Below, one piece after another: positions 1 to 64,000 of a stretch of DNA of 64,000 bases (positions are counted from its first letter, which is position 1; each line of letters starts with the position of its first letter). This DNA is from Gemmatimonadales bacterium (lineage in GTDB: Bacteria; Gemmatimonadota; Gemmatimonadetes; Gemmatimonadales; GWC2-71-9): assembly GCA_039794085.1 (NCBI GenBank), contig JBDIWC010000006.1, forward strand, positions 14,262 through 78,261. The letters run 5' to 3'. The position numbers were made by a program, and so were the translations under genes. The notes beneath the pieces were generated by a model. It did not search any database, had not been told where the DNA came from, and worked only from the letters and a program-made list of their open reading frames with translations.

Positions 1-141
1 CAGGCGGGGGCCCGGGGCAACCTGGTTCCGGATGCGTGGCTCGCCGCCCTCGCCCTCGAGCAGGGATGCGAGTTCATCACCACGGACCGGGACTTCGCGC
101 GCTTCCCCACCCTGCGGTGGCGTCACCCGCTCACGGGGTGA
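1..141 (+). CDS. PIN-domain (VapC-like) toxin, C-terminal fragment cut by window edge
   Basis: Frame 1 reads ...NLVPDAWLAALALEQGCEFITTDRDFARFPTLRWRHPLTG*, the typical C-terminal end of PIN/VapC toxins; stop TGA 139-141. Confidence 0.6.
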   Translation, partial: QAGARGNLVPDAWLAALALEQGCEFITTDRDFARFPTLRWRHPLTG

Positions 142-327
142 GGGAGACGCCTCGGACGGGGAGCCCCTGATCAAACGGACGGAGGACCAATCCGGCCAAA
201 TTATTAATAAGAGGTGATGCCACCTTCGCGGTGATGCTTTCGGGGCTCATCCGGGTTCGTGTAGGTGAGGGTGTGTGAGCGGAACTTCAACCCGCCGTTT
301 CCCGGGGCTCTTCGGCCTTCTTGGGGG

Positions 328-628
328 GGATTCTGGACTGAGTGGGGGGGCTCCGGTGGCCAGGCGGGCGGGGGAATAGCCACAAGAGGCACAAGAGGCA
401 CAAGAAACACGAGATCGAGGAGGGTGGCTCCGCCTCCACCACACCGACTCCACCCGGGACCGGCCTGGGCAGGATTCCATCTGAGTCATCCGTGCCATCC
501 GCAGTCTCTTCCCAAGGAGGTGTGGCGTTCCGGTCGGCGGCTTTGTGCCTTTTGTGCTTTTGTGGTTGGCTTTCGGGGTGAGGGGAAGCGCTCGGGCTGA
601 ACACGAGCCCATGCCAAAGCCTGAAGAG
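328..628 (+). repeat. Copy A of a structured repeat: long imperfect hairpin whose arms are 3x tandem 9-mers (CACAAGAGG-like), with conserved 5' and 3' flanks
   Basis: Left arm 380-407 (CCACAAGAGGCACAAGAGGCACAAGAAA) is complementary, with G-T positions, to right arm 541-565 (CTTTGTGCCTTTTGTGCTTTTGTGG). Flanks 328-379 and 566-628 align by eye to the reverse complement of 21323-21538. Confidence 0.7.
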
Positions 629-721
629 CCTCCATTCTGAGGGCCGTGTGCGGACGGCCCTGATCGCCCGTAACGGTTTCTCCGTATACCTTTCCCCCGA
701 CCCCGCATATGGAGCCCTGCC

Positions 722-2044
722 ATGACCCTCTCCCGCCGCTCGTTCCTGGGAACGGCTGGCGTCGCCGGCCTTGCCCTCGCCTCGGCGCGCTGTGCCCCCG
801 CTCCGGACGCCCGCGATTCCACCCCTCTTCCCCCGCTCGACCGTCCCACCGGTTCACCGGAAGCCGTCGCCCGGGACGAGGCCTACTGGCGGCGCGTCGC
901 GGCCCACTACCGGGTGTCCTCCGAGATCACCAACCTGGAGGCGGGCTATTTCGGCATGATGGCGGCGCCGGTGCTGGCGGAGTATCACCGGCAGATCGAC
1001 CGGGTCAACCTCGAGAGTTCCCGGTACGCCCGCGGGGCGTGGGGAGAGGAATCCGCCGGGGCCCGCGAGCGTCTGGCCGGTTTTCTCGGAGCCGCACCGG
1101 AGGAGCTGGTGTTCACCCGCAACGCGACCGAGGCGCTCCAGCGTCTCATCGTGCAGTACAACAAGCTGGCCCCCGGGGATCAGGTGATGTGCGCCGACCT
1201 GGACTACGGGGCGATGCAGTTCGCCATGGATGCCCTCGCCGAGCTTCGGGGTGTCACGGTGGTACGGATCGAGTTTCCGGAACCGGCCACCCGGGACGCC
1301 GTCGTGGAGATGTACGCCGAGGCGCTCCGGACTCACCCCCGGGTTCGGCTGCTCCTCCTCACCCATCTCAACAACAAGACCGGCCTGATCATCCCGACCC
1401 GGGAGATCGTGGCGATGGCCCGGGAGCGGGGGGCCGACACCATCGTCGACGCCGCCCACTCCTTCGGTCAGTGCGACCTGACGCTCCGGGACATCGGCGC
1501 CGATTTCGTGGGCCTGAACCTGCACAAGTGGCTCGGCGCCCCGATCGGTGTCGGAGCGATGTACATCAAGGCCGATCGCCTGCCGGACATCGACCGGATG
1601 CTGGGGGACGACGGACCCCTCGACCGGATCGAGAGCCGGATGCACACCGGCACCGCCAACTTCGCCACCTATCTGACAGTTCCCGCTGCCCTGGCCTTTC
1701 ATGAGTCGGTGGGGCCGGCGTACAAGGCGGCCCGGGTGCGCCACCTCCGCGACCTCTGGGTCGGGGCCGTGCGCGGAACGCCGGGCATCGACCTTCTGAC
1801 TCCGGACGATGCGGATCTCGTGGCCGCCATCACCTCGTTCCGGCTTCACGGCCGGACCGGGAAGGAGGAGAACCAGGCGATCGTGAGGGAGCTGTTCGAA
1901 CAGCACCGGCTCTTCACGGTGTGGCGCACGGGACTCTCCCGGGGGGATTGCGTACGGGTGACCCCGGCCCTCTACAACACCCCGGCAGATGCCGAGCGTC
2001 TCGCCGTGGCGCTCCGGGGAATGGCTGGTCGAGGGGCCGTGTAG
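722..2044 (+). CDS. Class V aminotransferase / cysteine desulfurase-isopenicillin-N epimerase-like PLP enzyme with Tat signal
   Basis: 440 aa ORF. N-terminus MTLSRRSFLGTAGVAGLALASA is a twin-arginine signal. HKWLGAPIGVG PLP-lysine region is typical of the aminotransferase class V fold. Confidence 0.85.
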   Translation: MTLSRRSFLGTAGVAGLALASARCAPAPDARDSTPLPPLDRPTGSPEAVARDEAYWRRVAAHYRVSSEITNLEAGYFGMMAAPVLAEYHRQIDRVNLESSRYARGAWGEESAGARERLAGFLGAAPEELVFTRNATEALQRLIVQYNKLAPGDQVMCADLDYGAMQFAMDALAELRGVTVVRIEFPEPATRDAVVEMYAEALRTHPRVRLLLLTHLNNKTGLIIPTREIVAMARERGADTIVDAAHSFGQCDLTLRDIGADFVGLNLHKWLGAPIGVGAMYIKADRLPDIDRMLGDDGPLDRIESRMHTGTANFATYLTVPAALAFHESVGPAYKAARVRHLRDLWVGAVRGTPGIDLLTPDDADLVAAITSFRLHGRTGKEENQAIVRELFEQHRLFTVWRTGLSRGDCVRVTPALYNTPADAERLAVALRGMAGRGAV

Positions 2045-2197
2045 TCCCTCACGGACAGGATCGGACACAAGACGGCAACGATTTTTTGGGAGACGCCCGG
2101 AAACCCTCACGGGCAGTCTGTTTGCCGGCGCATGGGAAGGCATCCAACTTGAGGCATCTGGTGCATTCGCGTCGCGGAGCGCCGTGACCAGGCGATT

Positions 2198-2253
2198 GGT
2201 GTTTCCCGGGGCTGACGCCCCTTGCTCGGCCCGGGGAGGTGGCTCGCGCCACC
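2198..2253 (+). repeat. 56-nt REP-like double-hairpin repeat, copy 1
   Basis: GGTGTTTCCCGGGGCTGACGCCCCTTGCTCGGCCCGGGGAGGTGGCTCGCGCCACC. Near-identical to 11145-11200. Contains hairpins GGGGC-TGAC-GCCCC and GGTGGC-TCGC-GCCACC. Confidence 0.7.
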
Positions 2254-2415
2254 AAAAACAGCGACGACACCGGCCGTGTGAACGGCCTCCCGCCGCCGAG
2301 CCCGGGGCGAAAGCCCCGGGGAACCCCTGCGAAACGCCGACGCGCCTCTCTGGTTCCGGCTCTGCCGGCTCAGGGGATCTGTAATCGATCGCCACCTTGT
2401 GCAGGTAATACGAAT

Positions 2416-2434
2416 GTGTTACCGTGTGTAACAC
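2416..2434. promoter_or_regulatory. Inverted repeat (putative VapB operator) abutting the vapB start codon
   Basis: GTGTTAC-CGTGT-GTAACAC perfect 7-bp arms ending 1 nt before ATG 2435. Possible TTGTGC(2397)-N17-TACCGT(2420) promoter would give a near-leaderless transcript. Confidence 0.45.
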
Positions 2435-2725
2435 ATGGCAGACGAACACCTGACCCTCCGGCTCCCCACCCACCTCGCCCGGGCCCTGACCCGATGGGCC
2501 GACGCGCGCGACCTCCCCAAGTCCCGGGTGGTTCGGGAAGCGATCGCCCGGTACCTCGACGCGCCCACCGGAGGAGACCGGGGACCAGCCGGCTTGACCG
2601 CCCGAACCCTGGGCCAACGGTGGGCGGCACTCCCGCGACTCCATCCGGACGAAGCCGCCAACTTCGCCGACGATCTCTCCGCGAGCGCCGCCGAGATGCC
2701 ACCACCGTCCCCGCCGTGGGAGTGA
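2435..2725 (+). CDS. vapB: Ribbon-helix-helix (CopG/VapB-type) antitoxin
   Basis: 96 aa. LTLRLPTHLARALTRWADARDLPKSRVVREAIARYL is an RHH motif. Stop overlaps the downstream PIN gene start (GTGA). Confidence 0.8.
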   Translation: MADEHLTLRLPTHLARALTRWADARDLPKSRVVREAIARYLDAPTGGDRGPAGLTARTLGQRWAALPRLHPDEAANFADDLSASAAEMPPPSPPWE

Positions 2726-3132
2726 TTCTCGACACCTCGGTTCTCCTCGCGGCCGAGCGTGGTGCCCTCCGCTTTGAAGCGATGCTGGAAGAGTTGGGTG
2801 ATGTCGGGGTAGGCATGGCGGCGGTCACAGCCTCCGAGCTGCTGCACGGTTGCCTCCGGGCCGCTCACCCTGGCGTTCGAGCCCGTCGGTTCGCCTTTGT
2901 GGAGGGTCTGCTCGATACCATCCCGGTCCTTCCCTTCAGTCTGGCGGACGCCCGGCAACATGCGCAGGTCTGGGCTCATCTTGCGCCAGCCGGTTCTTTG
3001 ATCGGGGCTCACGATCTGTTGATTGCCGCCACCGCCCTGGCTCGGGGCCACCGGGTGGCCACCCTCAACCGGCGCGAGTTCGGCCGGGTTCCCGGTCTGC
3101 ACCTGGTCCCGCTGGGGCCTTTTCTTTCCTGA
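2722..3132 (+). CDS. vapC: PIN-domain ribonuclease toxin VapC
   Basis: GTG 2722. VILDTSVLLAAERG... (N-terminal acidic D), ...GAHDLLIAATALARGHRVATLNRREF. Classic PIN layout with 4-nt overlap to vapB. Confidence 0.8.
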   Translation: MILDTSVLLAAERGALRFEAMLEELGDVGVGMAAVTASELLHGCLRAAHPGVRARRFAFVEGLLDTIPVLPFSLADARQHAQVWAHLAPAGSLIGAHDLLIAATALARGHRVATLNRREFGRVPGLHLVPLGPFLS

Positions 3133-3202
3133 TCCTTGCCATCGTTCGGCGATGGACGATACGTTCATTCACCTGTCCGGTTCTCCTTTTTTGGAGCCAC
3201 GC

Positions 3203-4864
3203 ATGCGCCTGTCCTTCCTCACCCTCCCCCTCCTCGTTGCCGCCTGTTCCCCCCAGGGTCCTGACGAGGGAACTCGATCCGACGACGGCACCGAGAATCT
3301 CCTCGCTGCCTACACCACGGTCCGGCTCGACGCCGACCTGAGCGGGCTCACCGATTCGGCCCGTCGCATGCTTCCGCTCCTGATCGAAGCCGCGCGGGAG
3401 ATGGATGAGATCTACTGGCTCGAGGTGTCCGGACCTTCGGACAGCGTGCTCTCTGCCATGCCCACGCCGACCCTGCGGCGGTTCGCCGAGATCAATTACG
3501 GCCCCTGGGACCGGCTCAACGGCAACCAGCCCTTCGTGTCCGAGGTCGGAGCCATGCCCCTCGGCGCCAACTTCTACCCCCACGACATCACCACGGCGGA
3601 ATTCGATTCCGCGGCACGCGCCGCTCCCGATGGCGGGGCTGCCTTGCGCAGTCTGTACACTCTGGTCCGCCGGGACGGCCAGGGACGTCTGACCGCGGTG
3701 CCCTACCGGGTGGCGTTTCGCCCCCAGGTGGGGCGGGCGGCGGCTCGGCTGCGAGAGGCCGCGCTCCTGGCTCAGGATGCCGGCCTCCGGCGCTACCTCG
3801 AGCTCCGCGCCGAGGCGCTGCTGAGCGATGACTATCAGCCCAGTGACCTGGCGTGGATGGACATGAAGACCAACCCGATCGATGTCGTCATCGGCCCGAT
3901 CGAGACCTACGACGACCAGTTGTACGGGGCCAAGGCGGCGCATGAGGCGTACGTGCTGGTCAAGGACCAGGTCTGGAGCGATCGGTTGAGCCGGTATGCC
4001 GCGCTGCTTCCGTCGCTGCAGCGCGGGCTCCCCGTGCCGGACGCCTACAAGCGGGAGACGCCGGGAACCGATTCCGATCTCAACGCCTACGACGTGCTCT
4101 ACTATGCCGGCCAGGCCAACGCCGGATCGAAGACGATCGCCATCAACCTCCCCAACGACGAGGAGGTTCAGCTGGCCAAGGGAGCCCGCCGGCTCCAGCT
4201 CAAGAACGCGGTGCGCGCCAAGTTCGACCAGATCCTCCTGCCGATCGCGGATCTGCTCATCGCGCCCGACCAGCGGGAGTACCTCTCGTTCGACGCCTTC
4301 TTCGAGAACACGATGTTCCACGAGGTGGCCCACGGGCTCGGAATCAAGAACACCGTGACCGGCGGGCGCACGGTGCGGGAGGCACTGCAGGAGCAGGCCT
4401 CGTCGCTCGAGGAGGGGAAGGCCGATGTCCTGGGCCTCCACATGATCACCGCCCTGACGGACCGGGGCGAGCTGGGGGAGAAGGACATCCGGACCAACCA
4501 GGTCACCTTTCTGGCGGGCATCTTCCGGTCGGTCCGGTTCGGTGCCGCGAGCGCGCACGGCCGGGCCAACGTGGCTCGGTTCAACTACTTCGAGGAGATG
4601 GGCGCCTTTACCCGCGATTCCACCACCGGAACCTATCGGGTGAACTTCGACCGGATGCGCCTCGCCACCGACTCGCTGTCGGCCAGGATCCTGCGATTCC
4701 AGGGAGACGGGGACCTCGACGGAGTGCGGGCGTGGATGGACTCCGTGAGCACCATCCGGGCCACCCTCCAGGCCGATCTCGACCGGCTCGCCACGGCGGG
4801 GATCCCGGTGGACATCGTCTTCGAGCAGGGGCCCGAGGTCCTGGGGCTCCCGGCGGCCCGCTGA
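3203..4864 (+). CDS. M49 (DPP III)-like zinc metallopeptidase lipoprotein
   Basis: Start chosen at MRLSFLTLPLLVAACS (lipobox). FHEVAHGLG (HExxH) and EEGKADVLG, which resembles the second M49 motif EExxAE/D. Confidence 0.65.
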   Translation: MRLSFLTLPLLVAACSPQGPDEGTRSDDGTENLLAAYTTVRLDADLSGLTDSARRMLPLLIEAAREMDEIYWLEVSGPSDSVLSAMPTPTLRRFAEINYGPWDRLNGNQPFVSEVGAMPLGANFYPHDITTAEFDSAARAAPDGGAALRSLYTLVRRDGQGRLTAVPYRVAFRPQVGRAAARLREAALLAQDAGLRRYLELRAEALLSDDYQPSDLAWMDMKTNPIDVVIGPIETYDDQLYGAKAAHEAYVLVKDQVWSDRLSRYAALLPSLQRGLPVPDAYKRETPGTDSDLNAYDVLYYAGQANAGSKTIAINLPNDEEVQLAKGARRLQLKNAVRAKFDQILLPIADLLIAPDQREYLSFDAFFENTMFHEVAHGLGIKNTVTGGRTVREALQEQASSLEEGKADVLGLHMITALTDRGELGEKDIRTNQVTFLAGIFRSVRFGAASAHGRANVARFNYFEEMGAFTRDSTTGTYRVNFDRMRLATDSLSARILRFQGDGDLDGVRAWMDSVSTIRATLQADLDRLATAGIPVDIVFEQGPEVLGLPAAR

Positions 4865-4910
4865 ACCCGAGTCCGCATCGGCCGTCGACCTCTCCGCGCG
4901 GCCCCCGGAA

Positions 4911-5669
4911 ATGCTGACACTCGTTCTCCTGGCCTTCGTGGCCTCGATGGCGGGGAGCGCCATCAACAGCATCGCGGGGGGGGGCACGCTCGTCACCTTT
5001 CCCGCCATCGTGGCGCTCGGACTCCCTCCCCTCACCGCCAACGCCACCAGCACCGTGGGGCTCTGGCCCGGGGCGGTGGGAAGCATGTGGGGATACCGTT
5101 CTCACCTCACGCACTCCAGACCCTGGCTGGTCGGCCTGACCCTGCCGAGCCTCCTCGGCGGGGGCATCGGAGCGGTCCTGCTCCTCAGCACCGGCGAGGA
5201 TCGCTTTGCCCGGATCGTTCCGTTCCTGGTGCTCGTGGCCACGATTCTTTTCACGTTCCAGGGTCCCCTGCTCCGCTGGTTGGGACACACACCGCGGCAG
5301 GCGGGGGCTCGGCCGGGCGGCGCCTTCCTCGCCGTGCAATTCGCGGTGGGGATCTATGGAGGGTACTTCGGCGCGGGGATCGGCATCCTGATGCTGGCCG
5401 CCCTGGAGTGGATGGGACACCGGCACATCCATGTCATGAACGGACTCAAGAACTGGGGGGGGCTCTGCATCAATGCGGTGGCCGCGGGGCTGTTCATCGC
5501 CGGGGGGATCGTGCATTGGCCGGTGGCGATCGCGATGGCGGGGGGAGGATTGGTCGGGGGCTACGCGGGTGCCAGGGCGGCGCAGCGCGTCGAGCAGGCG
5601 ACGGTACGACGGGCCGTGGTGTTGGTCGGGTTCGCGGCATTCGTCTGGCTGCTGTTTCGGCCGCTCTGA
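4911..5669 (+). CDS. TSUP/TauE-SafE family anion exporter (DUF81)
   Basis: 252 aa polytopic membrane protein. N-terminal SAINSIAGGGTLVTFPAIVALGLPPLTANATS and duplicated C-terminal GGYFGAGIGILM motifs are typical of TSUP. Confidence 0.8.
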   Translation: MLTLVLLAFVASMAGSAINSIAGGGTLVTFPAIVALGLPPLTANATSTVGLWPGAVGSMWGYRSHLTHSRPWLVGLTLPSLLGGGIGAVLLLSTGEDRFARIVPFLVLVATILFTFQGPLLRWLGHTPRQAGARPGGAFLAVQFAVGIYGGYFGAGIGILMLAALEWMGHRHIHVMNGLKNWGGLCINAVAAGLFIAGGIVHWPVAIAMAGGGLVGGYAGARAAQRVEQATVRRAVVLVGFAAFVWLLFRPL

Positions 5670-5712
5670 AGGCGGGAGGCGAGTGTCACTTCATTATTGG
5701 CCGGATCAAAGA

Positions 5713-6120
5713 TTACCTCCGCATCCGGTCCACCAATTGACGAGGGAGCAGCACGGGAACCGACAGGGACCCGCGCTTCGGCTGGAAGTGTCTGGTATTT
5801 CCGGTGATGATTGCGTCCGCCATTCCGGCGACCGCCACCTCCACAAAGACACGGTCATCGGGGTCCGGGAGGGTCAGCTTCAGTGGAGGGGCCACCACCG
5901 GTTCCGCGATCCGCTCCAGTGCATCAAGAAGAATCCTCCGCTCGCGGGGGTCGAATCGAAACGCCGGGCGCGCGGTCACCTCATCGTACTCCGCGAAGAT
6001 CCGGGAGTCGGCAAGGAGGGTCACGGCGCCCTGGAGCACGAGGTGAAGGACCTGGTCCGGCGTTCCCCCTCCGGTGAGCATCGCGGACACCAGGACGTTG
6101 GTGTCGAGAACGATCCGCAC
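5713..6120 (-). CDS. PIN-family toxin (PIN_3 / TIGR00305-like)
   Basis: MRIVLDTNVLVSAML...DPDDRVFVEVAVAGMADAIITGNTRHF. Lies downstream of a Phd-like antitoxin. Confidence 0.8.
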   Translation of the reverse strand: MRIVLDTNVLVSAMLTGGGTPDQVLHLVLQGAVTLLADSRIFAEYDEVTARPAFRFDPRERRILLDALERIAEPVVAPPLKLTLPDPDDRVFVEVAVAGMADAIITGNTRHFQPKRGSLSVPVLLPRQLVDRMRR

Positions 6121-6130
6121 CGCGAGACTC

Positions 6131-6439
6131 CTACTGGTTGGTTTCGCGTGCCCGGCGGGCCCGGCGCGACGATCGGATTTCGCGGGTGATCGCCCCCTGC
6201 GTCAGCCCCGCGGTGCCTTCCCGCCGTGCCTCGGCCTGGAGCCGAGACAGCGCCAGGAGCGCCCGTCCCCTCCGCCAGGCGTCGAGCACCGTGGTGGCGT
6301 CACCCTCCTCCACCGGAATGAGCAACGCCCTGGTGGTTCCGTCGGACACCAGCGACAATGGTTCGCCCTCGGCGAGGCGCTCGAAGACGCGTCCTGGAGT
6401 GTTGCGCAGTTCGCGATAGGTAATCGGTTTGCCCGTCAT
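6131..6439 (-). CDS. Phd/YefM-like antitoxin
   Basis: 102 aa. MTGKPITYRELRNTPGRVFERLAEGEPLSLVSDGTTRALLIPVEE has a Phd/YefM-type N-terminus. 10 nt upstream of the PIN gene. Confidence 0.7.
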   Translation of the reverse strand: MTGKPITYRELRNTPGRVFERLAEGEPLSLVSDGTTRALLIPVEEGDATTVLDAWRRGRALLALSRLQAEARREGTAGLTQGAITREIRSSRRARRARETNQ

Positions 6440-6612
6440 GACGCGCCTCCCGTGTAGCGTATATGGCTACATTAACGCTACACGGTTGACCCATGGAGCG
6501 CAACCCCTCGCGCCGATGCCACTTGTCCGGTCGGCGTCGCGGGAGGACCCCGGGAACGGGGCTTTCGCGCTATGTATTGGCAGGTCGCTGTGTCGACCGT
6601 ATGGTTCGCCGG

Positions 6613-6840
6613 ATGAGAACGACGCTGACGATCGATGAGACGGTGATGGCCCGGCTTCGCCGCGAGGCCGCGCGAACCGGTCGAACCATGTCCACCGTGG
6701 TGGAGATGGCTCTGCGCCAGGTGCTTCAAGACAAGCCCGCTGCGGTGGCACTTCCCGAACTTCCGAGCTTTGACAGCGGAGGAGCCCTGGTGGATCTGGC
6801 CGATCGCGAGGCACTCCATCAGGCTATGGCGGGCCCGTGA
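6613..6840 (+). CDS. VapB-family (PF09957-like) antitoxin with no adjacent toxin
   Basis: MRTTLTIDETVMARLRREAARTGRTMSTVVEMALRQVL. Stop TGA 6838-6840 overlaps GTG 6837 of the next ORF (rlpA-like), not a toxin gene. Confidence 0.7.
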   Translation: MRTTLTIDETVMARLRREAARTGRTMSTVVEMALRQVLQDKPAAVALPELPSFDSGGALVDLADREALHQAMAGP

Positions 6841-7499
6841 CGAGGGCGGAGTGTACGCGACAAGCCGTGGACCGGGCCGAGATCAGGTGGAGAGTGATCG
6901 GTCTCCTCCTGACGCTGGGTCTGGGCGGGTGTGCCAGCATGGGACGCGGACGGTCTCCCGATCTCCCCGCACCCGTGACGGACGGCTGGGTCGAAGAGGG
7001 AGTCGCCTCCTGGTACGGGGAACCCTTCCATGGGCGCCGCACCGCCTCCGGTGAAGTCTACGACATGCACGCACCCACCGCGGCGCACCGGACTCTCCCC
7101 TTCGGCACCCGGGTGCGGGTCGAGAATCTGTCCAACGGCCGCTCCACCACGCTGCGTATCACCGACCGAGGCCCGTTCGCAAAGAACCGGATCCTGGACG
7201 TGTCCCGGTGGGGTGCCGAGGAGCTTCGTCTCATCGGACCCGGGGTGGCGCGGGTCAGGATCACGGTGCTCGATGCCCCGGCCTCCCCACGGTGTTGGGA
7301 GATCCAGGCGGGGGCTTTCGCCGATAGCGCGAACGCCGACCGCCTCCGTGTCCGACTCCTCGATGATCAGTTCCCGACACGGATCGACACCGGGCCCGGC
7401 GGTCTCCATCGGGTGCGAGTGGGGCCGTTCGAAGACCGAGGTGTAGCGGAGAGTGCCGCGCGGAGGGTGGACGGTCTCCTGCTGGGGTGCGGCGCGTAG
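6837..7499 (+). CDS. rlpA: Septal ring lytic transglycosylase RlpA-family lipoprotein (DPBB + SPOR domains)
   Basis: Lipobox LTLGLGGC. ASWYGEPFHGRRTASGEVYDM...LRITDRGPF (DPBB). C-terminal WEIQAGAFADSANADRL...HRVRVGPF (SPOR). True start may be downstream of 6837. Confidence 0.8.
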   Translation: MTRAECTRQAVDRAEIRWRVIGLLLTLGLGGCASMGRGRSPDLPAPVTDGWVEEGVASWYGEPFHGRRTASGEVYDMHAPTAAHRTLPFGTRVRVENLSNGRSTTLRITDRGPFAKNRILDVSRWGAEELRLIGPGVARVRITVLDAPASPRCWEIQAGAFADSANADRLRVRLLDDQFPTRIDTGPGGLHRVRVGPFEDRGVAESAARRVDGLLLGCGA

Positions 7500-7542
7500 A
7501 ACGGACCAGGTGACCGGCATGGATACCATATGACATTGCGTG

Positions 7543-7567
7543 GTCAGACTAGTCTGACTAGTCTGAC
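7543..7567. promoter_or_regulatory. Palindrome plus direct repeat (three GTCWGAC half-sites) in an AT-richer island with a TATACT -10-like box
   Basis: GTCAGACTAGTCTGACTAGTCTGAC. 16-bp perfect palindrome 7543-7558 with TAGTCTGAC repeated in tandem. TATACT at 7568-7573. Upstream of a degraded PIN gene. Confidence 0.4.
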
Positions 7568-7638
7568 TATACTGCAATGATGTCCGAAGAATACTCTCTT
7601 TGCGACACCAAGGCCGAAGCTCTCTGCCCTGGTTCGCC

Positions 7639-7994
7639 ATGTCCGGGAATGACGGGGCGTACCTGGACAGTTCCGTCGTCACCGCGATTGCCTTCGTCGA
7701 GCCGGGGGCGGGCGACCTACGGGCGCGTCTCCAACAGTATGCGCAGCTTGATTCCGCCCCCTGCCGGAGGCGGAGGTGCGATCAGCCGCCAGGCGCGAAG
7801 GAGTGCCTCTCCCTCCGGCCGGAGATCATCCGGGTGCTGGACACGGGTTACGTGCGCGCGCAGACTGCTGGCATCTGGCGACGGCGCTGTACCTCTCGCC
7901 GGAGCCGGAGCAGTTGATGTTCCTCACCCTCGATCAGCGCCAGCGCGACGTGGCCCAGCGGCTGGGATTCGCTCTGGGCGAGTTCACCTCGTAA
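7639..7994 (+). pseudogene. PIN-domain (VapC-like) toxin gene interrupted by a 1-nt frameshift at a C5 run
   Basis: Frame 1: MSGNDGAYLDSSVVTAIAFVEPG...QLDSAP. After C-run 7757-7761 the homology continues in another frame: LPEAEVRSAARREGV...LRARADCWHLATALYLSPEPEQLMFLTLDQRQ...*. Confidence 0.65.
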
Positions 7995-8159
7995 ACGTCG
8001 CCTTCCCCGCCGGGGCGGACGACGAGCAATGAGCAGGGTTCACTGTTCCACGTGTGGTGCGCGGAGACGGTGCCGGTCGCCGCGGGGGCGCTCATTCCTC
8101 GTTGTTCATGGATCCGGGGGAGGGGTTAGCCGTAAGGGCCGTGCGACCGGACCTCCAGG

Positions 8160-8225
8160 CGTCGTTCCCCTCTCCCACCTGTGTGAGAGAGGGGTCAGGG
8201 GGGGTCAGGGGTGAGGGCAACGACG
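8160..8225. repeat. REP-like stem-loop of the CCCCTCTCC...GAGAGGGG / GGGTCAGGGGTGAGGGC type
   Basis: CGTCGTT...AACGACG outer stem. Inner CCCCTCTC-N11-GAGAGGGG followed by GGGTCAGGGG x2. Resembles widespread intergenic REP sequences. Confidence 0.5.
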
Positions 8226-8353
8226 ACCCGGGCCAGGAGAGAGAGTCCGGGCCAATCGGTCAAGGGTGAAGCGTCTGGCCGTTTTCCACCGGGAGGGCTA
8301 ACTTGTGACAGATCGCTGACACATCATTTCCCGGTCCCCCACCAGGGAATCCC

Positions 8354-11032
8354 GTGACCACTCTGGACCGCCTGCGCGCCGCCCTGTCCGACCGCTACGC
8401 TCTCGAGCGGGAGCTCGGCGCGGGCGGCATGGCCACGGTCTATCTGGCCCGGGACCTCAAGCATGACCGCCAGGTAGCCCTCAAGGTACTGCGACCGGAA
8501 CTCGCCGCGGTCATCGGTGCCGAGCGGTTCCTCAGCGAGATCAAGACCACGGCCAACCTCCAGCACCCCCACATCCTCCCCCTGTTCGACTCCGGCACCG
8601 CCGACGGCACCGTCTTCTACGCGATGCCGTTCGTCGAGGGGGAGAGTCTCCGCGACCGGATCCAGCGGGAAAAGCAGCTCCCCGTGGCCGACGCCCTCCG
8701 GATCGCCACCGAGGTGGCGAGTGCCCTCGACTACGCGCACCGGAAGGGGATCGTCCACCGCGACATCAAGCCCGAGAACATCCTGCTCCACGATGGTCAG
8801 GCCCTCGTGGCGGATTTCGGCATCGCGCTGGCCGCCAGCCGGTCGGAGGGGGGGAGTCGGCTCACCGAAACCGGGATGTCGCTCGGGACACCCTATTACA
8901 TGAGCCCCGAGCAGGCAATGGGAGAGCGGGAGATCGACGGCCGGACCGACATCTACGCCCTGGGCTGCGTGCTGTACGAGATGCTCACGGGAGAGCCCCC
9001 GTTCACCGGTCCCACCGCCCAGGCGATCGTCGCGCGGGTGATGACCGAGTCCCCCCGCGGTATCTCGATCCAGCGCCACACCGTTCCGCCCCATGTGGAG
9101 CAGGCGATTGTGAGGGCGCTGGAAAAGCTCCCCGCCGACCGGTTCGCCACCGCCGCCGACTTCACGACGGCCCTCACCACACCGGGGTCCGGCACGGCAT
9201 CCGGGACGGGGCCGAGCGCCCTCCCCCGGGTGCGCCGTCGCCAGCGTGCCGTTCTCCTCGCGGCCGGAGCCGGATTGCTGGTGACGGGTGCACTGCTCGG
9301 AGCCCTGGTCCACCGAGGCAATGCCCCCGATCCATCCGTCACCCGGCTCACCATGCTCCTCCCCGACACCCTCGGCATCCTCCCCATCGCCACCCACCGC
9401 CTGGCGATCTCGCCGGATGGACGGCGGATAGCCTGGATCGGAGGCCCGGGCGGCCAGCCCGGCATCGTGGTGCGGGATTTCGACCAGGCCGACGCCCGCT
9501 ATCTGGCGGGAACCGAGGGAGCAAACGCGCCGTTCTTTTCCCCGGATGCCGCCACGATCGGGTTCTTCACCGGGAGAGGAGGATCGGGCAGCCTGAAGAC
9601 CATTCCGGCCACGGGCGGCGCGGTCCAGACCGTGGTGGCCAGGGGCGCCGAGCCGTGGGGCGGCGATTGGTCGGCAGACGGAATGATCTACTACACCGGA
9701 ACCGAGTCCCGGATCTTCAAGGTACCCGCCACCGGCGGCGCGGTGACCCCGGTCACGACCATCGATTCCACCCAGCCCGGCGTGACCGAGCACGACTTCG
9801 TGGACGTCCTTCCGAACGGGAAGGGAGCGGTGATGCAGCTCTGGAAGGGCAGCGTGGGGAGCAACGAGATCGGCGTTGTCTCCTTCGAGACGGGCCGGGT
9901 CACGTCGCTCGCCACAGGCACCTACCCGAGGTATCTGGCGACGGGTCATGTCCTGTTCGGAACCTCGGACGGCCGGCTCCATCTCCTCCCCTTCGACCAG
10001 GACCGGCTCGAGGCCACCGGACAACCCACCGTGGTCCTCGAAGGTGTGCCGGTGGACGGCTTCACCGGGACACTGCAGTTCGCCATCTCCGACAATGGAA
10101 CGTTTATCCATCAAACCCGCGAGGGAATGGGGCGCTTCGTGCCGTCCTGGGTCAGCCGGGATGGTTCCGCCACGGTGATTGACTCCACCTGGGAGGTGGC
10201 CGGTCTGGAGGGAATCGCGCTCTCTCCCGACGGATCCCGGGTTGCCGTCACCCAGTCTGCGACCGATGGCTCGCAGATCTGGGTCAAGACCCTCCCGCAG
10301 GGGCCATTCACACGGCTCACTTTTGCCGGCCCGGATTCGGACCGTCCGGCCTGGTCGCCGGATGGCCGGGAGGTCGGCTTTCTGAGCCGGGCCCAGTCGA
10401 CGCCGCGGGAAGCCTGGGCCCAACGCGCCGATGGGAGCGGTAACGCCAGAATCGTGGCTTTTCATGCGGAAGGCATGGACGAGTTTGACTGGTCCCGAGA
10501 TGGAGGCTGGTTCATCGGGAGAACTTTCGGCTCCGGGGCCGGCAGCAGGCGGATCCTGGCACGGGAGGCCGGCCCCGACACCACCATGCGGGTTCTGATC
10601 GAGGGCCCCGGCGACTTGTACGCCCCTTCGCTCTCTCCCGACAGCCGGTGGCTCGCCTACGTCTCGGATGAGTCGGGCCGGGCGGAGGTCTATGTGAGGC
10701 CCTTCCCCGATGTGGAGACCGCGCGATGGCAGGTGTCGGTGGATGGAGGGCTGGAGCCCCTCTGGAGCCGGACCGGAGATGAGTTGTTCTATCGGACAGA
10801 GCGCGGCGAGATGATGGCCGTCCGGGTGACGGCGGACGAGGCCTTCGCCAGTCAGTCCCCCGTCACGTTGTTCAACGATCCGACGGCCCTGACGAGTCCC
10901 TACCACCGCCAGTACGACGTCGCCGCGGACGGCCGGTTCCTCATGATCCGCTCGCTGGCCGGGAACTCGAGCCAGCTCAAGGTTGTCTTCAACTGGTTCA
11001 CCGAGATCCGGGAGAGATTCGGAGGCCGTTGA
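8354..11032 (+). CDS. Ser/Thr protein kinase fused to a TolB-like WD40 beta-propeller
   Basis: 892 aa. GAGGMATVYLA...VALK, HRDIKPENILL, DFGIA, SPEQ (Hanks motifs). One TM segment, then repeated PDG/SPDG propeller repeats. Confidence 0.9.
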   Translation: MTTLDRLRAALSDRYALERELGAGGMATVYLARDLKHDRQVALKVLRPELAAVIGAERFLSEIKTTANLQHPHILPLFDSGTADGTVFYAMPFVEGESLRDRIQREKQLPVADALRIATEVASALDYAHRKGIVHRDIKPENILLHDGQALVADFGIALAASRSEGGSRLTETGMSLGTPYYMSPEQAMGEREIDGRTDIYALGCVLYEMLTGEPPFTGPTAQAIVARVMTESPRGISIQRHTVPPHVEQAIVRALEKLPADRFATAADFTTALTTPGSGTASGTGPSALPRVRRRQRAVLLAAGAGLLVTGALLGALVHRGNAPDPSVTRLTMLLPDTLGILPIATHRLAISPDGRRIAWIGGPGGQPGIVVRDFDQADARYLAGTEGANAPFFSPDAATIGFFTGRGGSGSLKTIPATGGAVQTVVARGAEPWGGDWSADGMIYYTGTESRIFKVPATGGAVTPVTTIDSTQPGVTEHDFVDVLPNGKGAVMQLWKGSVGSNEIGVVSFETGRVTSLATGTYPRYLATGHVLFGTSDGRLHLLPFDQDRLEATGQPTVVLEGVPVDGFTGTLQFAISDNGTFIHQTREGMGRFVPSWVSRDGSATVIDSTWEVAGLEGIALSPDGSRVAVTQSATDGSQIWVKTLPQGPFTRLTFAGPDSDRPAWSPDGREVGFLSRAQSTPREAWAQRADGSGNARIVAFHAEGMDEFDWSRDGGWFIGRTFGSGAGSRRILAREAGPDTTMRVLIEGPGDLYAPSLSPDSRWLAYVSDESGRAEVYVRPFPDVETARWQVSVDGGLEPLWSRTGDELFYRTERGEMMAVRVTADEAFASQSPVTLFNDPTALTSPYHRQYDVAADGRFLMIRSLAGNSSQLKVVFNWFTEIRERFGGR

Positions 11033-11144
11033 GCGGTCCTGAGACTGGTCGGTCCTCGCCACATGAGCATGGTGGTGCCGGAGCCCGAATGGGGTCACAC
11101 AAAGGGATGTCGGAAACCCGGGATCGATGTGCTCGGTCGTGACA

Positions 11145-11200
11145 GGTGTTTCCCGGGGCTGACGCCCCTTACTCGGCCATGCGAGGTGGCTCACGCCACC
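11145..11200 (+). repeat. 56-nt REP-like double-hairpin repeat, copy 2
   Basis: GGTGTTTCCCGGGGCTGACGCCCCTTACTCGGCCATGCGAGGTGGCTCACGCCACC. About 49/56 identical to 2198-2253. Lies in a convergent intergenic gap. Confidence 0.7.
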
Positions 11201-11243
11201 CGGAGCAGGATGGGCTTTCAGGGGGTGATCATTGGTCAGGAGT

Positions 11244-14153
11244 TCATGACCCTCCCGGGGTGAGTAACAAGCTGGTGATCCGGGGCAGCAGCAGCTTGAC
11301 CACCCGCACCGGCAGCCCACTGGTGAAGCGGAACCGTTCCGCGGCGGCCCCCTCGACATAGGCCGTGGCGACCCCATAGAACCGGTCCCCGATGTAGAAC
11401 ACGAAGGTCGCGGTCCGATTCCCTTCGTTCTGGCCGGTGCCGGTCTTCCCTCCGATCACCACCACCGAGCTGTCCGCCGCCCGCACCGAGCCCCGCAGCA
11501 GTGACGCGGTGCCCGATTCGACCACGTCGGCCATGGCCATCCGGGCCACCCCCGCCACCTCCGGGGGAAGCACTCTCGTTCCGGGAAGGGTGGTGCTTCG
11601 CAGCACCACCTCGTAGGGCGTTCCCATCGCAAAGTGCAGCTCCTGTACCCTGACGACCGGATTCCGGATCCCGTCCGCCACCAGTATCCCGACCAGCTCG
11701 GCGAGCGCACCGGGCCGGTCACCCGAGCTCCCGATGGCGCTTGCGAGCGAGGGGACCATGTCCGGATAGGGATACCCGAGGCGCCGCCAGGCCGCGCGAA
11801 TCGGCGCGAAGGCGTGCCGTTCCAGAATGATCCGCAGGGCGCGATCCTGCGCGCGTCGCACCGCAGTCGTGTTCCGAAACAGCCACGCGTAAGCTTCCCG
11901 CCTCGCTTGCACTCCCGCGGTCTGAATCTGATCCAGGGTGGCCTCCGGTGTGTCGCGGAGTTGCGATACCACCCAGAGTTCGAGCGGATCCACCCCGGTC
12001 ACGAACGCCCGGTCCGCCAGGCCGAGCCCCTCCGGAAGGGCCCGGCGAATCCGCTGCGCCTCGGCTGTCGAGAGCGTATCGGGGCCGAATCGTCCGGCCA
12101 TCTCGGCCCCCAGTCCTCCGGCAGAGGTGGCGGGCGCCACCGCCAGAACCATGCGGGCCCAGCGCTGGGGAGTGACACGACCACCCAGCATCAGGGTGAA
12201 ACTGGAATCCCCACCGATGGTCCGGTGCTTCCGGTAGTATTGCGCCACCAGAGTCCGGCCTTCCGCCTCGGCAAACTGTTCCAGAAACACCCGGCGCGCG
12301 GGATGCCCCGGATCCTCCAGAAGGCCGGTCCCGTACTGTGGCAGCCGGTGCTCATGGTAGCGCACCAGATCCCGCATCAATCGGATGAAGACCAGGTTTA
12401 TTGAGTGCCGGAGACCCTCCCGCACGGTCGGCGACTGGTGGTCAAAGACACGATCAAAATTGCCGAAGACATGGACCCCACCACCGGTGAAGAAGCGCTC
12501 CGAGGGATTCGCCGAATACCTCCTTTCCATCGCGGCCTCCAGGGTCGCGCGGAGGTCCACCCCGGGGTGGGCATCCCGGAACTCGCGGGCCCACCGACTG
12601 ATCGGATCCTGTGCGGTCCGAGCCCGGGAGGTCGAGTCCAGGCCGGTTGTGTCGGAGAGTTCCGCATGCAATTCCGCAACGATTTCGAGATAGGTCACCA
12701 GGGTGCGGAGTTTTGCGGTGGACCCCAACTCGAGCCGTGCCCCGGTGTTGAGGTCGAACGGCCGATCGAGGTTGTCCACCTGCACCCGGATCGCGTTGCC
12801 GCGAGGTGTACGTTCATAGAGAACGATGCTGTAGGCCACCTGGCTCAGATCGGAGCGACCCAGCTGGCGCTCGGTGTCCAGACCCGACGTGCGCACGAAG
12901 TCGGGATCGCCCATCTGGCGGATCAGGCCGGTGGCTGCCCTCTGAGCTGACTCATCGATGGTGATGCGGGCCGTGAGATCAAACCGATCCAATTCATACA
13001 GACTGCGGGCTCCGAGGAGGGCCCGAAGGCGGGAGCGGGTGGCGTTGATCGCCTTGCGTTCCACGAACGAGACTGGGGGCGACGGGGGTGCGGTCGCGCG
13101 GACCTCGACCGTCACACCCAGCGCCCGTCGGGTCAGGAGTTCCGGCACCGTACCGGCGGTGCCGAGCAGCCGGAGGTGAGAGTCGGTAATCGCGGCGAGA
13201 GCCCTCCGCCCCTCCGCTGTCTGGAGGTAGTAGGCCGGGCGGCGCTGGGCAATCAACAACATGACGACCGCGCGATAAGCCTCGGCGGCCTCCCCCGGGA
13301 CGACGCCGGACATGGCCGCGTGCAGCCGTGCATCGGACGAATCGGCATCGAGCCCGAACCAGACGTGGAGACCATCCCGGAGTCCGATCACCTCGCCATA
13401 GCCTGGGAAAGCTCCCACGGGCAGGGCGTTCAGGTAGTCGGTGAGGATGACCCGTCGGACCTCGGTGGTCCGCGTTCCTTCCAGGTACGACCGCAGGGTG
13501 GCTGACGCCATCTGCCGCGCCTTGTCACCCGGGGTGCGGGTAATGCCACCCGGGGCATGGCGAAGCTTTTCGAGCTGCGTCGCCAGGGTGCTGGCACCGA
13601 AGCGACCACCACCACCCAGCAACTTGCCCCCGGCGAAACTTGCCACCGCCGCGACAAACCTGTCCCACTCGATCGCGGGGTTTCGGAAGGGAGACCGGTC
13701 ATCGAACAGCTCCCGGTTCTCAAGGAAAAGAAGGGTTTCGCGGACCGGTCCCGGAACTTCGTCGAAAGAGGCATAGACGTGTTCGGGAAAGTGGTTCACC
13801 GAGATCAGGGTGCCGTCTCGGCCCATCAGCCGCAGTCCCGCCTGGGTCTTCTCGCGATACGGAGGGTAGAGTCCCCAGCCGGCGATCTGGTTGAAGCGAT
13901 CGGATATCCTCGCCTGGGATGCAACCACGAATCCACGGGACTCCAGCCGGTCGACAAGCGAGGGGAGGGCCCGGTACCCCAGGCGAATGTCGAAGGGACC
14001 GTTCGGGGCACGGGCAGGGTTCGGGCTGGGTCCGGGCTCGAGGGCGTAGGAGATCCCCTGGACATACCGGGCGAGGAGCCGGGCACAGGCCCAGGCCGCC
14101 GCCTCGGAATAGACCACGACGAGCACCACGGACACCGAGACGAGTGTCCGCAC
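11244..14153 (-). CDS. Penicillin-binding-protein-like protein with GT51 transglycosylase domain
   Basis: 969 aa. N-terminal TM. FLENRELFDDRS...GASTLATQLEK (GT51-like motifs). C-terminal GGKTGTG (KTG box). Confidence 0.7.
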   Translation of the reverse strand: MRTLVSVSVVLVVVYSEAAAWACARLLARYVQGISYALEPGPSPNPARAPNGPFDIRLGYRALPSLVDRLESRGFVVASQARISDRFNQIAGWGLYPPYREKTQAGLRLMGRDGTLISVNHFPEHVYASFDEVPGPVRETLLFLENRELFDDRSPFRNPAIEWDRFVAAVASFAGGKLLGGGGRFGASTLATQLEKLRHAPGGITRTPGDKARQMASATLRSYLEGTRTTEVRRVILTDYLNALPVGAFPGYGEVIGLRDGLHVWFGLDADSSDARLHAAMSGVVPGEAAEAYRAVVMLLIAQRRPAYYLQTAEGRRALAAITDSHLRLLGTAGTVPELLTRRALGVTVEVRATAPPSPPVSFVERKAINATRSRLRALLGARSLYELDRFDLTARITIDESAQRAATGLIRQMGDPDFVRTSGLDTERQLGRSDLSQVAYSIVLYERTPRGNAIRVQVDNLDRPFDLNTGARLELGSTAKLRTLVTYLEIVAELHAELSDTTGLDSTSRARTAQDPISRWAREFRDAHPGVDLRATLEAAMERRYSANPSERFFTGGGVHVFGNFDRVFDHQSPTVREGLRHSINLVFIRLMRDLVRYHEHRLPQYGTGLLEDPGHPARRVFLEQFAEAEGRTLVAQYYRKHRTIGGDSSFTLMLGGRVTPQRWARMVLAVAPATSAGGLGAEMAGRFGPDTLSTAEAQRIRRALPEGLGLADRAFVTGVDPLELWVVSQLRDTPEATLDQIQTAGVQARREAYAWLFRNTTAVRRAQDRALRIILERHAFAPIRAAWRRLGYPYPDMVPSLASAIGSSGDRPGALAELVGILVADGIRNPVVRVQELHFAMGTPYEVVLRSTTLPGTRVLPPEVAGVARMAMADVVESGTASLLRGSVRAADSSVVVIGGKTGTGQNEGNRTATFVFYIGDRFYGVATAYVEGAAAERFRFTSGLPVRVVKLLLPRITSLLLTPGGS

Positions 14154-14547
14154 GACCCACCTCCGCCATCGAGTAAAGCGGGAGGGCGTATTGGTCCCGG
14201 GTGGGGTGGTCGGCTCCAGCGCAGCACTCTCCGTGTGACAATCCTGAGGAGGAATCTAGTCGGAAGTCAGCCGCCCTCACCGTTCCTGTCGCCAATCTGA
14301 CGAAGGCCGCTCGCGCTGATTGTGGCCGCGGGGGCGATGACTCACGATGGATCCGCGTGACAAGCCCCCTCCCCGCGGGACCACCTCAAGCCAGAGGGAT
14401 CCCCGGTACGACAGAAGAGCAAACGGTGTCCCAGCGAGGGACCGCCTCACACCAAGGGGATCCCCCCTGATCGGGTGGGAAAGGTGCGGCGCCGGGTCGC
14501 TCCTCCGGGCGCTGGCGGAACGTGCGTGGGTCTCCCGGGGCCGCACC

Positions 14548-15471
14548 TCAGGGCCGGATGAACGTCCCCTCACGAAGCTCGGAGATTGCCTGCTGGATCT
14601 CACTCCGGGTGTTCATCACGATGGGACCATGCCATGCCACAGGTTCCTGGAGGGGCCGTCCGGACACCAGCAGAAACCGGACCCCCTCCTCTCCGGCCTC
14701 GACCACGATCTCGTCACCCTCACCAAAGACAACCAGCCATCGGTTCCCCGCCCTTTCCCTGCGGACCGAGTCGTCATCCCCGGCGATCTGTTCCGTGAGG
14801 ACGCCGAACGGGTCGGAGGCATCCCGGAAGGTGGCGCTCCCCTCGAAGATGTAGGCGAAGGCGCGGCGTCTGGTGTCCACCGGGAGCCGGCGGCGGGTCC
14901 CGGCAGGTACCCACACGTCCAGGTAACCGGGATCGGCGGCGATCCCCTCGACCGGCCCCCGCCGACCCCAGAATTCACCGCAGATGACCCGCACCCGGGT
15001 GCCATCATCCTCGGTCACCTCGGGAATGTCCCGTGAGGCCACGTCCTGGTATCGGGGAACCGTCATCTTGAGGGAGGAGGGGAGATTGGCCCAGAGTTGG
15101 AATCCGTGCATCCGCCCTGTCGGATCCCCCAGGGGCATTTCATGGTGAAGGATGCCACGACCGGCGGTCATCCACTGGACATCCCCCCCACCCAGCACAC
15201 CACTGTTGCCGAGACTGTCGGCATGCTCGACCGCACCGGCCAGCACGTACGTGATGGTTTCGATGCCGCGATGCGGATGCCAGGGGAAGCCGGCGCGATA
15301 GTCGTCGGGCTGTTCGTTCCGGAAATCGTCGAAGAGGAGAAAGGGATCGGTCTCGGCGGTGTCTCCAAAGCCGAAGGCGCGCCGAAGACGTACTCCCGCC
15401 CCCTCGATGGTGGGTCGAGCCTGGGCGAGTCGTTGAACGGGACGGATGGACATCGGAACCTCCTCTCCCAT
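14548..15471 (-). CDS. Pirin family protein
   Basis: GFPWHPHRGIETITYVLAGAVEHADSLGNSG...DVQWMTAGRGILHHEMP bicupin motifs. Start could be the internal MSIRPV. Confidence 0.9.
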   Translation of the reverse strand: MGEEVPMSIRPVQRLAQARPTIEGAGVRLRRAFGFGDTAETDPFLLFDDFRNEQPDDYRAGFPWHPHRGIETITYVLAGAVEHADSLGNSGVLGGGDVQWMTAGRGILHHEMPLGDPTGRMHGFQLWANLPSSLKMTVPRYQDVASRDIPEVTEDDGTRVRVICGEFWGRRGPVEGIAADPGYLDVWVPAGTRRRLPVDTRRRAFAYIFEGSATFRDASDPFGVLTEQIAGDDDSVRRERAGNRWLVVFGEGDEIVVEAGEEGVRFLLVSGRPLQEPVAWHGPIVMNTRSEIQQAISELREGTFIRP

Positions 15472-15567
15472 CTACATTCACTCCTCCCCGGGAAATTGGC
15501 AAGCTGGCGGTGCGGGGCACCCTCCTCCATCTTCCTTCCATGCGAACCCCGCCCCCGGATTGATGTG

Positions 15568-16902
15568 ATGACACGTGCCTTCTCTCGTAACCACCGTTCC
15601 CGCCTTTTCCTTCTCGGGTTCACCGCTCTGGCCGGGTGCGGCCCCGACGCGCCCCCGCCCGAAGTGCCCATCGGAGGCCCCTCGCCCTGGCCCTCCATCC
15701 GGGAAACAAGAGTGCGTGATCTCCTCCCCTCCGCGATGAAAGCCGCGGGTGTCGACGCCTGGATCGTCCTCGTGCGCGAGAACGCCAACGATCCTCTGGC
15801 ACTTCATGTGGGAGGAGAGAACGCGGGTGCCCCCTCCGCCATTCTCTTTTTCCGGCAGGACAACGAGGTGCGGTCAACCGTGTTGAGCGGATTTGGAGAG
15901 GCGGTGGCCCTGCGCGATCTGGGCCTGCACGACTCGGTGGTGGTTTATGACCGAGGTCCCGATGCTCTGGAGTCGGCGGTGGCGGCACGGGTACGCGGCG
16001 CCGACCCCGCGACCATCGCCATCAACAGCGGTGGGACCGGAATTGCGGACGGCCTCTCGTGGACCCAGCGCACGGCGCTGGAGAGAGCCCTCGGTCCCCG
16101 ACTCTCGGCGCGCCTCGTCCCCTCGGGGCCCCTCGTCGATGCCTGGCTCGCGGTGAAGCTCCCCGCCGAGATCGCCATCCTGCGACGGGCGGCGGCCCTG
16201 ACGGAGGGTCTCGAGCGCGAGGCCTATGCCACGGTCGTCCCCGGCACCACCACCGATGCGGACCTGGCGCGTTTTCTCAAGCGACGCATGCGGGAACTCG
16301 GCGTGGAGGACGGGTGGTCCCCGGCGCAGAACCCGAACGTCAACTCGGGGCCCGATCGCGGGCATTCCCATGCCACCGAGCGCGTCATCCAGCCCGGCGA
16401 CCTCATCCAGACCGACTTCGGCATCCGGGTGCATGGCGTCTGGGTGACCGACATCCAGCGCTTCGCCTATGTGCTCCGCCCGGGGGAAACGGCCCCACCC
16501 GAGGAGGTCCAGCGGCGATGGGAAGCGGCACTGGCCGCGGGGCGCGCTGCGTTCGACGCGATGGGACCCGGGGTCACCGGGGCCCAGGTGGATTCGGCCC
16601 AGCGACTCGTGATGCAGGACACCGGCTCCCTCGCCGTTCCCTGGGGCACCGGTCACCCGGTCGGGTACTGGGCCCACGATGCGGGGCCGGGACTGAACCG
16701 GCGGGAGACCCGTCCCCTTGTGGAGGGGCAGGTGCTGGCCTTCGACAGTTTCCACGCATGGGCACTCGACGGGAGCACCACTGCGGCGTGGGGTGATGGC
16801 ACCAAGAGCTTCTCATCCGAGGAGATGGCGGTCATCACGGCGACCGGTGCCGAGTACCTTGTGGCGCCCCAGCAGGAATTGATTCTGATCAGGAGCCGGT
16901 AG
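15568..16902 (+). CDS. M24 family metallopeptidase (Xaa-Pro aminopeptidase-like) lipoprotein
   Basis: Start at MTRAFSRNHRSRLFLLGFTALAGC (lipobox). C-terminal pita-bread region DLIQTDFGIRVHGVWVTDIQR...GHPVGYWAHD. The longer ORF from 15097 overlaps pirin and was rejected. Confidence 0.75.
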   Translation: MTRAFSRNHRSRLFLLGFTALAGCGPDAPPPEVPIGGPSPWPSIRETRVRDLLPSAMKAAGVDAWIVLVRENANDPLALHVGGENAGAPSAILFFRQDNEVRSTVLSGFGEAVALRDLGLHDSVVVYDRGPDALESAVAARVRGADPATIAINSGGTGIADGLSWTQRTALERALGPRLSARLVPSGPLVDAWLAVKLPAEIAILRRAAALTEGLEREAYATVVPGTTTDADLARFLKRRMRELGVEDGWSPAQNPNVNSGPDRGHSHATERVIQPGDLIQTDFGIRVHGVWVTDIQRFAYVLRPGETAPPEEVQRRWEAALAAGRAAFDAMGPGVTGAQVDSAQRLVMQDTGSLAVPWGTGHPVGYWAHDAGPGLNRRETRPLVEGQVLAFDSFHAWALDGSTTAAWGDGTKSFSSEEMAVITATGAEYLVAPQQELILIRSR

Positions 16903-16926
16903 AGCGGTCGAATAGACAGCCGGGGG

Positions 16927-17490
16927 CTACTCGCCCCACGCGGTGCGGAAATACGCCGAGAGATCGATGCGAAGCGGAGGCACCTCTGTTTCTGGCTGCC
17001 AGGTGAGTTCCTGATCGGCGATGTCGGGATGGTCGGCCCCGGGGGTCCAGACCTCCACCAGCCGGGCATCGAGATCCACGATCCAGTACGCCGGAACGCC
17101 GGAGCGTTGATAGAGCCGACGCTTGGTGACCCGGTCATGCCGTGCGGTGGCGGGAGACAACACCTCCGCGACCAGAAGCGGAATACCATACTCGTCCCAT
17201 TCGCGCGGGGGCCGTCCCTCCACCATGCGACCCACAAAGAGATCGGGCTGGAGCAGCTGTCCGGCGTGGAAGTCGAGGTCGGCGGGAGAAATGCAGAGGC
17301 CCCCGATCCGGTGTGCACAAACATACGGGTCGATCAGGAGGAGAAGCTCCACCACGCCGCGCTGGTGGAGACCGCGAGGGCTCGGGCTCACGAGAAGCTC
17401 ACCGTCCACGAGTTCGTAGCGGTTTCCGTCGTCGGGGAGGGCGAGCACCTCCTCGCGGGTCCAGTGGCGGGCGACGGCAGGCATACCCAT
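16927..17490 (-). CDS. Uma2 (DUF820) family putative endonuclease, paralogue 1
   Basis: [38 protein letters not shown]...PDLFV...PLLVAEVLSPAT...D...K...Y...GVPAYWIVD. PD-(D/E)xK-like Uma2 signature. Confidence 0.85.
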   Translation of the reverse strand: MGMPAVARHWTREEVLALPDDGNRYELVDGELLVSPSPRGLHQRGVVELLLLIDPYVCAHRIGGLCISPADLDFHAGQLLQPDLFVGRMVEGRPPREWDEYGIPLLVAEVLSPATARHDRVTKRRLYQRSGVPAYWIVDLDARLVEVWTPGADHPDIADQELTWQPETEVPPLRIDLSAYFRTAWGE

Positions 17491-17520
17491 ACGTTACGCT
17501 CGGCGACTGAAAGGAGGCAA
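17491..17520 (-). promoter_or_regulatory. Conserved Uma2 promoter-like element (TTGCCT-N18-TAACGT) abutting the ATG
   Basis: Minus strand reads TTGCCTcctttcagtcgccgagcgTAACGT|ATGGGTATG. Same architecture upstream of all three Uma2 genes. Confidence 0.4.
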
Positions 17521-17588
17521 GGGGGCGGCATGTCCCCGAACTTCGCCCTCCCTCGCGGGGACGGATAACCCCAACGACGCGGGCCGGA

Positions 17589-18164
17589 TCAATCGAACGG
17601 GGGGTCTCCCCAGATCCGCCGGAACAGCGCGGGCAGGTCAATCTCCAGCGGCGTGACTACAGGCTCCGGACGCCAGACCAGGATGCCCTCAGCGATGACG
17701 GGCCGGCCGGCCCCCGGGGTCCAGACCTCCACCAGCCGGGCATCGAGATCCACGATCCAGTATGCCGGGATCCCGGAGCGTTGAAAGAGCCGTCTTTTGG
17801 TGACACGGTCGTTCCGGGCCGGGGAGGGGGAGAGGACTTCGACCATCAGAAGGGGAATATGCACATCTGACCAGTCCCGGGGCGGAGTGCCCTCCCTTCG
17901 TGGCACCACGAAGACATCGGGCTGCACCAGGTGACCCGCGTCCAGATCCAGATCGGCGGGGGCAAACAGGACGAGCCCCAGGTGATGGGCAACGACGTGG
18001 GAATCGAGATACCGAACGAGCGCCGCCACCGCGATCTGGTGAAGCGGCCGCGGGCTCGGACTCACAAGGAGCTCGCCGTCCACGAGTTCGTAGCGGTTTC
18101 CGTCGTCGGGGAGGGCGAGCACCTCCTCCCGGGTCCAGTGGCGGGCCACAGCAGGCATACCCAT
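17589..18164 (-). CDS. Uma2 (DUF820) family putative endonuclease, paralogue 2
   Basis: First 38 aa identical to paralogue 1. Same core motifs (QPDVFV, PLLMVEVLSPS, GIPAYWIVDLDARLVEVWTPG). Confidence 0.85.
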   Translation of the reverse strand: MGMPAVARHWTREEVLALPDDGNRYELVDGELLVSPSPRPLHQIAVAALVRYLDSHVVAHHLGLVLFAPADLDLDAGHLVQPDVFVVPRREGTPPRDWSDVHIPLLMVEVLSPSPARNDRVTKRRLFQRSGIPAYWIVDLDARLVEVWTPGAGRPVIAEGILVWRPEPVVTPLEIDLPALFRRIWGDPPFD

Positions 18165-18194
18165 AGGTTACGCTCGGCGACTGAGAGGAGGCAA
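18165..18194 (-). promoter_or_regulatory. Conserved Uma2 promoter-like element (TTGCCT-N18-TAACCT)
   Basis: Minus strand reads TTGCCTcctctcagtcgccgagcgTAACCT|ATGGGTATG. Confidence 0.4.
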
Positions 18195-18341
18195 GTCCGA
18201 AGGATGCGGGCCGGATCAATCCATCGAGGTCCTGGGACAGTCCCACCCACCGGGGAGGGTGGCGCGCTCCTCCTGTCTCCCACATTCTTCTGTCCCGGAC
18301 ACCCATGTCCCGCTCACCAACCAGAGAACCCGGCAGCCCGC

Positions 18342-20426
18342 ATGGTCACATCTCCACCCCACCCCGTCTACAGCGACACCGACGCCGAGGCCATGCTCTC
18401 CCGGTGGTCACCCCGATGGGGCGAGGACCTGGCTCTTCGGGTCTACACTTCACGACTCCTGGGTGGTGACCCTTCCCTGGTGCTCCATGGCGGCGGCAAC
18501 ACGTCCGTCAAGACCGTCGTGCGGGACCTGGCGGGGGAACCGGTCGACGTGTTGTACGTCAAGGGCAGCGGGTCGGACCTGTCGGCCATCGGCCCCGAGG
18601 GCTTTCCGGCCTGCCGTCTCGGTCCCCTCCTCCGGTACTGCCAGCTCTCCTCCCTGACCGACGAAGAGATGGTGGCGGGACTGAGGAGCCAGATGCTCGA
18701 CCCGGGAAGCCCGACCCCCAGTGTCGAGGCCCTGCTGCACGCGCTCCTCCCCGGCCGGTTCGTGGACCACACGCACGCGGATGCGGTCCTGGCGGTGCAG
18801 GATCAACCGAACGCCCGGGACCTGGCGGAGCAGATCTGGGGGCCGTCCTTTCTCTTCATCCCCTACGTCATGCCCGGCTTCGTGCTGGCGCGGCGCGTGG
18901 CGGACCTCGCCTCATCCTTCGACGGGATCCAGGGGCTGATTCTGGAACAGCACGGGATCTTCACGTGGGGTGACACCGCGCGCGAGAGCTACGAACGGAT
19001 GATCGCGGGAGTCGTGGCCGCGGAGAAATGGCGCACTGCTTCGCGTCCCCCCACGGTCATGCCGACCACCACCGTTCCTGATCCTGCGGCACGACACGCG
19101 ACCCAACGGTATCTTGCCCCCCTGGTCCGGGGAGTGCTGGCCACCCATGCCCAGGGAAGACATTTCATCACGACGTGGCGGGACGACCCCGCGATTCTCG
19201 CCCTGGCCAACCGGCCTGACGGTCCCGATCTCACCGCCCGGGGAACGGTCACTCCGGATCATGTGATCCGCACCAAGCCTCGCCCCCTCTGGCTTCCTCC
19301 CCCCGAGGGCGACGCCCCGCCTCCTCGAGCTCTCATCGAGAGTGCCGTGGCGGAGTATGCCGACTGGTATCGGGAGTACTGTGCCCGCGGCATGTCGCGG
19401 GCGGGCCGCCCTCTCACCCCGCTCGATCCCCTTCCGCGAGTGATTCTGGTGCCCGGGCTCGGCGCCCTGACCGTCGGGCGCACGGTCACCGACGCGCTGG
19501 TGGCCGGAGACATCTTCACCCGTGCCGCGGCGGTGATGCAGGAGGCCGAAGGCGTGGGACGGTATCACCCGGTGAGTGAGACCGACCTCTTCGACGTGGA
19601 GTACTGGAGTCTGGAACAGGCCAAACTGGCCCGGGGAGTGCAGGAGGGGCCGCTGGCAGGACGCATCGCTCTGGTGACCGGTACCGCCGCCGGCATCGGG
19701 CGTGCGACCGCGGAACACCTCCTCGTCCTCGGTGCCCACGTGCTGCTGACCGACAGGGACCCGACGGCTCTGGGGGACACGGCCGACACCCTTCGGAACC
19801 GACACGGCCGCCGGGTGGCCGCCGCCCCATGCGACGTCACCGACCGCGGGGCAGTCTCCCGTGCCGTGGAGATCGCCATCGACACGTTCGGCGGAGTGGA
19901 CATTCTCGTCTCCAATGCGGGGACCGCGCCCTCCGGGTTGCTCCACACGCCACCGGGGGAGACGGCGCTCGAACACTCGCTGGACATCAATCTCCTGGGC
20001 CACCAACGAGTGGCGCATGCCGTGGCCCGTGTGCTGCTCGCCCAGGGGTGCGGAGGCTGCCTCCTCTTCAACGCGTCGAAGAGTGCCGTCAACCAGGGTC
20101 CCGAGTTCGGACCCTACGCGATTCCGAAGGCGGGAGTGCTGGCCCTCATGCGGCAGTATGCGGTTGATCTGGGCCCCCATCGAATCCGATCCAACGCCGT
20201 CAACGCCGATCGGATCCGCACCGGCCTCTTTGGAGACGGGGTGCTCGAGGCACGGGCCCGGGCTCGGGGCGTGTCCCCCGAGGACTACTTCCAGCAGAAT
20301 CTCCTCCGCCGCGAGACCACCGCGCGGGATGTGGCCGAGGCGTTTGGATGGCTTGCCACGGCGGAGGCCACGACGGGGTGTTTTGTGACGGTGGACGGGG
20401 GCAACGCGGCGGCCTTTCCGCGGTGA
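18342..20426 (+). CDS. Bifunctional class II aldolase/adducin-domain + short-chain dehydrogenase (rhamnulose-1-P aldolase/SDR-like)
   Basis: Start MVTSPPHPVYSD... LVLHGGGNTSVK aldolase N-terminal half. C-terminal SDR with TGTAAGIGRAT and YAIPK (YxxxK). The longer ORF from 17931 overlaps a Uma2 gene. Confidence 0.8.
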   Translation: MVTSPPHPVYSDTDAEAMLSRWSPRWGEDLALRVYTSRLLGGDPSLVLHGGGNTSVKTVVRDLAGEPVDVLYVKGSGSDLSAIGPEGFPACRLGPLLRYCQLSSLTDEEMVAGLRSQMLDPGSPTPSVEALLHALLPGRFVDHTHADAVLAVQDQPNARDLAEQIWGPSFLFIPYVMPGFVLARRVADLASSFDGIQGLILEQHGIFTWGDTARESYERMIAGVVAAEKWRTASRPPTVMPTTTVPDPAARHATQRYLAPLVRGVLATHAQGRHFITTWRDDPAILALANRPDGPDLTARGTVTPDHVIRTKPRPLWLPPPEGDAPPPRALIESAVAEYADWYREYCARGMSRAGRPLTPLDPLPRVILVPGLGALTVGRTVTDALVAGDIFTRAAAVMQEAEGVGRYHPVSETDLFDVEYWSLEQAKLARGVQEGPLAGRIALVTGTAAGIGRATAEHLLVLGAHVLLTDRDPTALGDTADTLRNRHGRRVAAAPCDVTDRGAVSRAVEIAIDTFGGVDILVSNAGTAPSGLLHTPPGETALEHSLDINLLGHQRVAHAVARVLLAQGCGGCLLFNASKSAVNQGPEFGPYAIPKAGVLALMRQYAVDLGPHRIRSNAVNADRIRTGLFGDGVLEARARARGVSPEDYFQQNLLRRETTARDVAEAFGWLATAEATTGCFVTVDGGNAAAFPR

Positions 20427-21180
20427 CCTTGGCGATTCGTGTCCGGCGCGGCCTCTTTTGCCACCGGAGTCCATAGATCGTGACGCCCGGCACCAGCACC
20501 ACACGGCGCTGAAAGGGAGCGAACCCCGGGCGTACCAGAAACACGCCGAGCTCCGGCGCCAGGCCTCGGTCCATGCCTCCAAGGCGAAGGCCCAGAAACG
20601 CGCCAACCGCTTGCATCGTGCGGGATTCTCGTGTTGCACCCGAGAAGACTCGTTCCAGGCCCAGGGGTCTGTTGCCCGCGCCGCTGAGCAGAGCTCGCAC
20701 CCCCCCGTAGGGGGTCACGCTCCCCCTCTCCGATCCCGACACCGTGACCGTGGCCCCGGCATGGGGCTTCCCCTCGAACGTCACACCCACGGCCCCCTCG
20801 ACCGCCGCGGCAAGGCCCTGAATCCCCTCTCCCATCACCTGCCGGCGCACCGAGACGATCAGGGCGGACGGAAGGCGCACGCCGATGTCGGTCCGGGCAT
20901 CGATCGGCCAGCGCACGGCCACTTCGGGCCACGGGAAGGGGGCGGAGATGCTGTCCCTCAGGAATGCCGCGGGGGAAAGCCCGGAGATGGTGATGCTGCG
21001 TTGGACTGTCCCCTGTGGCACTGGCCGTGCCGTGAGGCCGGAGGTATAGGGCATGCACCCCGTACCCGCCAGCAGATCGAGGAACCACCAAGCCCATGTC
21101 CCTCGACCGGACAGGTGGATTGAGCGCCATCGGCTCCGGGCTCCCCGCCTCGCTCCCGGCTTCCTGGGAATGGACTCCAT
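20200..21180 (-). CDS. Hypothetical lipoprotein; last ~75 codons overlap the convergent aldolase/SDR gene
   Basis: LLAGTGC lipobox at residues 36-42. Alternating beta-strand-like body ends ...VTIYGLRW, then a P/R-rich tail with no stop until 20200. Confidence 0.4.
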   Translation of the reverse strand: MESIPRKPGARRGARSRWRSIHLSGRGTWAWWFLDLLAGTGCMPYTSGLTARPVPQGTVQRSITISGLSPAAFLRDSISAPFPWPEVAVRWPIDARTDIGVRLPSALIVSVRRQVMGEGIQGLAAAVEGAVGVTFEGKPHAGATVTVSGSERGSVTPYGGVRALLSGAGNRPLGLERVFSGATRESRTMQAVGAFLGLRLGGMDRGLAPELGVFLVRPGFAPFQRRVVLVPGVTIYGLRWQKRPRRTRIAKVTAERPPRCPRPPSQNTPSWPPPWQAIQTPRPHPARWSRGGGDSAGSSPRGTRPEPGPVPRAPRLQRGRCGSDRR

Positions 21181-21322
21181 GCCCCAAGCTGCGGGTCATC
21201 CCCTCCCCGGTCGGTGACGCACGTCACGTACCGCGAGGAGTGCCCCCACCAGTGACTCAGGAAGCTCTGATCTGACGCGGCCACCACAGATCGTCATTCC
21301 CGCCACGCGGGAATCCATTTTT

Positions 21323-21538
21323 GACTCGTCAGGCATTGGCATGGGTTCATGGCCAGCCGGAGCACCTCTCCCTACCCCAGAGTCAACCACAAGAAGCACA
21401 AAAGACACAAAACCTTTCGTGCCCCTTGGTAGGCCTCTCCGCGCAGAGGGGCCTGCCTCTTGTGACTTCTGTGCCTCTTGTGGCCATTCCTCTCGCGCCG
21501 CGTGACCATCCGGAGCCCATGCAGAGTCCCCGGAATCC
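21323..21538 (-). repeat. Copy B of the 3x9-mer inverted-array structured repeat (inverted relative to copy A)
   Basis: Arms 21387-21413 (CCACAAGAAGCACAAAAGACACAAAAC) and 21457-21483 (CTCTTGTGACTTCTGTGCCTCTTGTGG). Flanks align to copy A. Central loop ~43 nt versus ~130 nt in A. Confidence 0.7.
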
Positions 21539-21714
21539 AGGGGCGTCCCCTCGCCGTGCGAACAACGCCCGATCGAGGTGTCGTTCACCCCCGCGACACC
21601 CTGAAGAGCGCCCTGTTCTCCTTATTCCTCATTCCTCGTTGGCACGGATCCCGTCTCCCACTTTCGCAGGGACAAGCTTCGCGGGAATGACAATTGATCA
21701 GAGGATTCTCCTTA

Positions 21715-23037
21715 TTAATAGTCTTCGGTCGGGCGCCGGCGGAGACGGTAGATCACCGCACCAATCACCAGTGCGATCCCTCCCGCCACCAGGTTGGCCC
21801 CGGTGGTGCTGGACAGAAAGGTGAGGCTCACCAGGAGCGCGGCCACCGGAATGGTGGGGCCGCCGGGAAGTCGCAGGGCCCCCGGGCGGTGCCCGAAACG
21901 CTTCCGCAGGACCGGCACCGCCGCGGCGGTCCCGATATAGGTGGTGAGCCGGGCGATGATAGAGAGCATGGCGAGTTGAACGAAGGAGCCGGACAGGGCC
22001 AGCACCAGGGCGATTCCGGTCTGGGCGATGATGGCGTTGGCCGGCGTGCGATAGCGCGGATGCACGGCGGCAAAGAGCCGGGGCCCGTACCCGTCGGTGG
22101 CGAGGGCGAAGAGATACCGTGGGCCGATCAGGATGGTGTTGCTGATGTTGCCCAGAATGGAGATCACCGCCCCCACCGTGAGGAAGAGCGCGGCCCAGCT
22201 CCCGGCAAACTGGCCCGCCGACTCGGCGAGCGGCGAGGGGGAGTCCGCCAGACCCGGCAGTGTGCCGAGCGCCACCACCTGCACCAGGGTGTAGAGCACC
22301 GTGATGATGACGATCATCGTGAGCATGGCGAACGGAACGTCCCGGCGGGGATTCCGGTATTCGCCCGCCGCCGCGGGAGCATTCTCGAAGCCGGCATAGG
22401 CGAAGAGGAGGAGGAGGGCGGCCTCGCCCAGGACTCCGGGCCGGGGAGCCTCCAGAGCCGTGACCAGCGACCAATCGACGAAGAAGAGCCCCACCACGAC
22501 GAAGAACACCAGGGGGACCATCTTGATGACCACCAGGGCCACCGCGGTGCGAGCCCCGGAGCGCACCCCCACCACGTTGATCCACGCCAGCAGCGCCAGC
22601 GACCCTGTGATCAGGACGACCCGGAGGATCCCCTCATCTGCGGCGGGCCAGAGGAAGGCGAGCGCCAGCGAGAACCCGTTGGCCAGGGACGCCACCGACG
22701 CGATGCGCGCCAGCCAGGTCATCCATCCGACTTCGAATCCGACGAACGCCCCGAATGCCTCGCGAGTGTAGAGGTACGCCCCACCGGGCCCGTCGAAGTG
22801 GGTGGCGACCTCGGCGAAACAGAGCACCAGAAGCGCCACCGCGAGGCCAGCCAGGATCACCGCCCAGGTGCTCGCGGCCCCCAGAAGCAACGCGGCGGCG
22901 GCCGGCAGGAGATAGACGCCGCTTCCGATCACATCGTTGATCGAGAGCCCCACGAGCTGCCATCGGGACACGGCCCTGATCAATTGGGGTGGCGATGCCC
23001 CCGGATCTGCATTCGTCTGGTCCATTCCCGGATTCAC
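21715..23037 (-). CDS. APC-superfamily amino acid permease
   Basis: 440 aa, about 12 TM. N-terminal LIRAVSRWQLVGLSINDVIGSGVYLLPAAAA is typical of APC/AA_permease_2. Confidence 0.85.
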   Translation of the reverse strand: MNPGMDQTNADPGASPPQLIRAVSRWQLVGLSINDVIGSGVYLLPAAAALLLGAASTWAVILAGLAVALLVLCFAEVATHFDGPGGAYLYTREAFGAFVGFEVGWMTWLARIASVASLANGFSLALAFLWPAADEGILRVVLITGSLALLAWINVVGVRSGARTAVALVVIKMVPLVFFVVVGLFFVDWSLVTALEAPRPGVLGEAALLLLFAYAGFENAPAAAGEYRNPRRDVPFAMLTMIVIITVLYTLVQVVALGTLPGLADSPSPLAESAGQFAGSWAALFLTVGAVISILGNISNTILIGPRYLFALATDGYGPRLFAAVHPRYRTPANAIIAQTGIALVLALSGSFVQLAMLSIIARLTTYIGTAAAVPVLRKRFGHRPGALRLPGGPTIPVAALLVSLTFLSSTTGANLVAGGIALVIGAVIYRLRRRPTEDY

Positions 23038-23141
23038 GATTCGACCTCACAGGCGCGGGGGAAGCACGGGGGGCACCCAGGGAGGGCCCCGGAAGGGAGA
23101 TGAGCCACGGCGCCCCCCTGCCCAGTGGACAAGGGGTCCGG

Positions 23142-25289
<2,148 letters not shown>

Positions 25290-25379
25290 CGATTTCCTTG
25301 CTCAACGGGCTTCCGATCCCGATATTGGGGGTCACCCACTGACACGACGAAGTCCTCTCCATTCGCCGGGGACACCGAC

Positions 25380-27362
25380 ATGGTTCGCCTTCTGGAAGCG
25401 CTCGCCAGCCTTGTCATCCTCACGGTCCTGCTCGCGCTGGGATTGCGGGTGCAGCACGATGGCACACTCCCGGTGCCTGGCATCGGAGATCTGCCATCCG
25501 TTCTGATCCTTCCGGTGCTCGTCGCGCTTGCCATCCTGATCGTGGTGATCACGGGGCATCGCTGGAGGCGACGGGCCCCCGCCGGGGTGTACACCGTCTT
25601 GTTGGTCCTCCCGCTCGCCGTCGGAGGCGCGGTCCGCGGATGGAAGACCTGGACCCAGGTACGCGATCGCATACGGGTCGACGATGGGTATCCCCATTTT
25701 TTCACCCGGGCGAAGACCGAGTTGGAGAATCACGAATTCGCTCTGCGTCTCCTCGCCGCCGCAATCGGCGACCACACACTCGCGACCGGGGAACCCCCTT
25801 CCGATCCTGCTCAGGTCATGGTACCGGCGGAATGGCCTCTGCCCGAGGGATTCCGATTCGGGATCGTGGCCGAGGGCGATCGAACTGTCGCTGTCTGGTC
25901 GAACCGCAACGGCACAACCTGCCAGATCGGTCTCGGACCCCATTGGCAGCACGCGAGTCCAGGTTTCGGATTCACCTGTCATCCCTTTGACTCCGCGCGA
26001 CCGACGTCCTGGGGCGATGTCCAACGCGAACCGGCCTTCGAGAGGACCGACACCTTTGCGAAGTTTCCTTTCTCCCCTTGGCCGCAATACCGTCTCGACC
26101 CCCTGCGGACCGCCACAGTCACTGGCAGCTCTCCCTCCCTCCCCCCTCCTCTCTGGTATGTCACGATCGGGGGTCCGGCACGGGCGAGCCCAAGCGTGTC
26201 AGGTCCCCTCGTCCTCATCGGAACCCACGGCACCGGGGTCCTGGAGGCCCACGACCAACAGACGGGTGACCTCGTGTGGCGAGTCCGCGAGCCCAATTGG
26301 ATTCACCAGGACGCGGTCTCGGATGGCCAGAGGGTTTTCGTGGGCTTCGGCGACAACGCCAAATCCTTCGAGAGCACTGCGCCATCGGGTATCGCTGCTC
26401 ATGATGTGCGGACGGGCAGACGAACCTGGACCCGGTTCGTGGACAACTCGGTCATGACCTCCCCTGTGTTGACGGGGTCCCTCGTGGTCTTCGGGTCAGC
26501 GAAGGGAGATTTTTGGGGCCTCGACAAGGCCACTGGCCAACCCCGATGGGAGGTTCACCTCCCGGGTAACCTGGTCATGGGCCCTCCTCTGCTCATGGGG
26601 GACACCGTGGTCGTCCCCCTCGATCCCCGGGGTATGTGCGCGCTTCTCGCCTCGACGGGAGAGACCCTCTGGTGCACCAAGCTCCCTCGCGTCGGCCTTC
26701 GCCTCGGACACATCTCGCCAGCGGTGGCGATGAATCGTGTCTACGGAACCTTCGGTGTTTACCCCTCCTCGGTTGGCGAAATGCTCTGGGAGTACCGCCA
26801 GAGTTCCCTTTCCATGCTGTGGTCGTTGATGACGACCGGTGTGGATCCTGTCGAGACCCATCAAGTAACCTTCGCTCTGTCTTTGCCCACCGGAGCGCTC
26901 CTGTGGCAAAGCTCCCTGGACGAGAGCCGGTGCTGTAAAGAAGCGGGCCAAGGTGGTCATATGTCCGGTACCCCCGTTCCGGTGGTCGAGGACTCCACGC
27001 TGCTTGTCGTCGATCCCATCTCGAACCGCCTCTACCGCCTCGATGCAATGACCGGGGCCCGCCTCGCCACGAGTGCACCGTTGGGGCTGTACCCGAGAGG
27101 CCCAGCGTTGGTGGTTGACACCACGGTGATCGCCGCTGACCGAAATGGAATCCTTCACGTTCTCGACCGGGACACCTTGCGGGAGCGTTGTCCCATCCCC
27201 CTCGGCGAGCCCTTTGACCGCACCGGGCCAACCCTCGCAAACGGGGCACTCATCCTTGCCGGACGGGCTGGAGGACTCTATTCCATCCCCCTGAACGACG
27301 TCCTCCGCTGCGACCCGACCCTGCCCGACCGCATCGCCCGGTTGAGGGAGGCCGGGACCTGA
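25380..27362 (+). CDS. Membrane-anchored PQQ-like (BamB-type) beta-propeller repeat protein
   Basis: 660 aa. 3-4 N-terminal TM helices, then repeated ...G.L.W... propeller blades (TGDLVWRV, TGQPRWEV, TGETLWCT, TGALLWQS). Confidence 0.7.
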   Translation: MVRLLEALASLVILTVLLALGLRVQHDGTLPVPGIGDLPSVLILPVLVALAILIVVITGHRWRRRAPAGVYTVLLVLPLAVGGAVRGWKTWTQVRDRIRVDDGYPHFFTRAKTELENHEFALRLLAAAIGDHTLATGEPPSDPAQVMVPAEWPLPEGFRFGIVAEGDRTVAVWSNRNGTTCQIGLGPHWQHASPGFGFTCHPFDSARPTSWGDVQREPAFERTDTFAKFPFSPWPQYRLDPLRTATVTGSSPSLPPPLWYVTIGGPARASPSVSGPLVLIGTHGTGVLEAHDQQTGDLVWRVREPNWIHQDAVSDGQRVFVGFGDNAKSFESTAPSGIAAHDVRTGRRTWTRFVDNSVMTSPVLTGSLVVFGSAKGDFWGLDKATGQPRWEVHLPGNLVMGPPLLMGDTVVVPLDPRGMCALLASTGETLWCTKLPRVGLRLGHISPAVAMNRVYGTFGVYPSSVGEMLWEYRQSSLSMLWSLMTTGVDPVETHQVTFALSLPTGALLWQSSLDESRCCKEAGQGGHMSGTPVPVVEDSTLLVVDPISNRLYRLDAMTGARLATSAPLGLYPRGPALVVDTTVIAADRNGILHVLDRDTLRERCPIPLGEPFDRTGPTLANGALILAGRAGGLYSIPLNDVLRCDPTLPDRIARLREAGT

Positions 27363-27553
27363 CCCGCCTCCAAACCACTCCCCGACACCTCCGAACGGGA
27401 TACCCCACACCCACACTCTTGCCGATTACTGCCATTTTGGCGCCTTTCTTCGGTACAGCCGTTGCTTGGAAGACACTCCAGTACGCCGCAGGTGGGCGCA
27501 CATCATGGATGTTGGAGTTATAACTACTTACATTTCAACGGATTGAGAGAGAA

Positions 27554-29476
27554 ATGGCCTCCAAAATCATCGGTATCGACCTGGGTACCACCAACTCGGT
27601 CGTCGCAGTCATGGAGGGTGGGGACCCGGTCGTCATCCCGAACGCCGAGGGAGGCCGGACCACGCCATCCGTGGTGGCGTTCACCAAGGATGGTGAGCGC
27701 CTCGTGGGCCAGGTGGCCAAGCGTCAGGCCGTCACCAACCCGGCGCAGACGATCTTTTCCATCAAGCGGTTCATGGGTCGCATGATGGGGGAGATCACCC
27801 AGGAGGTGAGCCGGGTGCCCTACAAGGTGAGCGCGGCGAAGGGCAGTCTGGCGGCGGTGGAGATCGCCGGCAAGTCCTACACCCCCCCCGAAATCTCCGC
27901 CATGATCCTGCAGAAGATGAAGCAGACGGCGGAGGACTATCTCGGCACGACGGTGGACAAGGCCGTCATCACCGTTCCCGCGTATTTCAACGACGCCCAG
28001 CGCCAGGCCACGAAGGATGCCGGGAAGATCGCGGGACTCGAGGTGCTCCGGATCATCAACGAGCCGACCGCCGCGGCCCTGGCCTATGGCCTGGATCGCA
28101 AGAAAGAGGAGAAGATCGCGGTGTTCGACCTCGGGGGCGGCACCTATGACATCTCGATCCTGGAACTCGCCGAGGGGGTCTTCGAGGTGAAGAGCACCAA
28201 TGGAGACACCCACCTCGGGGGAGACGATTTCGACCAGCGCCTCATCGACTGGCTGGTGGCCGAATTCAAGAAGGACCAGGGGATCGATCTCTCCAAGGAC
28301 GCCATGGCCCTGCAGCGACTCAAGGAGGCGGCCGAAAAGGCGAAGATGGAGCTGTCGAGCACCCAGCAGACCGACATCAACCTCCCCTTCATCACGGCCG
28401 ATCAATCGGGACCGAAGCACCTGAATCTGACCCTCACCCGGGCCAAGTTCGAGCAGCTGGTCGAGGATCTGGTCCAGCGGACCATCCCGCCGATGGAGAA
28501 GGCGCTCAAGGATGCGGGGCTCAAGACCAGCGACATCGACGAAGTGATCCTGGTCGGTGGCTCCACCCGGATTCCGAAGATCCAGGAGATCGTCAAGACC
28601 TTCTTCGGGAAGGAGCCGAACCGGTCGGTGAACCCCGACGAAGTTGTGGCCATTGGCGCCGCCATCCAGGGGGGCGTCCTGGGTGGAGAGGTGAAGGACG
28701 TGCTGTTGCTCGACGTGACCCCGCTTTCGCTTGGCATCGAGACTCTGGGGGGGGTGACCACCGTCCTGATTCCCCGCAACACTACGATTCCGACCAAGAA
28801 GTCGGAGACGTTCTCGACCGCGGAGGACAATCAGACCACGGTGGAGATCCACGTCCTTCAGGGTGAACGCCAGATGGCGGTGGACAACCGGACCATCGGC
28901 AAGTTCCAGCTGACCGGCATTCCACCCGCCCCGCGCGGCATGCCGCAGGTGGAGGTGACGTTCGACCTCGATGCCAACGGCATCCTGCACGTGTCCGCCA
29001 AGGACAAGGCGACGGGCAAGGAGCAGAAGATCCGGATCGAGGCCTCCAGCGGGCTCTCCGACGCCGACATCGACAAGATGGTGAAGGCGGCGGAGGCGAA
29101 CCAGGCCGAGGACAAGGAACGCCGGGACCAGATCGAGGCGCGCAACCAGCTCGATGGCTTGGTGTACCGGGTGGAGAAGGACAGCAAGGAGTGGGTGGAG
29201 CGCCTGACTCCCGAGGTGAAGGGTCGCCTCGATGCGGCACTCGAGAGTGGCAAGAGTGCCCTTCGGACCGGGGAGACCGCGGGAATCCGGACCGCCCTGG
29301 ACGAGTTGAACGCAGCCTACTCCGCGGCCGGGGCGTCGTTGTACGAAGCGTCGACGGCGACCGGGGGTGATGGGGAGGCGCCGTCGGCGGACGCGGGCCC
29401 CGCCGGGGGCGAGGCGTCCCAGGAGGATGTCGTCGAGGCGGATTACGAGATCGTGGACGAGAAGAAGCCGTCCTGA
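27554..29476 (+). CDS. dnaK: Molecular chaperone DnaK (Hsp70)
   Basis: 640 aa. [40 protein letters not shown] signatures. Confidence 0.98.
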
Positions 29477-29526
29477 CGCACCGACCGAGGCGACGCTTGC
29501 CGGTCGCCGGGCATCTGAAGGTCTGG

Positions 29527-29565
29527 GAACAACCTCCGGCCCGAATCCTTCCCCGGGGGTTGTTC
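29527..29565 (+). terminator. Stem-loop downstream of dnaK (possible terminator, no U-tract)
   Basis: GAACAACCTCCGG-N13-CCGGGGGTTGTTC, 13-bp stem with one mismatch, 50 nt after the dnaK stop. Confidence 0.3.
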
Positions 29566-29616
29566 GTCAGGGTAGTATTGTAAGGGATTGCGGTCTTCAT
29601 TCAGCAGGCAGGTACT

Positions 29617-31191
29617 ATGTCCGTTCGTTCACGCAATTGGCTCAAGTTCGGTGGCCTGGTTGGGTTGGCGTTTGCCCTGGGGCTGCTCTTCGCGGGGTTG
29701 CTGGACCTCCCGAGTTCGGGAGTTGCCCAGCAGCAGGCCACTCCGGTGCTCCCCGCGCGGGGGGACCTCCGCTCTTCCCCGATCAATGGCACGCAGCCCC
29801 TCACCACACTCAGCGATGCCTTTGCCGCCGTGGTGGAGCATGTCCGGCCCAGCGTGGTGTACATCACCTCCATGCGGACCGGCACGACCACGGCTCGACG
29901 GCTTCCCCCCGGGTTCGAGCAGTTCTTCCAGAGACAGGAGCCCCAGGTGGAACGGGGGAGCGGATCGGGTTTCATCGTCTCCAATGATGGCTACATCCTG
30001 ACCAACAACCATGTCGTGGAAAATGCCGAGCGGGTTCAGGTCCGGCTGCTCGACCGTCGCGAATTCACGGCCAAGGTGATCGGTTCCGATCCCACGACCG
30101 ACGTGGCCGTCCTGAAGATCGACGCCACGGGACTGACCCCCGCGACGCTCGGCCAGAGCGGGTCGGCCCGGGTGGGCGAATGGGTTCTGGCCATCGGCAA
30201 TCCGCTGGGTGAGGGGCTCACCTTCACGGTGACCAGCGGGATCGTCAGCGCCAAGGGACGGGGATCCCTCGGGCTCGGCAACAACGCGGGCCTCGGGATC
30301 CAGGATTTCATCCAGACCGACGCCGCGATCAACCCCGGCAACTCGGGAGGGCCGCTCGTCAATGTGCGCGGCGAGGTAATCGGGATCAACTCGGCAATCG
30401 CCAGCCAGACCGGCTACAACGTGGGCTACGGGTTCGCCATCCCGATCGACCTGGCGAACAACGTCATGTCTCAATTGATCGCCACCGGCAAGGTGCAGCG
30501 GTCGGTGCTCGGAGTGAGCGTCCAGGATGTGACGGAGGAAGCGGCGGAGTATGCCGGTCTCGACCGTATCCATGGCGTGATCGTCCAAGGATTTACCGGC
30601 ACCAACTCTCCGGCCGAGCGGGCCGGTCTGGAGCGGGGAGACATCATCGTGTCGGTCGACGGTCAGCCGGTGGACTACATCGCCCAGCTGCAGCAGATGG
30701 TCGGGTTCCGCAAGCCCGGCGAGGTGGTCCGGGTCGAGGTGGCGCGCCGGAATGGCGCCCGGAAAACCTACCAGATCCGGCTCACCGCCCAGGATCCCGA
30801 GGAGCTTGCCTCGGGTGCCCAACCGGCCGAGGACCGTGGGTCACCCTCCCGGGACGGGAGCGAACTGAGCCGTCTGGGGATCCGGATGGAGTCGCTCACG
30901 CCGGAATGGACCCGCAACCTGCGGCTTCCGACGTCCGTCCGGGCGGGAGTGGTGGTGACCTCGATCACGCCAGGGGGACCCGCCGAGCGGGCAGGTCTGA
31001 TCCCCGCTGACAGGGGCGTGACCCCGGACATCATTACCGAGGTGGATGGATCGCCGGTTCGGAACGAGGCCGAACTGCGCGCGGCCCTGCAGAACGCGAG
31101 TGGGGTCGTCGCCCTCACCGTGTACAACCGGGGCGTCAACCAGGGCCTGGGAGAGTCCCGGATTGTCCATATCCGCCTCGACCCGAAGTAA
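29617..31191 (+). CDS. Do/DegP/HtrA-family periplasmic serine protease with two PDZ domains
   Basis: GSGFIVSNDGYILTNNHVV (His), D in TDVAVLKI, GNSGGPLVN (Ser). Two PDZ-like C-terminal repeats. Confidence 0.95.
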   Translation: MSVRSRNWLKFGGLVGLAFALGLLFAGLLDLPSSGVAQQQATPVLPARGDLRSSPINGTQPLTTLSDAFAAVVEHVRPSVVYITSMRTGTTTARRLPPGFEQFFQRQEPQVERGSGSGFIVSNDGYILTNNHVVENAERVQVRLLDRREFTAKVIGSDPTTDVAVLKIDATGLTPATLGQSGSARVGEWVLAIGNPLGEGLTFTVTSGIVSAKGRGSLGLGNNAGLGIQDFIQTDAAINPGNSGGPLVNVRGEVIGINSAIASQTGYNVGYGFAIPIDLANNVMSQLIATGKVQRSVLGVSVQDVTEEAAEYAGLDRIHGVIVQGFTGTNSPAERAGLERGDIIVSVDGQPVDYIAQLQQMVGFRKPGEVVRVEVARRNGARKTYQIRLTAQDPEELASGAQPAEDRGSPSRDGSELSRLGIRMESLTPEWTRNLRLPTSVRAGVVVTSITPGGPAERAGLIPADRGVTPDIITEVDGSPVRNEAELRAALQNASGVVALTVYNRGVNQGLGESRIVHIRLDPK

Positions 31192-31203
31192 AGCGGCCGC
31201 GGC

Positions 31204-31572
31204 CTACTTCTTGGGAGGGACCTCGATGCCGTTGGCCGAGGCCACCGAATCCCAGGCGGACCATCCCCAGCCTGTGAGCTGGCCATCCACCACCACGAGA
31301 GGCGTCAGGGACCGTGGGGCGGACTCGGCCAGCTCCTGGGCGGATTGCCCCTCCCGGGCATACAGCAACGCTTCGATGTAGTGTCCGTTGACGAGATAGG
31401 GAAGTTCGTGGGGCTGGGCGGCTCCCATGATGGACTGGGCGCTGTCTTTGGTGATCCCGACCGTCAGCGCACCGGTGCGGGGATCGGACGAGGAGCATGC
31501 GGCGGTGAGCAGCAGGGCTGCGGCGCAGAGTGTGGAGCGTGACACGGTGGTACTCCGGGGACAAGGGGTCAT
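31204..31572 (-). CDS. Small hypothetical lipoprotein
   Basis: Start chosen at MTPCPRSTTVSRSTLCAAALLLTAACSSS (lipobox LTAAC). 122 aa. Convergent with the htrA-like gene. Confidence 0.55.
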   Translation of the reverse strand: MTPCPRSTTVSRSTLCAAALLLTAACSSSDPRTGALTVGITKDSAQSIMGAAQPHELPYLVNGHYIEALLYAREGQSAQELAESAPRSLTPLVVVDGQLTGWGWSAWDSVASANGIEVPPKK

Positions 31573-31669
31573 GGCACCGGGGCAACCGGCAGGCCGCCCC
31601 GAGGGAAACCTAATCGCGGGGGGAAGCAAACGGAGTCCCGGCGACCTCAACCAGGAAAGGGCGACCCGC

Positions 31670-32047
31670 ATGCCAGGCGATCCTTCCGACCGGGATAAGG
31701 TCCTCGATCCCTCCATCCTGGAAAGCTACCGTCTGCTTCAGGAAGAGGGCGAACCGGACCTGATCACCGAGTTGGTCGATGCCTTCCTGGCAGACCTCGA
31801 GGAGCGGATCCGGGTCATCCGCCAGGCGATCGCCCGGGGAGATCCTGCGGCGCTTCGGTCCGCGGCCCACGCCCTCAAGGGAAGCGCCGGGACGGTGGGG
31901 GCCACGGGGCTCGCCCTTCGCTGCGGGGAGCTGGAGGCCGCGGGGCGCGAGGGCCGCCTGGAAGGGGCCGATCGTCTCCTGAAAGAACTCACCGAGCTGA
32001 TCCCGGGCGTCACCCTGGCGCTCACCGGCCTTCGGAAAACCTCCTGA
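31670..32047 (+). CDS. Hpt (histidine phosphotransfer) domain protein
   Basis: 125 aa. ...LRSAAHALKGSAGTVGATGL... canonical HxxKG Hpt motif. Confidence 0.8.
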   Translation: MPGDPSDRDKVLDPSILESYRLLQEEGEPDLITELVDAFLADLEERIRVIRQAIARGDPAALRSAAHALKGSAGTVGATGLALRCGELEAAGREGRLEGADRLLKELTELIPGVTLALTGLRKTS

Positions 32048-32114
32048 GGGCGGCGTCCCGCGCGGATCCCGGTCAACCTCCCGCCGGGACCGATGTAGTT
32101 TTCACTCCGCGCAG

Positions 32115-32196
32115 GCGAACGTGGCGAAACTGGCAGACGCGCAGGACTTAGGATCCTGTGGGGAAACCCATCCGGGTTCGACTCCCGGCGTTCGCA
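32115..32196 (+). tRNA. tRNA-Leu (anticodon UAG)
   Basis: Hand-folded cloverleaf: acceptor GCGAACG/CGTTCGC, D-arm GCG-AAACTGGCAGA-CGC, anticodon stem CAGGA/TCCTG with loop CTTAGGA, long variable arm TGGGGAAACCCAT, T-arm CCGGG-TTCGACT-CCCGG, discriminator A. CCA not encoded. Confidence 0.9.
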
Positions 32197-32649
32197 TCAG
32201 GAAGTTCGGTCGGTCCGGGAGTTCGGGGGTGGAGCAGATCGGTGAATGGCCAGGCGCACCGAGTCGATGAGCAGTTCCAGATCATCCAGCTTGGAGTGGA
32301 GCGGAGCATCGAGCTCCTCCGCCATCTGCTGCACCACACCCTCCTCGGCCACTCCGGTGAAGAACACGAGGCGACCCCGCAGATCCGGCCGGATCTCCAG
32401 CATGAGAGGGTGCAGGTGCTCGCCTCCCAGGGAGGTCGGCATGAGGATATCGAGAATCACGGCGTCTATCGGTCCGGGCTCCCGGGCGATGGCCAGCGCT
32501 TCGTCTCCTCCCGATGCCTCGACCACGTGGAAACCGGCGCGTTCCAGCGTGCGACGGACCACCGACCGCACTGCGGGCTCATCATCCACGAGGAGAACCG
32601 TCGGTGGAGAACCTTTCCCGCGGGTTTCGGGTGTCCGGGAGAGTGGCAT
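32197..32649 (-). CDS. Stand-alone response regulator receiver (CheY-like)
   Basis: VLLVDDEPAVRSVV...IDAVILDILMP...FFTG receiver motifs. Stop codon directly abuts the tRNA 3' end. Confidence 0.85.
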   Translation of the reverse strand: MPLSRTPETRGKGSPPTVLLVDDEPAVRSVVRRTLERAGFHVVEASGGDEALAIAREPGPIDAVILDILMPTSLGGEHLHPLMLEIRPDLRGRLVFFTGVAEEGVVQQMAEELDAPLHSKLDDLELLIDSVRLAIHRSAPPPNSRTDRTS

Positions 32650-32734
32650 GTGTCAGTAAAGCTACGCCAATTCGTCTCCGGGCGAAACCGGCAAATTGAC
32701 CCCCTTCGTAGGAACCGGGTAGATTTGTTCCCCT

Positions 32735-33988
32735 ATGACTGATATCCAGGTTCAGAAGACCGGTGAAGACCTCGCGTCCCGCTCGTTGCAGATCACGATC
32801 CCGGTGGACCGCGTGGCCGCCGCCGAGGCCCACGCCGTACGGCACTACACCCGCCGGGCTCGTGTCCCGGGTTTTCGGCCGGGAAAGGCCCCCGAGGCCG
32901 TCATCCGAAAGCGGTTCAGCTCCGAGATCCGGGAATCGGCCCTGCAGGAGGTTCTGCGGGCCGGCTGGGAACGGGCCAAGGAATCCGAGTCTCTTGCTCC
33001 GATAGCCGACCCCTCAATCCGGAACCTCAAGTATGAGGACGGTCAGCCGGTGGAGTTCGAGCTGCTGGTCGAGGTTCAGCCGAAGCTGACTCTCGGGAGA
33101 ACGGGCGGCTTCACGGTCACCCGCACCCTCCCCACTGTGAGCGATGACCAGGTTGGGGAGCAGATCGAGAAGCTTCGGGAGGAGAAGGCGGCCTGGATCC
33201 CGGTGGAGGGAGAGCGCCCCGGTCCGGGGCACATGGTCCGGGTTGAGGTTGCTCCCCTCGAGGAGGGCACGGCGCACGAGGCCAAGCCCTACACGATGGT
33301 CCTTGGCTCGGGGCAGGCGATTCCCGACTTGGAGGAAAAGATCATGCACCTTCTCCCCGGGGAGCAGGTGGAGACCGAGGTCCGCTTTCCGGATGATTTT
33401 GAGGATGAAACGCGCCGGGGCCAGACCCGACGGGTACAAATCGTGCTGCACGACGTGAAGCGGCAGGAACTTCCTCCCCTGGACGACTCGTTCGCCCGGG
33501 AACTGGGGGAGTTTGACTCCCTGGAAGCCGTGCGGGCCGCGGTCCGCGCCGACCTGGAGGCTGAGGCCTCCCGGAGTGCGGATGCCGAGGTCCGGGCCCA
33601 GTTGATCCGGCGGATTGCGGAGACGAACCGGGTCGAGGCGCCGCGAGCCATGGTGGAGCGGGTTCTGGGGGCCTTTGCCCAGGCCTACGAGGTTCCGGAG
33701 GACCGGTTCGAGACCTTTGCGCAACAGTTTGCTCCCATCGCGGCGGAGCGGGTGGTCCGCGACCTGATCATCGGAGCGGTGGCGGAGGCGGAATCCCTGA
33801 GGGCCACGGAGGAGGATATCGATGCCCGGGTGGCTCACATCGCGGAGGGCCGGGGTGTCCCGGCGGGCCAGGTCTATGCCTCGCTCCAGAAGGCCAACCG
33901 TCTGGCCGAAATAGAAATGTCCGTGACGGAAGAGAAGGTCTTCGCCTTCCTCCTGTCCACGTCCACCGTGACCGAGGTCGCCTCGTGA
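32735..33988 (+). CDS. tig: Trigger factor
   Basis: 417 aa. ...[21 protein letters not shown]... signature. Followed by clpP-clpX as in many bacteria. Confidence 0.95.
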
Positions 33989-34608
33989 CGACGTCCGCCC
34001 TGTATCCGCCCTACATCATCGAACGGTCGAGCCGGGGAGAGCGCACCTACGACATCTTCTCCCGGCTCCTCATGGACCGGATCGTCTTCCTGGGGGCGCC
34101 GATCAACGACGACGTGGCGAACATCATCATCGCCCAGTTGCTCTTTCTCGATGCGGACAACGCGGAGAAGGACATCTACCTCTACATCAACTCCCCCGGG
34201 GGTGTGGTGTCGAGCGGGATGGCGATCTATGACACCATGCAGCACCTGCGGGCGCCGATCAACACCATCTGCATGGGGATGGCCGCCTCGATGGGGTCCT
34301 TCCTCCTGGCGGCCGGGCGGGCGGGCAAGCGCAGCGCCTTGCCCCACGCTCGGCTCATGATCCACCAACCGTCGGGCGGCACCCAGGGAACCGCGGCGGA
34401 CATCGAGATCCAGGCACGGGAAATCCTCTATCTTCGGCGCCGGATCAACGAGCTCTACGCTCACCACACGGGGCAGACGGTGGAGACGATCGAGAAGGAC
34501 ATGGACCGGGACCGGTTCATGAGCGCGGAGGAGGCGAAGGACTACGGCCTCATCGACACCGTGTTCACGCCCCGGGCCGCTCCGGCATCCGGAGGCAAGA
34601 CACCTTGA
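33985..34608 (+). CDS. clpP: ATP-dependent Clp protease proteolytic subunit
   Basis: [40 protein letters not shown] (Ser), HQP (His). GTG start overlaps the tig stop. Confidence 0.97.
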
Positions 34609-34669
34609 CGGGACGGCGGGAGTGGCGGCACCTTCCGGCACCCCTCAGTGATTGGCGGCGGTGACCCCC

Positions 34670-35917
34670 ATGTCCACCGACAAGCATCTGCGCTGCTCCT
34701 TCTGCGGAAAGTCCAAGGACTCGGTCCGGAAGTTCATCTCGGGTCCGTCCGTATACATCTGCAACGAGTGCATCACCCTCTGCAACGAGATCCTGGCGGA
34801 GGACGAAGAGCGGGAGGTCATCGATCGGATCACCCAGGTCCCGATCCCCGCGGAGATCAAGGCCACTCTCGATGAGTATGTGGTGGGGCAGGAACGGGCC
34901 AAGCGAACGCTGGCCGTGGCGGTCTACAATCACTACAAGCGGATCAACGCGGCCGGCAACCGGGATGGCGGCGTCGAGCTCGACAAGTCCAACATCCTTC
35001 TCATCGGCCCCACCGGGGTGGGCAAGACCCTCTTGGCCCAGACCCTCGCCCGCATCCTCGACGTGCCCTTCACCATCGCCGACGCCACGACGCTGACCGA
35101 GGCCGGCTATGTGGGGGAGGACGTGGAGAACATCCTGGTCCGGTTGCTCCAGGCCGGGGAGTTCAACGTGTCCGAGTGCGAACGCGGCATCGTCTACATC
35201 GACGAGATCGACAAGATCGCGCGGAAGAGCGAGAACCCGAGCATCACGCGCGACGTGAGCGGCGAAGGGGTCCAGCAGGCGCTTCTGAAGATCCTGGAGG
35301 GCACGGTGGCCTCCGTTCCGCCGCAGGGCGGGCGCAAGCATCCCCAGCAGGAATACATCCAGATCAACACGAAGGACATCCTGTTCATCTGTGGCGGAGC
35401 CTTCGACGGGCTGGAGAAGATCATCGAGGCCCGGCTCGGCCGGCAGCAGATCGGGTTTGCCACCGGCGCCGACACCGACGTGGTCGAGTTCGACGCGGGG
35501 ACTCCGTACGCCAACGTCGAGCCGGACGATCTCCTCCATTTCGGTCTCATCCCGGAGCTGGTGGGCCGCCTCCCGGTGCTGGTGGCGCTGGATTCGCTCG
35601 ACGAGGACGCCCTGGTGCAGATCCTGCTCGAGCCGAAGAACGCGCTCACCAAGCAATACACCAAGCTCTTCGACATGGAGAAAGTCGGGCTGACCTTCGC
35701 CCCCGAGGCGCTGCGGGCCCTGGCGCGTCTCGCGATCAAGCGACGGACCGGGGCGCGCGGCCTTCGCGCCATCCTGGAAACGGTCATGACGGACATCATG
35801 TTCGATCTCCCGTCGCGGGATGACGTGCGCGAGGTGGTCATCACCCCGGAATCGATCACGGAGCGCACCACGCCCCTGATCATCACGGAACGGCCGCGCG
35901 CCAAGCGCGAGGCCTGA
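34670..35917 (+). CDS. clpX: ATP-dependent Clp protease ATP-binding subunit ClpX
   Basis: Zinc-finger CSFCGK...CNEC, Walker A GPTGVGKT, Walker [13 protein letters not shown] 34670 preferred over TTG 34652. Confidence 0.96.
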
Positions 35918-35928
35918 ACCTCGCCGAC

Positions 35929-36558
35929 GTGGCCTTTCCTCCCTCCCGGCTGACAACCCAGGCAGTCACCTTTCGGGGCAGTTTTGCCGATCCCCGGCAG
36001 GCTCTCGACCCGGTGCTGCCGGAGGTGGCCTTTGTGGGGCGGTCCAACGTGGGCAAGTCGAGCCTGCTGAATGCCCTGGTCGGCCGGAAGCAGTTGGCCC
36101 GGGTGAGCGGCACCCCGGGCAAGACCCAGTTGATGAACGTATTTCACCTCCCCGGACTGTACCTGGTCGACCTTCCGGGCTACGGCTATGCGCGCGCGTC
36201 CCGCGACGCCCGGGCCGAGTTTCGGCGACTGGTCGACGCGTACCTGAGAACGCGGGAGACTCTGGCCGGGGTCGTGTGGCTGCTCGATGTGAGGCACCCA
36301 CCTTCCGCCGAGGACCGGGCCATGCAGGAGCTGCTGATCGAGTCGGAACGGCCGATCCTCGCCGCGCTCACCAAGATCGACAAGTTCGCTCCCCGGCGGC
36401 GGCGGGAGGCGATCCTGGAGCGCAGCACGGAGCTCGGCCTCCCGCCGTCGGAGGTGCTCCCGGTGAGCAGTGAGACGGGTGAGGGTCTCGCGGATCTGGG
36501 GGAGAGTCTTCTGGCGCTGATGGACCAGTCGGTGGGAGGGATCAGCGGCCCCTCGTAG
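35929..36558 (+). CDS. engB: Ribosome biogenesis GTPase YihA/EngB
   Basis: FVGRSNVGKSSLLNAL (G1), GKTQ, DLPGYGYA (G3), TKIDK (G4). Confidence 0.92.
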   Translation: MAFPPSRLTTQAVTFRGSFADPRQALDPVLPEVAFVGRSNVGKSSLLNALVGRKQLARVSGTPGKTQLMNVFHLPGLYLVDLPGYGYARASRDARAEFRRLVDAYLRTRETLAGVVWLLDVRHPPSAEDRAMQELLIESERPILAALTKIDKFAPRRRREAILERSTELGLPPSEVLPVSSETGEGLADLGESLLALMDQSVGGISGPS

Positions 36559-36678
36559 GGACTCCCCGTCGTCGACATGCCGCCTTCTCACGACAGGCCC
36601 CTGCACCCGTACACGTACCCGTACCCCGTTCAATCCCGGAACGCAGGGCGGCCCACGGACTGCCCCTACTGAACAGTG

Positions 36679-36920
36679 AATGACCACCGCCAGAGGCGGT
36701 GGCTTCAGGGGGACATCTGGAAGAGGCTACAGGTGCGCCGATCCTGCTCCTGTGCCGCTCTTCCTCCCCCGATAGCGGACATAGTGCCGGATCACTGCCT
36801 CATCGACACCGACCGTGCTCTCAAAGTACCCCGGGGCGAAAATGATTCCCCCAAGACCAGGTCCTGGCGTAGCCGACGGTACATAACCACCGCCAAAGGC
36901 GGTGGGTTCTCCGGGGGGAC
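36679..36920. mobile_element. Decayed IS200/IS605-like element: two near-identical subterminal-type hairpins flanking a transposase C-terminal remnant
   Basis: Hairpins CCACCGCC-AGA-GGCGGTGG (36684-36702) and CCACCGCC-AAA-GGCGGTGG (36887-36905). Same orientation, similar 3' flanks (cTTCaGGGGGAC / gTTCtccGGGGGGAC). Confidence 0.45.
36760..36849 (-). pseudogene. Remnant of IS200-type Y1 transposase (TnpA) C-terminus
   Basis: Minus-strand frame reads ...GGIIFAPGYFESTVGVDEAVIRHYVRYRG, matching the conserved FW.RGYF.STVG.DE..I..YI..Q end of IS200 TnpA. No N-terminal HUH/Tyr region present. Confidence 0.45.
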
Positions 36921-37000
36921 TGAAAACTGAACTGAAAACCGCTTGCACTCGCCGCCGGGTGGGATAGGTTTCCGTCATCCTTCACCGGCGCCGTGCCCCC

Positions 37001-37837
37001 ATGCCCCTTAGCCCGCTTCGCACTCTCGCCCTCCCCGCCCCGGTCCAGGCCGTTCACGATCAGTGGATCGGCGATCTGGAGAGTGCCCTCTCCGCACCGG
37101 ATGCCGACTGGAACCTCATTGTGCGTGACACACTGCGCGCCCTCTGGTACCCTGGCCTGTCCGATATCGAGGGGGTGATGGACGATCCCGCGACCCCGGC
37201 TCCCACCCGGGCGTCCCTCCTGGCGCTCGACCCCCGCCACGTCACCCTGGAGCCGGAATACTACGCGGATGTGGACCTCGACAGATTCCGGCGGGTCAAG
37301 CCGCTGCTCTGGCTCTGGTACAGCTTCGATCGCAGTCCCCTCGGCGGGCAGAACGTCGATCTCGGAGTCCGGCTCCGGCGCACCCTGGCCCCCCGGATTT
37401 TCAAGCGCTGCGGACGGAACTTCAAGTGTTTTCAGCATACGGAGTTCTCGTACGGGTACAATCTGGAAGTGGGGGACGACGTGGTGGTACACCGCCACGT
37501 CCTGCTCGACGACCGGGGCGGCATCGTCCTGGGCGACCGGGTGAGCATCGCGGATTATGCCAACATCTACAGCCACACCCACAGCATCGTGGACCAGAAG
37601 GATGTCACGACACTCCCCACCGTCCTTGAGGCGGATGTCCGGATCACCTACCATGCCACCGTGCTGGCCGGAGTGCGGGTCGGGGAGAACGGGATGGTGG
37701 GCGCGGGAGCGATGGCGACGAAGAGCGTGCGGGCCTACCATGTGAACGTCGGGGTCCCCGCCAAGTCGGTCATGATCAAGCCCAATGCCCCCCCCTCGGC
37801 CCGCACCACGGAGCGTGTCCCTCCCCGGGATGCCTGA
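37001..37837 (+). CDS. Left-handed beta-helix (hexapeptide repeat) acyltransferase
   Basis: 278 aa. Hexapeptide repeats VGDDVVVHRHVLLDDRGGIVLGDRVSIADYANIYSH...VRITYHATVLAGVRVGENGMVGAGAMA. Confidence 0.75.
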   Translation: MPLSPLRTLALPAPVQAVHDQWIGDLESALSAPDADWNLIVRDTLRALWYPGLSDIEGVMDDPATPAPTRASLLALDPRHVTLEPEYYADVDLDRFRRVKPLLWLWYSFDRSPLGGQNVDLGVRLRRTLAPRIFKRCGRNFKCFQHTEFSYGYNLEVGDDVVVHRHVLLDDRGGIVLGDRVSIADYANIYSHTHSIVDQKDVTTLPTVLEADVRITYHATVLAGVRVGENGMVGAGAMATKSVRAYHVNVGVPAKSVMIKPNAPPSARTTERVPPRDA

Positions 37838-37985
37838 GAGCCGAGGCGGGAAGCGGTTCACCCGTACGTGACACAGTCGTTGCACAGGCGTTGACACTTC
37901 GACACGGAGTCCGGGGATCTTTGCGGTCTCCGGTCGCCCCCTGTGACCGGGAGAACAACATTCCCCGATCACTCGAGGGCTCCCC

Positions 37986-40775
37986 ATGTCCGCAAACGTT
38001 CGCCTGCTCCTCCTCACCCTGTGCGCCTCGATCGTCGTCGCGCTTCCGTCACACGCCCAGAGCACCGGCCGCCTGGCCGGTCGGGTGGTCGATGCGGCTC
38101 GGGGCACCCCGCTCGCCGGGGCGCTTGTCGAGGTCGTGGGGCCAAGCCCCGAGGTCAACCGTGCTCTCACGGGAGTGGATGGCCGGTACGTGCTCCTGCA
38201 CCTCTCCCCGGGAGCCGTCTCCCTCCACATTCGGATGCTGGGATATCGCCCGAAGGTCGTGACCGACGTGGCGGTGCGGGAAGGGGGCGTTACTACCCAG
38301 GACATTACGCTGGACGCGGAGTCGGTCCAGCTGGAGGACATCACGGTTTCCGCCGCCACCGAGCGGGGAAGCGTGGCGAGCGCCTTGAACGAACAGCGGG
38401 TCTCGGTCAATGTGGTGAATGCCGTCACGGCGGAGGAGATCGCGCGGAGTCCCGACGGGGATGCGGCCACCGCGATGCAACGGGTGAGCGGGGTGTCGGT
38501 GCAGGACGGGAGATATGTCTCCGTGCGCGGGATGGGACAGCGCTACACGGTGGCGTCCTTGAACGGGACTCGCCTCCCCTCGATGGAGCCGGAGCGAAAG
38601 GTCGTGCCGCTGGATCTGTACCCCGCGAGCATGATCGAGGGGATCACCACGGCCAAGACCTTCACCCCCGACCGGTCGGGCGATTTCAGTGGCGGGGAAG
38701 TCAACATCGTGACCCGGAGCTTCCCGGCGGAGCGGCGGTTTTCCGTGAGTGCCGGCAGTGGGGTCAACAGCCGCGCCACGGGCCAGCTGCTCCCGCGAGC
38801 CCGTCGAACCGGCCGGGAATGGCTGGCCTTCGGATCGGACCAGCGCTCCCTGCCCTCGATCGTGCGCGATGCGGGAAGCTTCAGCACCCAGCCCTCCCAG
38901 GAGGCGATCAACCAGATGGTGGGTTCCTTCCGGAACTCCTGGTCTCCCCGGCGCGATCGGGGGGAGCCGGCCTCCTCCTTCGGTGTGTCCCTGGGGGGCA
39001 AGGATCCGGTGTTCGGCCAGGATGTCGGGTACCTCGCCTCCTTTTCCTACAACCGCACGCATGATATCGACGACGGGCAGATTCGCGCCAACGCCATCGT
39101 GGGAGACACGCCGGGCACCCAGCGCGAGGTCGACATGTTCGAGGGTACCACCGGGCGGGAGAGTGTCCTCTGGGGAGGCATGGTGGCCCTCAGCACGGAC
39201 GTGGCCCCCGGCTCCCGCCTCTCCCTCAACACGACCTACAACCGGTCGGCGGATAGCGAGGGCCGACGGGAAATCGGGGAAAGCGAGAACCTCGGAGGGC
39301 GCTTCGAGGTGCTGCGCCAGCGGTATGTCGAGCGCTCGACGCTGTCCGGCCAGCTGGGTGGCGAGCACCGATTCGGCCTGCGCCATCAACTCGACTGGAA
39401 GGTCACCGCCTCCCGGGTGACCCGGGACGAGCCCGACCGCAGCGAATTCGTGTTTCAGCTCGACACCGATCCCTTCGGCGGCCCGCTTCCCCCGGCCTGG
39501 TTCAGCATCTCCAACGAGGGGGCGGTGCGGACCTTCGCGGAATTGGCCGAGGAGAGCGTTCAGGCCGCCGTGGACTACCGGGTGGTTTTCGGCCCCCTCG
39601 ATCGCCCCCATGCGTTCAAGGTGGGCGGTCTCGTTCGCCGGACCACCCGGGATGCCGACAACCGGGTCTTCAGTCTGTCCGCTTCCCTGGACCGCGCCAG
39701 TCGCGAGCTCTCGCCCGAGGAGATCTTCGACGGACGGTTTTCCCAGCCGGGAAGCTCCGTGTTCCGTATCACTCCGCTGAGTCAGGGTGGATCCTACTCC
39801 GCCGAGGATGATCTCTTCGCCGGTTATGCCATGGTTCAGCTCTTCCCCTCCGAACGGGTGGAGATCGTGGGCGGGGCTCGTTTCGAGCGTTCCGAAGTGT
39901 CCGTGACGACACAGCCGACGGTCGGCGAAAATGTCACGACCCGTCCCACCTTCACGGACGTGCTCCCCGGGGTTGCCGTGAACATCAGTCTCAACGACCG
40001 CCAGGTGCTGCGCCTCGCGGGATCACAGACCCTTTCCCGCCCCGAATACCGGGAATTGGCACCGGTTCAATTCCGGGAGGTTCTGGGAGGGGACAACATC
40101 CTGGGCAACCCCGATCTCGTCCGGACCCTGATCCGGAATGCCGATATCCGGTGGGAGTTCTATCCCCGGCCGACGGAGGTGATCAGCATCGCGGCCTTCG
40201 GCAAGTGGTTCGACGACCCCATCGAGCAGGTCTTCCTCGGCACGTCCGGGACCCGGCTCATCAGCTTCCTGAATGCGGAATCGGGCCGGAACTTCGGGGT
40301 GGAGCTCGAACTGAGGAAGAATCTCGATCTCCTGGGTGAGTCCTTCCGCCCCTGGTCGTTCTTCGGCAACGCGACGTTCATGAACAGCCGGGTGACGGTG
40401 GCGGGGAACCAGGGTCTGGCCGCGTTGCTCAACGACGACCGGGCGATGGTGGGTCAGGCCCCCTACGTGGTCAATGCCGGCCTGACGTGGACATCCCCCT
40501 CGTCGCAGTGGGCGGGATCGGTTCTGTACAACGTCGTGGGTCGCCGCATCTTCAGTGTCGGAGAGAGCCCCCTTCCCAACGTGTTCGAGGAAGCCCGCAA
40601 CGTGGTGGATGTGTCCCTTCGCTTCCCGATGCCGGGGGCCCTGAGCGGCCGGATCGACGCGAAGAACCTGCTCGATGCCTCGGCCCAGCTCACCCAGGGG
40701 TCCGTAACCAAGCAGTTCAGCCGGAGCGGGCGCCAGTTCTCGGTGGGGTTCAGCTGGGTTCCCTCCGGCTCGTGA
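37986..40775 (+). CDS. TonB-dependent outer-membrane receptor with N-terminal CarboxypepD_reg domain
   Basis: Signal peptide ...ALPSHAQS. GRLAGRVVDAARGTPLAGALVEV (CarbopepD_reg). Plug region DGRYVSVRGMGQRY. 929 aa beta-barrel. Confidence 0.9.
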   Translation: MSANVRLLLLTLCASIVVALPSHAQSTGRLAGRVVDAARGTPLAGALVEVVGPSPEVNRALTGVDGRYVLLHLSPGAVSLHIRMLGYRPKVVTDVAVREGGVTTQDITLDAESVQLEDITVSAATERGSVASALNEQRVSVNVVNAVTAEEIARSPDGDAATAMQRVSGVSVQDGRYVSVRGMGQRYTVASLNGTRLPSMEPERKVVPLDLYPASMIEGITTAKTFTPDRSGDFSGGEVNIVTRSFPAERRFSVSAGSGVNSRATGQLLPRARRTGREWLAFGSDQRSLPSIVRDAGSFSTQPSQEAINQMVGSFRNSWSPRRDRGEPASSFGVSLGGKDPVFGQDVGYLASFSYNRTHDIDDGQIRANAIVGDTPGTQREVDMFEGTTGRESVLWGGMVALSTDVAPGSRLSLNTTYNRSADSEGRREIGESENLGGRFEVLRQRYVERSTLSGQLGGEHRFGLRHQLDWKVTASRVTRDEPDRSEFVFQLDTDPFGGPLPPAWFSISNEGAVRTFAELAEESVQAAVDYRVVFGPLDRPHAFKVGGLVRRTTRDADNRVFSLSASLDRASRELSPEEIFDGRFSQPGSSVFRITPLSQGGSYSAEDDLFAGYAMVQLFPSERVEIVGGARFERSEVSVTTQPTVGENVTTRPTFTDVLPGVAVNISLNDRQVLRLAGSQTLSRPEYRELAPVQFREVLGGDNILGNPDLVRTLIRNADIRWEFYPRPTEVISIAAFGKWFDDPIEQVFLGTSGTRLISFLNAESGRNFGVELELRKNLDLLGESFRPWSFFGNATFMNSRVTVAGNQGLAALLNDDRAMVGQAPYVVNAGLTWTSPSSQWAGSVLYNVVGRRIFSVGESPLPNVFEEARNVVDVSLRFPMPGALSGRIDAKNLLDASAQLTQGSVTKQFSRSGRQFSVGFSWVPSGS

Positions 40776-40910
40776 CCGAGCTGTGACAGGAGCGACGCCG
40801 GGGTGTCGCCCGGGGTGCCGAGGTTTCGGGTGCCTCGGGCGACGTGTCCTGAGGCCGGGAAGCCCGCGACGCACCCGTTCACCGACTTCAGCTCAAAGGA
40901 CCCTGGGACA

Positions 40911-42626
40911 ATGTTGCAGACCCTCTTCCGCACGACCCGCTGGATCCCCGCCGGCCTGGTGGTCCTGGTGGCCGCCTGCAGTGACGATGACGGACCGGGG
41001 ACCAACCCGACACCTCCCCCCCCCGCGATTCCTCTCGTGGCCCCCGCCGGAGTGAACGCCACCGCGGCGTCGGCCACCGCGATCACCGTCTCGTTCACTC
41101 CCTCAGCGGGCGCCACGACCCACCGGGTTGAGCGGGCCCAGGGCGCAGGTGGCACCTTTTCGCAGGCGGGCACGACCACAGCCAGCCCCTTCAACGACAC
41201 GGGGCTGACTCCCTCCACCCTGTATCGCTACCGGGTTGTGGCTGTGCGGGGCACCGAAGAGGCCGCGTCCGGTGAGGTGCAGGCCACCACCCAGGCACTG
41301 CAGCCGGGCTCGAGCGTCGTGGAGGTCTCGTCCGACATCACCACCAACACGACGTGGACGGCCAACAACACCTACCTCTTGAAGGGGTTCATTCACGTGG
41401 CCAACGGCGCCACCCTCACGATTGAGCCGGGCACGGTCATTCAGGGCGACTTCAACACCCTGGGATCCTCGTTGTTTGTCTTGCGCGGATCGAAGATCAT
41501 CGCCAACGGCACGGCGGCTCAGCCCATCGTCTTCACGAGCTCGCAGCCGGTGGGGCAGCGGCAGGCCGGAGACTGGGGGGGATTGATCCTTGTGGGGAAC
41601 GGGATCATCAATCGCGCCGCCCCGGTCATTCTCGAAGGGACGGGAACCAATGCCAGCAACTTTGCGATCGACTATGCGGGAGGGACTGACAACACGGACA
41701 ACAGCGGAAGCCTCCGCTTCGTGCGGGTGGAATTCGCCGGATTCGGACCCGCGCCGGACGCCGAGCTCAACACCTTCACCTTCGCCGCGGTCGGATCAGG
41801 TACGGTACTGGAGAATCTTCAGTCTCTGAACGGTCTGGATGATTCATTTGAGTGGTTCGGTGGCGCGGTCGACGGGAAGAACCTGGTGAGTTACAACTCC
41901 GGTGATGACCACTTCGACATGTCCGAGGGGTACGTGGGCCGTCTCCAGTTCCTGATCGCGTATCAGAGCCGCACGGTAGTGCCCCGGCCCACGGCGGGGA
42001 ACATCTCCGGCGATCCCCAAGGATTTGAGAACGACGGGTGCGCCGGGGCGAACTGCACCAATGGCCAGAACTCACTCCCACTGAACGCTCCCCTGGTGGC
42101 GAACTTCACCCTGGTCGGTCCTCCGAGCACGGTCACCAGTTCCTCGGGCGGGATCGGCATGATGCTCCGCCGCGGGACGGCAGGAGTCTACATCAACGGG
42201 GTCACCGCCCGCTGGAGCCGGGCCGGGATCAGTCTCCGGGATCAGAGCACACTGGATCGCATCACCTCGGGCGAGCTTCGGGTGTCGAACGTGGCCGTGG
42301 CCGAATCCCCGGTTATCTTCCAGCCCCAGACGGGTACGACGGTGCAGGGCACGGTGAACACCGGCACCAACAGCATTCAGGACCTTCTGGCGACCCCGGC
42401 GGGAACGCTGTTCACCGCCTTGCCCGGCTCGGAACCGGCGGGACCGGCCGACCTCGACTGGAGTCCGTCCGCGGGGAGCCCCCTCACGACCGGCGGTCTC
42501 TCCATCTTCACGGGTCCCCTCGCCACCAAGGCCGGGACGTTCGTTCAGCCGACGGCCTACCGGGGCGCCGCGGGTCCGGGCCTGCCGAAGTGGTGGTCGG
42601 GATGGACCAACTTCGCGGTCAATTGA
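40911..42626 (+). CDS. Lipoprotein with Fn3 domain and predicted beta-helix-like body, TonB-receptor-associated
   Basis: MLQTLFRTTRWIPAGLVVLVAACS lipobox. Fn3-like VSFTPSAGATTHRVERA...YRYRVVAV. Then ITTNTTWTANNTYLLKGFIHVANGATLTIEPGTVIQG...PIVFTS. Confidence 0.7.
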   Translation: MLQTLFRTTRWIPAGLVVLVAACSDDDGPGTNPTPPPPAIPLVAPAGVNATAASATAITVSFTPSAGATTHRVERAQGAGGTFSQAGTTTASPFNDTGLTPSTLYRYRVVAVRGTEEAASGEVQATTQALQPGSSVVEVSSDITTNTTWTANNTYLLKGFIHVANGATLTIEPGTVIQGDFNTLGSSLFVLRGSKIIANGTAAQPIVFTSSQPVGQRQAGDWGGLILVGNGIINRAAPVILEGTGTNASNFAIDYAGGTDNTDNSGSLRFVRVEFAGFGPAPDAELNTFTFAAVGSGTVLENLQSLNGLDDSFEWFGGAVDGKNLVSYNSGDDHFDMSEGYVGRLQFLIAYQSRTVVPRPTAGNISGDPQGFENDGCAGANCTNGQNSLPLNAPLVANFTLVGPPSTVTSSSGGIGMMLRRGTAGVYINGVTARWSRAGISLRDQSTLDRITSGELRVSNVAVAESPVIFQPQTGTTVQGTVNTGTNSIQDLLATPAGTLFTALPGSEPAGPADLDWSPSAGSPLTTGGLSIFTGPLATKAGTFVQPTAYRGAAGPGLPKWWSGWTNFAVN

Positions 42627-43318
42627 GACTTTCCGTTCCCTCATCCGTGCTGCCGGTGTCTCCCTCGGGGGGCACCGGCAGTACCGTCGGGGTCCCGGAC
42701 CTGCGGCATGCACGAGCTGCCCTGTGGGCCCTGTTTCTGATGGCGGGCTGCCACTCGGCTCCGCAGGCGAGGCTGGAGGAGGAGGCACTGGCAGCCGAAG
42801 CCACCCCCACGACCACTCGGATCGTGGACAGCATCCTTCCTCTCGAGGAGGAGATTCGGCGGTTCACCAACACCTCGCCCCCTCTTCTTCACTTGTCCAA
42901 TGGAGCCCCCAGCCGAGAGGAGCTCGTGGAGCAGTGGGTGGCCGCCATTGAAACGCGGGACTCGGCGGCCCTGGGCCGGCTGCACGTCACTCCGGGCGAA
43001 TTCATCGGTCTCTATTATCCGAACTCCGTCTACACCTCACCCCCCTATCGGCAGAGTCCCTCTCTGGTCTGGTTCCGCATGGTCAACTCGTCGAGTCGGG
43101 GTTCCACGAGAGTGATGCAGCGCCATGGGGGTCACCCCTTCCCTCTCCGCGGACTCCGGTGCGAGGAAGCCCCGATGCCCCGCGGCCCCATCCGGGTCTG
43201 GTCCCCCTGCCTGGTTCAACGAGAAGGGGATTCCACGGCGCCGGACCAGCGCCTCTTTGGTCCGATCCTCGAGCACGAGGGCCGATTCAAGTTCCTGACC
43301 TACGACTCGGAGTACTGA
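42623..43318 (+). CDS. Hypothetical lipoprotein
   Basis: Lipobox ALFLMAGC. Start uncertain (TTG 42623 overlapping the upstream stop, or GTG 42647). No recognisable domain. Confidence 0.55.
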   Translation: MRLSVPSSVLPVSPSGGTGSTVGVPDLRHARAALWALFLMAGCHSAPQARLEEEALAAEATPTTTRIVDSILPLEEEIRRFTNTSPPLLHLSNGAPSREELVEQWVAAIETRDSAALGRLHVTPGEFIGLYYPNSVYTSPPYRQSPSLVWFRMVNSSSRGSTRVMQRHGGHPFPLRGLRCEEAPMPRGPIRVWSPCLVQREGDSTAPDQRLFGPILEHEGRFKFLTYDSEY

Positions 43319-44010
43319 GCAGGAACGGAGGACGCCCTCCCCTCGGAACCCTCCTTGCGCACGACCCAAGTGGTCATGCTCCGCAGCTGGTCGACGAGAG
43401 TGGTCTTGAGGGGGTCGAGGAGACACCCCCCGAGAGCGGCAGTCGTGTCGTGCAGGAAGGGTGCGTCGACCAGAAAGCGAGTGGATCCATCCGGGAGGCG
43501 AAACCAGCGACCTCCCAGCGGATCGAGCTGGTCCTGCATCCCGATCGTCGAAGCCAGTCGGCAGAACAGCATCCCTCCCGGCCGCAGGACCCGCCAGAGC
43601 TCCCGGACCGCGCGGTGGAAGGCGTCCTCGTCCGGGGAGAAGTGCAGGAGCGCGTTCGCGATCACGACGTCGAACCTGTCAGCTGGAAACGGGATTGCCT
43701 CGATGGAGGCGAGTTGGAAGTTGTCGGGGGACAGGGATGGCGCGTGCCTTGCCGCCAGGGCCCGAACCACCCGCACGGATTCCTCCGATGTGTCCACGCC
43801 CCAGGCGACGTATCCCGCTCTCAGGAAGTATTCCAGGTTGCGCCCCGTGCCCATCCCCGCGTCGAGCAGGCTCATGCCCGGCGTGATCCGCCCCCGCAGC
43901 AGCTGGTCGAGGAGGTAGATGTCGACGCCCCCCAGGGTGGAGAGCCATCCCCCTGGATCGGGATGGACCGGATTTCCCCCCGACGCGGGGGCGCTATCCC
44001 TTCCTGGCAT
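43300..44010 (-). CDS. Class I SAM-dependent methyltransferase
   Basis: LLDAGMGTGRNLEYFL (motif I), ...FDVVIANALLHF..., LRPGGMLF. Start overlaps the 3' end of the upstream MscS gene by 17 nt. Confidence 0.85.
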   Translation of the reverse strand: MPGRDSAPASGGNPVHPDPGGWLSTLGGVDIYLLDQLLRGRITPGMSLLDAGMGTGRNLEYFLRAGYVAWGVDTSEESVRVVRALAARHAPSLSPDNFQLASIEAIPFPADRFDVVIANALLHFSPDEDAFHRAVRELWRVLRPGGMLFCRLASTIGMQDQLDPLGGRWFRLPDGSTRFLVDAPFLHDTTAALGGCLLDPLKTTLVDQLRSMTTWVVRKEGSEGRASSVPAQYSES

Positions 44011-44911
44011 GCGAGTCCGCCTGATGTCCGGTGACCGGAGGAACCCCGACGAGTTCGACCGTCGTGGACCCGAGCTGCACCCGACCCGCCGTGTTATCGA
44101 TCGCGTTCAGCACGGCCTCGTACAACTGATCCTTAGTCCCGCGGCGACTGCGGTAGTCGACGGGGTACCGGATCGTGTAGGACAACCAATTGTCGGTGGC
44201 CACCAGAGTCACGAAGGGGATCAGCCGCGCCGGTTCAATCCGATACCGCATGACCAACTCGGCCCAGGCGCCCGCAGCCGACTCAGCATAGGCCCCCGTC
44301 ACCGCACTCGCCGTCTCCTCCAGGATACTCCTGGCAAGCACACGATCCGAACGATAGCTGATGGGCAGAACAATCTCGTCCCAGAGAAAGGGAAAATCCG
44401 CGCTGTAGTTGAAGACAGGCTCCTTGAACACGAAGCTGTTGGCGACCCGCACGATCCGCCCGTTGTACAGATCGCCATCGACCCAATCCCCGCACTCCAT
44501 GAGCGTGGTGCGAAGGATTCCAATGTCGATGACGTCCCCCCGGATGCCCCCGAGCCGGACGCGATCCCCCACGCGGAAGAAACCACCCGCCAGCACGGCC
44601 ACCCACCCCGCCACACTCGCAATCACCTCTTGCAGGGCAAAGGCCACACCAGCCCCGGCCACCCCAAATGCGACGGTCAGTCCTCCCAATCGATCACTGA
44701 GCCCCTCGGCGATGTAGATGGCTGCCACCGTATACCCAAGAAGGATCACGAGCTTTCTGGTTCGATATCGTCCGTCCACGTCCTGGATTCGCGGGGTCAG
44801 GCGGCGAGTGACCACCCACACGGCGGCGTAGATGACAACCAGGCCGATCAGGATGCGCAGCAGTCGCAGGCTCAGCGGATTGGTCAGCCAGGGGGGCAAC
44901 CCATCAAGCAT
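43994..44911 (-). CDS. Small MscS-family mechanosensitive channel homologue
   Basis: 305 aa. 3 TM, then FRVGDRVRLGGIRGDVIDIGILRTTLME...RIVRVANSFV (MscS beta-domain signature). Confidence 0.85.
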   Translation of the reverse strand: MLDGLPPWLTNPLSLRLLRILIGLVVIYAAVWVVTRRLTPRIQDVDGRYRTRKLVILLGYTVAAIYIAEGLSDRLGGLTVAFGVAGAGVAFALQEVIASVAGWVAVLAGGFFRVGDRVRLGGIRGDVIDIGILRTTLMECGDWVDGDLYNGRIVRVANSFVFKEPVFNYSADFPFLWDEIVLPISYRSDRVLARSILEETASAVTGAYAESAAGAWAELVMRYRIEPARLIPFVTLVATDNWLSYTIRYPVDYRSRRGTKDQLYEAVLNAIDNTAGRVQLGSTTVELVGVPPVTGHQADSHARKG

Positions 44912-44920
44912 CAGGAAACC

Positions 44921-47900
44921 TCATGCCATTCCCCGCGGCAGGAGGTTTGCCGCCTGAATCCGATCCAGAACGACGTGACGCATCACGGAGCGAACCCGAT
45001 AGGCCACTCCCGGGACCACGCGGACCCCGGCCTCGGCACGGAGAGTGTCGGTTGCATCCTCGGCCAGGTGGGGCTCCAGCAGGCGCAAGGCCAGAAGATG
45101 TTCCAGTGCCTGCCGGGCTCGCTCCTCGCTGAGGCGGAAGATGGCCGCGTGCTCGGCCACCGTCAGCGTCGCGTGCATGAGCAGCGCCCGGAGGGTCATC
45201 GTACTCACCAGGGGGAGGGAGTCGAGAAAGCGATAGTCGAGCCGGTCGATCGGCCGGAGCGTCACTCGGCCCCCCGGCTGCCCCTCTCCGCCTCCTTCCT
45301 CAAACCTGGCGGAGCGGAGCCAATACAGAAGGGCCTGCCCGATGTCCCCTTCGGTGGCCCGGGCCATCCGATCGATGTAGAGCGAGCGCAGAAGACGATC
45401 ACGGGCCTCCGCCGTTCGCACCCGGGCCAGTCTCTGCCGCAGAAGGAACCCCGGGAGGTCGGGAGGAAGCACCTGAAGCGCGAGTCCGCTCCATTCATGG
45501 CGTGTCAGGAGGGCTTGTTCCAATTCTCTCCGGCCCAGGGGATCGAGGTGAATGTGGCGAAACGCACGCAACGCCTCGGCGAGTTCGGCACGCACCACCG
45601 GCCCCGCCACACCATTGATCGACAGGATCCAGTGCACCCTGCTGTCGGAACGGGTACAGAACCCCAGGAACGCCTCCATCAGCCATGCCCCCTCCGGCAC
45701 GTGGAGAAAAAGGTACTCGATATCGTCCACGATCACGACGCCACCACTTCGCGGTTCGTCCGAGAGAAGAGCCCTTTCAAGATCCGCGAGCGTGGAGGCA
45801 CCCGAGTGACCGAGGACCGCGCCGAGAGCTTCCGCGAGGACCGCCTCCGAGGACATCCGCGTGGACAGGGTCATCCACCGGACGGGGACACTCTCGATCT
45901 CCTCGGACACAACCGAGAGGAAGCTGGTTCGTCCCCCGCCGGGAAGCGCCTCGACGAGGACAGATCCGGCGGGGTGACCCCGGCCCCACCGGCTGATGTG
46001 ATCTCCGACCAGTTCCAGCGGCGCATCCCTCCCGGCGAGAAGTTGCCGTCGTTCGAGGGGGCCCTCCCCGAAGAGGCGGCGGTACACCATGGGGAAGGTG
46101 GCCCGGTGTGCGGCCACCTCCTCCAGCGAATCGACGGTGGACAGCCATTGCGCCTCGGTGGGCCGGGCCACACCGACCGCCGCCTGTCCCCGCGAGAGCA
46201 ACTGGCGGACTCGGGCGACGACCGCCACCATCCGTGGCTGCAGATCGTCCCATGCATGCCGAGCGGCATGCCGCCCGAGGTACCATCGACGCTGAATGGC
46301 CCGCACGGCTGACGCCCCGAGGCCCTGCCAGGATCGTTGGTTGGCCGCGGCCCGGTTCACGCGTCGCTGGAAGTCGGTCCAATCCTCATGGAGGGCCTCC
46401 CAGACAGACCGGGCGAGATCCCCCCAAGCCGGCTGCAGACCCTCCACCGCGCGGGTCATGGTGTCGGTGGCTCGGGCCAGGCCGTCGCAGGCCACCGTGA
46501 GGGCACGGGTCGAGGGGCCTTCCTCTCCTTCACCGGGGGAGTCGTCGGGACCCTCCCGGAGAGCCTCCCGAGCCGCATCCAGCGCATACTCGACGATGTG
46601 AGGCACCTGGTGGACCATCGCCCAGGCCTTGATGACCCGCTCCCGGTACCGGGGAACGGCACGACCCAATACCACCGGGAGGGGGGGCTGGAAGGCTTCG
46701 CGGGCGGCATCCCGGGGGCTCCAGGGCACCGGCAGCGCCGCGGGATCGATGTCCCCGGATCCCGCCGCGAGGGTCGTGGGAAGGACTTCGTCAGGGAGCT
46801 GGGCGATCAGCGCCTCGATCTGCCGAGCTTCGCGAGACCCCAGATGATCGAGGGCCTTTTCCGCCCGGCTGACACCGGCCAGATCAATCAGCCGTTCGGT
46901 TTCCTCCGCCTGAGCCGCTGCCTGCGCGAGTGCCTGTTTCAGTACTCCCTCCGCCTCCGGGTCTGGTTCGGACAATCGGCTCCGCACGTTCCGGAGTTCG
47001 TCTGCCAGCCGATCCACCACCTCCGCCAGGGGTTGGAGGGTCTGGCCCCGCAGCCGGGTGAGCAACTGGTTCTCGAGTTCAGTGATTTCACGCCGAAAGC
47101 GCACTCGGGCCATCAGGGCCCGGAGTTCCCTCTCCCCGCGGGTGGCCCACTGATCCCATTCCCGACCCCGGATCTCCAGGCGGTCGCCCCAGACAGGGGG
47201 CCGGTCACCGGGACGCCAGGCGCGAGGAAGGAGGGGTGTACCGGCCAGGAGCAGCGACCGACGGAAGATCTCCGCGGCGTCCGTGGTGGACAGGGCCGGC
47301 GGGGGCGCCACGGCAGCCAGATCTTGCAGGGTCCGATGGAACTGCGCGATCGCCTCCCGTGTCTCCGCCGACTCCATGTCGGGAATCACCCGGTCCTCCT
47401 CCGCCCCGGGAGTGCCCTCGGGAAGATGGAGGCCAGGCGTGTCGTGGGCCTGGTCGAGGAGGAGAACCGCCTCCATCAGGGTGGTGGCCGCACGCACCAT
47501 CTGAACCCAGGGCCGTCCCCACAGCACCTGCATCTCTTCGTGACGCAAAAAGTGCCGGGCGCCGAGCCGCTCGTCGACATGCGCGTGCCAGTAGCCTCGG
47601 ATGTCGACATCCCGCTGGCACTCACCCTCCGGCGTCCGCCCCCACAGGCCTCGCAGGGCGTTGGCCATGGTGCCCAGCCGACGGCGGATCCGGACTCCCC
47701 GCTTGAGCCACCGTACTCTCGGGGGGTCATCGGGGAGCGGGTCGTAAAACTCCGGGGGATCACAGGCCGCCAGAACCGCGGAGTGCACGGAGGCCGCTTC
47801 CCGGAGCGACCGACGGAGGTCCCGCAGGGAGGTCCGGATCCGGTCGGCCGGCCGAGTGTGCTCCATGACCTCACGCAGCGGGTCCAGGGTCCCGTCGATC

Positions 47901-48142
47901 ACCGCGTCACGATAGGCCACGACGCCACGCCAGGTCATCGGGCCGGACTCGAGGAGGATCCGGCTCGCCGTCTCATGAGCCATGGTGGCCGATCGTGCGG
48001 CCGTGGCCAGGGCCTGAATGACCCGGGTCTCCAGCATCGCCTCCCACTCCGCCGTTTCCCGGTCGGCCCGGTCGAGGAGGGCATCTCCGAGTGCGCCGAC
48101 CTCGTCGTCCGACAGGAGCGTGGTCTCGGAGTCCGTTGTCAT
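44921..48142 (-). CDS. 1,073-aa hypothetical protein: ~700-aa helical N-terminal region + ORC/AAA_16-like NTPase module with degenerate Walker A + C-terminal wHTH-like region
   Basis: LAGRDAPLELVGDHISRWGRG...VLVEALPGGGRTSFL (Walker A with R for K), GGVVIVDDIEYL (Walker B), HIHLDPLGRRELEQAL, C-terminal LTVAEHAAIFRLSEERARQALEHLLALRLLE. ATGA overlap with the upstream MscS gene. Confidence 0.75.
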   Translation of the reverse strand: MTTDSETTLLSDDEVGALGDALLDRADRETAEWEAMLETRVIQALATAARSATMAHETASRILLESGPMTWRGVVAYRDAVIDGTLDPLREVMEHTRPADRIRTSLRDLRRSLREAASVHSAVLAACDPPEFYDPLPDDPPRVRWLKRGVRIRRRLGTMANALRGLWGRTPEGECQRDVDIRGYWHAHVDERLGARHFLRHEEMQVLWGRPWVQMVRAATTLMEAVLLLDQAHDTPGLHLPEGTPGAEEDRVIPDMESAETREAIAQFHRTLQDLAAVAPPPALSTTDAAEIFRRSLLLAGTPLLPRAWRPGDRPPVWGDRLEIRGREWDQWATRGERELRALMARVRFRREITELENQLLTRLRGQTLQPLAEVVDRLADELRNVRSRLSEPDPEAEGVLKQALAQAAAQAEETERLIDLAGVSRAEKALDHLGSREARQIEALIAQLPDEVLPTTLAAGSGDIDPAALPVPWSPRDAAREAFQPPLPVVLGRAVPRYRERVIKAWAMVHQVPHIVEYALDAAREALREGPDDSPGEGEEGPSTRALTVACDGLARATDTMTRAVEGLQPAWGDLARSVWEALHEDWTDFQRRVNRAAANQRSWQGLGASAVRAIQRRWYLGRHAARHAWDDLQPRMVAVVARVRQLLSRGQAAVGVARPTEAQWLSTVDSLEEVAAHRATFPMVYRRLFGEGPLERRQLLAGRDAPLELVGDHISRWGRGHPAGSVLVEALPGGGRTSFLSVVSEEIESVPVRWMTLSTRMSSEAVLAEALGAVLGHSGASTLADLERALLSDEPRSGGVVIVDDIEYLFLHVPEGAWLMEAFLGFCTRSDSRVHWILSINGVAGPVVRAELAEALRAFRHIHLDPLGRRELEQALLTRHEWSGLALQVLPPDLPGFLLRQRLARVRTAEARDRLLRSLYIDRMARATEGDIGQALLYWLRSARFEEGGGEGQPGGRVTLRPIDRLDYRFLDSLPLVSTMTLRALLMHATLTVAEHAAIFRLSEERARQALEHLLALRLLEPHLAEDATDTLRAEAGVRVVPGVAYRVRSVMRHVVLDRIQAANLLPRGMA

Positions 48143-49344
48143 GGGCTCACCGGAGGGTTCGCCGGGGATGGTGTCACCAGGCGGACAGGAAATCCCACGG
48201 GAATCATCCCGCGGCGCAGGTATTCCATCTTGGCGGTTTCGGTGACGTCGCTGGCGAAGACGAACTCATGCCGGGTGTCGATCACGTAGGCCTTGACGCG
48301 AATCACCGTGAGGAACACCTCCCGAAACTCATCCTTGACCAGCACCACGATGGGCTTGTCGAGGTGAGTGTACTTCGACATGGCGGCCGCACTGTGGGCG
48401 ATCTCGCGCGCCTCCCGGGGATCGACCCACCCCGGCAGGTACAGGTCCACCACCACCTGACAGTCGAGCGCCCCGGTGTTGGCATTGGCCACATGTGCCT
48501 CGACCACGGCGCCATTCGGCACGGAGACCAGGCTGTCATCCGGGGTCTGGAGCCGGGTGGCCCGCAGACCGATGCTCATCACCTCACCGTAGGTTTCTCC
48601 GACACGGACCTTGTCCCCGACCTGGAACGGCTGGTCAAAGATGATGATGAGCCCCCCCAGGAAATCCTTCAGTACCCCCTGGGAGGCGAAACCGACACCC
48701 ACTCCCACGGCGGCCCCCACCGCCAGGAGTCCGCTCTGATCCAGGTCGTACACCACGGCCACGATCAGCCAGGTGGCGAAGGTGTAGATCACGAGCCGGG
48801 CCACCGGCAGGAACCGCATGTAGTACAGGCGGCGCTTGGCGCTCCGTTCCGCGAGCCCGGTCAGCAACCAGCTGAGGAGACGGATCAGGATCCAGGCCAG
48901 CCCGAGGACCACCACGGCCCAGATGGTTCTCATCCCGTAACGGCGTACCCCGGCAATCGCTTCGGATGCACTGGGCGCCCCGGTGCCGGTGTCCGCCGCA
49001 ACTTCGGCGAGTGCCTGCTGTGCACGGGCCGCGACAGACTCGGACAACAGCACGACCGTCGTCCCCAGGCGACTGATCTCCTGACGGAGACTGTCCAGGG
49101 TGCTGCGAGGTACCACCACCGTGTCGGATGACGCGGTCAGAGTGTCGGGGGGCGTGGACGTGGTGTCGGAAGGCGGGCGTTGCGTGGACGAATCCTGCTC
49201 ACCGAGCCCGGACCCCGCCCCCGGGTCGGGAGAGGTGACGGCGACGGTGTCCCCCCCGAGAGCGGGAGGGGTGCTCTCGGAGCCGCGGCAGGCGGGTGTC
49301 CCCACCACGAACAGACAGACCGACACCAACCGGATCAGGGACAT
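48139..49344 (-). CDS. MscS-family mechanosensitive channel homologue with long secreted/lipoprotein-like N-terminal extension
   Basis: 401 aa. N-terminal VCLFVVGTPAC, S/T/P-rich linker, TM helices, FDQPFQVGDKVRVGETYGEVMSIGLRATRLQTPDDSLVSVPNG (MscS core). Confidence 0.85.
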   Translation of the reverse strand: MSLIRLVSVCLFVVGTPACRGSESTPPALGGDTVAVTSPDPGAGSGLGEQDSSTQRPPSDTTSTPPDTLTASSDTVVVPRSTLDSLRQEISRLGTTVVLLSESVAARAQQALAEVAADTGTGAPSASEAIAGVRRYGMRTIWAVVVLGLAWILIRLLSWLLTGLAERSAKRRLYYMRFLPVARLVIYTFATWLIVAVVYDLDQSGLLAVGAAVGVGVGFASQGVLKDFLGGLIIIFDQPFQVGDKVRVGETYGEVMSIGLRATRLQTPDDSLVSVPNGAVVEAHVANANTGALDCQVVVDLYLPGWVDPREAREIAHSAAAMSKYTHLDKPIVVLVKDEFREVFLTVIRVKAYVIDTRHEFVFASDVTETAKMEYLRRGMIPVGFPVRLVTPSPANPPVSP

Positions 49345-49418
49345 GGCCAGGATAACTCCCCGGAGAGTGGGAATGGGGCTTCGGAGAATATACTCCGACC
49401 CTGGATGGGCGCTCTCGC

Positions 49419-50171
49419 TCAGGGTCGAACCGGGAATCCCCTCTCGCGGAGGTGCGCACGGGCCTCGGGCAGGGAGCTACCCTGGTCGTGGAAGATGGTC
49501 GCCGCCAGAACGGCGTGGGCCCCGGCCGTCAACGCTTCGGCGAGATGCTCGAGGGTTCCCGCCCCTCCGGACGCCACCACCGGGATGCGCACCGTCTGAG
49601 CGGCACGCGCGAGCAGTTCGAGATCATACCCCCGCCCCGTTCCGTCCCGGTCCATCGACGTCAACAGGATCTCGCCAGCGCCCCGGGCCTCGGCCTCCCG
49701 AATCCAGTCGAGGCCGTCGCGGTGGGTCGGCTCCTTCCCGCCGCGAACCATCACCTGGTAGACCTCGCCATTCCATCGAACGTCCACCGCGACGACGATG
49801 CACTGACTCCCGAAGGCACGTGACAGCCGGGTGACGAGATCCGGGTCCCGCACGGCGGCGCTGTTGACCGCGATCTTGTCCGCTCCGGCGCGGAGTGTCC
49901 GGGCCGCATCCTTCTCGGAGCGGATCCCTCCGCCCACCGTGAAGGGAATGAAGATCGAGTCGGCCACGCGCGAGACGACATCGAGGGTCGTGGCCCGGTC
50001 CTCATCGGTGGCGGAGATATCCAGCAGGACGAGTTCGTCCGCCCCGTCCCGGTCGTAGCGCGTCGCCTGGGTCACGGGGTCACCGGCGTCGCGGAGTGAT
50101 GTGAAGTGCACACCCTTGACCACCCGTCCTCCGGCCACATCGAGACAGGGAATGATCCGCCGGGCTAGCAC
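49419..50171 (-). CDS. hisF: Imidazole glycerol phosphate synthase cyclase subunit HisF
   Basis: MLARRIIPCLDVAGGRVVKGVHF...DELVLLDI...GGGIRS...ADKIAVNSAA. Confidence 0.97.
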   Translation of the reverse strand: MLARRIIPCLDVAGGRVVKGVHFTSLRDAGDPVTQATRYDRDGADELVLLDISATDEDRATTLDVVSRVADSIFIPFTVGGGIRSEKDAARTLRAGADKIAVNSAAVRDPDLVTRLSRAFGSQCIVVAVDVRWNGEVYQVMVRGGKEPTHRDGLDWIREAEARGAGEILLTSMDRDGTGRGYDLELLARAAQTVRIPVVASGGAGTLEHLAEALTAGAHAVLAATIFHDQGSSLPEARAHLRERGFPVRP

Positions 50172-50638
50172 AGGCGAAGCACGTCTTCGAGGGGCCCGGC
50201 ATCGCCCCCTTGCAGCAGGACAAGAAGGTCGTCGAGGGCCCGTCGTTCGCGGGGCCAGCTGAACCGGGCCCGCGCCTCTCCCGGAGCCAGCCAGACATGA
50301 TCATCGTGCTCCGCCCCGAGAGAGACCTCGCTCCCCGGGGCCACCATCGCGGCGAAGGCGGGGATGATCGCCACGGCGTTGTCCCGGTGCAGAAAGAACG
50401 ATTCACACCGGCTCAGGTTGTACCACGCCATCGGCTCGAGTCCGGTCTCCTCCCGCAGTTCCCTCCGTGCGGTGTCCACCGGGTTCTCCCCCGGCTCCAC
50501 ATGTCCATGCACCGACTCCCAGGCCCCGGGGCATCGGCCCGTCGGCGCCCGGCGGAGCACGAGGCATTCGAGGTCATCCCCCCCCCTGCCGCGGCGCACG
50601 ACGTAGACATCCACATACACGATGCGCAGGGAGGTCAC
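50165..50638 (-). CDS. Nudix hydrolase embedded in the his operon
   Basis: GTG 50638 overlaps the hisH stop (GTGA). Stop overlaps the hisF start by 7 nt. Nudix box GHVEPGENPVDTARRELREETGL. Confidence 0.8.
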   Translation of the reverse strand: MTSLRIVYVDVYVVRRGRGGDDLECLVLRRAPTGRCPGAWESVHGHVEPGENPVDTARRELREETGLEPMAWYNLSRCESFFLHRDNAVAIIPAFAAMVAPGSEVSLGAEHDDHVWLAPGEARARFSWPRERRALDDLLVLLQGGDAGPLEDVLRLC

Positions 50639-51255
50639 GGCGCCCACCGTGTGAAGGCGCGCAGCAGCTCCACGCCCGCCTGCTGCGACTTCTCGGGATG
50701 GAACTGGGCGCCGAGAACGTTCTCCGATCCGATGATCGTCGGAAACGGATCCTCGTACTCCGCGACGGCGAGCACGGAGGGTTCCGGAACATCCGCGGGG
50801 TGGTAGCTGTGAACGTGGTAGTAGAACTGAGGCCCGTCCCGCAGCAGAGCCCCGACCACGGGATGGGCACCCGCGGCGGGGGTCCCGGTTACCTCCGCCC
50901 ACCCGACGTGGGGGACGGGCAGGGTGGTCCGGAATCGGATCACTCGGCCCGGCAGCAGGCCCAACCCCGGAAGGCCCGGGGCCTCTTCACTGCTGGCGCA
51001 GCAGACCTGGAGGCCCAGACAGATGCCGAGCACGGGGCGGCCGACTTCGGCGACGGAGCGGATCGCGTCGCCGAGCCCGGTCCGGGTGAGGGTACGCATG
51101 GCGGAGTCGAAATGCCCCACTCCGGGCACCACGACGCGATCGGCCCGGGCCACGGTCGCGGGGTCACTGGTCAGGGTCCCTTCCGCGCCGGCCGCCTCCA
51201 GGGCGCGCACCACGGAGCGGAGGTTGTTCACGCCGTAATCCACCACGGCGATCAC
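50635..51255 (-). CDS. hisH: Imidazole glycerol phosphate synthase glutamine amidotransferase subunit HisH
   Basis: MIAVVDYGVNNLRSV...VVPGVGHF...PVLGICLGLQ (Cys nucleophile)...FHPEKS. Confidence 0.96.
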   Translation of the reverse strand: MIAVVDYGVNNLRSVVRALEAAGAEGTLTSDPATVARADRVVVPGVGHFDSAMRTLTRTGLGDAIRSVAEVGRPVLGICLGLQVCCASSEEAPGLPGLGLLPGRVIRFRTTLPVPHVGWAEVTGTPAAGAHPVVGALLRDGPQFYYHVHSYHPADVPEPSVLAVAEYEDPFPTIIGSENVLGAQFHPEKSQQAGVELLRAFTRWAP

Positions 51256-51845
51256 AGGACACCCTTCGTGGAGGGAATGCCCACGACACGCGGATCACGA
51301 CTCGTGGCGTGGTCGAGAGCTCGCGCAAAGGCCTTGACGGTCGCTTCCACGATGTGGTGCGGATTGTCCCCTCGGAGCAGATCGAGATGCACCGTGAGAC
51401 CGGCGTGGGTCACCAGGGCGCGGAAGAACTCGGGCGTGAGGAACACATCGTAGTCCCCGAGCATCTGCCACTTGGGAATCTCGATCTGGTAGGCCAGGTA
51501 GGGCCGACCGGAGACGTCAACGACGGCGCGCACCAGCGCATCGTCGAGGGGAACGGTGGCTTCGCCGTACCGCCGGATGCCGGCCCGATCTCCCAGCGCC
51601 TCGGCGAGAGCCTGTCCGAGGACGATCCCGGTGTCCTCCACGGTGTGGTGTCCGTCCACGTGGAGGTCACCGGCCCCTTCGACGGTGAGGTCGAAGAGTC
51701 CGTGCCGGGCAAACGCCTCGAGCATGTGATCGAAGAACCCGATCCCCGTGCCACACGCGCACTGGCCGGTTCCGTCGAGTGCGAGGCGCACGCGCAGGGT
51801 GGTCTCCCGGGTGTCCCGGCGCCGATCCCCCACACGCGCCGTCAT
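51252..51845 (-). CDS. hisB: Imidazoleglycerol-phosphate dehydratase HisB
   Basis: Start MTARVGDRRRDTRETTLRV... GIGFFDHMLEAFARHG...GDLHVDGHHTVEDTGI...NPHHIVEA. ATGA overlap with the hisC stop. Confidence 0.95.
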   Translation of the reverse strand: MTARVGDRRRDTRETTLRVRLALDGTGQCACGTGIGFFDHMLEAFARHGLFDLTVEGAGDLHVDGHHTVEDTGIVLGQALAEALGDRAGIRRYGEATVPLDDALVRAVVDVSGRPYLAYQIEIPKWQMLGDYDVFLTPEFFRALVTHAGLTVHLDLLRGDNPHHIVEATVKAFARALDHATSRDPRVVGIPSTKGVL

Positions 51846-52939
51846 GGGAGGATGACCCGGAGGGCCGCACAGGTTCGTTCCATGTCCTCCTCCGTTCCGA
51901 TCGTGATCCGAAGACACTCCGCAAGACCCTCGCCCTGGCTCACATCGCGCACCAGGATTCCGAACTCCGCCAGGAGGCGGGCGAACACCGTCGCGGCCGG
52001 TACCCGGTCACACCGAATCAACAGAAAGTTGGCTTCTCCCGGGTAGACGTGCAGCCCGGGAAGGCGGCGGAGCTCGTCCCGAATACGCTCCCGGCGTTCC
52101 ACGAGTTCCGCCACCCGGGCGTGGATGGTGGTCTGGTGATCCAGAAGAGTCAGCGCCACATCCAGGGTGAACCGGTTGACGTTGTAGGGGAGCTTCGCCT
52201 TGTGCATCTCGGAGGCCAGCGCGGGATGGGCCAGGGCGTATCCGAACCGGAGTCCGGCCAGACCGAACGCCTTGCTGAATGTTCGCACGACCACCACCCG
52301 GGCCGACTCCCGGAGCAGGGGGACCATGGTGTCGCCCCCAAACTCCTGATAGGCCTCGTCGACGAGGATGAGGGCCTCGGTCTCGGCCAGGAGGCGTTCC
52401 ACCAGGGGGCGCGGGCAGATCGTGCCGGTGGGGTTGTTGGGCGTGCAGACCACCACCACCCGCGCGTCGTGCGCCGCCCGGAGCAGCGGTGCCGCTTCCC
52501 AGGCAAACTCCGCTCCCAGGGACACCCCGTGCCACCGGGCCCCGGCCACCCCGGCCAGCAGCCGGTACAGGCTGAAAGTGGGGCTCGGGGTCACGACCCG
52601 ATCACCGGACCGGAGGGTGACCGCGAAGGTGGCCTGGATCAGCTCGTTCGAGCCATTCCCCACCAGCACCCCCTCGGGAACCCACTCGTGCCTCTCGGCC
52701 AGGCGGGCCGTCAACTCGGCGGGGACGAACGCGGGATACCGGTTCCAGGGGGCGGACACAATCCGGTCGGCCAGGGTGCGCTTCCACGGGTCCGGCAGGT
52801 CAAAGGGGCTCTCGTTCTGATTCAGCTTGATGGGCGCGTCGGGTGCGTTCAGCGTGTAGCCCTGGAGACTCCGCACCTCGGGCGTGACCAGCGCGAGGAC
52901 AGCATCGGCTCCGGGGAGCCGGGACGGAGGGGAGGTCAT
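51842..52939 (-). CDS. hisC: Histidinol-phosphate aminotransferase HisC
   Basis: Start MTSPPSRLPG... KLNQNESPFDLP, TPNNPTG, SKAFGLAGLRFGY (PLP lysine). Starts 1 nt after the stop of the upstream GspE-REC gene. Confidence 0.9.
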   Translation of the reverse strand: MTSPPSRLPGADAVLALVTPEVRSLQGYTLNAPDAPIKLNQNESPFDLPDPWKRTLADRIVSAPWNRYPAFVPAELTARLAERHEWVPEGVLVGNGSNELIQATFAVTLRSGDRVVTPSPTFSLYRLLAGVAGARWHGVSLGAEFAWEAAPLLRAAHDARVVVVCTPNNPTGTICPRPLVERLLAETEALILVDEAYQEFGGDTMVPLLRESARVVVVRTFSKAFGLAGLRFGYALAHPALASEMHKAKLPYNVNRFTLDVALTLLDHQTTIHARVAELVERRERIRDELRRLPGLHVYPGEANFLLIRCDRVPAATVFARLLAEFGILVRDVSQGEGLAECLRITIGTEEDMERTCAALRVILP

Positions 52940-52940
52940 G

Positions 52941-55190
52941 TCACGCGGGGCGACGGCCATCGAGCAGCGCGTCGATCCGCGCCGCCAGGGCCCGGGCCCG
53001 GAACGGCTTGGTGAGGAAGTCCGCCGCCCCGAGTTCCAGGACCCGGACCTCGTTGTCCTCGTCACCCTTGGCCGTCAGAACAACCACCGGCACCCCCCGC
53101 ATGGCGGGACGGGAACGGATCTGGGCCAGCACCTCGTAGCCGTCGATCCCCGGCAGGTTCAGGTCGAGGATGATCACATCGGGGGCGTGCCGGTCGACCA
53201 TGTCGAGCGCCTCGACGCCGTCCGCCGCTTCCAGAACCTGATAGCCCGCCCGCTCCATCAGATCCCGCATCGCCCGCCGGAGGTGTTCTTCGTCATCCAC
53301 CAGGAGCAACCGGGCCTTGGTGCTTTTCGACGAGCCGTCTCCGGGTTCCGACGCCATCTCATCCACCAGGTCGAAATCAGGGAGGACGGCCTCGGAATCC
53401 TGGCGCACCCCCGGGAAGGTCGGAGCTCCGCCGGGCGGCGGAGGGGCGACGGAGGCCACGGGCGGTTCGGGAGCGGCCTGGGGAACCGGCACCGAGGCGA
53501 AGGCCTTGCGGGGAGGGTCGGTGACCCGCATCACTTCGTCGATCGAGGTCAGGCCCAGCAGGGCCCGGTCGATGGCGCTCTCGAACAGGGACCGCATGCC
53601 GTTCACCCGGGCGGCCTGCGCGATGGTGTCGGCGGTGGCCCCACTCCCGATGAGCCGTTCCAGTTCGGGACTCATGGTGAGAATTTCCACCACCCCGAGC
53701 CGGCCTCGATACCCGGTCTGGGTGCACTCGGGACAGCCCACCGCCCGATAGAGTGTGGCCCCGTCGGGGATCCATTCCGCCACCCGTGCCGGCGGGGGAT
53801 CGGTGGTCACCTCACGACACACCGGACAGAGTCGCCGCACCAGGCGCTGAGCCACCACGCCGCGAAGGGCGGAGGCGATCTTGTACCCCTCCATCCCCAT
53901 GTCGGTGAGACGGGTGACACTGTTGGGGGCGTCGTTCGTGTGCAGGGTGGACAGGACCAGGTGGCCGGTGAGCGACGCCTGAATCGCGATTTGCGCGGTC
54001 TCGCCGTCCCGGATCTCGCCCACGAGCACCACGTCCGGATCCTGGCGGAGAATGGATCGCAGGGCCGTGGCGAAGGTCAATCCGGCGCGCTCGTTGGTCT
54101 GCACCTGCACGATGTTCGCGCCGAGCCGGTACTCGACCGGGTCCTCGACGGTGACGATGTTGACACCCTCACTCTGAATGGCCCGCAGGGTGGCGTACAG
54201 CGTGGTGGTCTTCCCCGATCCCGTGGGACCGGTCACCAGAATGATCCCTTCCTTGTTCCGGAGGAGCCCCTCCAGCGCCTCCCGCTCCGAGGCCATGAGG
54301 CCCAGGGCATCGAGGCTCAGAACCGTCGACTTCGTATTGAGGACCCGGATGACGATCTTCTCCCCGTGCGTCGCCGGGAGCGTGGAGACCCGCAGGTCCA
54401 CCTGGTCCTTGTTGACGAGCATCCGGGTCCGGCCGTCCTGAGGCCGAAGACGGTCGGAGATGTCCATCCCCGAGACGATCTTGATCCTCGACACCAGCGG
54501 AATCCCCGCGGACCGGGGGATTCTCATGACCTGCCGCAGCACACCGTCGATCCGGTAACGCACCACCAGACCGCCCTCGACGGGCTCGATGTGGATGTCA
54601 CTCGCCCGGCTGGCGATCCCGTCCGCCAGGAGGGTGTCCACCAGCTTGATGATCGGACGCTTGGCCGCCTCCGCCGCGGCGAAGGAGACCTCATCCTCGG
54701 TCGTCTCCGTGATCTGAGACACCTCGGCTTCGTCGACCATCCCGCCGAGCAGCTTGGCCACGACGTCTTCGGGCCGGTACACCTCGTCGAGCTGTTCCCG
54801 GATCTTCGCGGGAGAGGCCAGAAGCATCCGGACTTCGAGACCGGTGGCAAACGACAGCATCTTGTCGGCGTCCATATCGAACGGATTCGAGGTCGCCACT
54901 TCGATGAAGGAGTCGGTGATCCGGAGGGGAAGCGCCTGGTACCGGCGGGCCAGGTTCTCGGGGACCGATTGCACCGCGGCCCGATCCGCCTCGCGCACGT
55001 TGGCGAGCTGCAGCCGGAACCGGGCAGCCACCGCCTCCAGAATCTGGTCGTCGGTCAGCCGGCGACGCTGCGTGACCGTCTCCCACACCGAGTCGGGGCG
55101 CTCCTGATCCATGCGCAGCCGATCCACTTCCCCCGGCTCCAGCAAGGGAGCCAGGGTGGGAACCAGCCACTCGTCCTGAAATTCAGCCAT
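52941..55190 (-). CDS. Type II/IV secretion-family ATPase (GspE/PilB-like) fused to a C-terminal response-regulator receiver domain
   Basis: T2SSE_N-like N-terminus. Walker A VTGPTGSGKTTT, Walker B-like GVNIVTVEDPVE, tetracysteine CPVC...CPEC. After a P-rich linker, LLLVDDEEHL...VIILDLNLPGIDG...VVVLTAKG...FLTKPF (REC). Confidence 0.85.
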   Translation of the reverse strand: MAEFQDEWLVPTLAPLLEPGEVDRLRMDQERPDSVWETVTQRRRLTDDQILEAVAARFRLQLANVREADRAAVQSVPENLARRYQALPLRITDSFIEVATSNPFDMDADKMLSFATGLEVRMLLASPAKIREQLDEVYRPEDVVAKLLGGMVDEAEVSQITETTEDEVSFAAAEAAKRPIIKLVDTLLADGIASRASDIHIEPVEGGLVVRYRIDGVLRQVMRIPRSAGIPLVSRIKIVSGMDISDRLRPQDGRTRMLVNKDQVDLRVSTLPATHGEKIVIRVLNTKSTVLSLDALGLMASEREALEGLLRNKEGIILVTGPTGSGKTTTLYATLRAIQSEGVNIVTVEDPVEYRLGANIVQVQTNERAGLTFATALRSILRQDPDVVLVGEIRDGETAQIAIQASLTGHLVLSTLHTNDAPNSVTRLTDMGMEGYKIASALRGVVAQRLVRRLCPVCREVTTDPPPARVAEWIPDGATLYRAVGCPECTQTGYRGRLGVVEILTMSPELERLIGSGATADTIAQAARVNGMRSLFESAIDRALLGLTSIDEVMRVTDPPRKAFASVPVPQAAPEPPVASVAPPPPGGAPTFPGVRQDSEAVLPDFDLVDEMASEPGDGSSKSTKARLLLVDDEEHLRRAMRDLMERAGYQVLEAADGVEALDMVDRHAPDVIILDLNLPGIDGYEVLAQIRSRPAMRGVPVVVLTAKGDEDNEVRVLELGAADFLTKPFRARALAARIDALLDGRRPA

Positions 55191-55303
55191 CCGCAGCGTT
55201 GCTCCCTTTGCGCTGGTAGAACACCAACAAAGATACCCTCACACCCGATGGATTGAGCACCGGTGGGACGGCCCTGACCTGGATATTCCCGTGTGAGGAT
55301 CCT

Positions 55304-57298
55304 TCACAACACCGGCCAGAGTGCTCGATCAAGGTCCACGCTGGCACCCAATCGCCCCGCCCGAACCGCCCACCCCATCCTCACACTGAGCAAGTCTCCG
55401 ACCAGACCGAATGATAACCCGACGACGGGACGGACGCCGTCGCTGGCACCCCACGGCACACCGTTCAGCTCCCCCCCGGCCCACCCGGCCGCCGCAAAGG
55501 GCGAGATCCGGATCGCGGGAGAATAACTCCCGTGCACCAGGGGAAGGGGAGGCCCCGGGATGTGGAGGTCGTACCGAAATTCGACCAACGCCGTGCGACG
55601 CCCCCCAAAGCGCCGGAACCCCTCTCCTTCCAACGTCCCCCACCCCCCGAGGACCAGACTCCGTGCCACCGGTAGATCCCGGCTCCCCCACCCGGCCCGG
55701 CCCGCCAGGAAAACCGGCCCCCGATGCACATCGAGTTCAATCCGGATCCTGAGGTAGTCGTGGGATCCCGCACCTGCTTCTCCCTCCAGGCGCCAGGTTG
55801 CCGGTCGGAGATCCCCACCGCTCCAGGCGGTTCGGACCACCCCAACCGTTCCCGACCCGAGAGGGGGATTGGCGCGAAACCGTCCAACCAGGGGACCCGC
55901 CACCGTTGTCAGCGACGTCCTGTTCTCCATGCTGAGACCCACCTGTCCCCCGAGAGAGCGACCCGGCTTCCAGTTCAGGAGAATCCCGGCCGATCGTTCC
56001 CGGACCCAGTCACCAAGATCCAGGCCCCCCTGAGCGACCAGTGACCGGGTGAGCCCGCTCACCACGGCACGATCCTCCAGATCGCGCACTTCCCGGGCCC
56101 CCCAGATCGTGATCTCTGCCGTCCCGCCGCCCAGCTCCGCCGCCACGCGAGCCTGGAGGCCGCCACCCTCCAGGCCCACTCGCAGGTGCCCCCGGGCCGT
56201 CGCGCCCGAACCCAGTCTCCATTCCCCTCCTCCCCCCAACGCCACTCCTTCGACCCGGGTGAACCGGATGAGATCACTCACGCCCCCGAGCGCCGGGCGG
56301 ACTCGCCGGACGGTGCCCTCCAACTCCCGATCGGCCAGGTGGCCGGCCTCCCGATGCACGGCCCTCAACTCCCGGAGATCGAGCGGATCCAGGGCGCCGA
56401 GCGCCTCTTCCAGGGACCTGTCCCATACGGCGGTCCGGTCGGGGCGACGCAGTCCGCCAATGGCCGGGCCCTCGCGGAAACCCGGCGGCTCGGACGCATC
56501 GAGCACCACGTCTTCCATCTGCCACGCGGTGCGAATGGCGGTACGGATCGGGAGAGCAATCCCGGGAGGTCGCCGCCGGACCTCGAGTTCCTGGCGCCAG
56601 GGAAGCCACCGATCGTCCACCCGGGCATTTTCCAGAAGGATCGTGATCGCTTCGACCGTCGGGTCCCGGTACGACGCCGGGGTGAAGGTGAAGCGGAACC
56701 GGACCAGGGCGGCGCGCCCCCGTTCGAGGAAGAGGGTCCCGATGACACCCGGGGCGCCGGCGTCCCGTGGCCGGACATGCACGGCAATCAGAACGAGGGT
56801 ATCGATGGTGGTGACGACGCGCACCGTGTCCCCCCCCGCATACTCATAGAAGTGCGGGGCCCGGGCCCCGAGCGGGTGGGGAACGTCGCGGACCTCCTCC
56901 CCGTCGCCGAGCCGGATCGCCTCGCCGAACTCGTCGAGAATGAGGGCAAGATGGTCCCGGTGATAGGCAATTCCGGTCGGGAAGGCCACGGTGTCGCGCC
57001 AGGCCACGATCCGCTGCTTGCTCTTCCCCGGCGACCGCCAATACACTTCGACCCGGAGTTCGTCGAGCTGGGAGACCCGCGGAGTGGCATCCCCCCGGGG
57101 ACCCAGTTCCCGCAGGAGGGTGACCCCGCCGTGAGCCCGGCCGAACCAGGGACGGGCCCCGGCACTGTCGATTTCCGCTCGGTGGGCCACCGCGCGAGAC
57201 ACCAGAAGGCGAACCGCCGGGGTGCCCCACTCCTGGGCTTGCCCCGTTCGGGCCACGAGGCCCAGGAAACACCAGACCATCCACCTGGACATCACCAT
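55304..57298 (-). CDS. Secreted hypothetical protein, C-terminal half possibly Omp85/surface-antigen-like beta-barrel
   Basis: Signal peptide MVWCFLGLVARTGQAQ. G-rich alternating C-terminal strands (...RYDLHIPG...SPFAAAGWAG...GLSFGLVGDLLSVRMGWAV). No firm family motif recognised. Confidence 0.5.
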   Translation of the reverse strand: MVMSRWMVWCFLGLVARTGQAQEWGTPAVRLLVSRAVAHRAEIDSAGARPWFGRAHGGVTLLRELGPRGDATPRVSQLDELRVEVYWRSPGKSKQRIVAWRDTVAFPTGIAYHRDHLALILDEFGEAIRLGDGEEVRDVPHPLGARAPHFYEYAGGDTVRVVTTIDTLVLIAVHVRPRDAGAPGVIGTLFLERGRAALVRFRFTFTPASYRDPTVEAITILLENARVDDRWLPWRQELEVRRRPPGIALPIRTAIRTAWQMEDVVLDASEPPGFREGPAIGGLRRPDRTAVWDRSLEEALGALDPLDLRELRAVHREAGHLADRELEGTVRRVRPALGGVSDLIRFTRVEGVALGGGGEWRLGSGATARGHLRVGLEGGGLQARVAAELGGGTAEITIWGAREVRDLEDRAVVSGLTRSLVAQGGLDLGDWVRERSAGILLNWKPGRSLGGQVGLSMENRTSLTTVAGPLVGRFRANPPLGSGTVGVVRTAWSGGDLRPATWRLEGEAGAGSHDYLRIRIELDVHRGPVFLAGRAGWGSRDLPVARSLVLGGWGTLEGEGFRRFGGRRTALVEFRYDLHIPGPPLPLVHGSYSPAIRISPFAAAGWAGGELNGVPWGASDGVRPVVGLSFGLVGDLLSVRMGWAVRAGRLGASVDLDRALWPVL

Positions 57299-57866
57299 GG
57301 CAATATTCCGGTGGCGAACCTTCTGGACAAGCGCGATCCTGGCTGCGGCCTGCGGCCGCGGGGGAGCGGGCCTGACCCCCGACCCGGTGCTCTCTCTCCC
57401 CGCCGACCGTCTCTACGTCCTCGAATCGATCGGAGCGCCCGCCGACGATACGACATTCGAGCTGGCCCCCGGGCAGGACCGCCGGGTGCTGATCCGCCAT
57501 GGGGCGCCTGACAACACGCCGTTCGCCATCCTCGACATTCCCGCATCCGCTCTCGACCACGGTCCCGTCACCCTGGTGTTTCGCCCCCTGCCCGGGCTCA
57601 CCGGAGCGGAGATACTGATGACCCGGGGGACCCTCGCCGATTCGTCGGCGACGATCACCTTTGCCTACCCGCAGCACTTCCTCGCCCCCGCGGGAGCTGT
57701 GGACCAGTACGGGAGTCTCCTGGCCTACGAGCGGGCCTTGCGCATCGGTCACTCGGCTCCGGGCACGGGCCCGGTCAACCTCCTTCCCTCGACGCGTCCC
57801 GGATCCGACCTTCTGCGGGCACCCCTGCCCGGTCCGGGACGCTACGTGGTGGCGGCGCCCCGATGA
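57297..57866 (+). CDS. Hypothetical lipoprotein
   Basis: MAIFRWRTFWTSAILAAACG lipobox. ATGA overlap with the downstream FHA-GAF-cyclase gene. Confidence 0.55.
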   Translation: MAIFRWRTFWTSAILAAACGRGGAGLTPDPVLSLPADRLYVLESIGAPADDTTFELAPGQDRRVLIRHGAPDNTPFAILDIPASALDHGPVTLVFRPLPGLTGAEILMTRGTLADSSATITFAYPQHFLAPAGAVDQYGSLLAYERALRIGHSAPGTGPVNLLPSTRPGSDLLRAPLPGPGRYVVAAPR

Positions 57867-59428
57867 CGGGGCCGGATACGCCCGGGGGGTTTCTCCTCGA
57901 AGGGGTCACGTCGCCCGTGCGCTGCGTCCTCGGGCCCGGCGAGTCCGGGTCCGTGGGCCGGTCACTCACCTGCGATTTCGTGATCGATGATCCCACCGTC
58001 TCCCGTCACCACGCCCAGCTTCAGGTCGAGGGGGAGGGAGACGCGCTGCTCGTCACCGACCTGGAGAGCGCCAATGGATTGGAGCACAACGGCGTCAGCG
58101 TGACCCGTGCCCGCTGCCGGGACGGGGATCGCCTGACCGTGGGACGCGTCTCCCTCCGGGTCCGCCAGCTCCCGGCCGTGTCCCCGCCCGCACGGGAGCT
58201 GGAAAGCCTCGACCTTCCCGATACCCTGGTGCGGGAGATTCCGGGGGACCTGACCGAACAGGCCCTGCTGGACCGTTTGCTGGACATCACACGGCGGCTG
58301 TCGGGAAAGGGGGACCAGGAGGGACTCCTGGACGATGTGCTCCACCTGGCGTTCGAGGCGACCGGGGTGGACCGGGCCGTCATTCTCCTGGGCCCCAGCG
58401 TGGACACCCTCGTCCCGGCCCGGGCCCGGATCCGGCAGGGGCCCATTCCCGGTTTTCACCCTCCCCGCGCCATCCTGCACCGGGCGTTGGCGGCCCGGAG
58501 CGCCCTCGTCGTGGACCGGATCGAGGGAGTGCCGGGACTGGCGAGCCCGTCGGTGGCGCTCCAACGGGTCCACGCCGCCGTCTGCTGCCCCCTCCGCACC
58601 GAGGACGACACCGTGCTGGGGGTGCTGTACGCCGACCAGGGATCGACCGCCGGTATCACCCCCTCCGAGGCGAGGGCGCTCTTTGCTCTGGGCGGCATCG
58701 CGGCCGTCACCCTGGCCCGGCTCCGCTACGCCACGCTTCACCGCGAGGAGCAGATCCGCGGCGCACAGTTGGCACGGTTCTTCGCCCCGGCGGTGGCCCG
58801 GGCCATCACCGAGAGCCCCGATCAGACCTTGGGCATGCAATGCGCCGTCACAGTGCTCTTCACAGACATCCGCGGGTTCTCGGCGATCGCGGCCACGCAC
58901 CCTCCCGAGCGAATCGCCCGGGTTCTCACGGAATATTACACCGACATGACCGACATCATCTTCGCGGAGGATGGAACACTGGATCGTTTTCTGGGAGACG
59001 GGGTCCTCGCGGTCTGGGGAGCGCCGATCCCCCGGGAGGATGCCTCGGCCCGTGCGCTGGCGGCGGCCACGGCCATGTTCCGGGCCCTCCCCGGGCTCAA
59101 CGCCCGGTGGCGGGACCGCGGCGATCCGGAGCTGCGTCTCGGAGCCGGTCTCGCCCGGGGGCGTGTCTTCGCCGGCACCCTGGGCGGACCACGACGCCTG
59201 GACTACACCGTCATCGGGGAGGCGGTCAACCTGGCGAGCCGCCTCGCCACCGCGGCGGGCCCGGGCCAGATCCTGCTGGAGGCCACCGTGGCCGGGGACC
59301 TCCCCGCCGGCAGCCCCCTTCTCGGTGGCGTCACCCGGGAATCCGTGGTGATCCGGGGCCGGGATGACCCGGTGGCAGTCTATCGTGTTATTCCCGCCGA
59401 TTCGGAGTCGGAGGAGGGCGGAAAGTAG
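57863..59428 (+). CDS. FHA - GAF - class III adenylate/guanylate cyclase
   Basis: FHA: GRSLTCDFVIDDPTVSRHHAQL...SANGLEHNG. Central GAF-like region. Cyclase: VTVLFTDIRGFSAI...RFLGDGVLAVWGAP...GEAVNLASRL. Confidence 0.85.
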   Translation: MTGPDTPGGFLLEGVTSPVRCVLGPGESGSVGRSLTCDFVIDDPTVSRHHAQLQVEGEGDALLVTDLESANGLEHNGVSVTRARCRDGDRLTVGRVSLRVRQLPAVSPPARELESLDLPDTLVREIPGDLTEQALLDRLLDITRRLSGKGDQEGLLDDVLHLAFEATGVDRAVILLGPSVDTLVPARARIRQGPIPGFHPPRAILHRALAARSALVVDRIEGVPGLASPSVALQRVHAAVCCPLRTEDDTVLGVLYADQGSTAGITPSEARALFALGGIAAVTLARLRYATLHREEQIRGAQLARFFAPAVARAITESPDQTLGMQCAVTVLFTDIRGFSAIAATHPPERIARVLTEYYTDMTDIIFAEDGTLDRFLGDGVLAVWGAPIPREDASARALAAATAMFRALPGLNARWRDRGDPELRLGAGLARGRVFAGTLGGPRRLDYTVIGEAVNLASRLATAAGPGQILLEATVAGDLPAGSPLLGGVTRESVVIRGRDDPVAVYRVIPADSESEEGGK

Positions 59429-59982
59429 GGGCATCCCGCTTCCCCCAGGAGGTCGATCACCAGGCGCAGCGGGAGTCCCATCACGCTGAAGAAGTCCCCT
59501 TCGATCCCCTCCACCAGCCCGGCCCCGTACCCCTGGATCCCGTAGGCCCCCGCCTTGTCCATCGGCTCCCCGGTGCCGACGTAGGCGTCGATCCACGCAT
59601 CCGACACCGTCCGAAAGGTCACCGTCGTGCGATCCATGGCCTCGCGCAGGGTTCCCCCGGCCTGCAGGGCCACGGCGGTGATCACCTCGTGGCGCCGGCC
59701 CCGGAGCCGCCGCAGCATCGCCACCGCCTCCGCGGCGTCGGCCGGCTTCTCCAGGACCTCTCCGTCGAGCACCACGATGGTATCGGCGCTGAGAACCAGA
59801 TGCCCCGGCACGGCACGGGCCTTCTCGCGCGCGAGACGCCGGGCATACGCCTCCGGTTCCTCGCGGGGGAGGCGCCGTTCCAGCACGTCCGGCGACTGGG
59901 CCAGCACCGGAATACCCAGCATCGCCAGCAGGTCCCGGCGTCGGGGGGAACTGGAGGCCAGAACCAGCACGGGGGAGTTCAT
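59380..59982 (-). CDS. maf: Maf-like nucleoside triphosphate pyrophosphatase
   Basis: LVLASSSPRRRDLLAMLGI...ADTIVVLDGEVLEKP...KAGAYGIQG. 3' end overlaps the convergent cyclase gene by 49 nt. Confidence 0.9.
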   Translation of the reverse strand: MNSPVLVLASSSPRRRDLLAMLGIPVLAQSPDVLERRLPREEPEAYARRLAREKARAVPGHLVLSADTIVVLDGEVLEKPADAAEAVAMLRRLRGRRHEVITAVALQAGGTLREAMDRTTVTFRTVSDAWIDAYVGTGEPMDKAGAYGIQGYGAGLVEGIEGDFFSVMGLPLRLVIDLLGEAGCPYFPPSSDSESAGITR

Positions 59983-60422
59983 GGTCGCTCCAGGATGAGG
60001 GTGACCGGACCATCGTTCACCAGGGACACCGCCATCATGGCTCCGAACTCTCCGGTCTCCACGGTGAGCCCGAGGGCCCGGAGGTCCGCGAGAAACTGTT
60101 CATAGAGCGGGATGGCCACCTCGGGCCGGGCGGCCTCGAGAAAGGAGGGGCGCCGCCCGCGGGTGGCATCCCCATAGAGGGTGAACTGGCTCACCACCAG
60201 CACCGCTCCCCCGACCTCCCCCAGCCCCAGGTTCATCTTGCCCTCCGCATCGCCAAAGATCCGGAGTGTCGCCACTCGGGAGGCCATCCACGTCACATCG
60301 GCGGGGGTGTCGGCATGGGTGAACCCGGCCAGGAGGCAGACCCCCTGTCCGATCTGGCCCACCGTGCGTCCCTCCACGGCCACGGTGGCGGAGGAAACCC
60401 GCTGGAGAATAACGCGCACCAT
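59979..60422 (-). CDS. dtd: D-aminoacyl-tRNA deacylase
   Basis: Start MVRVILQRVSSATV... ...LVVSQFTLYGD...GRRPSF...VNDGPVT. Confidence 0.92.
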   Translation of the reverse strand: MVRVILQRVSSATVAVEGRTVGQIGQGVCLLAGFTHADTPADVTWMASRVATLRIFGDAEGKMNLGLGEVGGAVLVVSQFTLYGDATRGRRPSFLEAARPEVAIPLYEQFLADLRALGLTVETGEFGAMMAVSLVNDGPVTLILERP

Positions 60423-60494
60423 GCCTCCACGCAGCGAAGCGCCCCGGGACGGCCACGGCCAGTCCCGGGGCACGGAGGCCACCGGTTGCCGGCG

Positions 60495-62321
60495 CTACTC
60501 CACCGTCACCGACTTGGCGAGATTGCGCGGCTGGTCCACGTTGCAGCCGCGGAGCACGGCAACGTAATAGGAGAAGAGCTGGAGGGGGATCCCGGTGAGG
60601 AGCGGGCTCAGGAGGTCGATGGTCTCGGGAATGGGGAAGGTGGCATCGGCGAGCCGCTGGATCTCGGTGTCGCCTTCCGTGATCAGGGCGATGACCTTCC
60701 CTCCCCGCGCCTTCACCTCTTCGATGTTGGACACGATCTTCGAGTGCACCGCGTCCTTTGGCGCGATGAAGATCACCGGCATGTTCTCGTCGATCAGGGC
60801 GATCGGCCCATGCTTCATCTCGGCCGCCGGGTATCCCTCGGCATGGATGTAGCTGATCTCCTTGAGTTTGAGCGCACCCTCCAGGGCGACGGGGAAGTTC
60901 ACTCCCCGCCCCAGGTAGAGGGCGTTGGTCGCGGTGTGAAACTGCTTCGCCAGCGTCTCCACCGCGTCGGCCCGATCGAGGATCGACTGGATCTGCACCG
61001 GGATCCGTTGCAGCGCGTGGATGAATTCCCTCCCTTCCAGCACCGACAGGTGCCGCAATCGGGCCAGCCGGAGAGTGAGCAGGGCCAGGGCTCCGACCTG
61101 GGAGGTGAAGGCCTTGGTACTGGCGACGCCCACCTCGGGGCCGGCCCGGAGATACAGCCCGCCATCCACCTCCCGGGCGATCGTCGATCCGACCACGTTG
61201 ACGAGCCCGAGGGTCCGGGCCCCCCGCCGCTTCGCCTCCTTGATGGCGGCCAGGGTGTCGGCGGTCTCCCCCGACTGGGAAATGGCCACCACCAGCGTGC
61301 GCTCGTCCACGATCGGATTCCGGTACCGGAATTCGGAGGCATACTCCACCTCCACCGGAATCCGGGCCATCTCTTCCAGCATGTACTCGCCGATCAGCGC
61401 CGCGTGCCACGACGTGCCGCAGGCGGTGATGATGATCCGGTTGAACTGTCCCAGTTCCTCGTCCGACAGATTGAGACCGTGCAGCCGGGCACTCCCCTCC
61501 TCCTCCAGCAGGTGACCGCGGAGGGTGTTGCAGAGACTCTCGGGCTGCTCGAAGATTTCCTTCAGCATGAAGTGGGAAAACCCGCCCCGCTCGATGGTGG
61601 CGAGGTCCCATTCGATCTGATTGACCGGCTTGTCGATCCGACTCACCTCGAGGGTTCGCACGCGATACCCCACCCGGGTCAGCACAACCATCTCTCCGTC
61701 ATCGAGATAGACCACGGAACGGGTGTGTTCGAGAATGGCGGAGGCGTCGGAGGCCACGAACCACTCATCGTCTCCGACACCCACGAGAAGGGGAGATCCC
61801 TTGCGAGCGGCGACCAGCAGGTCGGGCTCGTCGGCGCTGACCACTGCGATCCCGTAGGCCCCGTCCACGTCCCGGAGCGCCGAGGCCACCGCTTCCTCGA
61901 GCGATCCCTGGTAGTACTCCCCGATGAGATGCGCCAGCACCTCGGTATCCGTTTCGCTCGTGAAGGTGTGTCCGCGCCGGGCCAGCGCCTTGCGAATCGA
62001 CGTGGAGTTCTCGATGATGCCGTTGTGGATGACGGCGATCCTCCCGTCATCGCTCGTATGCGGGTGGGCATTGGAGGTGGTCGGCGCTCCGTGGGTGGCC
62101 CACCGGGTATGGCCGATGCCCACCGTGCCGGTGGGGCGATCGGTCTGGAGGATATCGACCAGGGCCGAGAGCTTCCCCGCCGCCTTCCGGACCTTCAGGC
62201 CGCTGCCATTGAGCACCGCGATTCCCGCGGAATCGTAGCCACGGTATTCCATCCGACGAAGGCCGTCAATCAGAATGCCCGTGGCCTCCCGCGGGCCCAG
62301 ATACCCCACAATGCCACACAT
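60495..62321 (-). CDS. glmS: Glutamine--fructose-6-phosphate aminotransferase
   Basis: Start MCGIVGY (Cys1 nucleophile). Two SIS domains. C-terminal ...DQPRNLAKSVTVE. Confidence 0.97.
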   Translation of the reverse strand: MCGIVGYLGPREATGILIDGLRRMEYRGYDSAGIAVLNGSGLKVRKAAGKLSALVDILQTDRPTGTVGIGHTRWATHGAPTTSNAHPHTSDDGRIAVIHNGIIENSTSIRKALARRGHTFTSETDTEVLAHLIGEYYQGSLEEAVASALRDVDGAYGIAVVSADEPDLLVAARKGSPLLVGVGDDEWFVASDASAILEHTRSVVYLDDGEMVVLTRVGYRVRTLEVSRIDKPVNQIEWDLATIERGGFSHFMLKEIFEQPESLCNTLRGHLLEEEGSARLHGLNLSDEELGQFNRIIITACGTSWHAALIGEYMLEEMARIPVEVEYASEFRYRNPIVDERTLVVAISQSGETADTLAAIKEAKRRGARTLGLVNVVGSTIAREVDGGLYLRAGPEVGVASTKAFTSQVGALALLTLRLARLRHLSVLEGREFIHALQRIPVQIQSILDRADAVETLAKQFHTATNALYLGRGVNFPVALEGALKLKEISYIHAEGYPAAEMKHGPIALIDENMPVIFIAPKDAVHSKIVSNIEEVKARGGKVIALITEGDTEIQRLADATFPIPETIDLLSPLLTGIPLQLFSYYVAVLRGCNVDQPRNLAKSVTVE

Positions 62322-62346
62322 GCGTGTTTCGGTCCTCGCAAAAGAT

Positions 62347-63732
62347 TCAGGCCGCCCCTCCACTCCCCTTCGGGCGCAGCAGATCACGGCAGGTCGTCGT
62401 CAACTCAGTGGCCTGGGTGACCGTGGGCGCCTCGGCGATGATCCGCACCACCGGCTCCGTTCCCGAAGGTCTCAGATGCACCCACCGGTCGGGCCAGGCG
62501 AGCCGCAATCCGTCACGGTGGTCCGCATGAGCCTCGGGAAACCGATCCTGCAGACTCCGGCCGGCCGTGTCCAGATCCACCCCCCGAGGGATCTTCGTCT
62601 TCACGATGCGGTAGGCCGGGGCGGATCGCACCCGGTCCGTCACCGTCCCGCCCGGGCCCGCAAGATACTGCAAAACCAGCGCCACACCGAGGGGCGCATC
62701 CCGTCCCGAGTGCAGGGCCGGCAGGATCACCCCCCCATTCCCCTCTCCCCCGATCAGGGCCCTCTCCTCCCGGATCATCCGCACCACATTGGCCTCCCCC
62801 ACCGGAGCGCGGACAAACCGCGCTCCTCCGGCCAGGGCGGCATCCTCCACGACCCGGCTGGTGGAGAGATTCGCGACCACGGTGGCCGGCGCAGGATGGC
62901 GAGGCAGCACCGCCCGCACCGCGAAGGCCAGCGTGTAATCCTCTCCGATCGGGACCCCCGTCTCATCCACCAGGGCCAGGCGATCCACGTCCGGATCCAC
63001 CGCCAGGCCGATCTCCGCACCCGTCGCGCGCACCAGCTCACCCAGATCGGACAGGTTGGCGGGAATCGGTTCGGGCTCGTGGGGAAACCTCCCGTCGGTT
63101 TCGGTGTGGATGGCATCGACCCGGCACCCCAGCCGGGCAAGCAACTCGGGAATGATCGCGCCGCCGGCTCCGCGGACGCAGTCGAGAGCCACATGGAACC
63201 GCCGGTTGCGAATGGCGCCGACATCCACCTCGGGGAGGGCCAGCACGGAGGCGAGATGGCGCTCGATGGCCTCCCCATCAGTTGTCACGCCGCCGAGACC
63301 ATCCCACCCGCTCCGGGGCGTTCCGGAGTCCGCACGAGCCTTGACTTCCGCCAACGCATCCCAGGAAAGAAAGGTTCCGCCGGGCCCCACGAACTTGAGG
63401 GCGTTCCACTCCACGGGGTTGTGACTCGCTGTCAGAATGAGTCCCGCAGCCGCACCATGGTGCTCCACGGCGAGCTGAACCGTGGGAGTCGGGACCATCC
63501 CGAGGTCGACGACATTGGCCCCCACCGACTGGAATCCTGCCGTCGCCGCGCGGGAAAACATCTCACCGCTGGTCCGGGCATCCCGCCCAAGGACCACCGT
63601 TCTGTCACCCGGAGGAGAGGCCAGCGCCCAGGCTCCGAACGCGGCAGCGTACCGGGCCACCAGCTCGGGGGTGAGGTCCACGCCCACCAAGCCACGGAGC
63701 CCGGAAACGCTGAACATCAGGGTGTCGGTCAT
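62347..63732 (-). CDS. glmM: Phosphoglucosamine mutase / alpha-D-phosphohexomutase
   Basis: FSVSGLRGLVG..., active-site loop TASHNP, DPDVDRLALVDE metal loop. Sits immediately upstream of glmS. Confidence 0.8.
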   Translation of the reverse strand: MTDTLMFSVSGLRGLVGVDLTPELVARYAAAFGAWALASPPGDRTVVLGRDARTSGEMFSRAATAGFQSVGANVVDLGMVPTPTVQLAVEHHGAAAGLILTASHNPVEWNALKFVGPGGTFLSWDALAEVKARADSGTPRSGWDGLGGVTTDGEAIERHLASVLALPEVDVGAIRNRRFHVALDCVRGAGGAIIPELLARLGCRVDAIHTETDGRFPHEPEPIPANLSDLGELVRATGAEIGLAVDPDVDRLALVDETGVPIGEDYTLAFAVRAVLPRHPAPATVVANLSTSRVVEDAALAGGARFVRAPVGEANVVRMIREERALIGGEGNGGVILPALHSGRDAPLGVALVLQYLAGPGGTVTDRVRSAPAYRIVKTKIPRGVDLDTAGRSLQDRFPEAHADHRDGLRLAWPDRWVHLRPSGTEPVVRIIAEAPTVTQATELTTTCRDLLRPKGSGGAA

Positions 63733-63836
63733 GAAGCGAGCCTCGCAGATCGGGGGGTCGGGACTACGTCCTGGGTCCCAGGTCCTGTGTCCTTCAGGAC
63801 TCAGGGGAGAGGACGTGGCACGAAGCTGTGGAACCT

Positions 63837-64000
63837 TCAGTCACCGGGAGATCGCCGTGACGTCAGCAACCGGGCCGGATCGGGAAAGGCGCGGCGAAAG
63901 GCGGCCACCACCTCGGGATCGAACTGGGCTCCGGCACATCGGGTGAGTTCCTCCATGGCATCGAGAGGAGTCCGGACGGGCCGGTAGGCTCGGTTGGTCG
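63837..64000 (-). CDS. HD/HD-GYP-type phosphohydrolase, C-terminal fragment cut by window edge
   Basis: Minus strand reads ...RAYRPVRTPLDAMEELTRCAGAQFDPEVVAAFRRAFPD...*, the typical HD-GYP/HD-domain tail (AGtQFDP.vV.aF). Stop at 63837-63839. Confidence 0.55.
   Translation of the reverse strand, partial: TNRAYRPVRTPLDAMEELTRCAGAQFDPEVVAAFRRAFPDPARLLTSRRSPGD

Follow-up and report, generated by a model that had tools for sequence, protein, structure and literature searches.

Transcripts of Correia/NEMIS-type elements can fold into long hairpins. Those of Correia elements are cleaved by RNase III, an enzyme for which stems of 17–41 bp are long enough. The intervening sequences of 23S rRNA (Leptospira/Coxiella type) carry an open reading frame for a "four helix bundle / S23p" protein within inverted repeats; thanks to their long stem, an essential transcript can carry the insert. 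The attC sites of integron cassettes are characterised by an R''/R' core, RYYYAAC/GTTRRRY. In some transposons (Tn7, Mu and foldback elements) sub-terminal tandem repeats are the sites to which the transposase binds.

We here discuss two palindromic elements, copies A and B, in a stretch of 64,000 nucleotides from a Gemmatimonadales bacterium, which is called the window. The original prediction had offered three readings of them: a non-coding RNA or cis-regulatory leader, a MITE, or an iteron-like protein-binding array. Judged from its sequence, the element is best read as a MITE- or REPIN-like, non-autonomous remnant of a family of nuclease cassettes, whose mode of movement we infer.

Copy A lies on the plus strand. 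Its outer 5' flank (328–379) is a weak inverted copy of its 3' flank, aligns with the 5' flank of copy B and is predicted to pair with 566–628. The left arm (380–407) is built from CC and three tandem 9-mers, CACAAGAGG / CACAAGAGG / CACAAGAAA. This array had been recognised correctly, yet it spans 381–407 and thus starts one position later than had been proposed. The first 26 nt of the arm (380–405) are identical to an arm in a Pyrinomonadaceae MAG (L011). Across the loop (406–540), in which an HMM search of the six-frame translation detected no GxxExxY remnant, the arm pattern located the inverted array at 541–565, just where it had been predicted; its minus strand reads CCACAAAAG CACAAAAGG CACAAAG. 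A half-array of a second 9-mer flavour is nested in the loop on the minus strand (477–504; CTGCGGATGG CACGGATGA CTCAGATGG). An A-like copy of the closest relative (L120) has preserved the right part of this loop, and its inner hairpin keeps both arms, at about 17454–17479 and 17522–17547. The outer 3' flank (566–628, plus strand) contains the motif GCTCnnGCTGnnCAnGAnCCCATGCC, common to all four Gemmatimonadales copies.

Copy B is part of an inserted mosaic segment of 461 nt on the minus strand (21261–21721). Its outer 5' flank (21484–21538), its left arm (21458–21483; CCACAAGAGG CACAGAAGT CACAAGA), its loop (21413–21457) and its outer 3' flank (21323–21386) are read on the minus strand; the right arm (21387–21412) gives CCACAAGAAG CACAAAAGA CACAAAA on the plus strand. 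The left arm is 25/26 identical to those of L043 and L076. It recurs unchanged, together with a conserved loop, in a B-like copy of L120, from which the whole right arm is deleted. The insertion further comprises a small G+C-rich hairpin (ATTCCCGCCACGCGGGAAT plus GAC; 21293–21314, no strand assigned), which also follows the B-like copy in L120. Its GCGGGAATGAC is the inverted partner of GTCATTCCCGC at 21681–21691.

At the 5' arm the two copies are 88% similar along 33 nt, and for the 3' arm together with its flank the figure is 73% along 90 nt, in keeping with the claim that the flanks are shared with a second copy at 21323–21538. Their loops, also as claimed, differ, with ~135–139 nt in copy A versus 45–49 nt in copy B. 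A degenerate arm pattern has four matches in the window, which are exactly the arms of copies A and B, while 0 were expected from 100 shuffles; a third copy of the element was not found in the 64 kb even at 3 mismatches. The short motif TATTAATAAG was rightly said to occur 5' of both copies. It has exactly two occurrences in the window, 202–211 (plus strand) and 21711–21720 (minus strand), where 0.03 would be expected with one mismatch allowed. The former is without counterpart in 14 related loci; the latter is the very end of the insertion, on its left, and provides the stop codon of the permease (TAA, 21715–21717).

The palindromic cassette family is widespread and apparently undescribed. 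In contigs representing one genome per species, the arm pattern was found at more than 118 loci, against ~2 expected by chance on a rough estimate. The phyla include Acidobacteriota, Verrucomicrobiota, Planctomycetota, Latescibacterota and Gemmatimonadota, and the loci are often multi-copy, with 6 or more in the richest genomes. Further copies, the search for which had been proposed as a check on the element, are thus plentiful, and two more are present in L120. The arm consists of 2–4 or more tandem 9-mers, C-R-C-purine-rich and here of the form CACAARAGN, with CCAC...GTGG as outer ends. Copies A and B are built alike, with inverted arms of at least 2–3 tandem 9-mers each, the same outer ends and, on whichever strand, the purine-rich arm at the 5' side. 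Sixty-three clean hairpins have a median stem of 28 bp (range 17–41 bp; 89.7% Watson-Crick). Their loops vary in length and are unrelated in sequence; 57 of the 63 have loops of 3–139 nt and are gene-less, as are the window copies. Some hairpins lie within the loops of others, and such nested 9-mer flavours are seen in L043, L048, L108 and copy A. The hairpins are located in intergenic spacers and just past stop codons, and in 61 of the 63 the junctions are free of direct repeats that would mark a target-site duplication.

It is the sequence of the arm that is conserved, rather than the structure, and this far more tightly than pairing requires. The 26-nt arm hardly differs between Acidobacteriota, Verrucomicrobiota, Planctomycetota and Gemmatimonadota, and the column identity is 92%. 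Standard pairs occupy 91.4% of the cells as observed versus 89.9% with the arms shuffled among hairpins. Covariation is therefore modest, and the compensatory stem changes that an RNA reading had called for did not emerge.

In viral contigs the arm pattern yielded 17 loci; these were rejected, nearly all of them being coding PQE/PQK repeats (CCACAAGAGCCACAAGAG...) without a partner arm. The same coding artefact accounts for the genome matches L019, L020 and L102. Rfam 15 returned no match at gathering score. At a permissive threshold, the window region had only a 12-bit riboswitch match (E = 3.5), and hairpin L045 only generic hairpin/miRNA matches far below threshold. A literature search found no paper that contains the arm sequence or describes the hairpins.

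A few hairpins do contain a gene. Five of the 63 (L004, L012, L017, L032 and L119) have loops of 383–461 nt, and in these a full GxxExxY/PDDEXK_3 gene of ~125 codons fills the space between the arms exactly. The gene is assigned to TIGR04256 (E = 5e-33) and PF13366, i.e., to PDDEXK_3 of the PD-(D/E)XK type. At L002 a full gene abuts one arm, the partner arm being weak. Partial genes directly abut an arm in shorter loops; they are C-terminal fragments at L024 and L081 and an N-terminal one at L063. No transposase was found between or next to the arms of the long-loop members, where PDDEXK_3 is the only recurrent gene. A second set of GxxExxY genes was chosen independently of the arm pattern. 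They, too, are usually flanked by tandem 9-mer arrays, albeit of other flavours: inverted arrays or hairpins at L076, L048, L134, L135, L144, L147, L149, L167 and L171, one arm only at L146, and direct arrays at L145 and L148. Around a 28%-identical homologue on two viral contigs with identical flanks (L136/L137), no 9-mer arrays were seen. Over about a dozen cassettes, the 9-mer flavour changes with the associated protein.

The cassettes fill gaps in operons (hsdR-stop/ATG and stop/hsdM-ATG, fabD/fabG, radA/FAD-dependent-protein gene). They point the same way as the adjoining host genes and sit in short spacers, the arms abutting start and stop codons. In three different organisms the gene pair hsdR and hsdM encloses a GxxExxY gene, which could reflect a host function rather than selfish spread. 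Among 30 homologues, neither the catalytic D...ExK nor the GxxExxY residues vary. An AlphaFold model of the protein (pLDDT 93) matches Cas4, lambda exonuclease and RecB-type nucleases; I-Bth0305I is among the weak fold matches, at rank 48. A survey of PD-(D/E)XK proteins in 2012 listed GxxExxY/PDDEXK_3 as "function unknown" (PMC3424549). Our search of the literature found three papers that name GxxExxY and two that name PF13366, none of which deals with repeats.

How might such cassettes spread? The 9-mers would be recognition sites for the cassette's own nuclease, because their sequence is kept far closer than base pairing alone would demand and each protein has its own flavour; in this sense the term "iteron-like protein-binding array" of the original prediction may hold. 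Spread would be begun by the nuclease and finished by host recombination or repair, as in homing, which would leave no duplication and would favour existing hairpins as targets. The long stem would loop the insert out of the host transcript and might itself become a target of RNase III, as happens with rRNA intervening sequences; looping-out or cutting would limit the harm to the operon. Gene-less hairpins would be the product of internal deletion and subsequent drift. Tentatively, we consider it possible that the GxxExxY/PDDEXK_3 proteins are the nucleases of unrecognised, phylum-spanning mobile cassettes: a promoter-less gene between self-recognised inverted 9-mer arrays that inserts into operon spacers or hairpin loops without target duplication, is tolerated by looping-out and leaves behind many gene-less, REPIN-like hairpins, those of the window among them.

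With somewhat more assurance, copies A and B may be regarded as diverged, gene-less, decaying copies of such a palindromic selfish nuclease-cassette element and not as regulatory RNA; we hold this to be the probable reading. They are tied to the cassettes by arm identity and architecture alone: an HMM search of the six frames of the window detected neither gene nor remnant (best E = 2.2), nor was any found in ~100 kb of related contigs. Two observations count against the tie. The sole GxxExxY cassette seen in the same order as the window, that of Gemmatirosa (L144), carries a different 9-mer flavour (CGCAGAGGA), and the outer flanks of A and B are known only within this lineage. When the flanks and the A loop were compared by BLASTN with the 118 family loci, only the arms showed similarity. 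Six metagenome matches of GCTCnnGCTGnnCAnGAnCCCATGCC all proved, by inspection, to lie in coding sequences and were dismissed as chance; the outer flanks were therefore studied only in the window and L120–L122.

The distribution among related Gemmatimonadales is telling. By BLASTN, 2–159 and 696/720–759 of the window match L142, L143 and L120, and the variable plus-strand segment in between that holds copy A (160–695) does not. The relatives' space at this site is occupied by a HepT/MNT toxin-antitoxin pair and the upstream region of the aminotransferase gene. Upstream of aminotransferase orthologues of 95, 90, 88, 86 and 83% identity in related Gemmatimonadales, copy A is absent. Copy B is likewise absent from the orthologous permease/lipoprotein spacer of three related assemblies (L138, L139 and L140). 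Their empty site reads ...ACCGAGGG / CTGAGTCC..., and the filled site of the window ...ACCGAAGA / CTATTAATAAGG...GAGCTTC / CTGAGTCAC..., with at most an ambiguous 2-bp CT repeat at the junction. Judged by its repeat content, the difference would be an insertion here rather than a deletion in the relatives. L120 (21 kb) has its two further copies, one A-like and one B-like, at other loci and in other orientations, where the flanking genes converge or the copy is antisense to them; both are decayed. A 231-aa "gene" in this contig is a spurious reading frame called over the element.

The copies of the window lineage are, hence, insertion/absence polymorphisms among close relatives, with decaying arms and with positions that differ between the window and its relatives. 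That copies A and B, inverted and 21 kb apart, form the ends of one large transposon was considered and rejected: each has its own empty or alternative site, and the block 696–11874 is syntenic in L120 without copy A. The window copies probably have no dedicated function. They do have side effects. Through both of them an intergenic transcript acquires a stable hairpin, and the insertion of copy B appears to have created a new stop codon for the permease.

It is rather unlikely, though worth weighing, that the host has domesticated the repeat, whatever its origin, after the manner of REP/BIME or Correia elements, i.e., as RNase III site, mRNA stabiliser, terminator/insulator or protein-binding array of nucleoid or regulatory type. 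The strong conservation of the arm across phyla (92% column identity), the position of the hairpins in intergenic spacers and just past stop codons, and stems long enough for RNase III are all in line with such a role. In the window lineage, however, the copies are dispensable and decaying, and their positions are not conserved between relatives. Nor do the stems look like terminators. By inspection no U-tract follows them, and no terminator-like call was obtained at the main hairpins; the only ones were a partial call inside the right arm of copy B and a call for the small dRS3-like hairpin on the other strand. A strand-consistent wobble bias is lacking, too (see below).

A classical MITE, i.e., a deletion derivative of an insertion sequence with a DDE transposase that is moved in trans via its terminal inverted repeats, is distinctly unlikely. 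Among the three original options it nevertheless came closest: the insertions are polymorphic, a site that is filled in one genome being empty in relatives, and the element is small, non-coding, palindromic and multi-copy. Its tandem repeats could even correspond to the sub-terminal transposase-binding sites of some transposons. Target-site duplications, however, named as the mark of a plain MITE, are missing from 61 of the 63 hairpins and amount at most to the doubtful CT at copy B, and the long-loop members hold the PDDEXK_3 gene instead of a transposase gene. Moreover, the homology between copies extends beyond the arms into asymmetric flanks.

Very unlikely is the idea of a structured non-coding RNA or 5' cis-regulatory leader, which would act on a gene for an exported protein by way of its 26-bp stem and the G·U pairs in it. 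The position of the copies had invited it: as predicted, they lie 94 nt (copy A, to the ATG at 722) and ~143 nt (copy B, to the ATG at 21180) upstream of co-oriented genes with export signals. On the co-oriented strand, the arms of either copy differ mostly by G·U pairs. That they do so exclusively is only roughly true: the stem of copy A has 2–3 G·T pairs, a single bulged G and, at its inner end, an A·C mismatch, and that of copy B, on its own strand, has 2–4 G·T pairs and 1–2 transversion mismatches. Copy B also folds better than its own shuffles (z = −3.37), yet so does its opposite strand (z = −3.31), and copy A is no better than its shuffles on either strand (z = −0.15 co-oriented versus −0.09 opposite). 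The two strands are equally "structured", because the shuffles of the co-oriented one have a correspondingly lower folding energy. Across the 37 family hairpins that show two or more transition mismatches, the direction of wobble is inconsistent within the hairpin (P = 0.97), and a strand-specific G·U bias was rejected as RNA evidence at the family level. The G/A asymmetry common to copies A and B has to be seen as inherited and counts as one event.

The genomic context is no kinder to a leader. The idea is already largely refuted because the orthologous sites, at the aminotransferase as well as at the permease/lipoprotein locus, are empty, and the paralogous copies of L120 lie between convergent genes or antisense, one of them without its right arm. 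None of the Rfam families was matched at or near its threshold. In the conserved 3' flank no sigma-70-like promoter was seen, and a sigma-54 promoter was discarded because, by eye, the GG-N10-GC spacing does not fit.

That the reading frames 342–581 (plus strand) and 21372–21509 (minus strand), which occur in both copies with similar ends (N-terminal HKRHKRHK, C-terminal LCLLCF-WL), are genes of small proteins is hardly conceivable: the similar ends merely reflect translation of both arms in a single frame, a frame of this kind also exists on the opposite strand, the arm spacing varies freely with no 3-nt preference in total length (25/19/19 in 63 hairpins), and the B-like copy of L120 lacks the C-terminal arm.

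For the window itself, the outcome is deflationary. Its hairpins are probably remnants of selfish DNA, and their annotation as regulatory RNA of exported-protein genes is unwarranted. The main interest attaches to the family behind them, with its near-identical 26-nt arm across phyla for which neither an Rfam family nor a paper was found. Operon-embedded cassettes bounded by tandem-9-mer inverted repeats would provide a first concrete, testable context for the huge GxxExxY/PDDEXK_3 family. If the nuclease recognises its own arrays, sequence-specific nucleases whose 9-bp codes can be read could be drawn from the family. In practical terms, the hairpins cause spurious reading frames and assembly breaks in soil metagenomes.

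The family resembles several known systems and is identical with none of them. With the iterons of plasmids and phages it has in common tandem short repeats that resemble protein-binding sites. Its units, however, measure 9 bp versus about 17–22 bp, its arrays are always inverted pairs scattered on the chromosome, and no rep gene or origin features were found near them. Like the attC cassettes of integrons, it comprises a promoter-less small reading frame and an imperfect inverted repeat with variable loop and folded hairpin. Unlike these, it has repeats on both sides of the reading frame, arms that, judged by eye, miss the R''/R' core, and neither an IntI integrase nor an array of cassettes adjoining attI; the genes called around the loci that were read included none of integrase type.

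Free-standing homing endonuclease genes, of which I-Ssp6803I and I-Bth0305I are PD-(D/E)XK enzymes, are likewise small selfish nuclease genes between host genes, without target duplication and polymorphic in presence and absence. In contrast to the cassettes, they are normally free of flanking inverted tandem-repeat arrays and are not known to give rise to gene-less hairpins in large numbers. The 23S rRNA intervening sequences that carry a reading frame share the small gene bounded by long-stem inverted repeats, with the cassettes here lying inside operons; the protein family differs, and the present loci are not in rRNA. Correia/NEMIS and other bacterial MITEs are, like the hairpins, small non-coding palindromic insertions near gene ends, but the hairpins show no TA or other target duplication and no link to a DDE transposase, and their arms are internally repetitive.

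There remains the REPIN/RAYT system, in which a REP-associated tyrosine transposase moves REP doublets. Its gene product is an HUH Y1 transposase (IS200/IS605-like), whereas here a PD-(D/E)XK nuclease (PF13366/TIGR04256) is encoded; its arms consist of one REP unit instead of tandem 9-mer arrays; and, as a further difference, the cassette gene is itself multi-copy with many paralogues, and the same arm occurs in several phyla. Both systems, however, form short, intergenic palindromic doublets in many copies, without target-site duplications, and in both a single small gene is flanked by inverted copies of the same repeats, whose flavours go with the protein. Should the nuclease recognise its own arrays, a new pairing of protein and repeat would have to be added, analogous to that of RAYT and REPIN.

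The palindromic repeat occurs in the window as copy A (328-628, plus strand, upstream of the aminotransferase gene) and copy B (21323-21538, minus strand, upstream of the lipoprotein gene). The left arm of copy A is the array CACAAGAGG / CACAAGAGG / CACAAGAAA (381-407), its inverted array lies at 541-565, and the arms of copy B are found at 21458-21483 and 21387-21412 of the minus strand. A degenerate arm pattern derived from all four arms, CCACAARAR-N0-1-CACARRAGNCACAARR, matches only these four sites in the window and nothing in 100 shuffles, which confirms the inverted 9-mer arrays of the original prediction. No further copy was detected in the 64 kb, even with three mismatches allowed. The two copies are 88% similar across the 5′ arm region and 73% across the 90 nt of 3′ arm plus flank. 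Folding reveals additional weak pairing between the outer flanks, which makes each copy a single long imperfect palindrome. The loops, i.e., the DNA between the arms, are indeed unrelated in sequence, as had been claimed. The difference is explained by the nesting of hairpins of different flavours (versions of the 9-mer) in each other's loops: one CACGGATGA-type arm lies at 477-504 within the loop of copy A, and this inner hairpin is complete in the homologue of the closest relative (contig L120, GCA_041741375.1).

The arms belong to a very large multi-copy family. A scan with the arm pattern yielded more than 118 loci, as a lower bound, in a one-genome-per-species collection, where about 2 are expected by chance (a rough estimate from the information content of the pattern). 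Among the matches listed are Acidobacteriota (Terriglobia, Pyrinomonadaceae, Vicinamibacterales), Verrucomicrobiota, Planctomycetota, Latescibacterota, Gemmatimonadota, Kiritimatiellia and others, with up to at least six loci on one chromosome. A few matches, and the majority of those in viral contigs, are coding PQE/PQK repeats and were rejected. Most of the matches have a partner arm close by. The 63 clean hairpins taken from them have a median stem of 28 bp with 89.7% Watson-Crick pairs, and in 57 the loop measures 3-139 nt. The first 26 nt of the left arm of copy A (380-405) are identical to an arm of a Pyrinomonadaceae MAG. Rfam contains no matching family, and no paper containing the arm sequence was found.

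Loops of 383-461 nt in five of the 63 hairpins (L004, L012, L017, L032, L119) contain a complete ORF of about 125 codons; at L002 the full gene adjoins an arm with a weak partner. The product is a GxxExxY protein (TIGR04256, E = 5e-33; PF13366, PDDEXK_3), a member of a large PD-(D/E)XK nuclease family. Partial genes directly adjoin an arm in three shorter loops (C-terminal in L024 and L081, N-terminal in L063), and one strand of many Terriglobia loops of 34-41 nt reads, by inspection, as the end of the protein (...LEIKKLV). These fragments point to the formation of gene-less hairpins from cassettes, i.e., genes held between arms, by internal deletion.

The link of arms and gene also holds for a second set of GxxExxY genes, which was chosen without reference to arms. 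In three organisms (L076, L167, L171) a cassette takes up the whole interval from the hsdR stop to the hsdM start, its arms occupying the gaps of 30-38 nt. Inverted CACAGAGGA arms are seen in Bacteroides (L147), between radA and the gene of an FAD-dependent protein, inverted CGCAGAAAT and CGCGAAAAG arrays in viral contigs (L134, L135), arms of CACAGATTT at L048 and an inverted repeat of a single unit at L149. In Gemmatirosa (L144), which shares its order with the window, a complete CGCAGAGGA hairpin stands on either side. L145 and L148 have arrays in direct orientation, and Sphingomonas (L146) has a single arm only, between fabD and fabG. No arrays were seen at a 28% identical homologue in two viral contigs with identical flanks (L136/L137). 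The gene is co-oriented with both neighbours in every annotated case; cassette architecture and operon embedding are established. Among about a dozen cassettes, the CACARARGG flavour is common to proteins that are at least 45% identical mutually, other flavours going with 37% or less. Two of the hsdR/hsdM carriers are MAGs (Pirellulaceae and Nitrospirae) and the third is a metagenome contig; the C-terminus of HsdR (...DYVSLxxxAA*) is conserved. The operon may move together with the cassette, or the spacer may be a preferred target; the recurrence could also reflect a host role of the protein.

In a 2012 survey, PF13366 was listed with unknown function and “multiple transfers” (PMC3424549). The PD-(D/E)XK residues, the E of GxxExxY followed by D...E-x-K, are invariant in 30 homologues. 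The PDB contains no sequence relative. An AlphaFold model, predicted with confidence (pLDDT 93.4), is closest among solved structures to Cas4 (SSO0001), lambda exonuclease and the AdnAB/AddAB nuclease domains, at modest scores, followed at lower scores by Hjc resolvase, tRNA-splicing endonuclease and the homing endonuclease I-Bth0305I. These fold matches indicate no specific activity.

A GxxExxY gene is found neither in the window nor in the related contigs examined. Here the copies are scattered, dispensable and decaying repeats. No copy A arms lie upstream of aminotransferase orthologues of 95, 90, 88, 86 and 83% identity (spacers about 150-370 nt). L120, syntenic with 696-11874 at about 93% nucleotide identity, lacks copy A, and relatives have a HepT/MNT toxin-antitoxin pair in place of 160-695. 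At the copy B site, three assemblies (permease 92% identical) keep the order permease / 199-aa protein / aldolase-SDR with a spacer of 207 nt. They read ...ACCGAGGG|CTGAGTCC..., the window ...ACCGAAGA|CTATTAATAAGG...GAGCTTC|CTGAGTCAC..., and this unpolarised junction comparison places copy B within an extra segment of 461 nt (21261-21721). L120 has a B-like copy at 3790-3950, between convergent genes, with left arm and loop intact and the entire right arm deleted, and an A-like copy at about 17290-17650, oppositely oriented and with degenerate arms, which is flanked by a PIN gene and a kinase gene; the syntenic spacer of the window (8016-8264) is free of this A-like copy. The outer flanks of A and B were not found beyond this Gemmatimonadales lineage.

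Toxin-antitoxin pairs (VapC/PIN, RHH-PIN, PhdYeFM-PIN) crowd 1-3200 and 7300-8000. In a comparison with L120, L126 and L142, HepT/MNT and MazEF appear in relatives; the pairs vary among close relatives exactly at the repeat sites, which marks the neighbourhood as an indel hot spot. The annotated 231-aa “gene” of L120 (3362-4057, minus strand), without Pfam hit, spans the B-like element and is probably a spurious ORF made by the repeat. Comparison of 21100-21180 with L138 (11524) shows that in the window the putative lipoprotein gene 3′ of copy B has lost the ATG of the relative via a 1-nt indel; either it starts at the ATG at 21180, 27 codons upstream of that position, or the gene is inactivated. 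Three Uma2/DUF820 paralogues of about 190 codons, putative PD-(D/E)XK endonucleases, are located at 17075-18195 and 23142-23702, two in tandem and the third 5.5 kb off; the same pair is present in L138.

The AT-rich 10-mer reported 5′ of both copies, TATTAATAAG, does occur exactly twice in the window (202-211, 21711-21720). It is the exact left end of the extra segment at copy B, where it now provides the permease stop codon, and its occurrence near copy A is 42 nt inward of a replacement breakpoint. It is found in 0 of 14 related loci and is missing from L120's own copies too. CC(C/T)CTGATCAA is near both 10-mers, in different order (165-177, 21693-21705). A small hairpin, ATTCCCGCCACGCGGGAAT (21293-21314; also L120, about 3925-3950), which resembles Neisseria dRS3-type repeats, has an 11-nt inverted partner, GTCATTCCCGC (21681-21691), near the other end of the insertion; the pair suggests that several small repeat modules together make up the 461 nt as a mosaic. 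Another G+C-rich palindromic repeat, GGTGTTTCCCGGGGCTGACGCCCCTT..., is seen at 2198-2327 and 11145-11200 (91% identical). Its first copy, a hairpin with 42-nt arms, is part of about 384 nt (2044-2428) missing from L120, between aminotransferase and RHH antitoxin. Tandem-7-mer hairpins (GACCAATGACCAATGACCAATGA...TCATTGGTCA) occupy the same spacers (L120 4015-4075; window about 8020-8050), and similar arrays (GGCGAGA, GGGAGAC, TTGGGCG) stand beside 9-mer arms at L026, L027, L046 and one Latescibacterota locus. Both types may form a wider superfamily of tandem-unit palindromes.

Three options had been offered for the element. A MITE-like nature fits the window copies, given presence/absence and scattered copies; a plain MITE with target-site duplications is unlikely, since the duplication is absent at 61 of the 63 hairpins. 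An iteron-like recognition role of the 9-mers is possible. Conservation lies in the sequence of the 9-mers, with few compensating changes, for 91.4% of cells are paired versus 89.9% with 3′ arms redistributed among hairpins, at a column identity of 92%. Hairpins of different flavour nest in each other's loops at L043, L048 and L108, as in copy A. An ncRNA or a leader of exported-protein genes does not fit, as orthologous aminotransferase and permease loci lack the element. The wobble pairs invoked for RNA from one strand fare no better: in 37 hairpins with at least two transition mismatches the wobble-compatible strand is inconsistent within the hairpin (observed 37, expected 47, P = 0.97), which argues against such selection. 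The shuffles match the lower “sense”-strand energy, so stability favours neither strand (folding z, sense versus opposite: A −0.15 versus −0.09; B −3.37 versus −3.31). Total hairpin length is without 3-nt periodicity; for this reason, and because of symmetric ORFs on both strands, HKRHKR...LCLLCF peptides were rejected.

The window finding is ordinary selfish DNA. Its copies would be inert remnants within a lineage-specific mosaic of small palindromes, e.g., the ATTCCCGC...GCGGGAAT hairpin. The hairpins built from nonamer arrays, which are linked to GxxExxY nuclease cassettes in many phyla, appear to be an undescribed family, and through them the function of a large family of “unknown” proteins becomes open to testing. 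The 9-mers are putative recognition sites of the cassette's own nuclease. The latter may initiate a homing-like spread that host repair or recombination would complete, existing hairpins being preferred. In the polycistronic RNA the arms would pair and loop out the insert, perhaps creating an RNase III site, and this looping-out would limit polarity. ORF-bearing 23S rRNA intervening sequences offer an analogy for a looped-out insert that limits polarity, and the cassettes may be likened to them in that their insert, too, would be looped out of the transcript.

What the first reader, a model, noticed from the sequence alone, without database searches (positions are those of the whole stretch)
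44921..46075. NTPase module of the 1,073-aa protein has arginine in place of the Walker A lysine
The P-loop reads LPGGGRTSF (R codon CGA at 45929-45931, minus strand) where GxxGxGK[ST] is expected. The Walker B-like VVIVDDIEY, the HIHLDPLGRRELEQAL segment and a C-terminal wHTH-like helix-turn (LTVAEHAAIFRLSEERARQALEHLL) are all retained. A K-to-R P-loop usually weakens hydrolysis while preserving nucleotide binding. That suggests a nucleotide-sensing switch or scaffold rather than a motor. The N-terminal ~690 residues (46076-48142) show no motif I can recognise.
Basis: partly seen in the sequence, partly recalled or inferred. Interest (0 to 1): 0.55.

Follow-up and report, generated by a model that had tools for sequence, protein, structure and literature searches.

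The report
Lysine-less AAA+ partner of MscS channel
The arginine in the ATP-binding loop is real and is a trait of a whole protein family: a large, unnamed family of Orc1/Cdc6-like AAA+ proteins that has mostly lost the catalytic lysine and is almost always encoded next to one particular MscS-type mechanosensitive channel, which suggests a non-motor partner of that channel.

Summary
ORF 44921-48142(-) encodes 1,073 aa, and R738 (CGA, 45929-45931) is the first residue of the helix after the P-loop, where the Walker A lysine belongs.

It is not a strain mutation or a sequencing error:
- All five orthologues (66-95% identity) have R.
- Across 157 family sequences that position reads R 76, L 19, V 15, H 15, K 9, A 7 and others, while the flanking G-x-G and T-S are 85-98% conserved.

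A high-confidence model of residues 668-1073 (pLDDT 95.5) matches archaeal and eukaryotic Orc1/Cdc6/ORC structures: an AAA+ base, a lid and a winged helix. The N-terminal ~680 aa are helical, match no known family and are under purifying selection.

The main new result is the genomic context. The gene starts 4 nt inside the stop codon of an MscS-like channel gene. That pairing holds in 35 of 37 related genome loci, and in all 69 metagenome loci found through the channel that have enough sequence to show the neighbouring gene.

Best reading: a non-hydrolysing AAA+-like cytoplasmic partner or regulator of an MscS-family channel. The partnership and the mechanism are inferred, not shown. No literature on this pairing was found.

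The parts
48139..49344 (-). MscS-like channel gene (401 aa), the conserved partner. It has an N-terminal signal or lipoprotein-like hydrophobic segment, three hydrophobic segments and the MscS beta-domain. Its stop codon overlaps the start of the 1,073-aa ORF by 4 nt (ATGA).
   Evidence: PF00924 E 9e-21. NCBIfam MscS/MscK/MscM core hits. Hydrophobic segments. 52% identical to the partner gene in L001 and 42% to the one in L004. Adjacent in 35 of 37 genome loci and 69 of 69 informative metagenome loci.
44921..48142 (-). The 1,073-aa cytoplasmic protein: an N-terminal helical region plus a C-terminal AAA+ / lid / winged-helix module.
   Evidence: ORF and translation. No hydrophobic 19-mer. dN/dS 0.18 against the orthologue in L002. 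Member of a family with 1,016 cluster representatives at E<=1e-30.
46103..48142 (-). N-terminal ~680 residues: predicted all-helical, no known family, with scattered motifs conserved across the family.
   Evidence: No Pfam, NCBIfam or PADLOC hit. All-helical but low-confidence model. Only weak, composition-type PDB matches. dN/dS 0.20. Absent from short stand-alone forms in 8 metagenome loci.
46070..46096 (-). FPMVYRRLF, the most conserved motif of the family (consensus LPLVYRRLF). It lies just N-terminal of the AAA+ core and is followed by the L-x-G-R-[DE] motif.
   Evidence: P684, Y687, L690 and F691 are 99-100% conserved; R705 is 99% conserved. The G-R-[DE] ... P-G-x-G segment aligns with Cdc6.
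45545..46045 (-). AAA+ alpha/beta base (residues ~700-866), strands beta1 to beta5.
   Evidence: Model with pLDDT 95.5. Foldseek top hits are Orc1/Cdc6/ORC. Pfam AAA_22 in 17 of 34 relatives and AAA_16 in 16 of 34.
45923..45949 (-). Degenerate Walker A loop A-L-P-G-G-G-R-T-S (residues 732-740). R738 (45929-45931, CGA) replaces the Lys.
45713..45739 (-). Walker B region VVIVDDIEY (residues 802-810). D806 is at the end of beta3. Position 807 varies across the family. E809 is 97% conserved in the MscS-first clade.
45248..45544 (-). Helical lid (residues ~867-965). It includes the 100%-conserved R881-H882 and W941. In the G-[QG]-N-[IVL]-x-L-A-L motif, the sensor-2 Arg of the Cdc6 'GDAR' motif is replaced by a hydrophobic residue.
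   Evidence: The match to GDAR is my own motif alignment from memory, not a structural superposition.
44948..45247 (-). C-terminal winged helix (residues ~966-1065) with H990 conserved at 99%.
43994..44911 (-). Second, more divergent MscS-like gene (305 aa), 9 nt downstream. It occurs only in the closest relatives, so it is a clade-specific addition and not part of the core pair.
   Evidence: PF00924 E 3e-10. Present downstream in L002, L003 and L005 only.
43300..44010 (-). Class I SAM-dependent methyltransferase gene that overlaps the end of the second MscS gene by 17 nt. Probably in the same transcription unit; not conserved with the pair outside close relatives.

Best explanation
The 1,073-aa protein belongs to a large, unnamed bacterial family. 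Its C-terminal ~400 residues form an Orc1/Cdc6-like AAA+ module (base, lid, winged helix) whose ATPase site has decayed.

Shown:
- The Walker A lysine position is free to vary across the family. It is Arg here and in about half of the relatives, and L, V, H, A, M or I in many others.
- The residue after the Walker B acid is not conserved.
- The glycines and Thr-Ser of the P-loop, and the Walker B acid, are kept.
- The gene is almost always next to the gene of one particular MscS-type channel subfamily, on the same strand, and usually overlaps it by 4 nt.

Inferred:
- The module does not work as an ATP-driven motor. At most it holds a nucleotide or another phosphate ligand statically. In many relatives it probably binds none.
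- The protein is made together with the channel and is its dedicated cytoplasmic partner, either tuning its gating or relaying its state.
- The AAA+ / winged-helix module is the part that matters for the channel, because short relatives consist of that module alone. The N-terminal helical region would then be an accessory input or scaffold domain.
For: - Fold: the model of residues 668-1073 has pLDDT 95.5 and pTM 0.92. Foldseek PDB top hits are Orc1/Cdc6 (2qby_A, E 2e-9; 2v1u), Cdc6, ORC1/4, 1fnn, 1w5t and 2qen. The nucleotide-free Sir3 AAA+-like domain 3te6 is also among the hits.
- Sequence: the PDB profile search gives Cdc6 as the best AAA+ hit. Of 34 relatives, 17 hit Pfam AAA_22 and 16 hit AAA_16. 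Three hit TIGR02928 orc1/cdc6.
- Degenerate site: counts at the Lys position are R 76, L 19, V 15, H 15, K 9, A 7, M 5, I 5. Entropy there is 2.50 bits, against 0.10-0.70 at G735, G737, T739 and S740. Position 807 is N, H, D or G.
- Not a composition effect: Lys is also lost in low-GC, Lys-rich members. A PilB-type ATPase in the same window keeps GSGKTT.
- Under selection: dN/dS is 0.18 and the CGA codon is identical in an 84%-identical orthologue.
- Channel pairing, forward direction: 4-nt ATGA overlap in the window. Found in 35 of 37 genome loci that have upstream DNA, mostly with the same 4-nt overlap. Five of five Myxococcota relatives have an MscS-like gene directly downstream.
- Channel pairing, reverse direction: starting from the channel, 69 of 80 metagenome loci have the AAA+ gene adjacent, and the other 11 contigs end at the junction.
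- Gene order flips between clades but adjacency is kept.
- Stand-alone AAA+ / winged-helix forms sit next to the channel in 8 loci.
- Precedent for cytoplasmic partners of MscS-type proteins: FtsZ with MscS and PII with PamA (PMC4440785).
Against: - No physical interaction was tested. Adjacency and coupling show co-expression and co-inheritance, not a complex.
- The conserved P-loop glycines, T739/S740, the acidic residue at 806, and the near-invariant R762, E809, R881-H882 and H990 show that the pocket region is still under strong selection. That could mean a ligand is still bound, or even turned over in an unusual way.
- Arg at the Walker A position can still support nucleotide binding in engineered K-to-R mutants (general knowledge). 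This particular protein may therefore bind nucleotide even if relatives with Leu or Val do not.
- I could not inspect model coordinates or dock a nucleotide.
- The function of the N-terminal 680 aa is unknown. Its model is unreliable.
Confidence: 0.55

Rival explanations
1. It is still a working nucleotide switch or slow NTPase. Arg738 contacts the phosphates in place of Lys, and other near-invariant residues (R762 after beta2, E809 two residues after Walker B, H990 in the winged helix, which recalls the MHD His of STAND proteins) complete a non-canonical site. Nucleotide state would then control the channel partner.
For: G735, G737, T739, S740 and the acidic residue at 806 are strongly conserved. 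R762, E809, R881-H882 and H990 are 97-100% conserved. About half of the MscS-first clade has Arg. About half of the sister clade with reversed gene order keeps a canonical GSGK[ST]T, so the ancestor probably bound nucleotide.
Against: In many relatives the same position is L, V, I, M, A, H, T or S, with no sign that the rest of the protein changes. Position 807 varies, and no Arg is conserved between beta4 and beta5 or at the sensor-2 position. The roles proposed for R762, E809 and H990 are guesses made without coordinates.
Confidence: 0.2
2. The pair is a conflict or anti-phage module. A fast-evolving STAND/AAA+-like sensor would trigger an MscS-derived pore as a membrane-depolarising effector (abortive infection).
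For: The AAA+ protein diverges much faster (23-30% identity) than the channel (41-65%) across the same loci. This is the pattern of a variable sensor with a conserved effector. It is a two-gene module whose neighbours vary. A few relatives give sporadic weak hits to Avs2, PtuA and TRIP13 models.
Against: PADLOC gives no hit for the window proteins and no consistent hit among 34 relatives. In the window and its orthologous loci the pair sits between the his operon and housekeeping genes, in conserved synteny, with no mobile-element or defence genes nearby. Known STAND defence sensors need an intact P-loop (general knowledge), whereas here it is degenerate.
Confidence: 0.12
3. It is a DNA-binding regulator of the Orc1/Cdc6 or LAL type. 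Its winged helix binds DNA, and its activity is controlled by the membrane channel, giving tension-responsive transcription control.
For: A C-terminal winged helix lies in the position of the DNA-binding domain of Orc1/Cdc6. The wing consensus R-Y-R-I-R-P is basic.
Against: The third helix of the winged helix, the usual recognition helix, is acidic or hydrophobic in the consensus (LESLxNxxLIE) rather than basic. No conserved target or divergent promoter architecture was seen. In many AAA+ and STAND proteins the winged helix packs on the ATPase domain instead of binding DNA (general knowledge).
Confidence: 0.08
4. The Arg is a strain-specific mutation, a sequencing error, or a by-product of the Lys-poor composition of a 67% GC genome.
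For: The protein has only 4 Lys against 133 Arg.
Against: All orthologues have R. An 84%-identical orthologue has the identical CGA codon, and dN/dS is 0.18. Lys is lost family-wide, including in members from loci with 33-40% GC and 8-10% Lys content. A PilB-type ATPase in the same window keeps GSGKTT.
Confidence: 0.01

Closest known systems
Archaeal Orc1/Cdc6 and eukaryotic Cdc6/ORC subunits (PDB 2qby, 2v1u, 1fnn, 1w5t, 7jgr_G, 8s0e_G)
   Same: Same three-part architecture of AAA+ base, helical lid and C-terminal winged helix. These are the best structural matches and the best AAA+ sequence-profile matches, including the L-x-G-R-[DE] ... P-G-x-G segment.
   Different: The Walker A Lys is missing, and position 807 after the Walker B acid is not conserved. 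By motif alignment, the sensor-2 Arg is missing too. The family is bacterial. It carries a ~680-aa N-terminal helical extension. It is encoded with an MscS channel rather than at a replication origin. Sequence identity to these structures is only 11-16%.
Pfam AAA_16 (PF13191) and AAA_22 (PF13401), the STAND/LAL-type and ORC/TniB-type P-loop domains
   Same: About half of the relatives score on these models, with best E-values of 2e-8 and 1e-9. P0006 and P0007 carry a precomputed AAA_16 hit.
   Different: The window protein itself gives no hit even at E<=1. There are no C-terminal TPR, WD40 or LuxR-type modules as in typical AAA_16 proteins. The P-loop Lys is not conserved.
Naturally degenerate AAA+ modules used as scaffolds: the Sir3 AAA+-like domain (PDB 3te6), Orc2/Orc3, clamp-loader delta and delta-prime
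   Same: An AAA+ fold is kept while the nucleotide-binding or hydrolysis residues are lost, and the module serves protein-protein assembly (general knowledge). Sir3 3te6 is among the structural hits (rank 47). The non-ATPase delta and delta-prime subunits are described in PMC1636414 (abstract listed).
   Different: Those are subunits of DNA- or chromatin-associated assemblies. Here the conserved partner is a membrane channel. The P-loop glycines and Thr-Ser are still strongly conserved, unlike in Sir3.
MscS-family channels with regulatory inputs: MscK/MscM and bCNG channels with fused extra domains, PamA binding PII, MscS binding FtsZ
   Same: An MscS core combined with an extra regulatory or protein-binding element on the cytoplasmic side (PMC4440785; remainder from general knowledge).
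   Different: Here the extra element is a separate, probably translationally coupled AAA+-like protein of ~1,100 aa. I found no description of an MscS / AAA+ pair.
STAND-type anti-phage sensors (Avs) with membrane effectors
   Same: A large NTPase with a variable non-catalytic region, encoded with a membrane protein.
   Different: No PADLOC family match. The P-loop is degenerate. The genomic context is housekeeping and syntenic. The extension is N-terminal and helical, not a C-terminal repeat sensor.

Membership tests
AAA+ / P-loop NTPase fold (ASCE division) | Alpha/beta core with a glycine-rich loop between beta1 and alpha1, and an acidic residue at the end of beta3 | tested here: met
   Model with pLDDT 95.5: beta1 727-732, loop 733-737, alpha1 from 738, beta3 801-806 ending in D806. 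678 PDB matches at E<=0.001, and the top 50 are all AAA+ proteins.
AAA+ / P-loop NTPase fold (ASCE division) | Walker A GxxGxGK[ST] with the invariant Lys | tested here: not met
   The sequence is P-G-G-G-R-T-S. R738 is in the Lys position. Only 9 of 157 family sequences have Lys there.
AAA+ / P-loop NTPase fold (ASCE division) | Walker B hhhhD[DE] with a catalytic acid after the Asp | tested here: inconclusive
   The window has VVIVDD. Family-wide, position 806 is D or E (77 each) but position 807 is N, H, D or G. A different Glu, E809, is 97% conserved.
AAA+ / P-loop NTPase fold (ASCE division) | Sensor 1, Arg finger and sensor-2 Arg | tested here: inconclusive
   The end of beta4 (position 843) is polar in 104 of 157 sequences. 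No Arg is conserved between beta4 and beta5 (position 852 is K or R in ~60%). The position that aligns by motif with the Arg of Cdc6 'GDAR' is I, V or L. This was not checked by structural superposition.
Orc1/Cdc6 replication initiators (TIGR02928) | AAA+ base + lid + C-terminal winged helix | tested here: met
Orc1/Cdc6 replication initiators (TIGR02928) | Scores above the family's curated cut-off, with canonical ATP-site motifs | tested here: not met
   The window protein gives no NCBIfam hit. Only 3 of 34 relatives hit TIGR02928, weakly (best E 2e-4). The Walker A Lys is absent. It resembles this family in shape but is not a member.
Pfam AAA_16 / AAA_22 | hmmscan score at or above the gathering threshold | tested here: not met
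   The window protein gives no hit at E<=1. Relatives: 17 of 34 hit AAA_22 and 16 of 34 hit AAA_16 at E<=0.01. The relationship is therefore indirect, through homologues.
STAND NTPases (NB-ARC / NACHT / MalT type) | NBD-HD-WHD followed by a C-terminal repeat sensor (TPR, WD40, LRR), with a conserved His in the WHD contacting ADP | tested here: inconclusive
   There is no C-terminal repeat region, because the protein ends with the winged helix. A 99%-conserved His (H990) exists in the winged helix, but its contact with the pocket could not be examined. Top structural hits are ORC/Cdc6, not STAND proteins.
Known anti-phage defence systems (PADLOC-DB 2.0) | A match to any defence-protein model | tested here: not met
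   Zero hits for the three window proteins. Only scattered weak hits among 34 relatives.
MscS channel family (for the two neighbouring genes) | MS_channel beta-domain (PF00924) preceded by transmembrane helices | tested here: met
   PF00924 at E 9e-21 (401 aa) and 3e-10 (305 aa). Hydrophobic segments. Channel activity itself cannot be tested with these tools.

The most novel reading that the evidence does not exclude
The AAA+-like protein assembles as a ring or cap on the cytoplasmic cage of its heptameric MscS-type partner. This would make the channel partner-gated or signal-gated, or turn it into a tension-to-cytoplasm signal transducer. That would be a previously undescribed class of two-component mechanosensitive channel, widespread in Gemmatimonadota, Rhodothermales, Myxococcota and uncultured lineages. 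Its former ATP site would be reused as a structural or ligand-sensing site.
Probability: 0.25. Interest if true: 0.8.

Novelty: new variant of a known kind. Interest (0 to 1): 0.6.

Why it matters
Bacterial MscS-type channels are generally treated as self-sufficient tension sensors. A dedicated AAA+-derived cytoplasmic protein that is co-inherted and probably co-translated with one channel subfamily would change that picture. It is conserved across at least three phyla and in more than 1,000 sequence clusters. It would imply that this subfamily is regulated by, or signals through, a partner protein.

The family is also a clear natural example of an AAA+ site decaying at one specific residue while the rest of the loop stays conserved. 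That makes it useful for asking what a P-loop does once it no longer needs its lysine.

Both questions can be tested directly with standard assays: co-purification, nucleotide binding, patch clamp and downshock survival.

Tried and rejected
- Pfam, NCBIfam and PADLOC scans of the window protein gave nothing.
- Word-index homology searches found only 6, 2 and 8 relatives. The exhaustive profile search was needed to reveal the family.
- The full-length structure model, built from an 8-sequence alignment, was poor (pLDDT 52). I did not use its N-terminal part.
- PDB profile hits to the N-terminal region (designed helical bundles, apolipophorin III, 14-3-3, coronavirus spike heptad regions) are helical-composition matches. 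I rejected them as homology.
- The first attempt at search for related loci failed because the alignment was too diverse.
- A search for a third conserved neighbour gene found only spurious overlapping-frame ORFs and lineage-specific neighbours.
- Rfam found no regulatory RNA near the operon.
- Five literature searches for an MscS / AAA+ or MscS / STAND pairing were either swamped by unrelated 'MSCs' papers or found nothing.
- The composition-driven K-to-R explanation and the sequencing-error explanation were considered and rejected.
I could not measure pocket geometry, dock a nucleotide, or test the proposed roles of R762, E809 and H990.
Full report
**1. The observation**

The minus-strand ORF 44921-48142 encodes a 1,073-aa protein.
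- LPGGGRTSF is residues 733-741, and R738 is codon CGA at 45929-45931.
- VVIVDDIEY is residues 802-810.
- HIHLDPLGRRELEQAL is residues 863-878.
- The helix-turn-helix string is residues 993-1017.

The protein has no hydrophobic segment long enough to span a membrane. It contains only 4 Lys against 133 Arg.

**2. Is it a P-loop NTPase fold?**

Yes. A full-length model from a shallow alignment was poor (pLDDT 52). A model of residues 668-1073 built from a 60-sequence family alignment is very confident (pLDDT 95.5, pTM 0.92). Its elements are:
- beta1 at 727-732, the glycine loop at 733-737, and helix alpha1 starting exactly at R738;
- beta3 at 801-806, ending in D806;
- beta4 at 836-843 and beta5 at 861-866;
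- then a helical lid and a C-terminal winged helix.

Foldseek against the PDB puts archaeal Orc1/Cdc6 first (2qby_A, E 2e-9; 2v1u). Next come Cdc6, ORC1 and ORC4 from human, yeast and fly, then 1fnn, 1w5t, the archaeal Walker-type ATPase 2qen, RuvB and RFC. The nucleotide-free Sir3 AAA+-like domain 3te6 is also in the list.

Sequence profiles agree. Cdc6 is the best AAA+ match in the PDB, aligned through L-x-G-R-[DE] ... P-G-x-G. Of 34 relatives, 17 hit Pfam AAA_22 and 16 hit AAA_16. Three hit the orc1/cdc6 NCBIfam model.

**3. Is the Arg a private oddity?**

No. It is a family trait, and the trait is wider than K-to-R.

The five orthologues at 66-95% identity all have G-x-G-R-T-S. An 84%-identical orthologue uses the same CGA codon. 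The gene is under purifying selection: dN/dS is 0.18 overall, 0.20 for the N-terminal part and 0.155 for the C-terminal part.

An exhaustive profile search found 2,816 cluster representatives at E<=1e-3 and 1,016 at E<=1e-30. Most of the top 150 are full-length proteins of about 1,000-1,150 aa. I aligned 157 sequences: these 150, the window protein, and the relatives found earlier. The Walker A Lys position reads R 76, L 19, V 15, H 15, K 9, A 7, M 5, I 5, Q 2, and F, C, T once each.

That column has an entropy of 2.50 bits. Its neighbours G735, G737, T739 and S740 have 0.52, 0.10, 0.70 and 0.49 bits. The position that is invariant in working P-loop NTPases is thus the one free position in this loop.

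The position after the Walker B acid (807) is also variable (N, H, D or G). By motif alignment I see no conserved Arg between beta4 and beta5, and none at the sensor-2 position, where the consensus is G-[QG]-N-[IVL]-x-L-A-L against GDAR in Cdc6. That last comparison is my own motif alignment and has not been checked by superposition.

Base composition does not explain the loss. Lys is also replaced by M, A, T, S or I in relatives from loci with 33-40% GC whose proteins contain 8-10% Lys. A PilB-type ATPase in this same window keeps GPTGSGKTT.

**4. The surroundings: a conserved pair with an MscS channel**

The gene's ATG overlaps, by 4 nt (ATGA), the stop codon of a 401-aa gene at 48139-49344. 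That gene is an MscS-family channel (PF00924, E 9e-21). Nine nucleotides downstream lies a second, more divergent MscS-like gene (43994-44911). A methyltransferase gene follows.

The first pairing is conserved far beyond close relatives:
- The 30%-identical P0006 has a 52%-identical MscS gene upstream with the same 4-nt overlap.
- The more distant P0007 has a 42%-identical MscS gene directly downstream.
- In 50 genome loci from Gemmatimonadota, Rhodothermales/Salinivenus/Bacteroidota and Myxococcota MAGs, 35 of the 37 MscS-first loci that include upstream DNA have this MscS subfamily immediately upstream on the same strand. Most have the ATGA/GTGA overlap. L009 and L011 are the exceptions.
- All five Myxococcota relatives have an MscS-like gene directly downstream.

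I then ran the test in reverse, starting from the channel core. This gave 80 metagenome loci at 41-65% identity. The AAA+ gene was adjacent on the same strand in 69 of them: downstream of the channel in 16 and upstream in 53. In the other 11 the contig ends at the junction, so no informative locus lacks the pair.

Three further points:
- Gene order differs between clades, but adjacency is kept.
- In eight loci the partner is a short protein of 390-475 aa made of the AAA+ / winged-helix module alone. That module, not the N-terminal region, is therefore the constant companion of the channel.
- No third gene is consistently linked.

**5. History of the ATP site**

In the clade with reversed gene order, about half the members keep a canonical G-E-K-G-S-G-K-[ST]-T. 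The rest have M, I, R, A, T, L or S. The Myxococcota relatives keep the Lys but often lose the following Thr/Ser (G-V-G-K-[GAR]-A). In the window's clade the Lys is almost entirely gone.

The simplest reading is that the ancestor bound nucleotide and that constraint on the catalytic residues has been relaxed repeatedly.

**6. Most likely mechanism**

Shown:
- an Orc1/Cdc6-like AAA+ / lid / winged-helix module;
- a hypervariable Walker A Lys position;
- an obligate, same-strand, usually overlapping pairing with one MscS subfamily;
- purifying selection on the whole protein.

Inferred: the protein is not an ATP-driven motor. It is a pseudo-ATPase, or at most a static ligand binder, that serves as the cytoplasmic partner of the channel. 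It would either tune gating or relay the channel's state.

Degenerate AAA+ modules that act as assembly scaffolds are well known, for example Sir3, Orc2/3 and clamp-loader delta and delta-prime (general knowledge; 3te6 is; the non-ATPase delta and delta-prime subunits are in PMC1636414). Cytoplasmic partners of MscS-type proteins also have precedent: FtsZ with MscS and PII with PamA (PMC4440785).

I put this reading at about 0.55.

**7. Rival readings**

- A still-functional non-canonical nucleotide switch, about 0.2. The strong conservation of the P-loop glycines and T-S, the acid at 806, and R762, E809, R881-H882 and H990 keeps this alive.
- A conflict or anti-phage module with a fast-evolving sensor and a conserved pore effector, about 0.12. 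In favour: the AAA+ protein diverges much faster than the channel. Against: no PADLOC support, a housekeeping syntenic context next to the his operon, and the degenerate P-loop.
- A DNA-binding regulator, about 0.08.
- Sequencing error or a composition artefact. This is refuted.

**8. Comparison with known families, and novelty**

In shape the module works like Orc1/Cdc6 and is related to the AAA_16 and AAA_22 families. It fails the defining Walker A test and scores below threshold on every curated model. I therefore do not file it as a member of any named family.

One distant family member (the cluster of P0007, not the window protein) is named in a public database, and only as 'hypothetical protein'. 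My searches found no paper on an MscS / AAA+ pairing, but those searches are limited and cannot prove absence.

I rate it as a new variant of a known kind: a degenerate AAA+ module in a new, conserved partnership with a mechanosensitive channel.

**9. Verdict**

The Arg itself is only one state of a family-wide relaxed position. The feature most worth following up is the obligate pairing with an MscS channel. Interest 0.6.

Noticed in passing
L086, L089, L108, L110, L124, L128, L130, L133 (for example L108:3460-4656): Short stand-alone relatives (390-475 aa) consist only of the AAA+ / winged-helix module and sit directly upstream of the MscS partner gene. Unrelated or divergently oriented genes lie on their other side.
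   Followed up: partly
L050-L054 (Myxococcota MAGs), family ORFs about 2400-7000: Distant relatives of ~1,500 aa keep the Walker A Lys but often lack the following Thr/Ser (GVGKAA, GVGKGA, GVGKRA). An MscS-like gene lies directly downstream. This is a different way of degrading the same site.
   Followed up: partly
window 43994-44911 (-) and 43300-44010 (-): A second, divergent MscS-like gene (305 aa) lies 9 nt after the 1,073-aa ORF. A SAM-dependent methyltransferase gene overlaps its end by 17 nt. Both are present only in the closest relatives (L002, L003; the MscS copy also in L005).
   Followed up: partly
window 52941-55190 (-): A 749-aa PilB/GspE-type (T2SSE) ATPase with an MshEN-like N-terminus and a C-terminal response-regulator receiver domain. 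It keeps a canonical GPTGSGKTT P-loop, and I used it as an internal control for Lys retention in this genome. The domain names come from the orthologous gene in L002.
   Followed up: no
window 49419-53065 (-): A histidine biosynthesis cluster (hisC-, hisB-, hisH- and hisF-like genes) lies directly upstream of the MscS gene, with a NUDIX hydrolase gene inserted between the hisH-like and hisF-like genes. The arrangement is the same in L002 and L003. Only 74 nt separate the hisF-like gene from the MscS gene, so the channel pair may be co-transcribed with the his genes.
   Followed up: no
window 44921-48142 (-): Extreme Lys depletion: 4 Lys against 133 Arg in 1,073 residues. Type A (MscS-first) family members average 1-2% Lys; relatives from low-GC loci reach 8-10%.
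   Followed up: partly
L009 and L011: These are the only two family loci with upstream DNA that have no MscS gene within 6 kb. They may represent secondary loss or relocation of the channel gene.
   Followed up: partly
window 32115-32196 (+): A single tRNA gene, the only Rfam match in the window.
   Followed up: no
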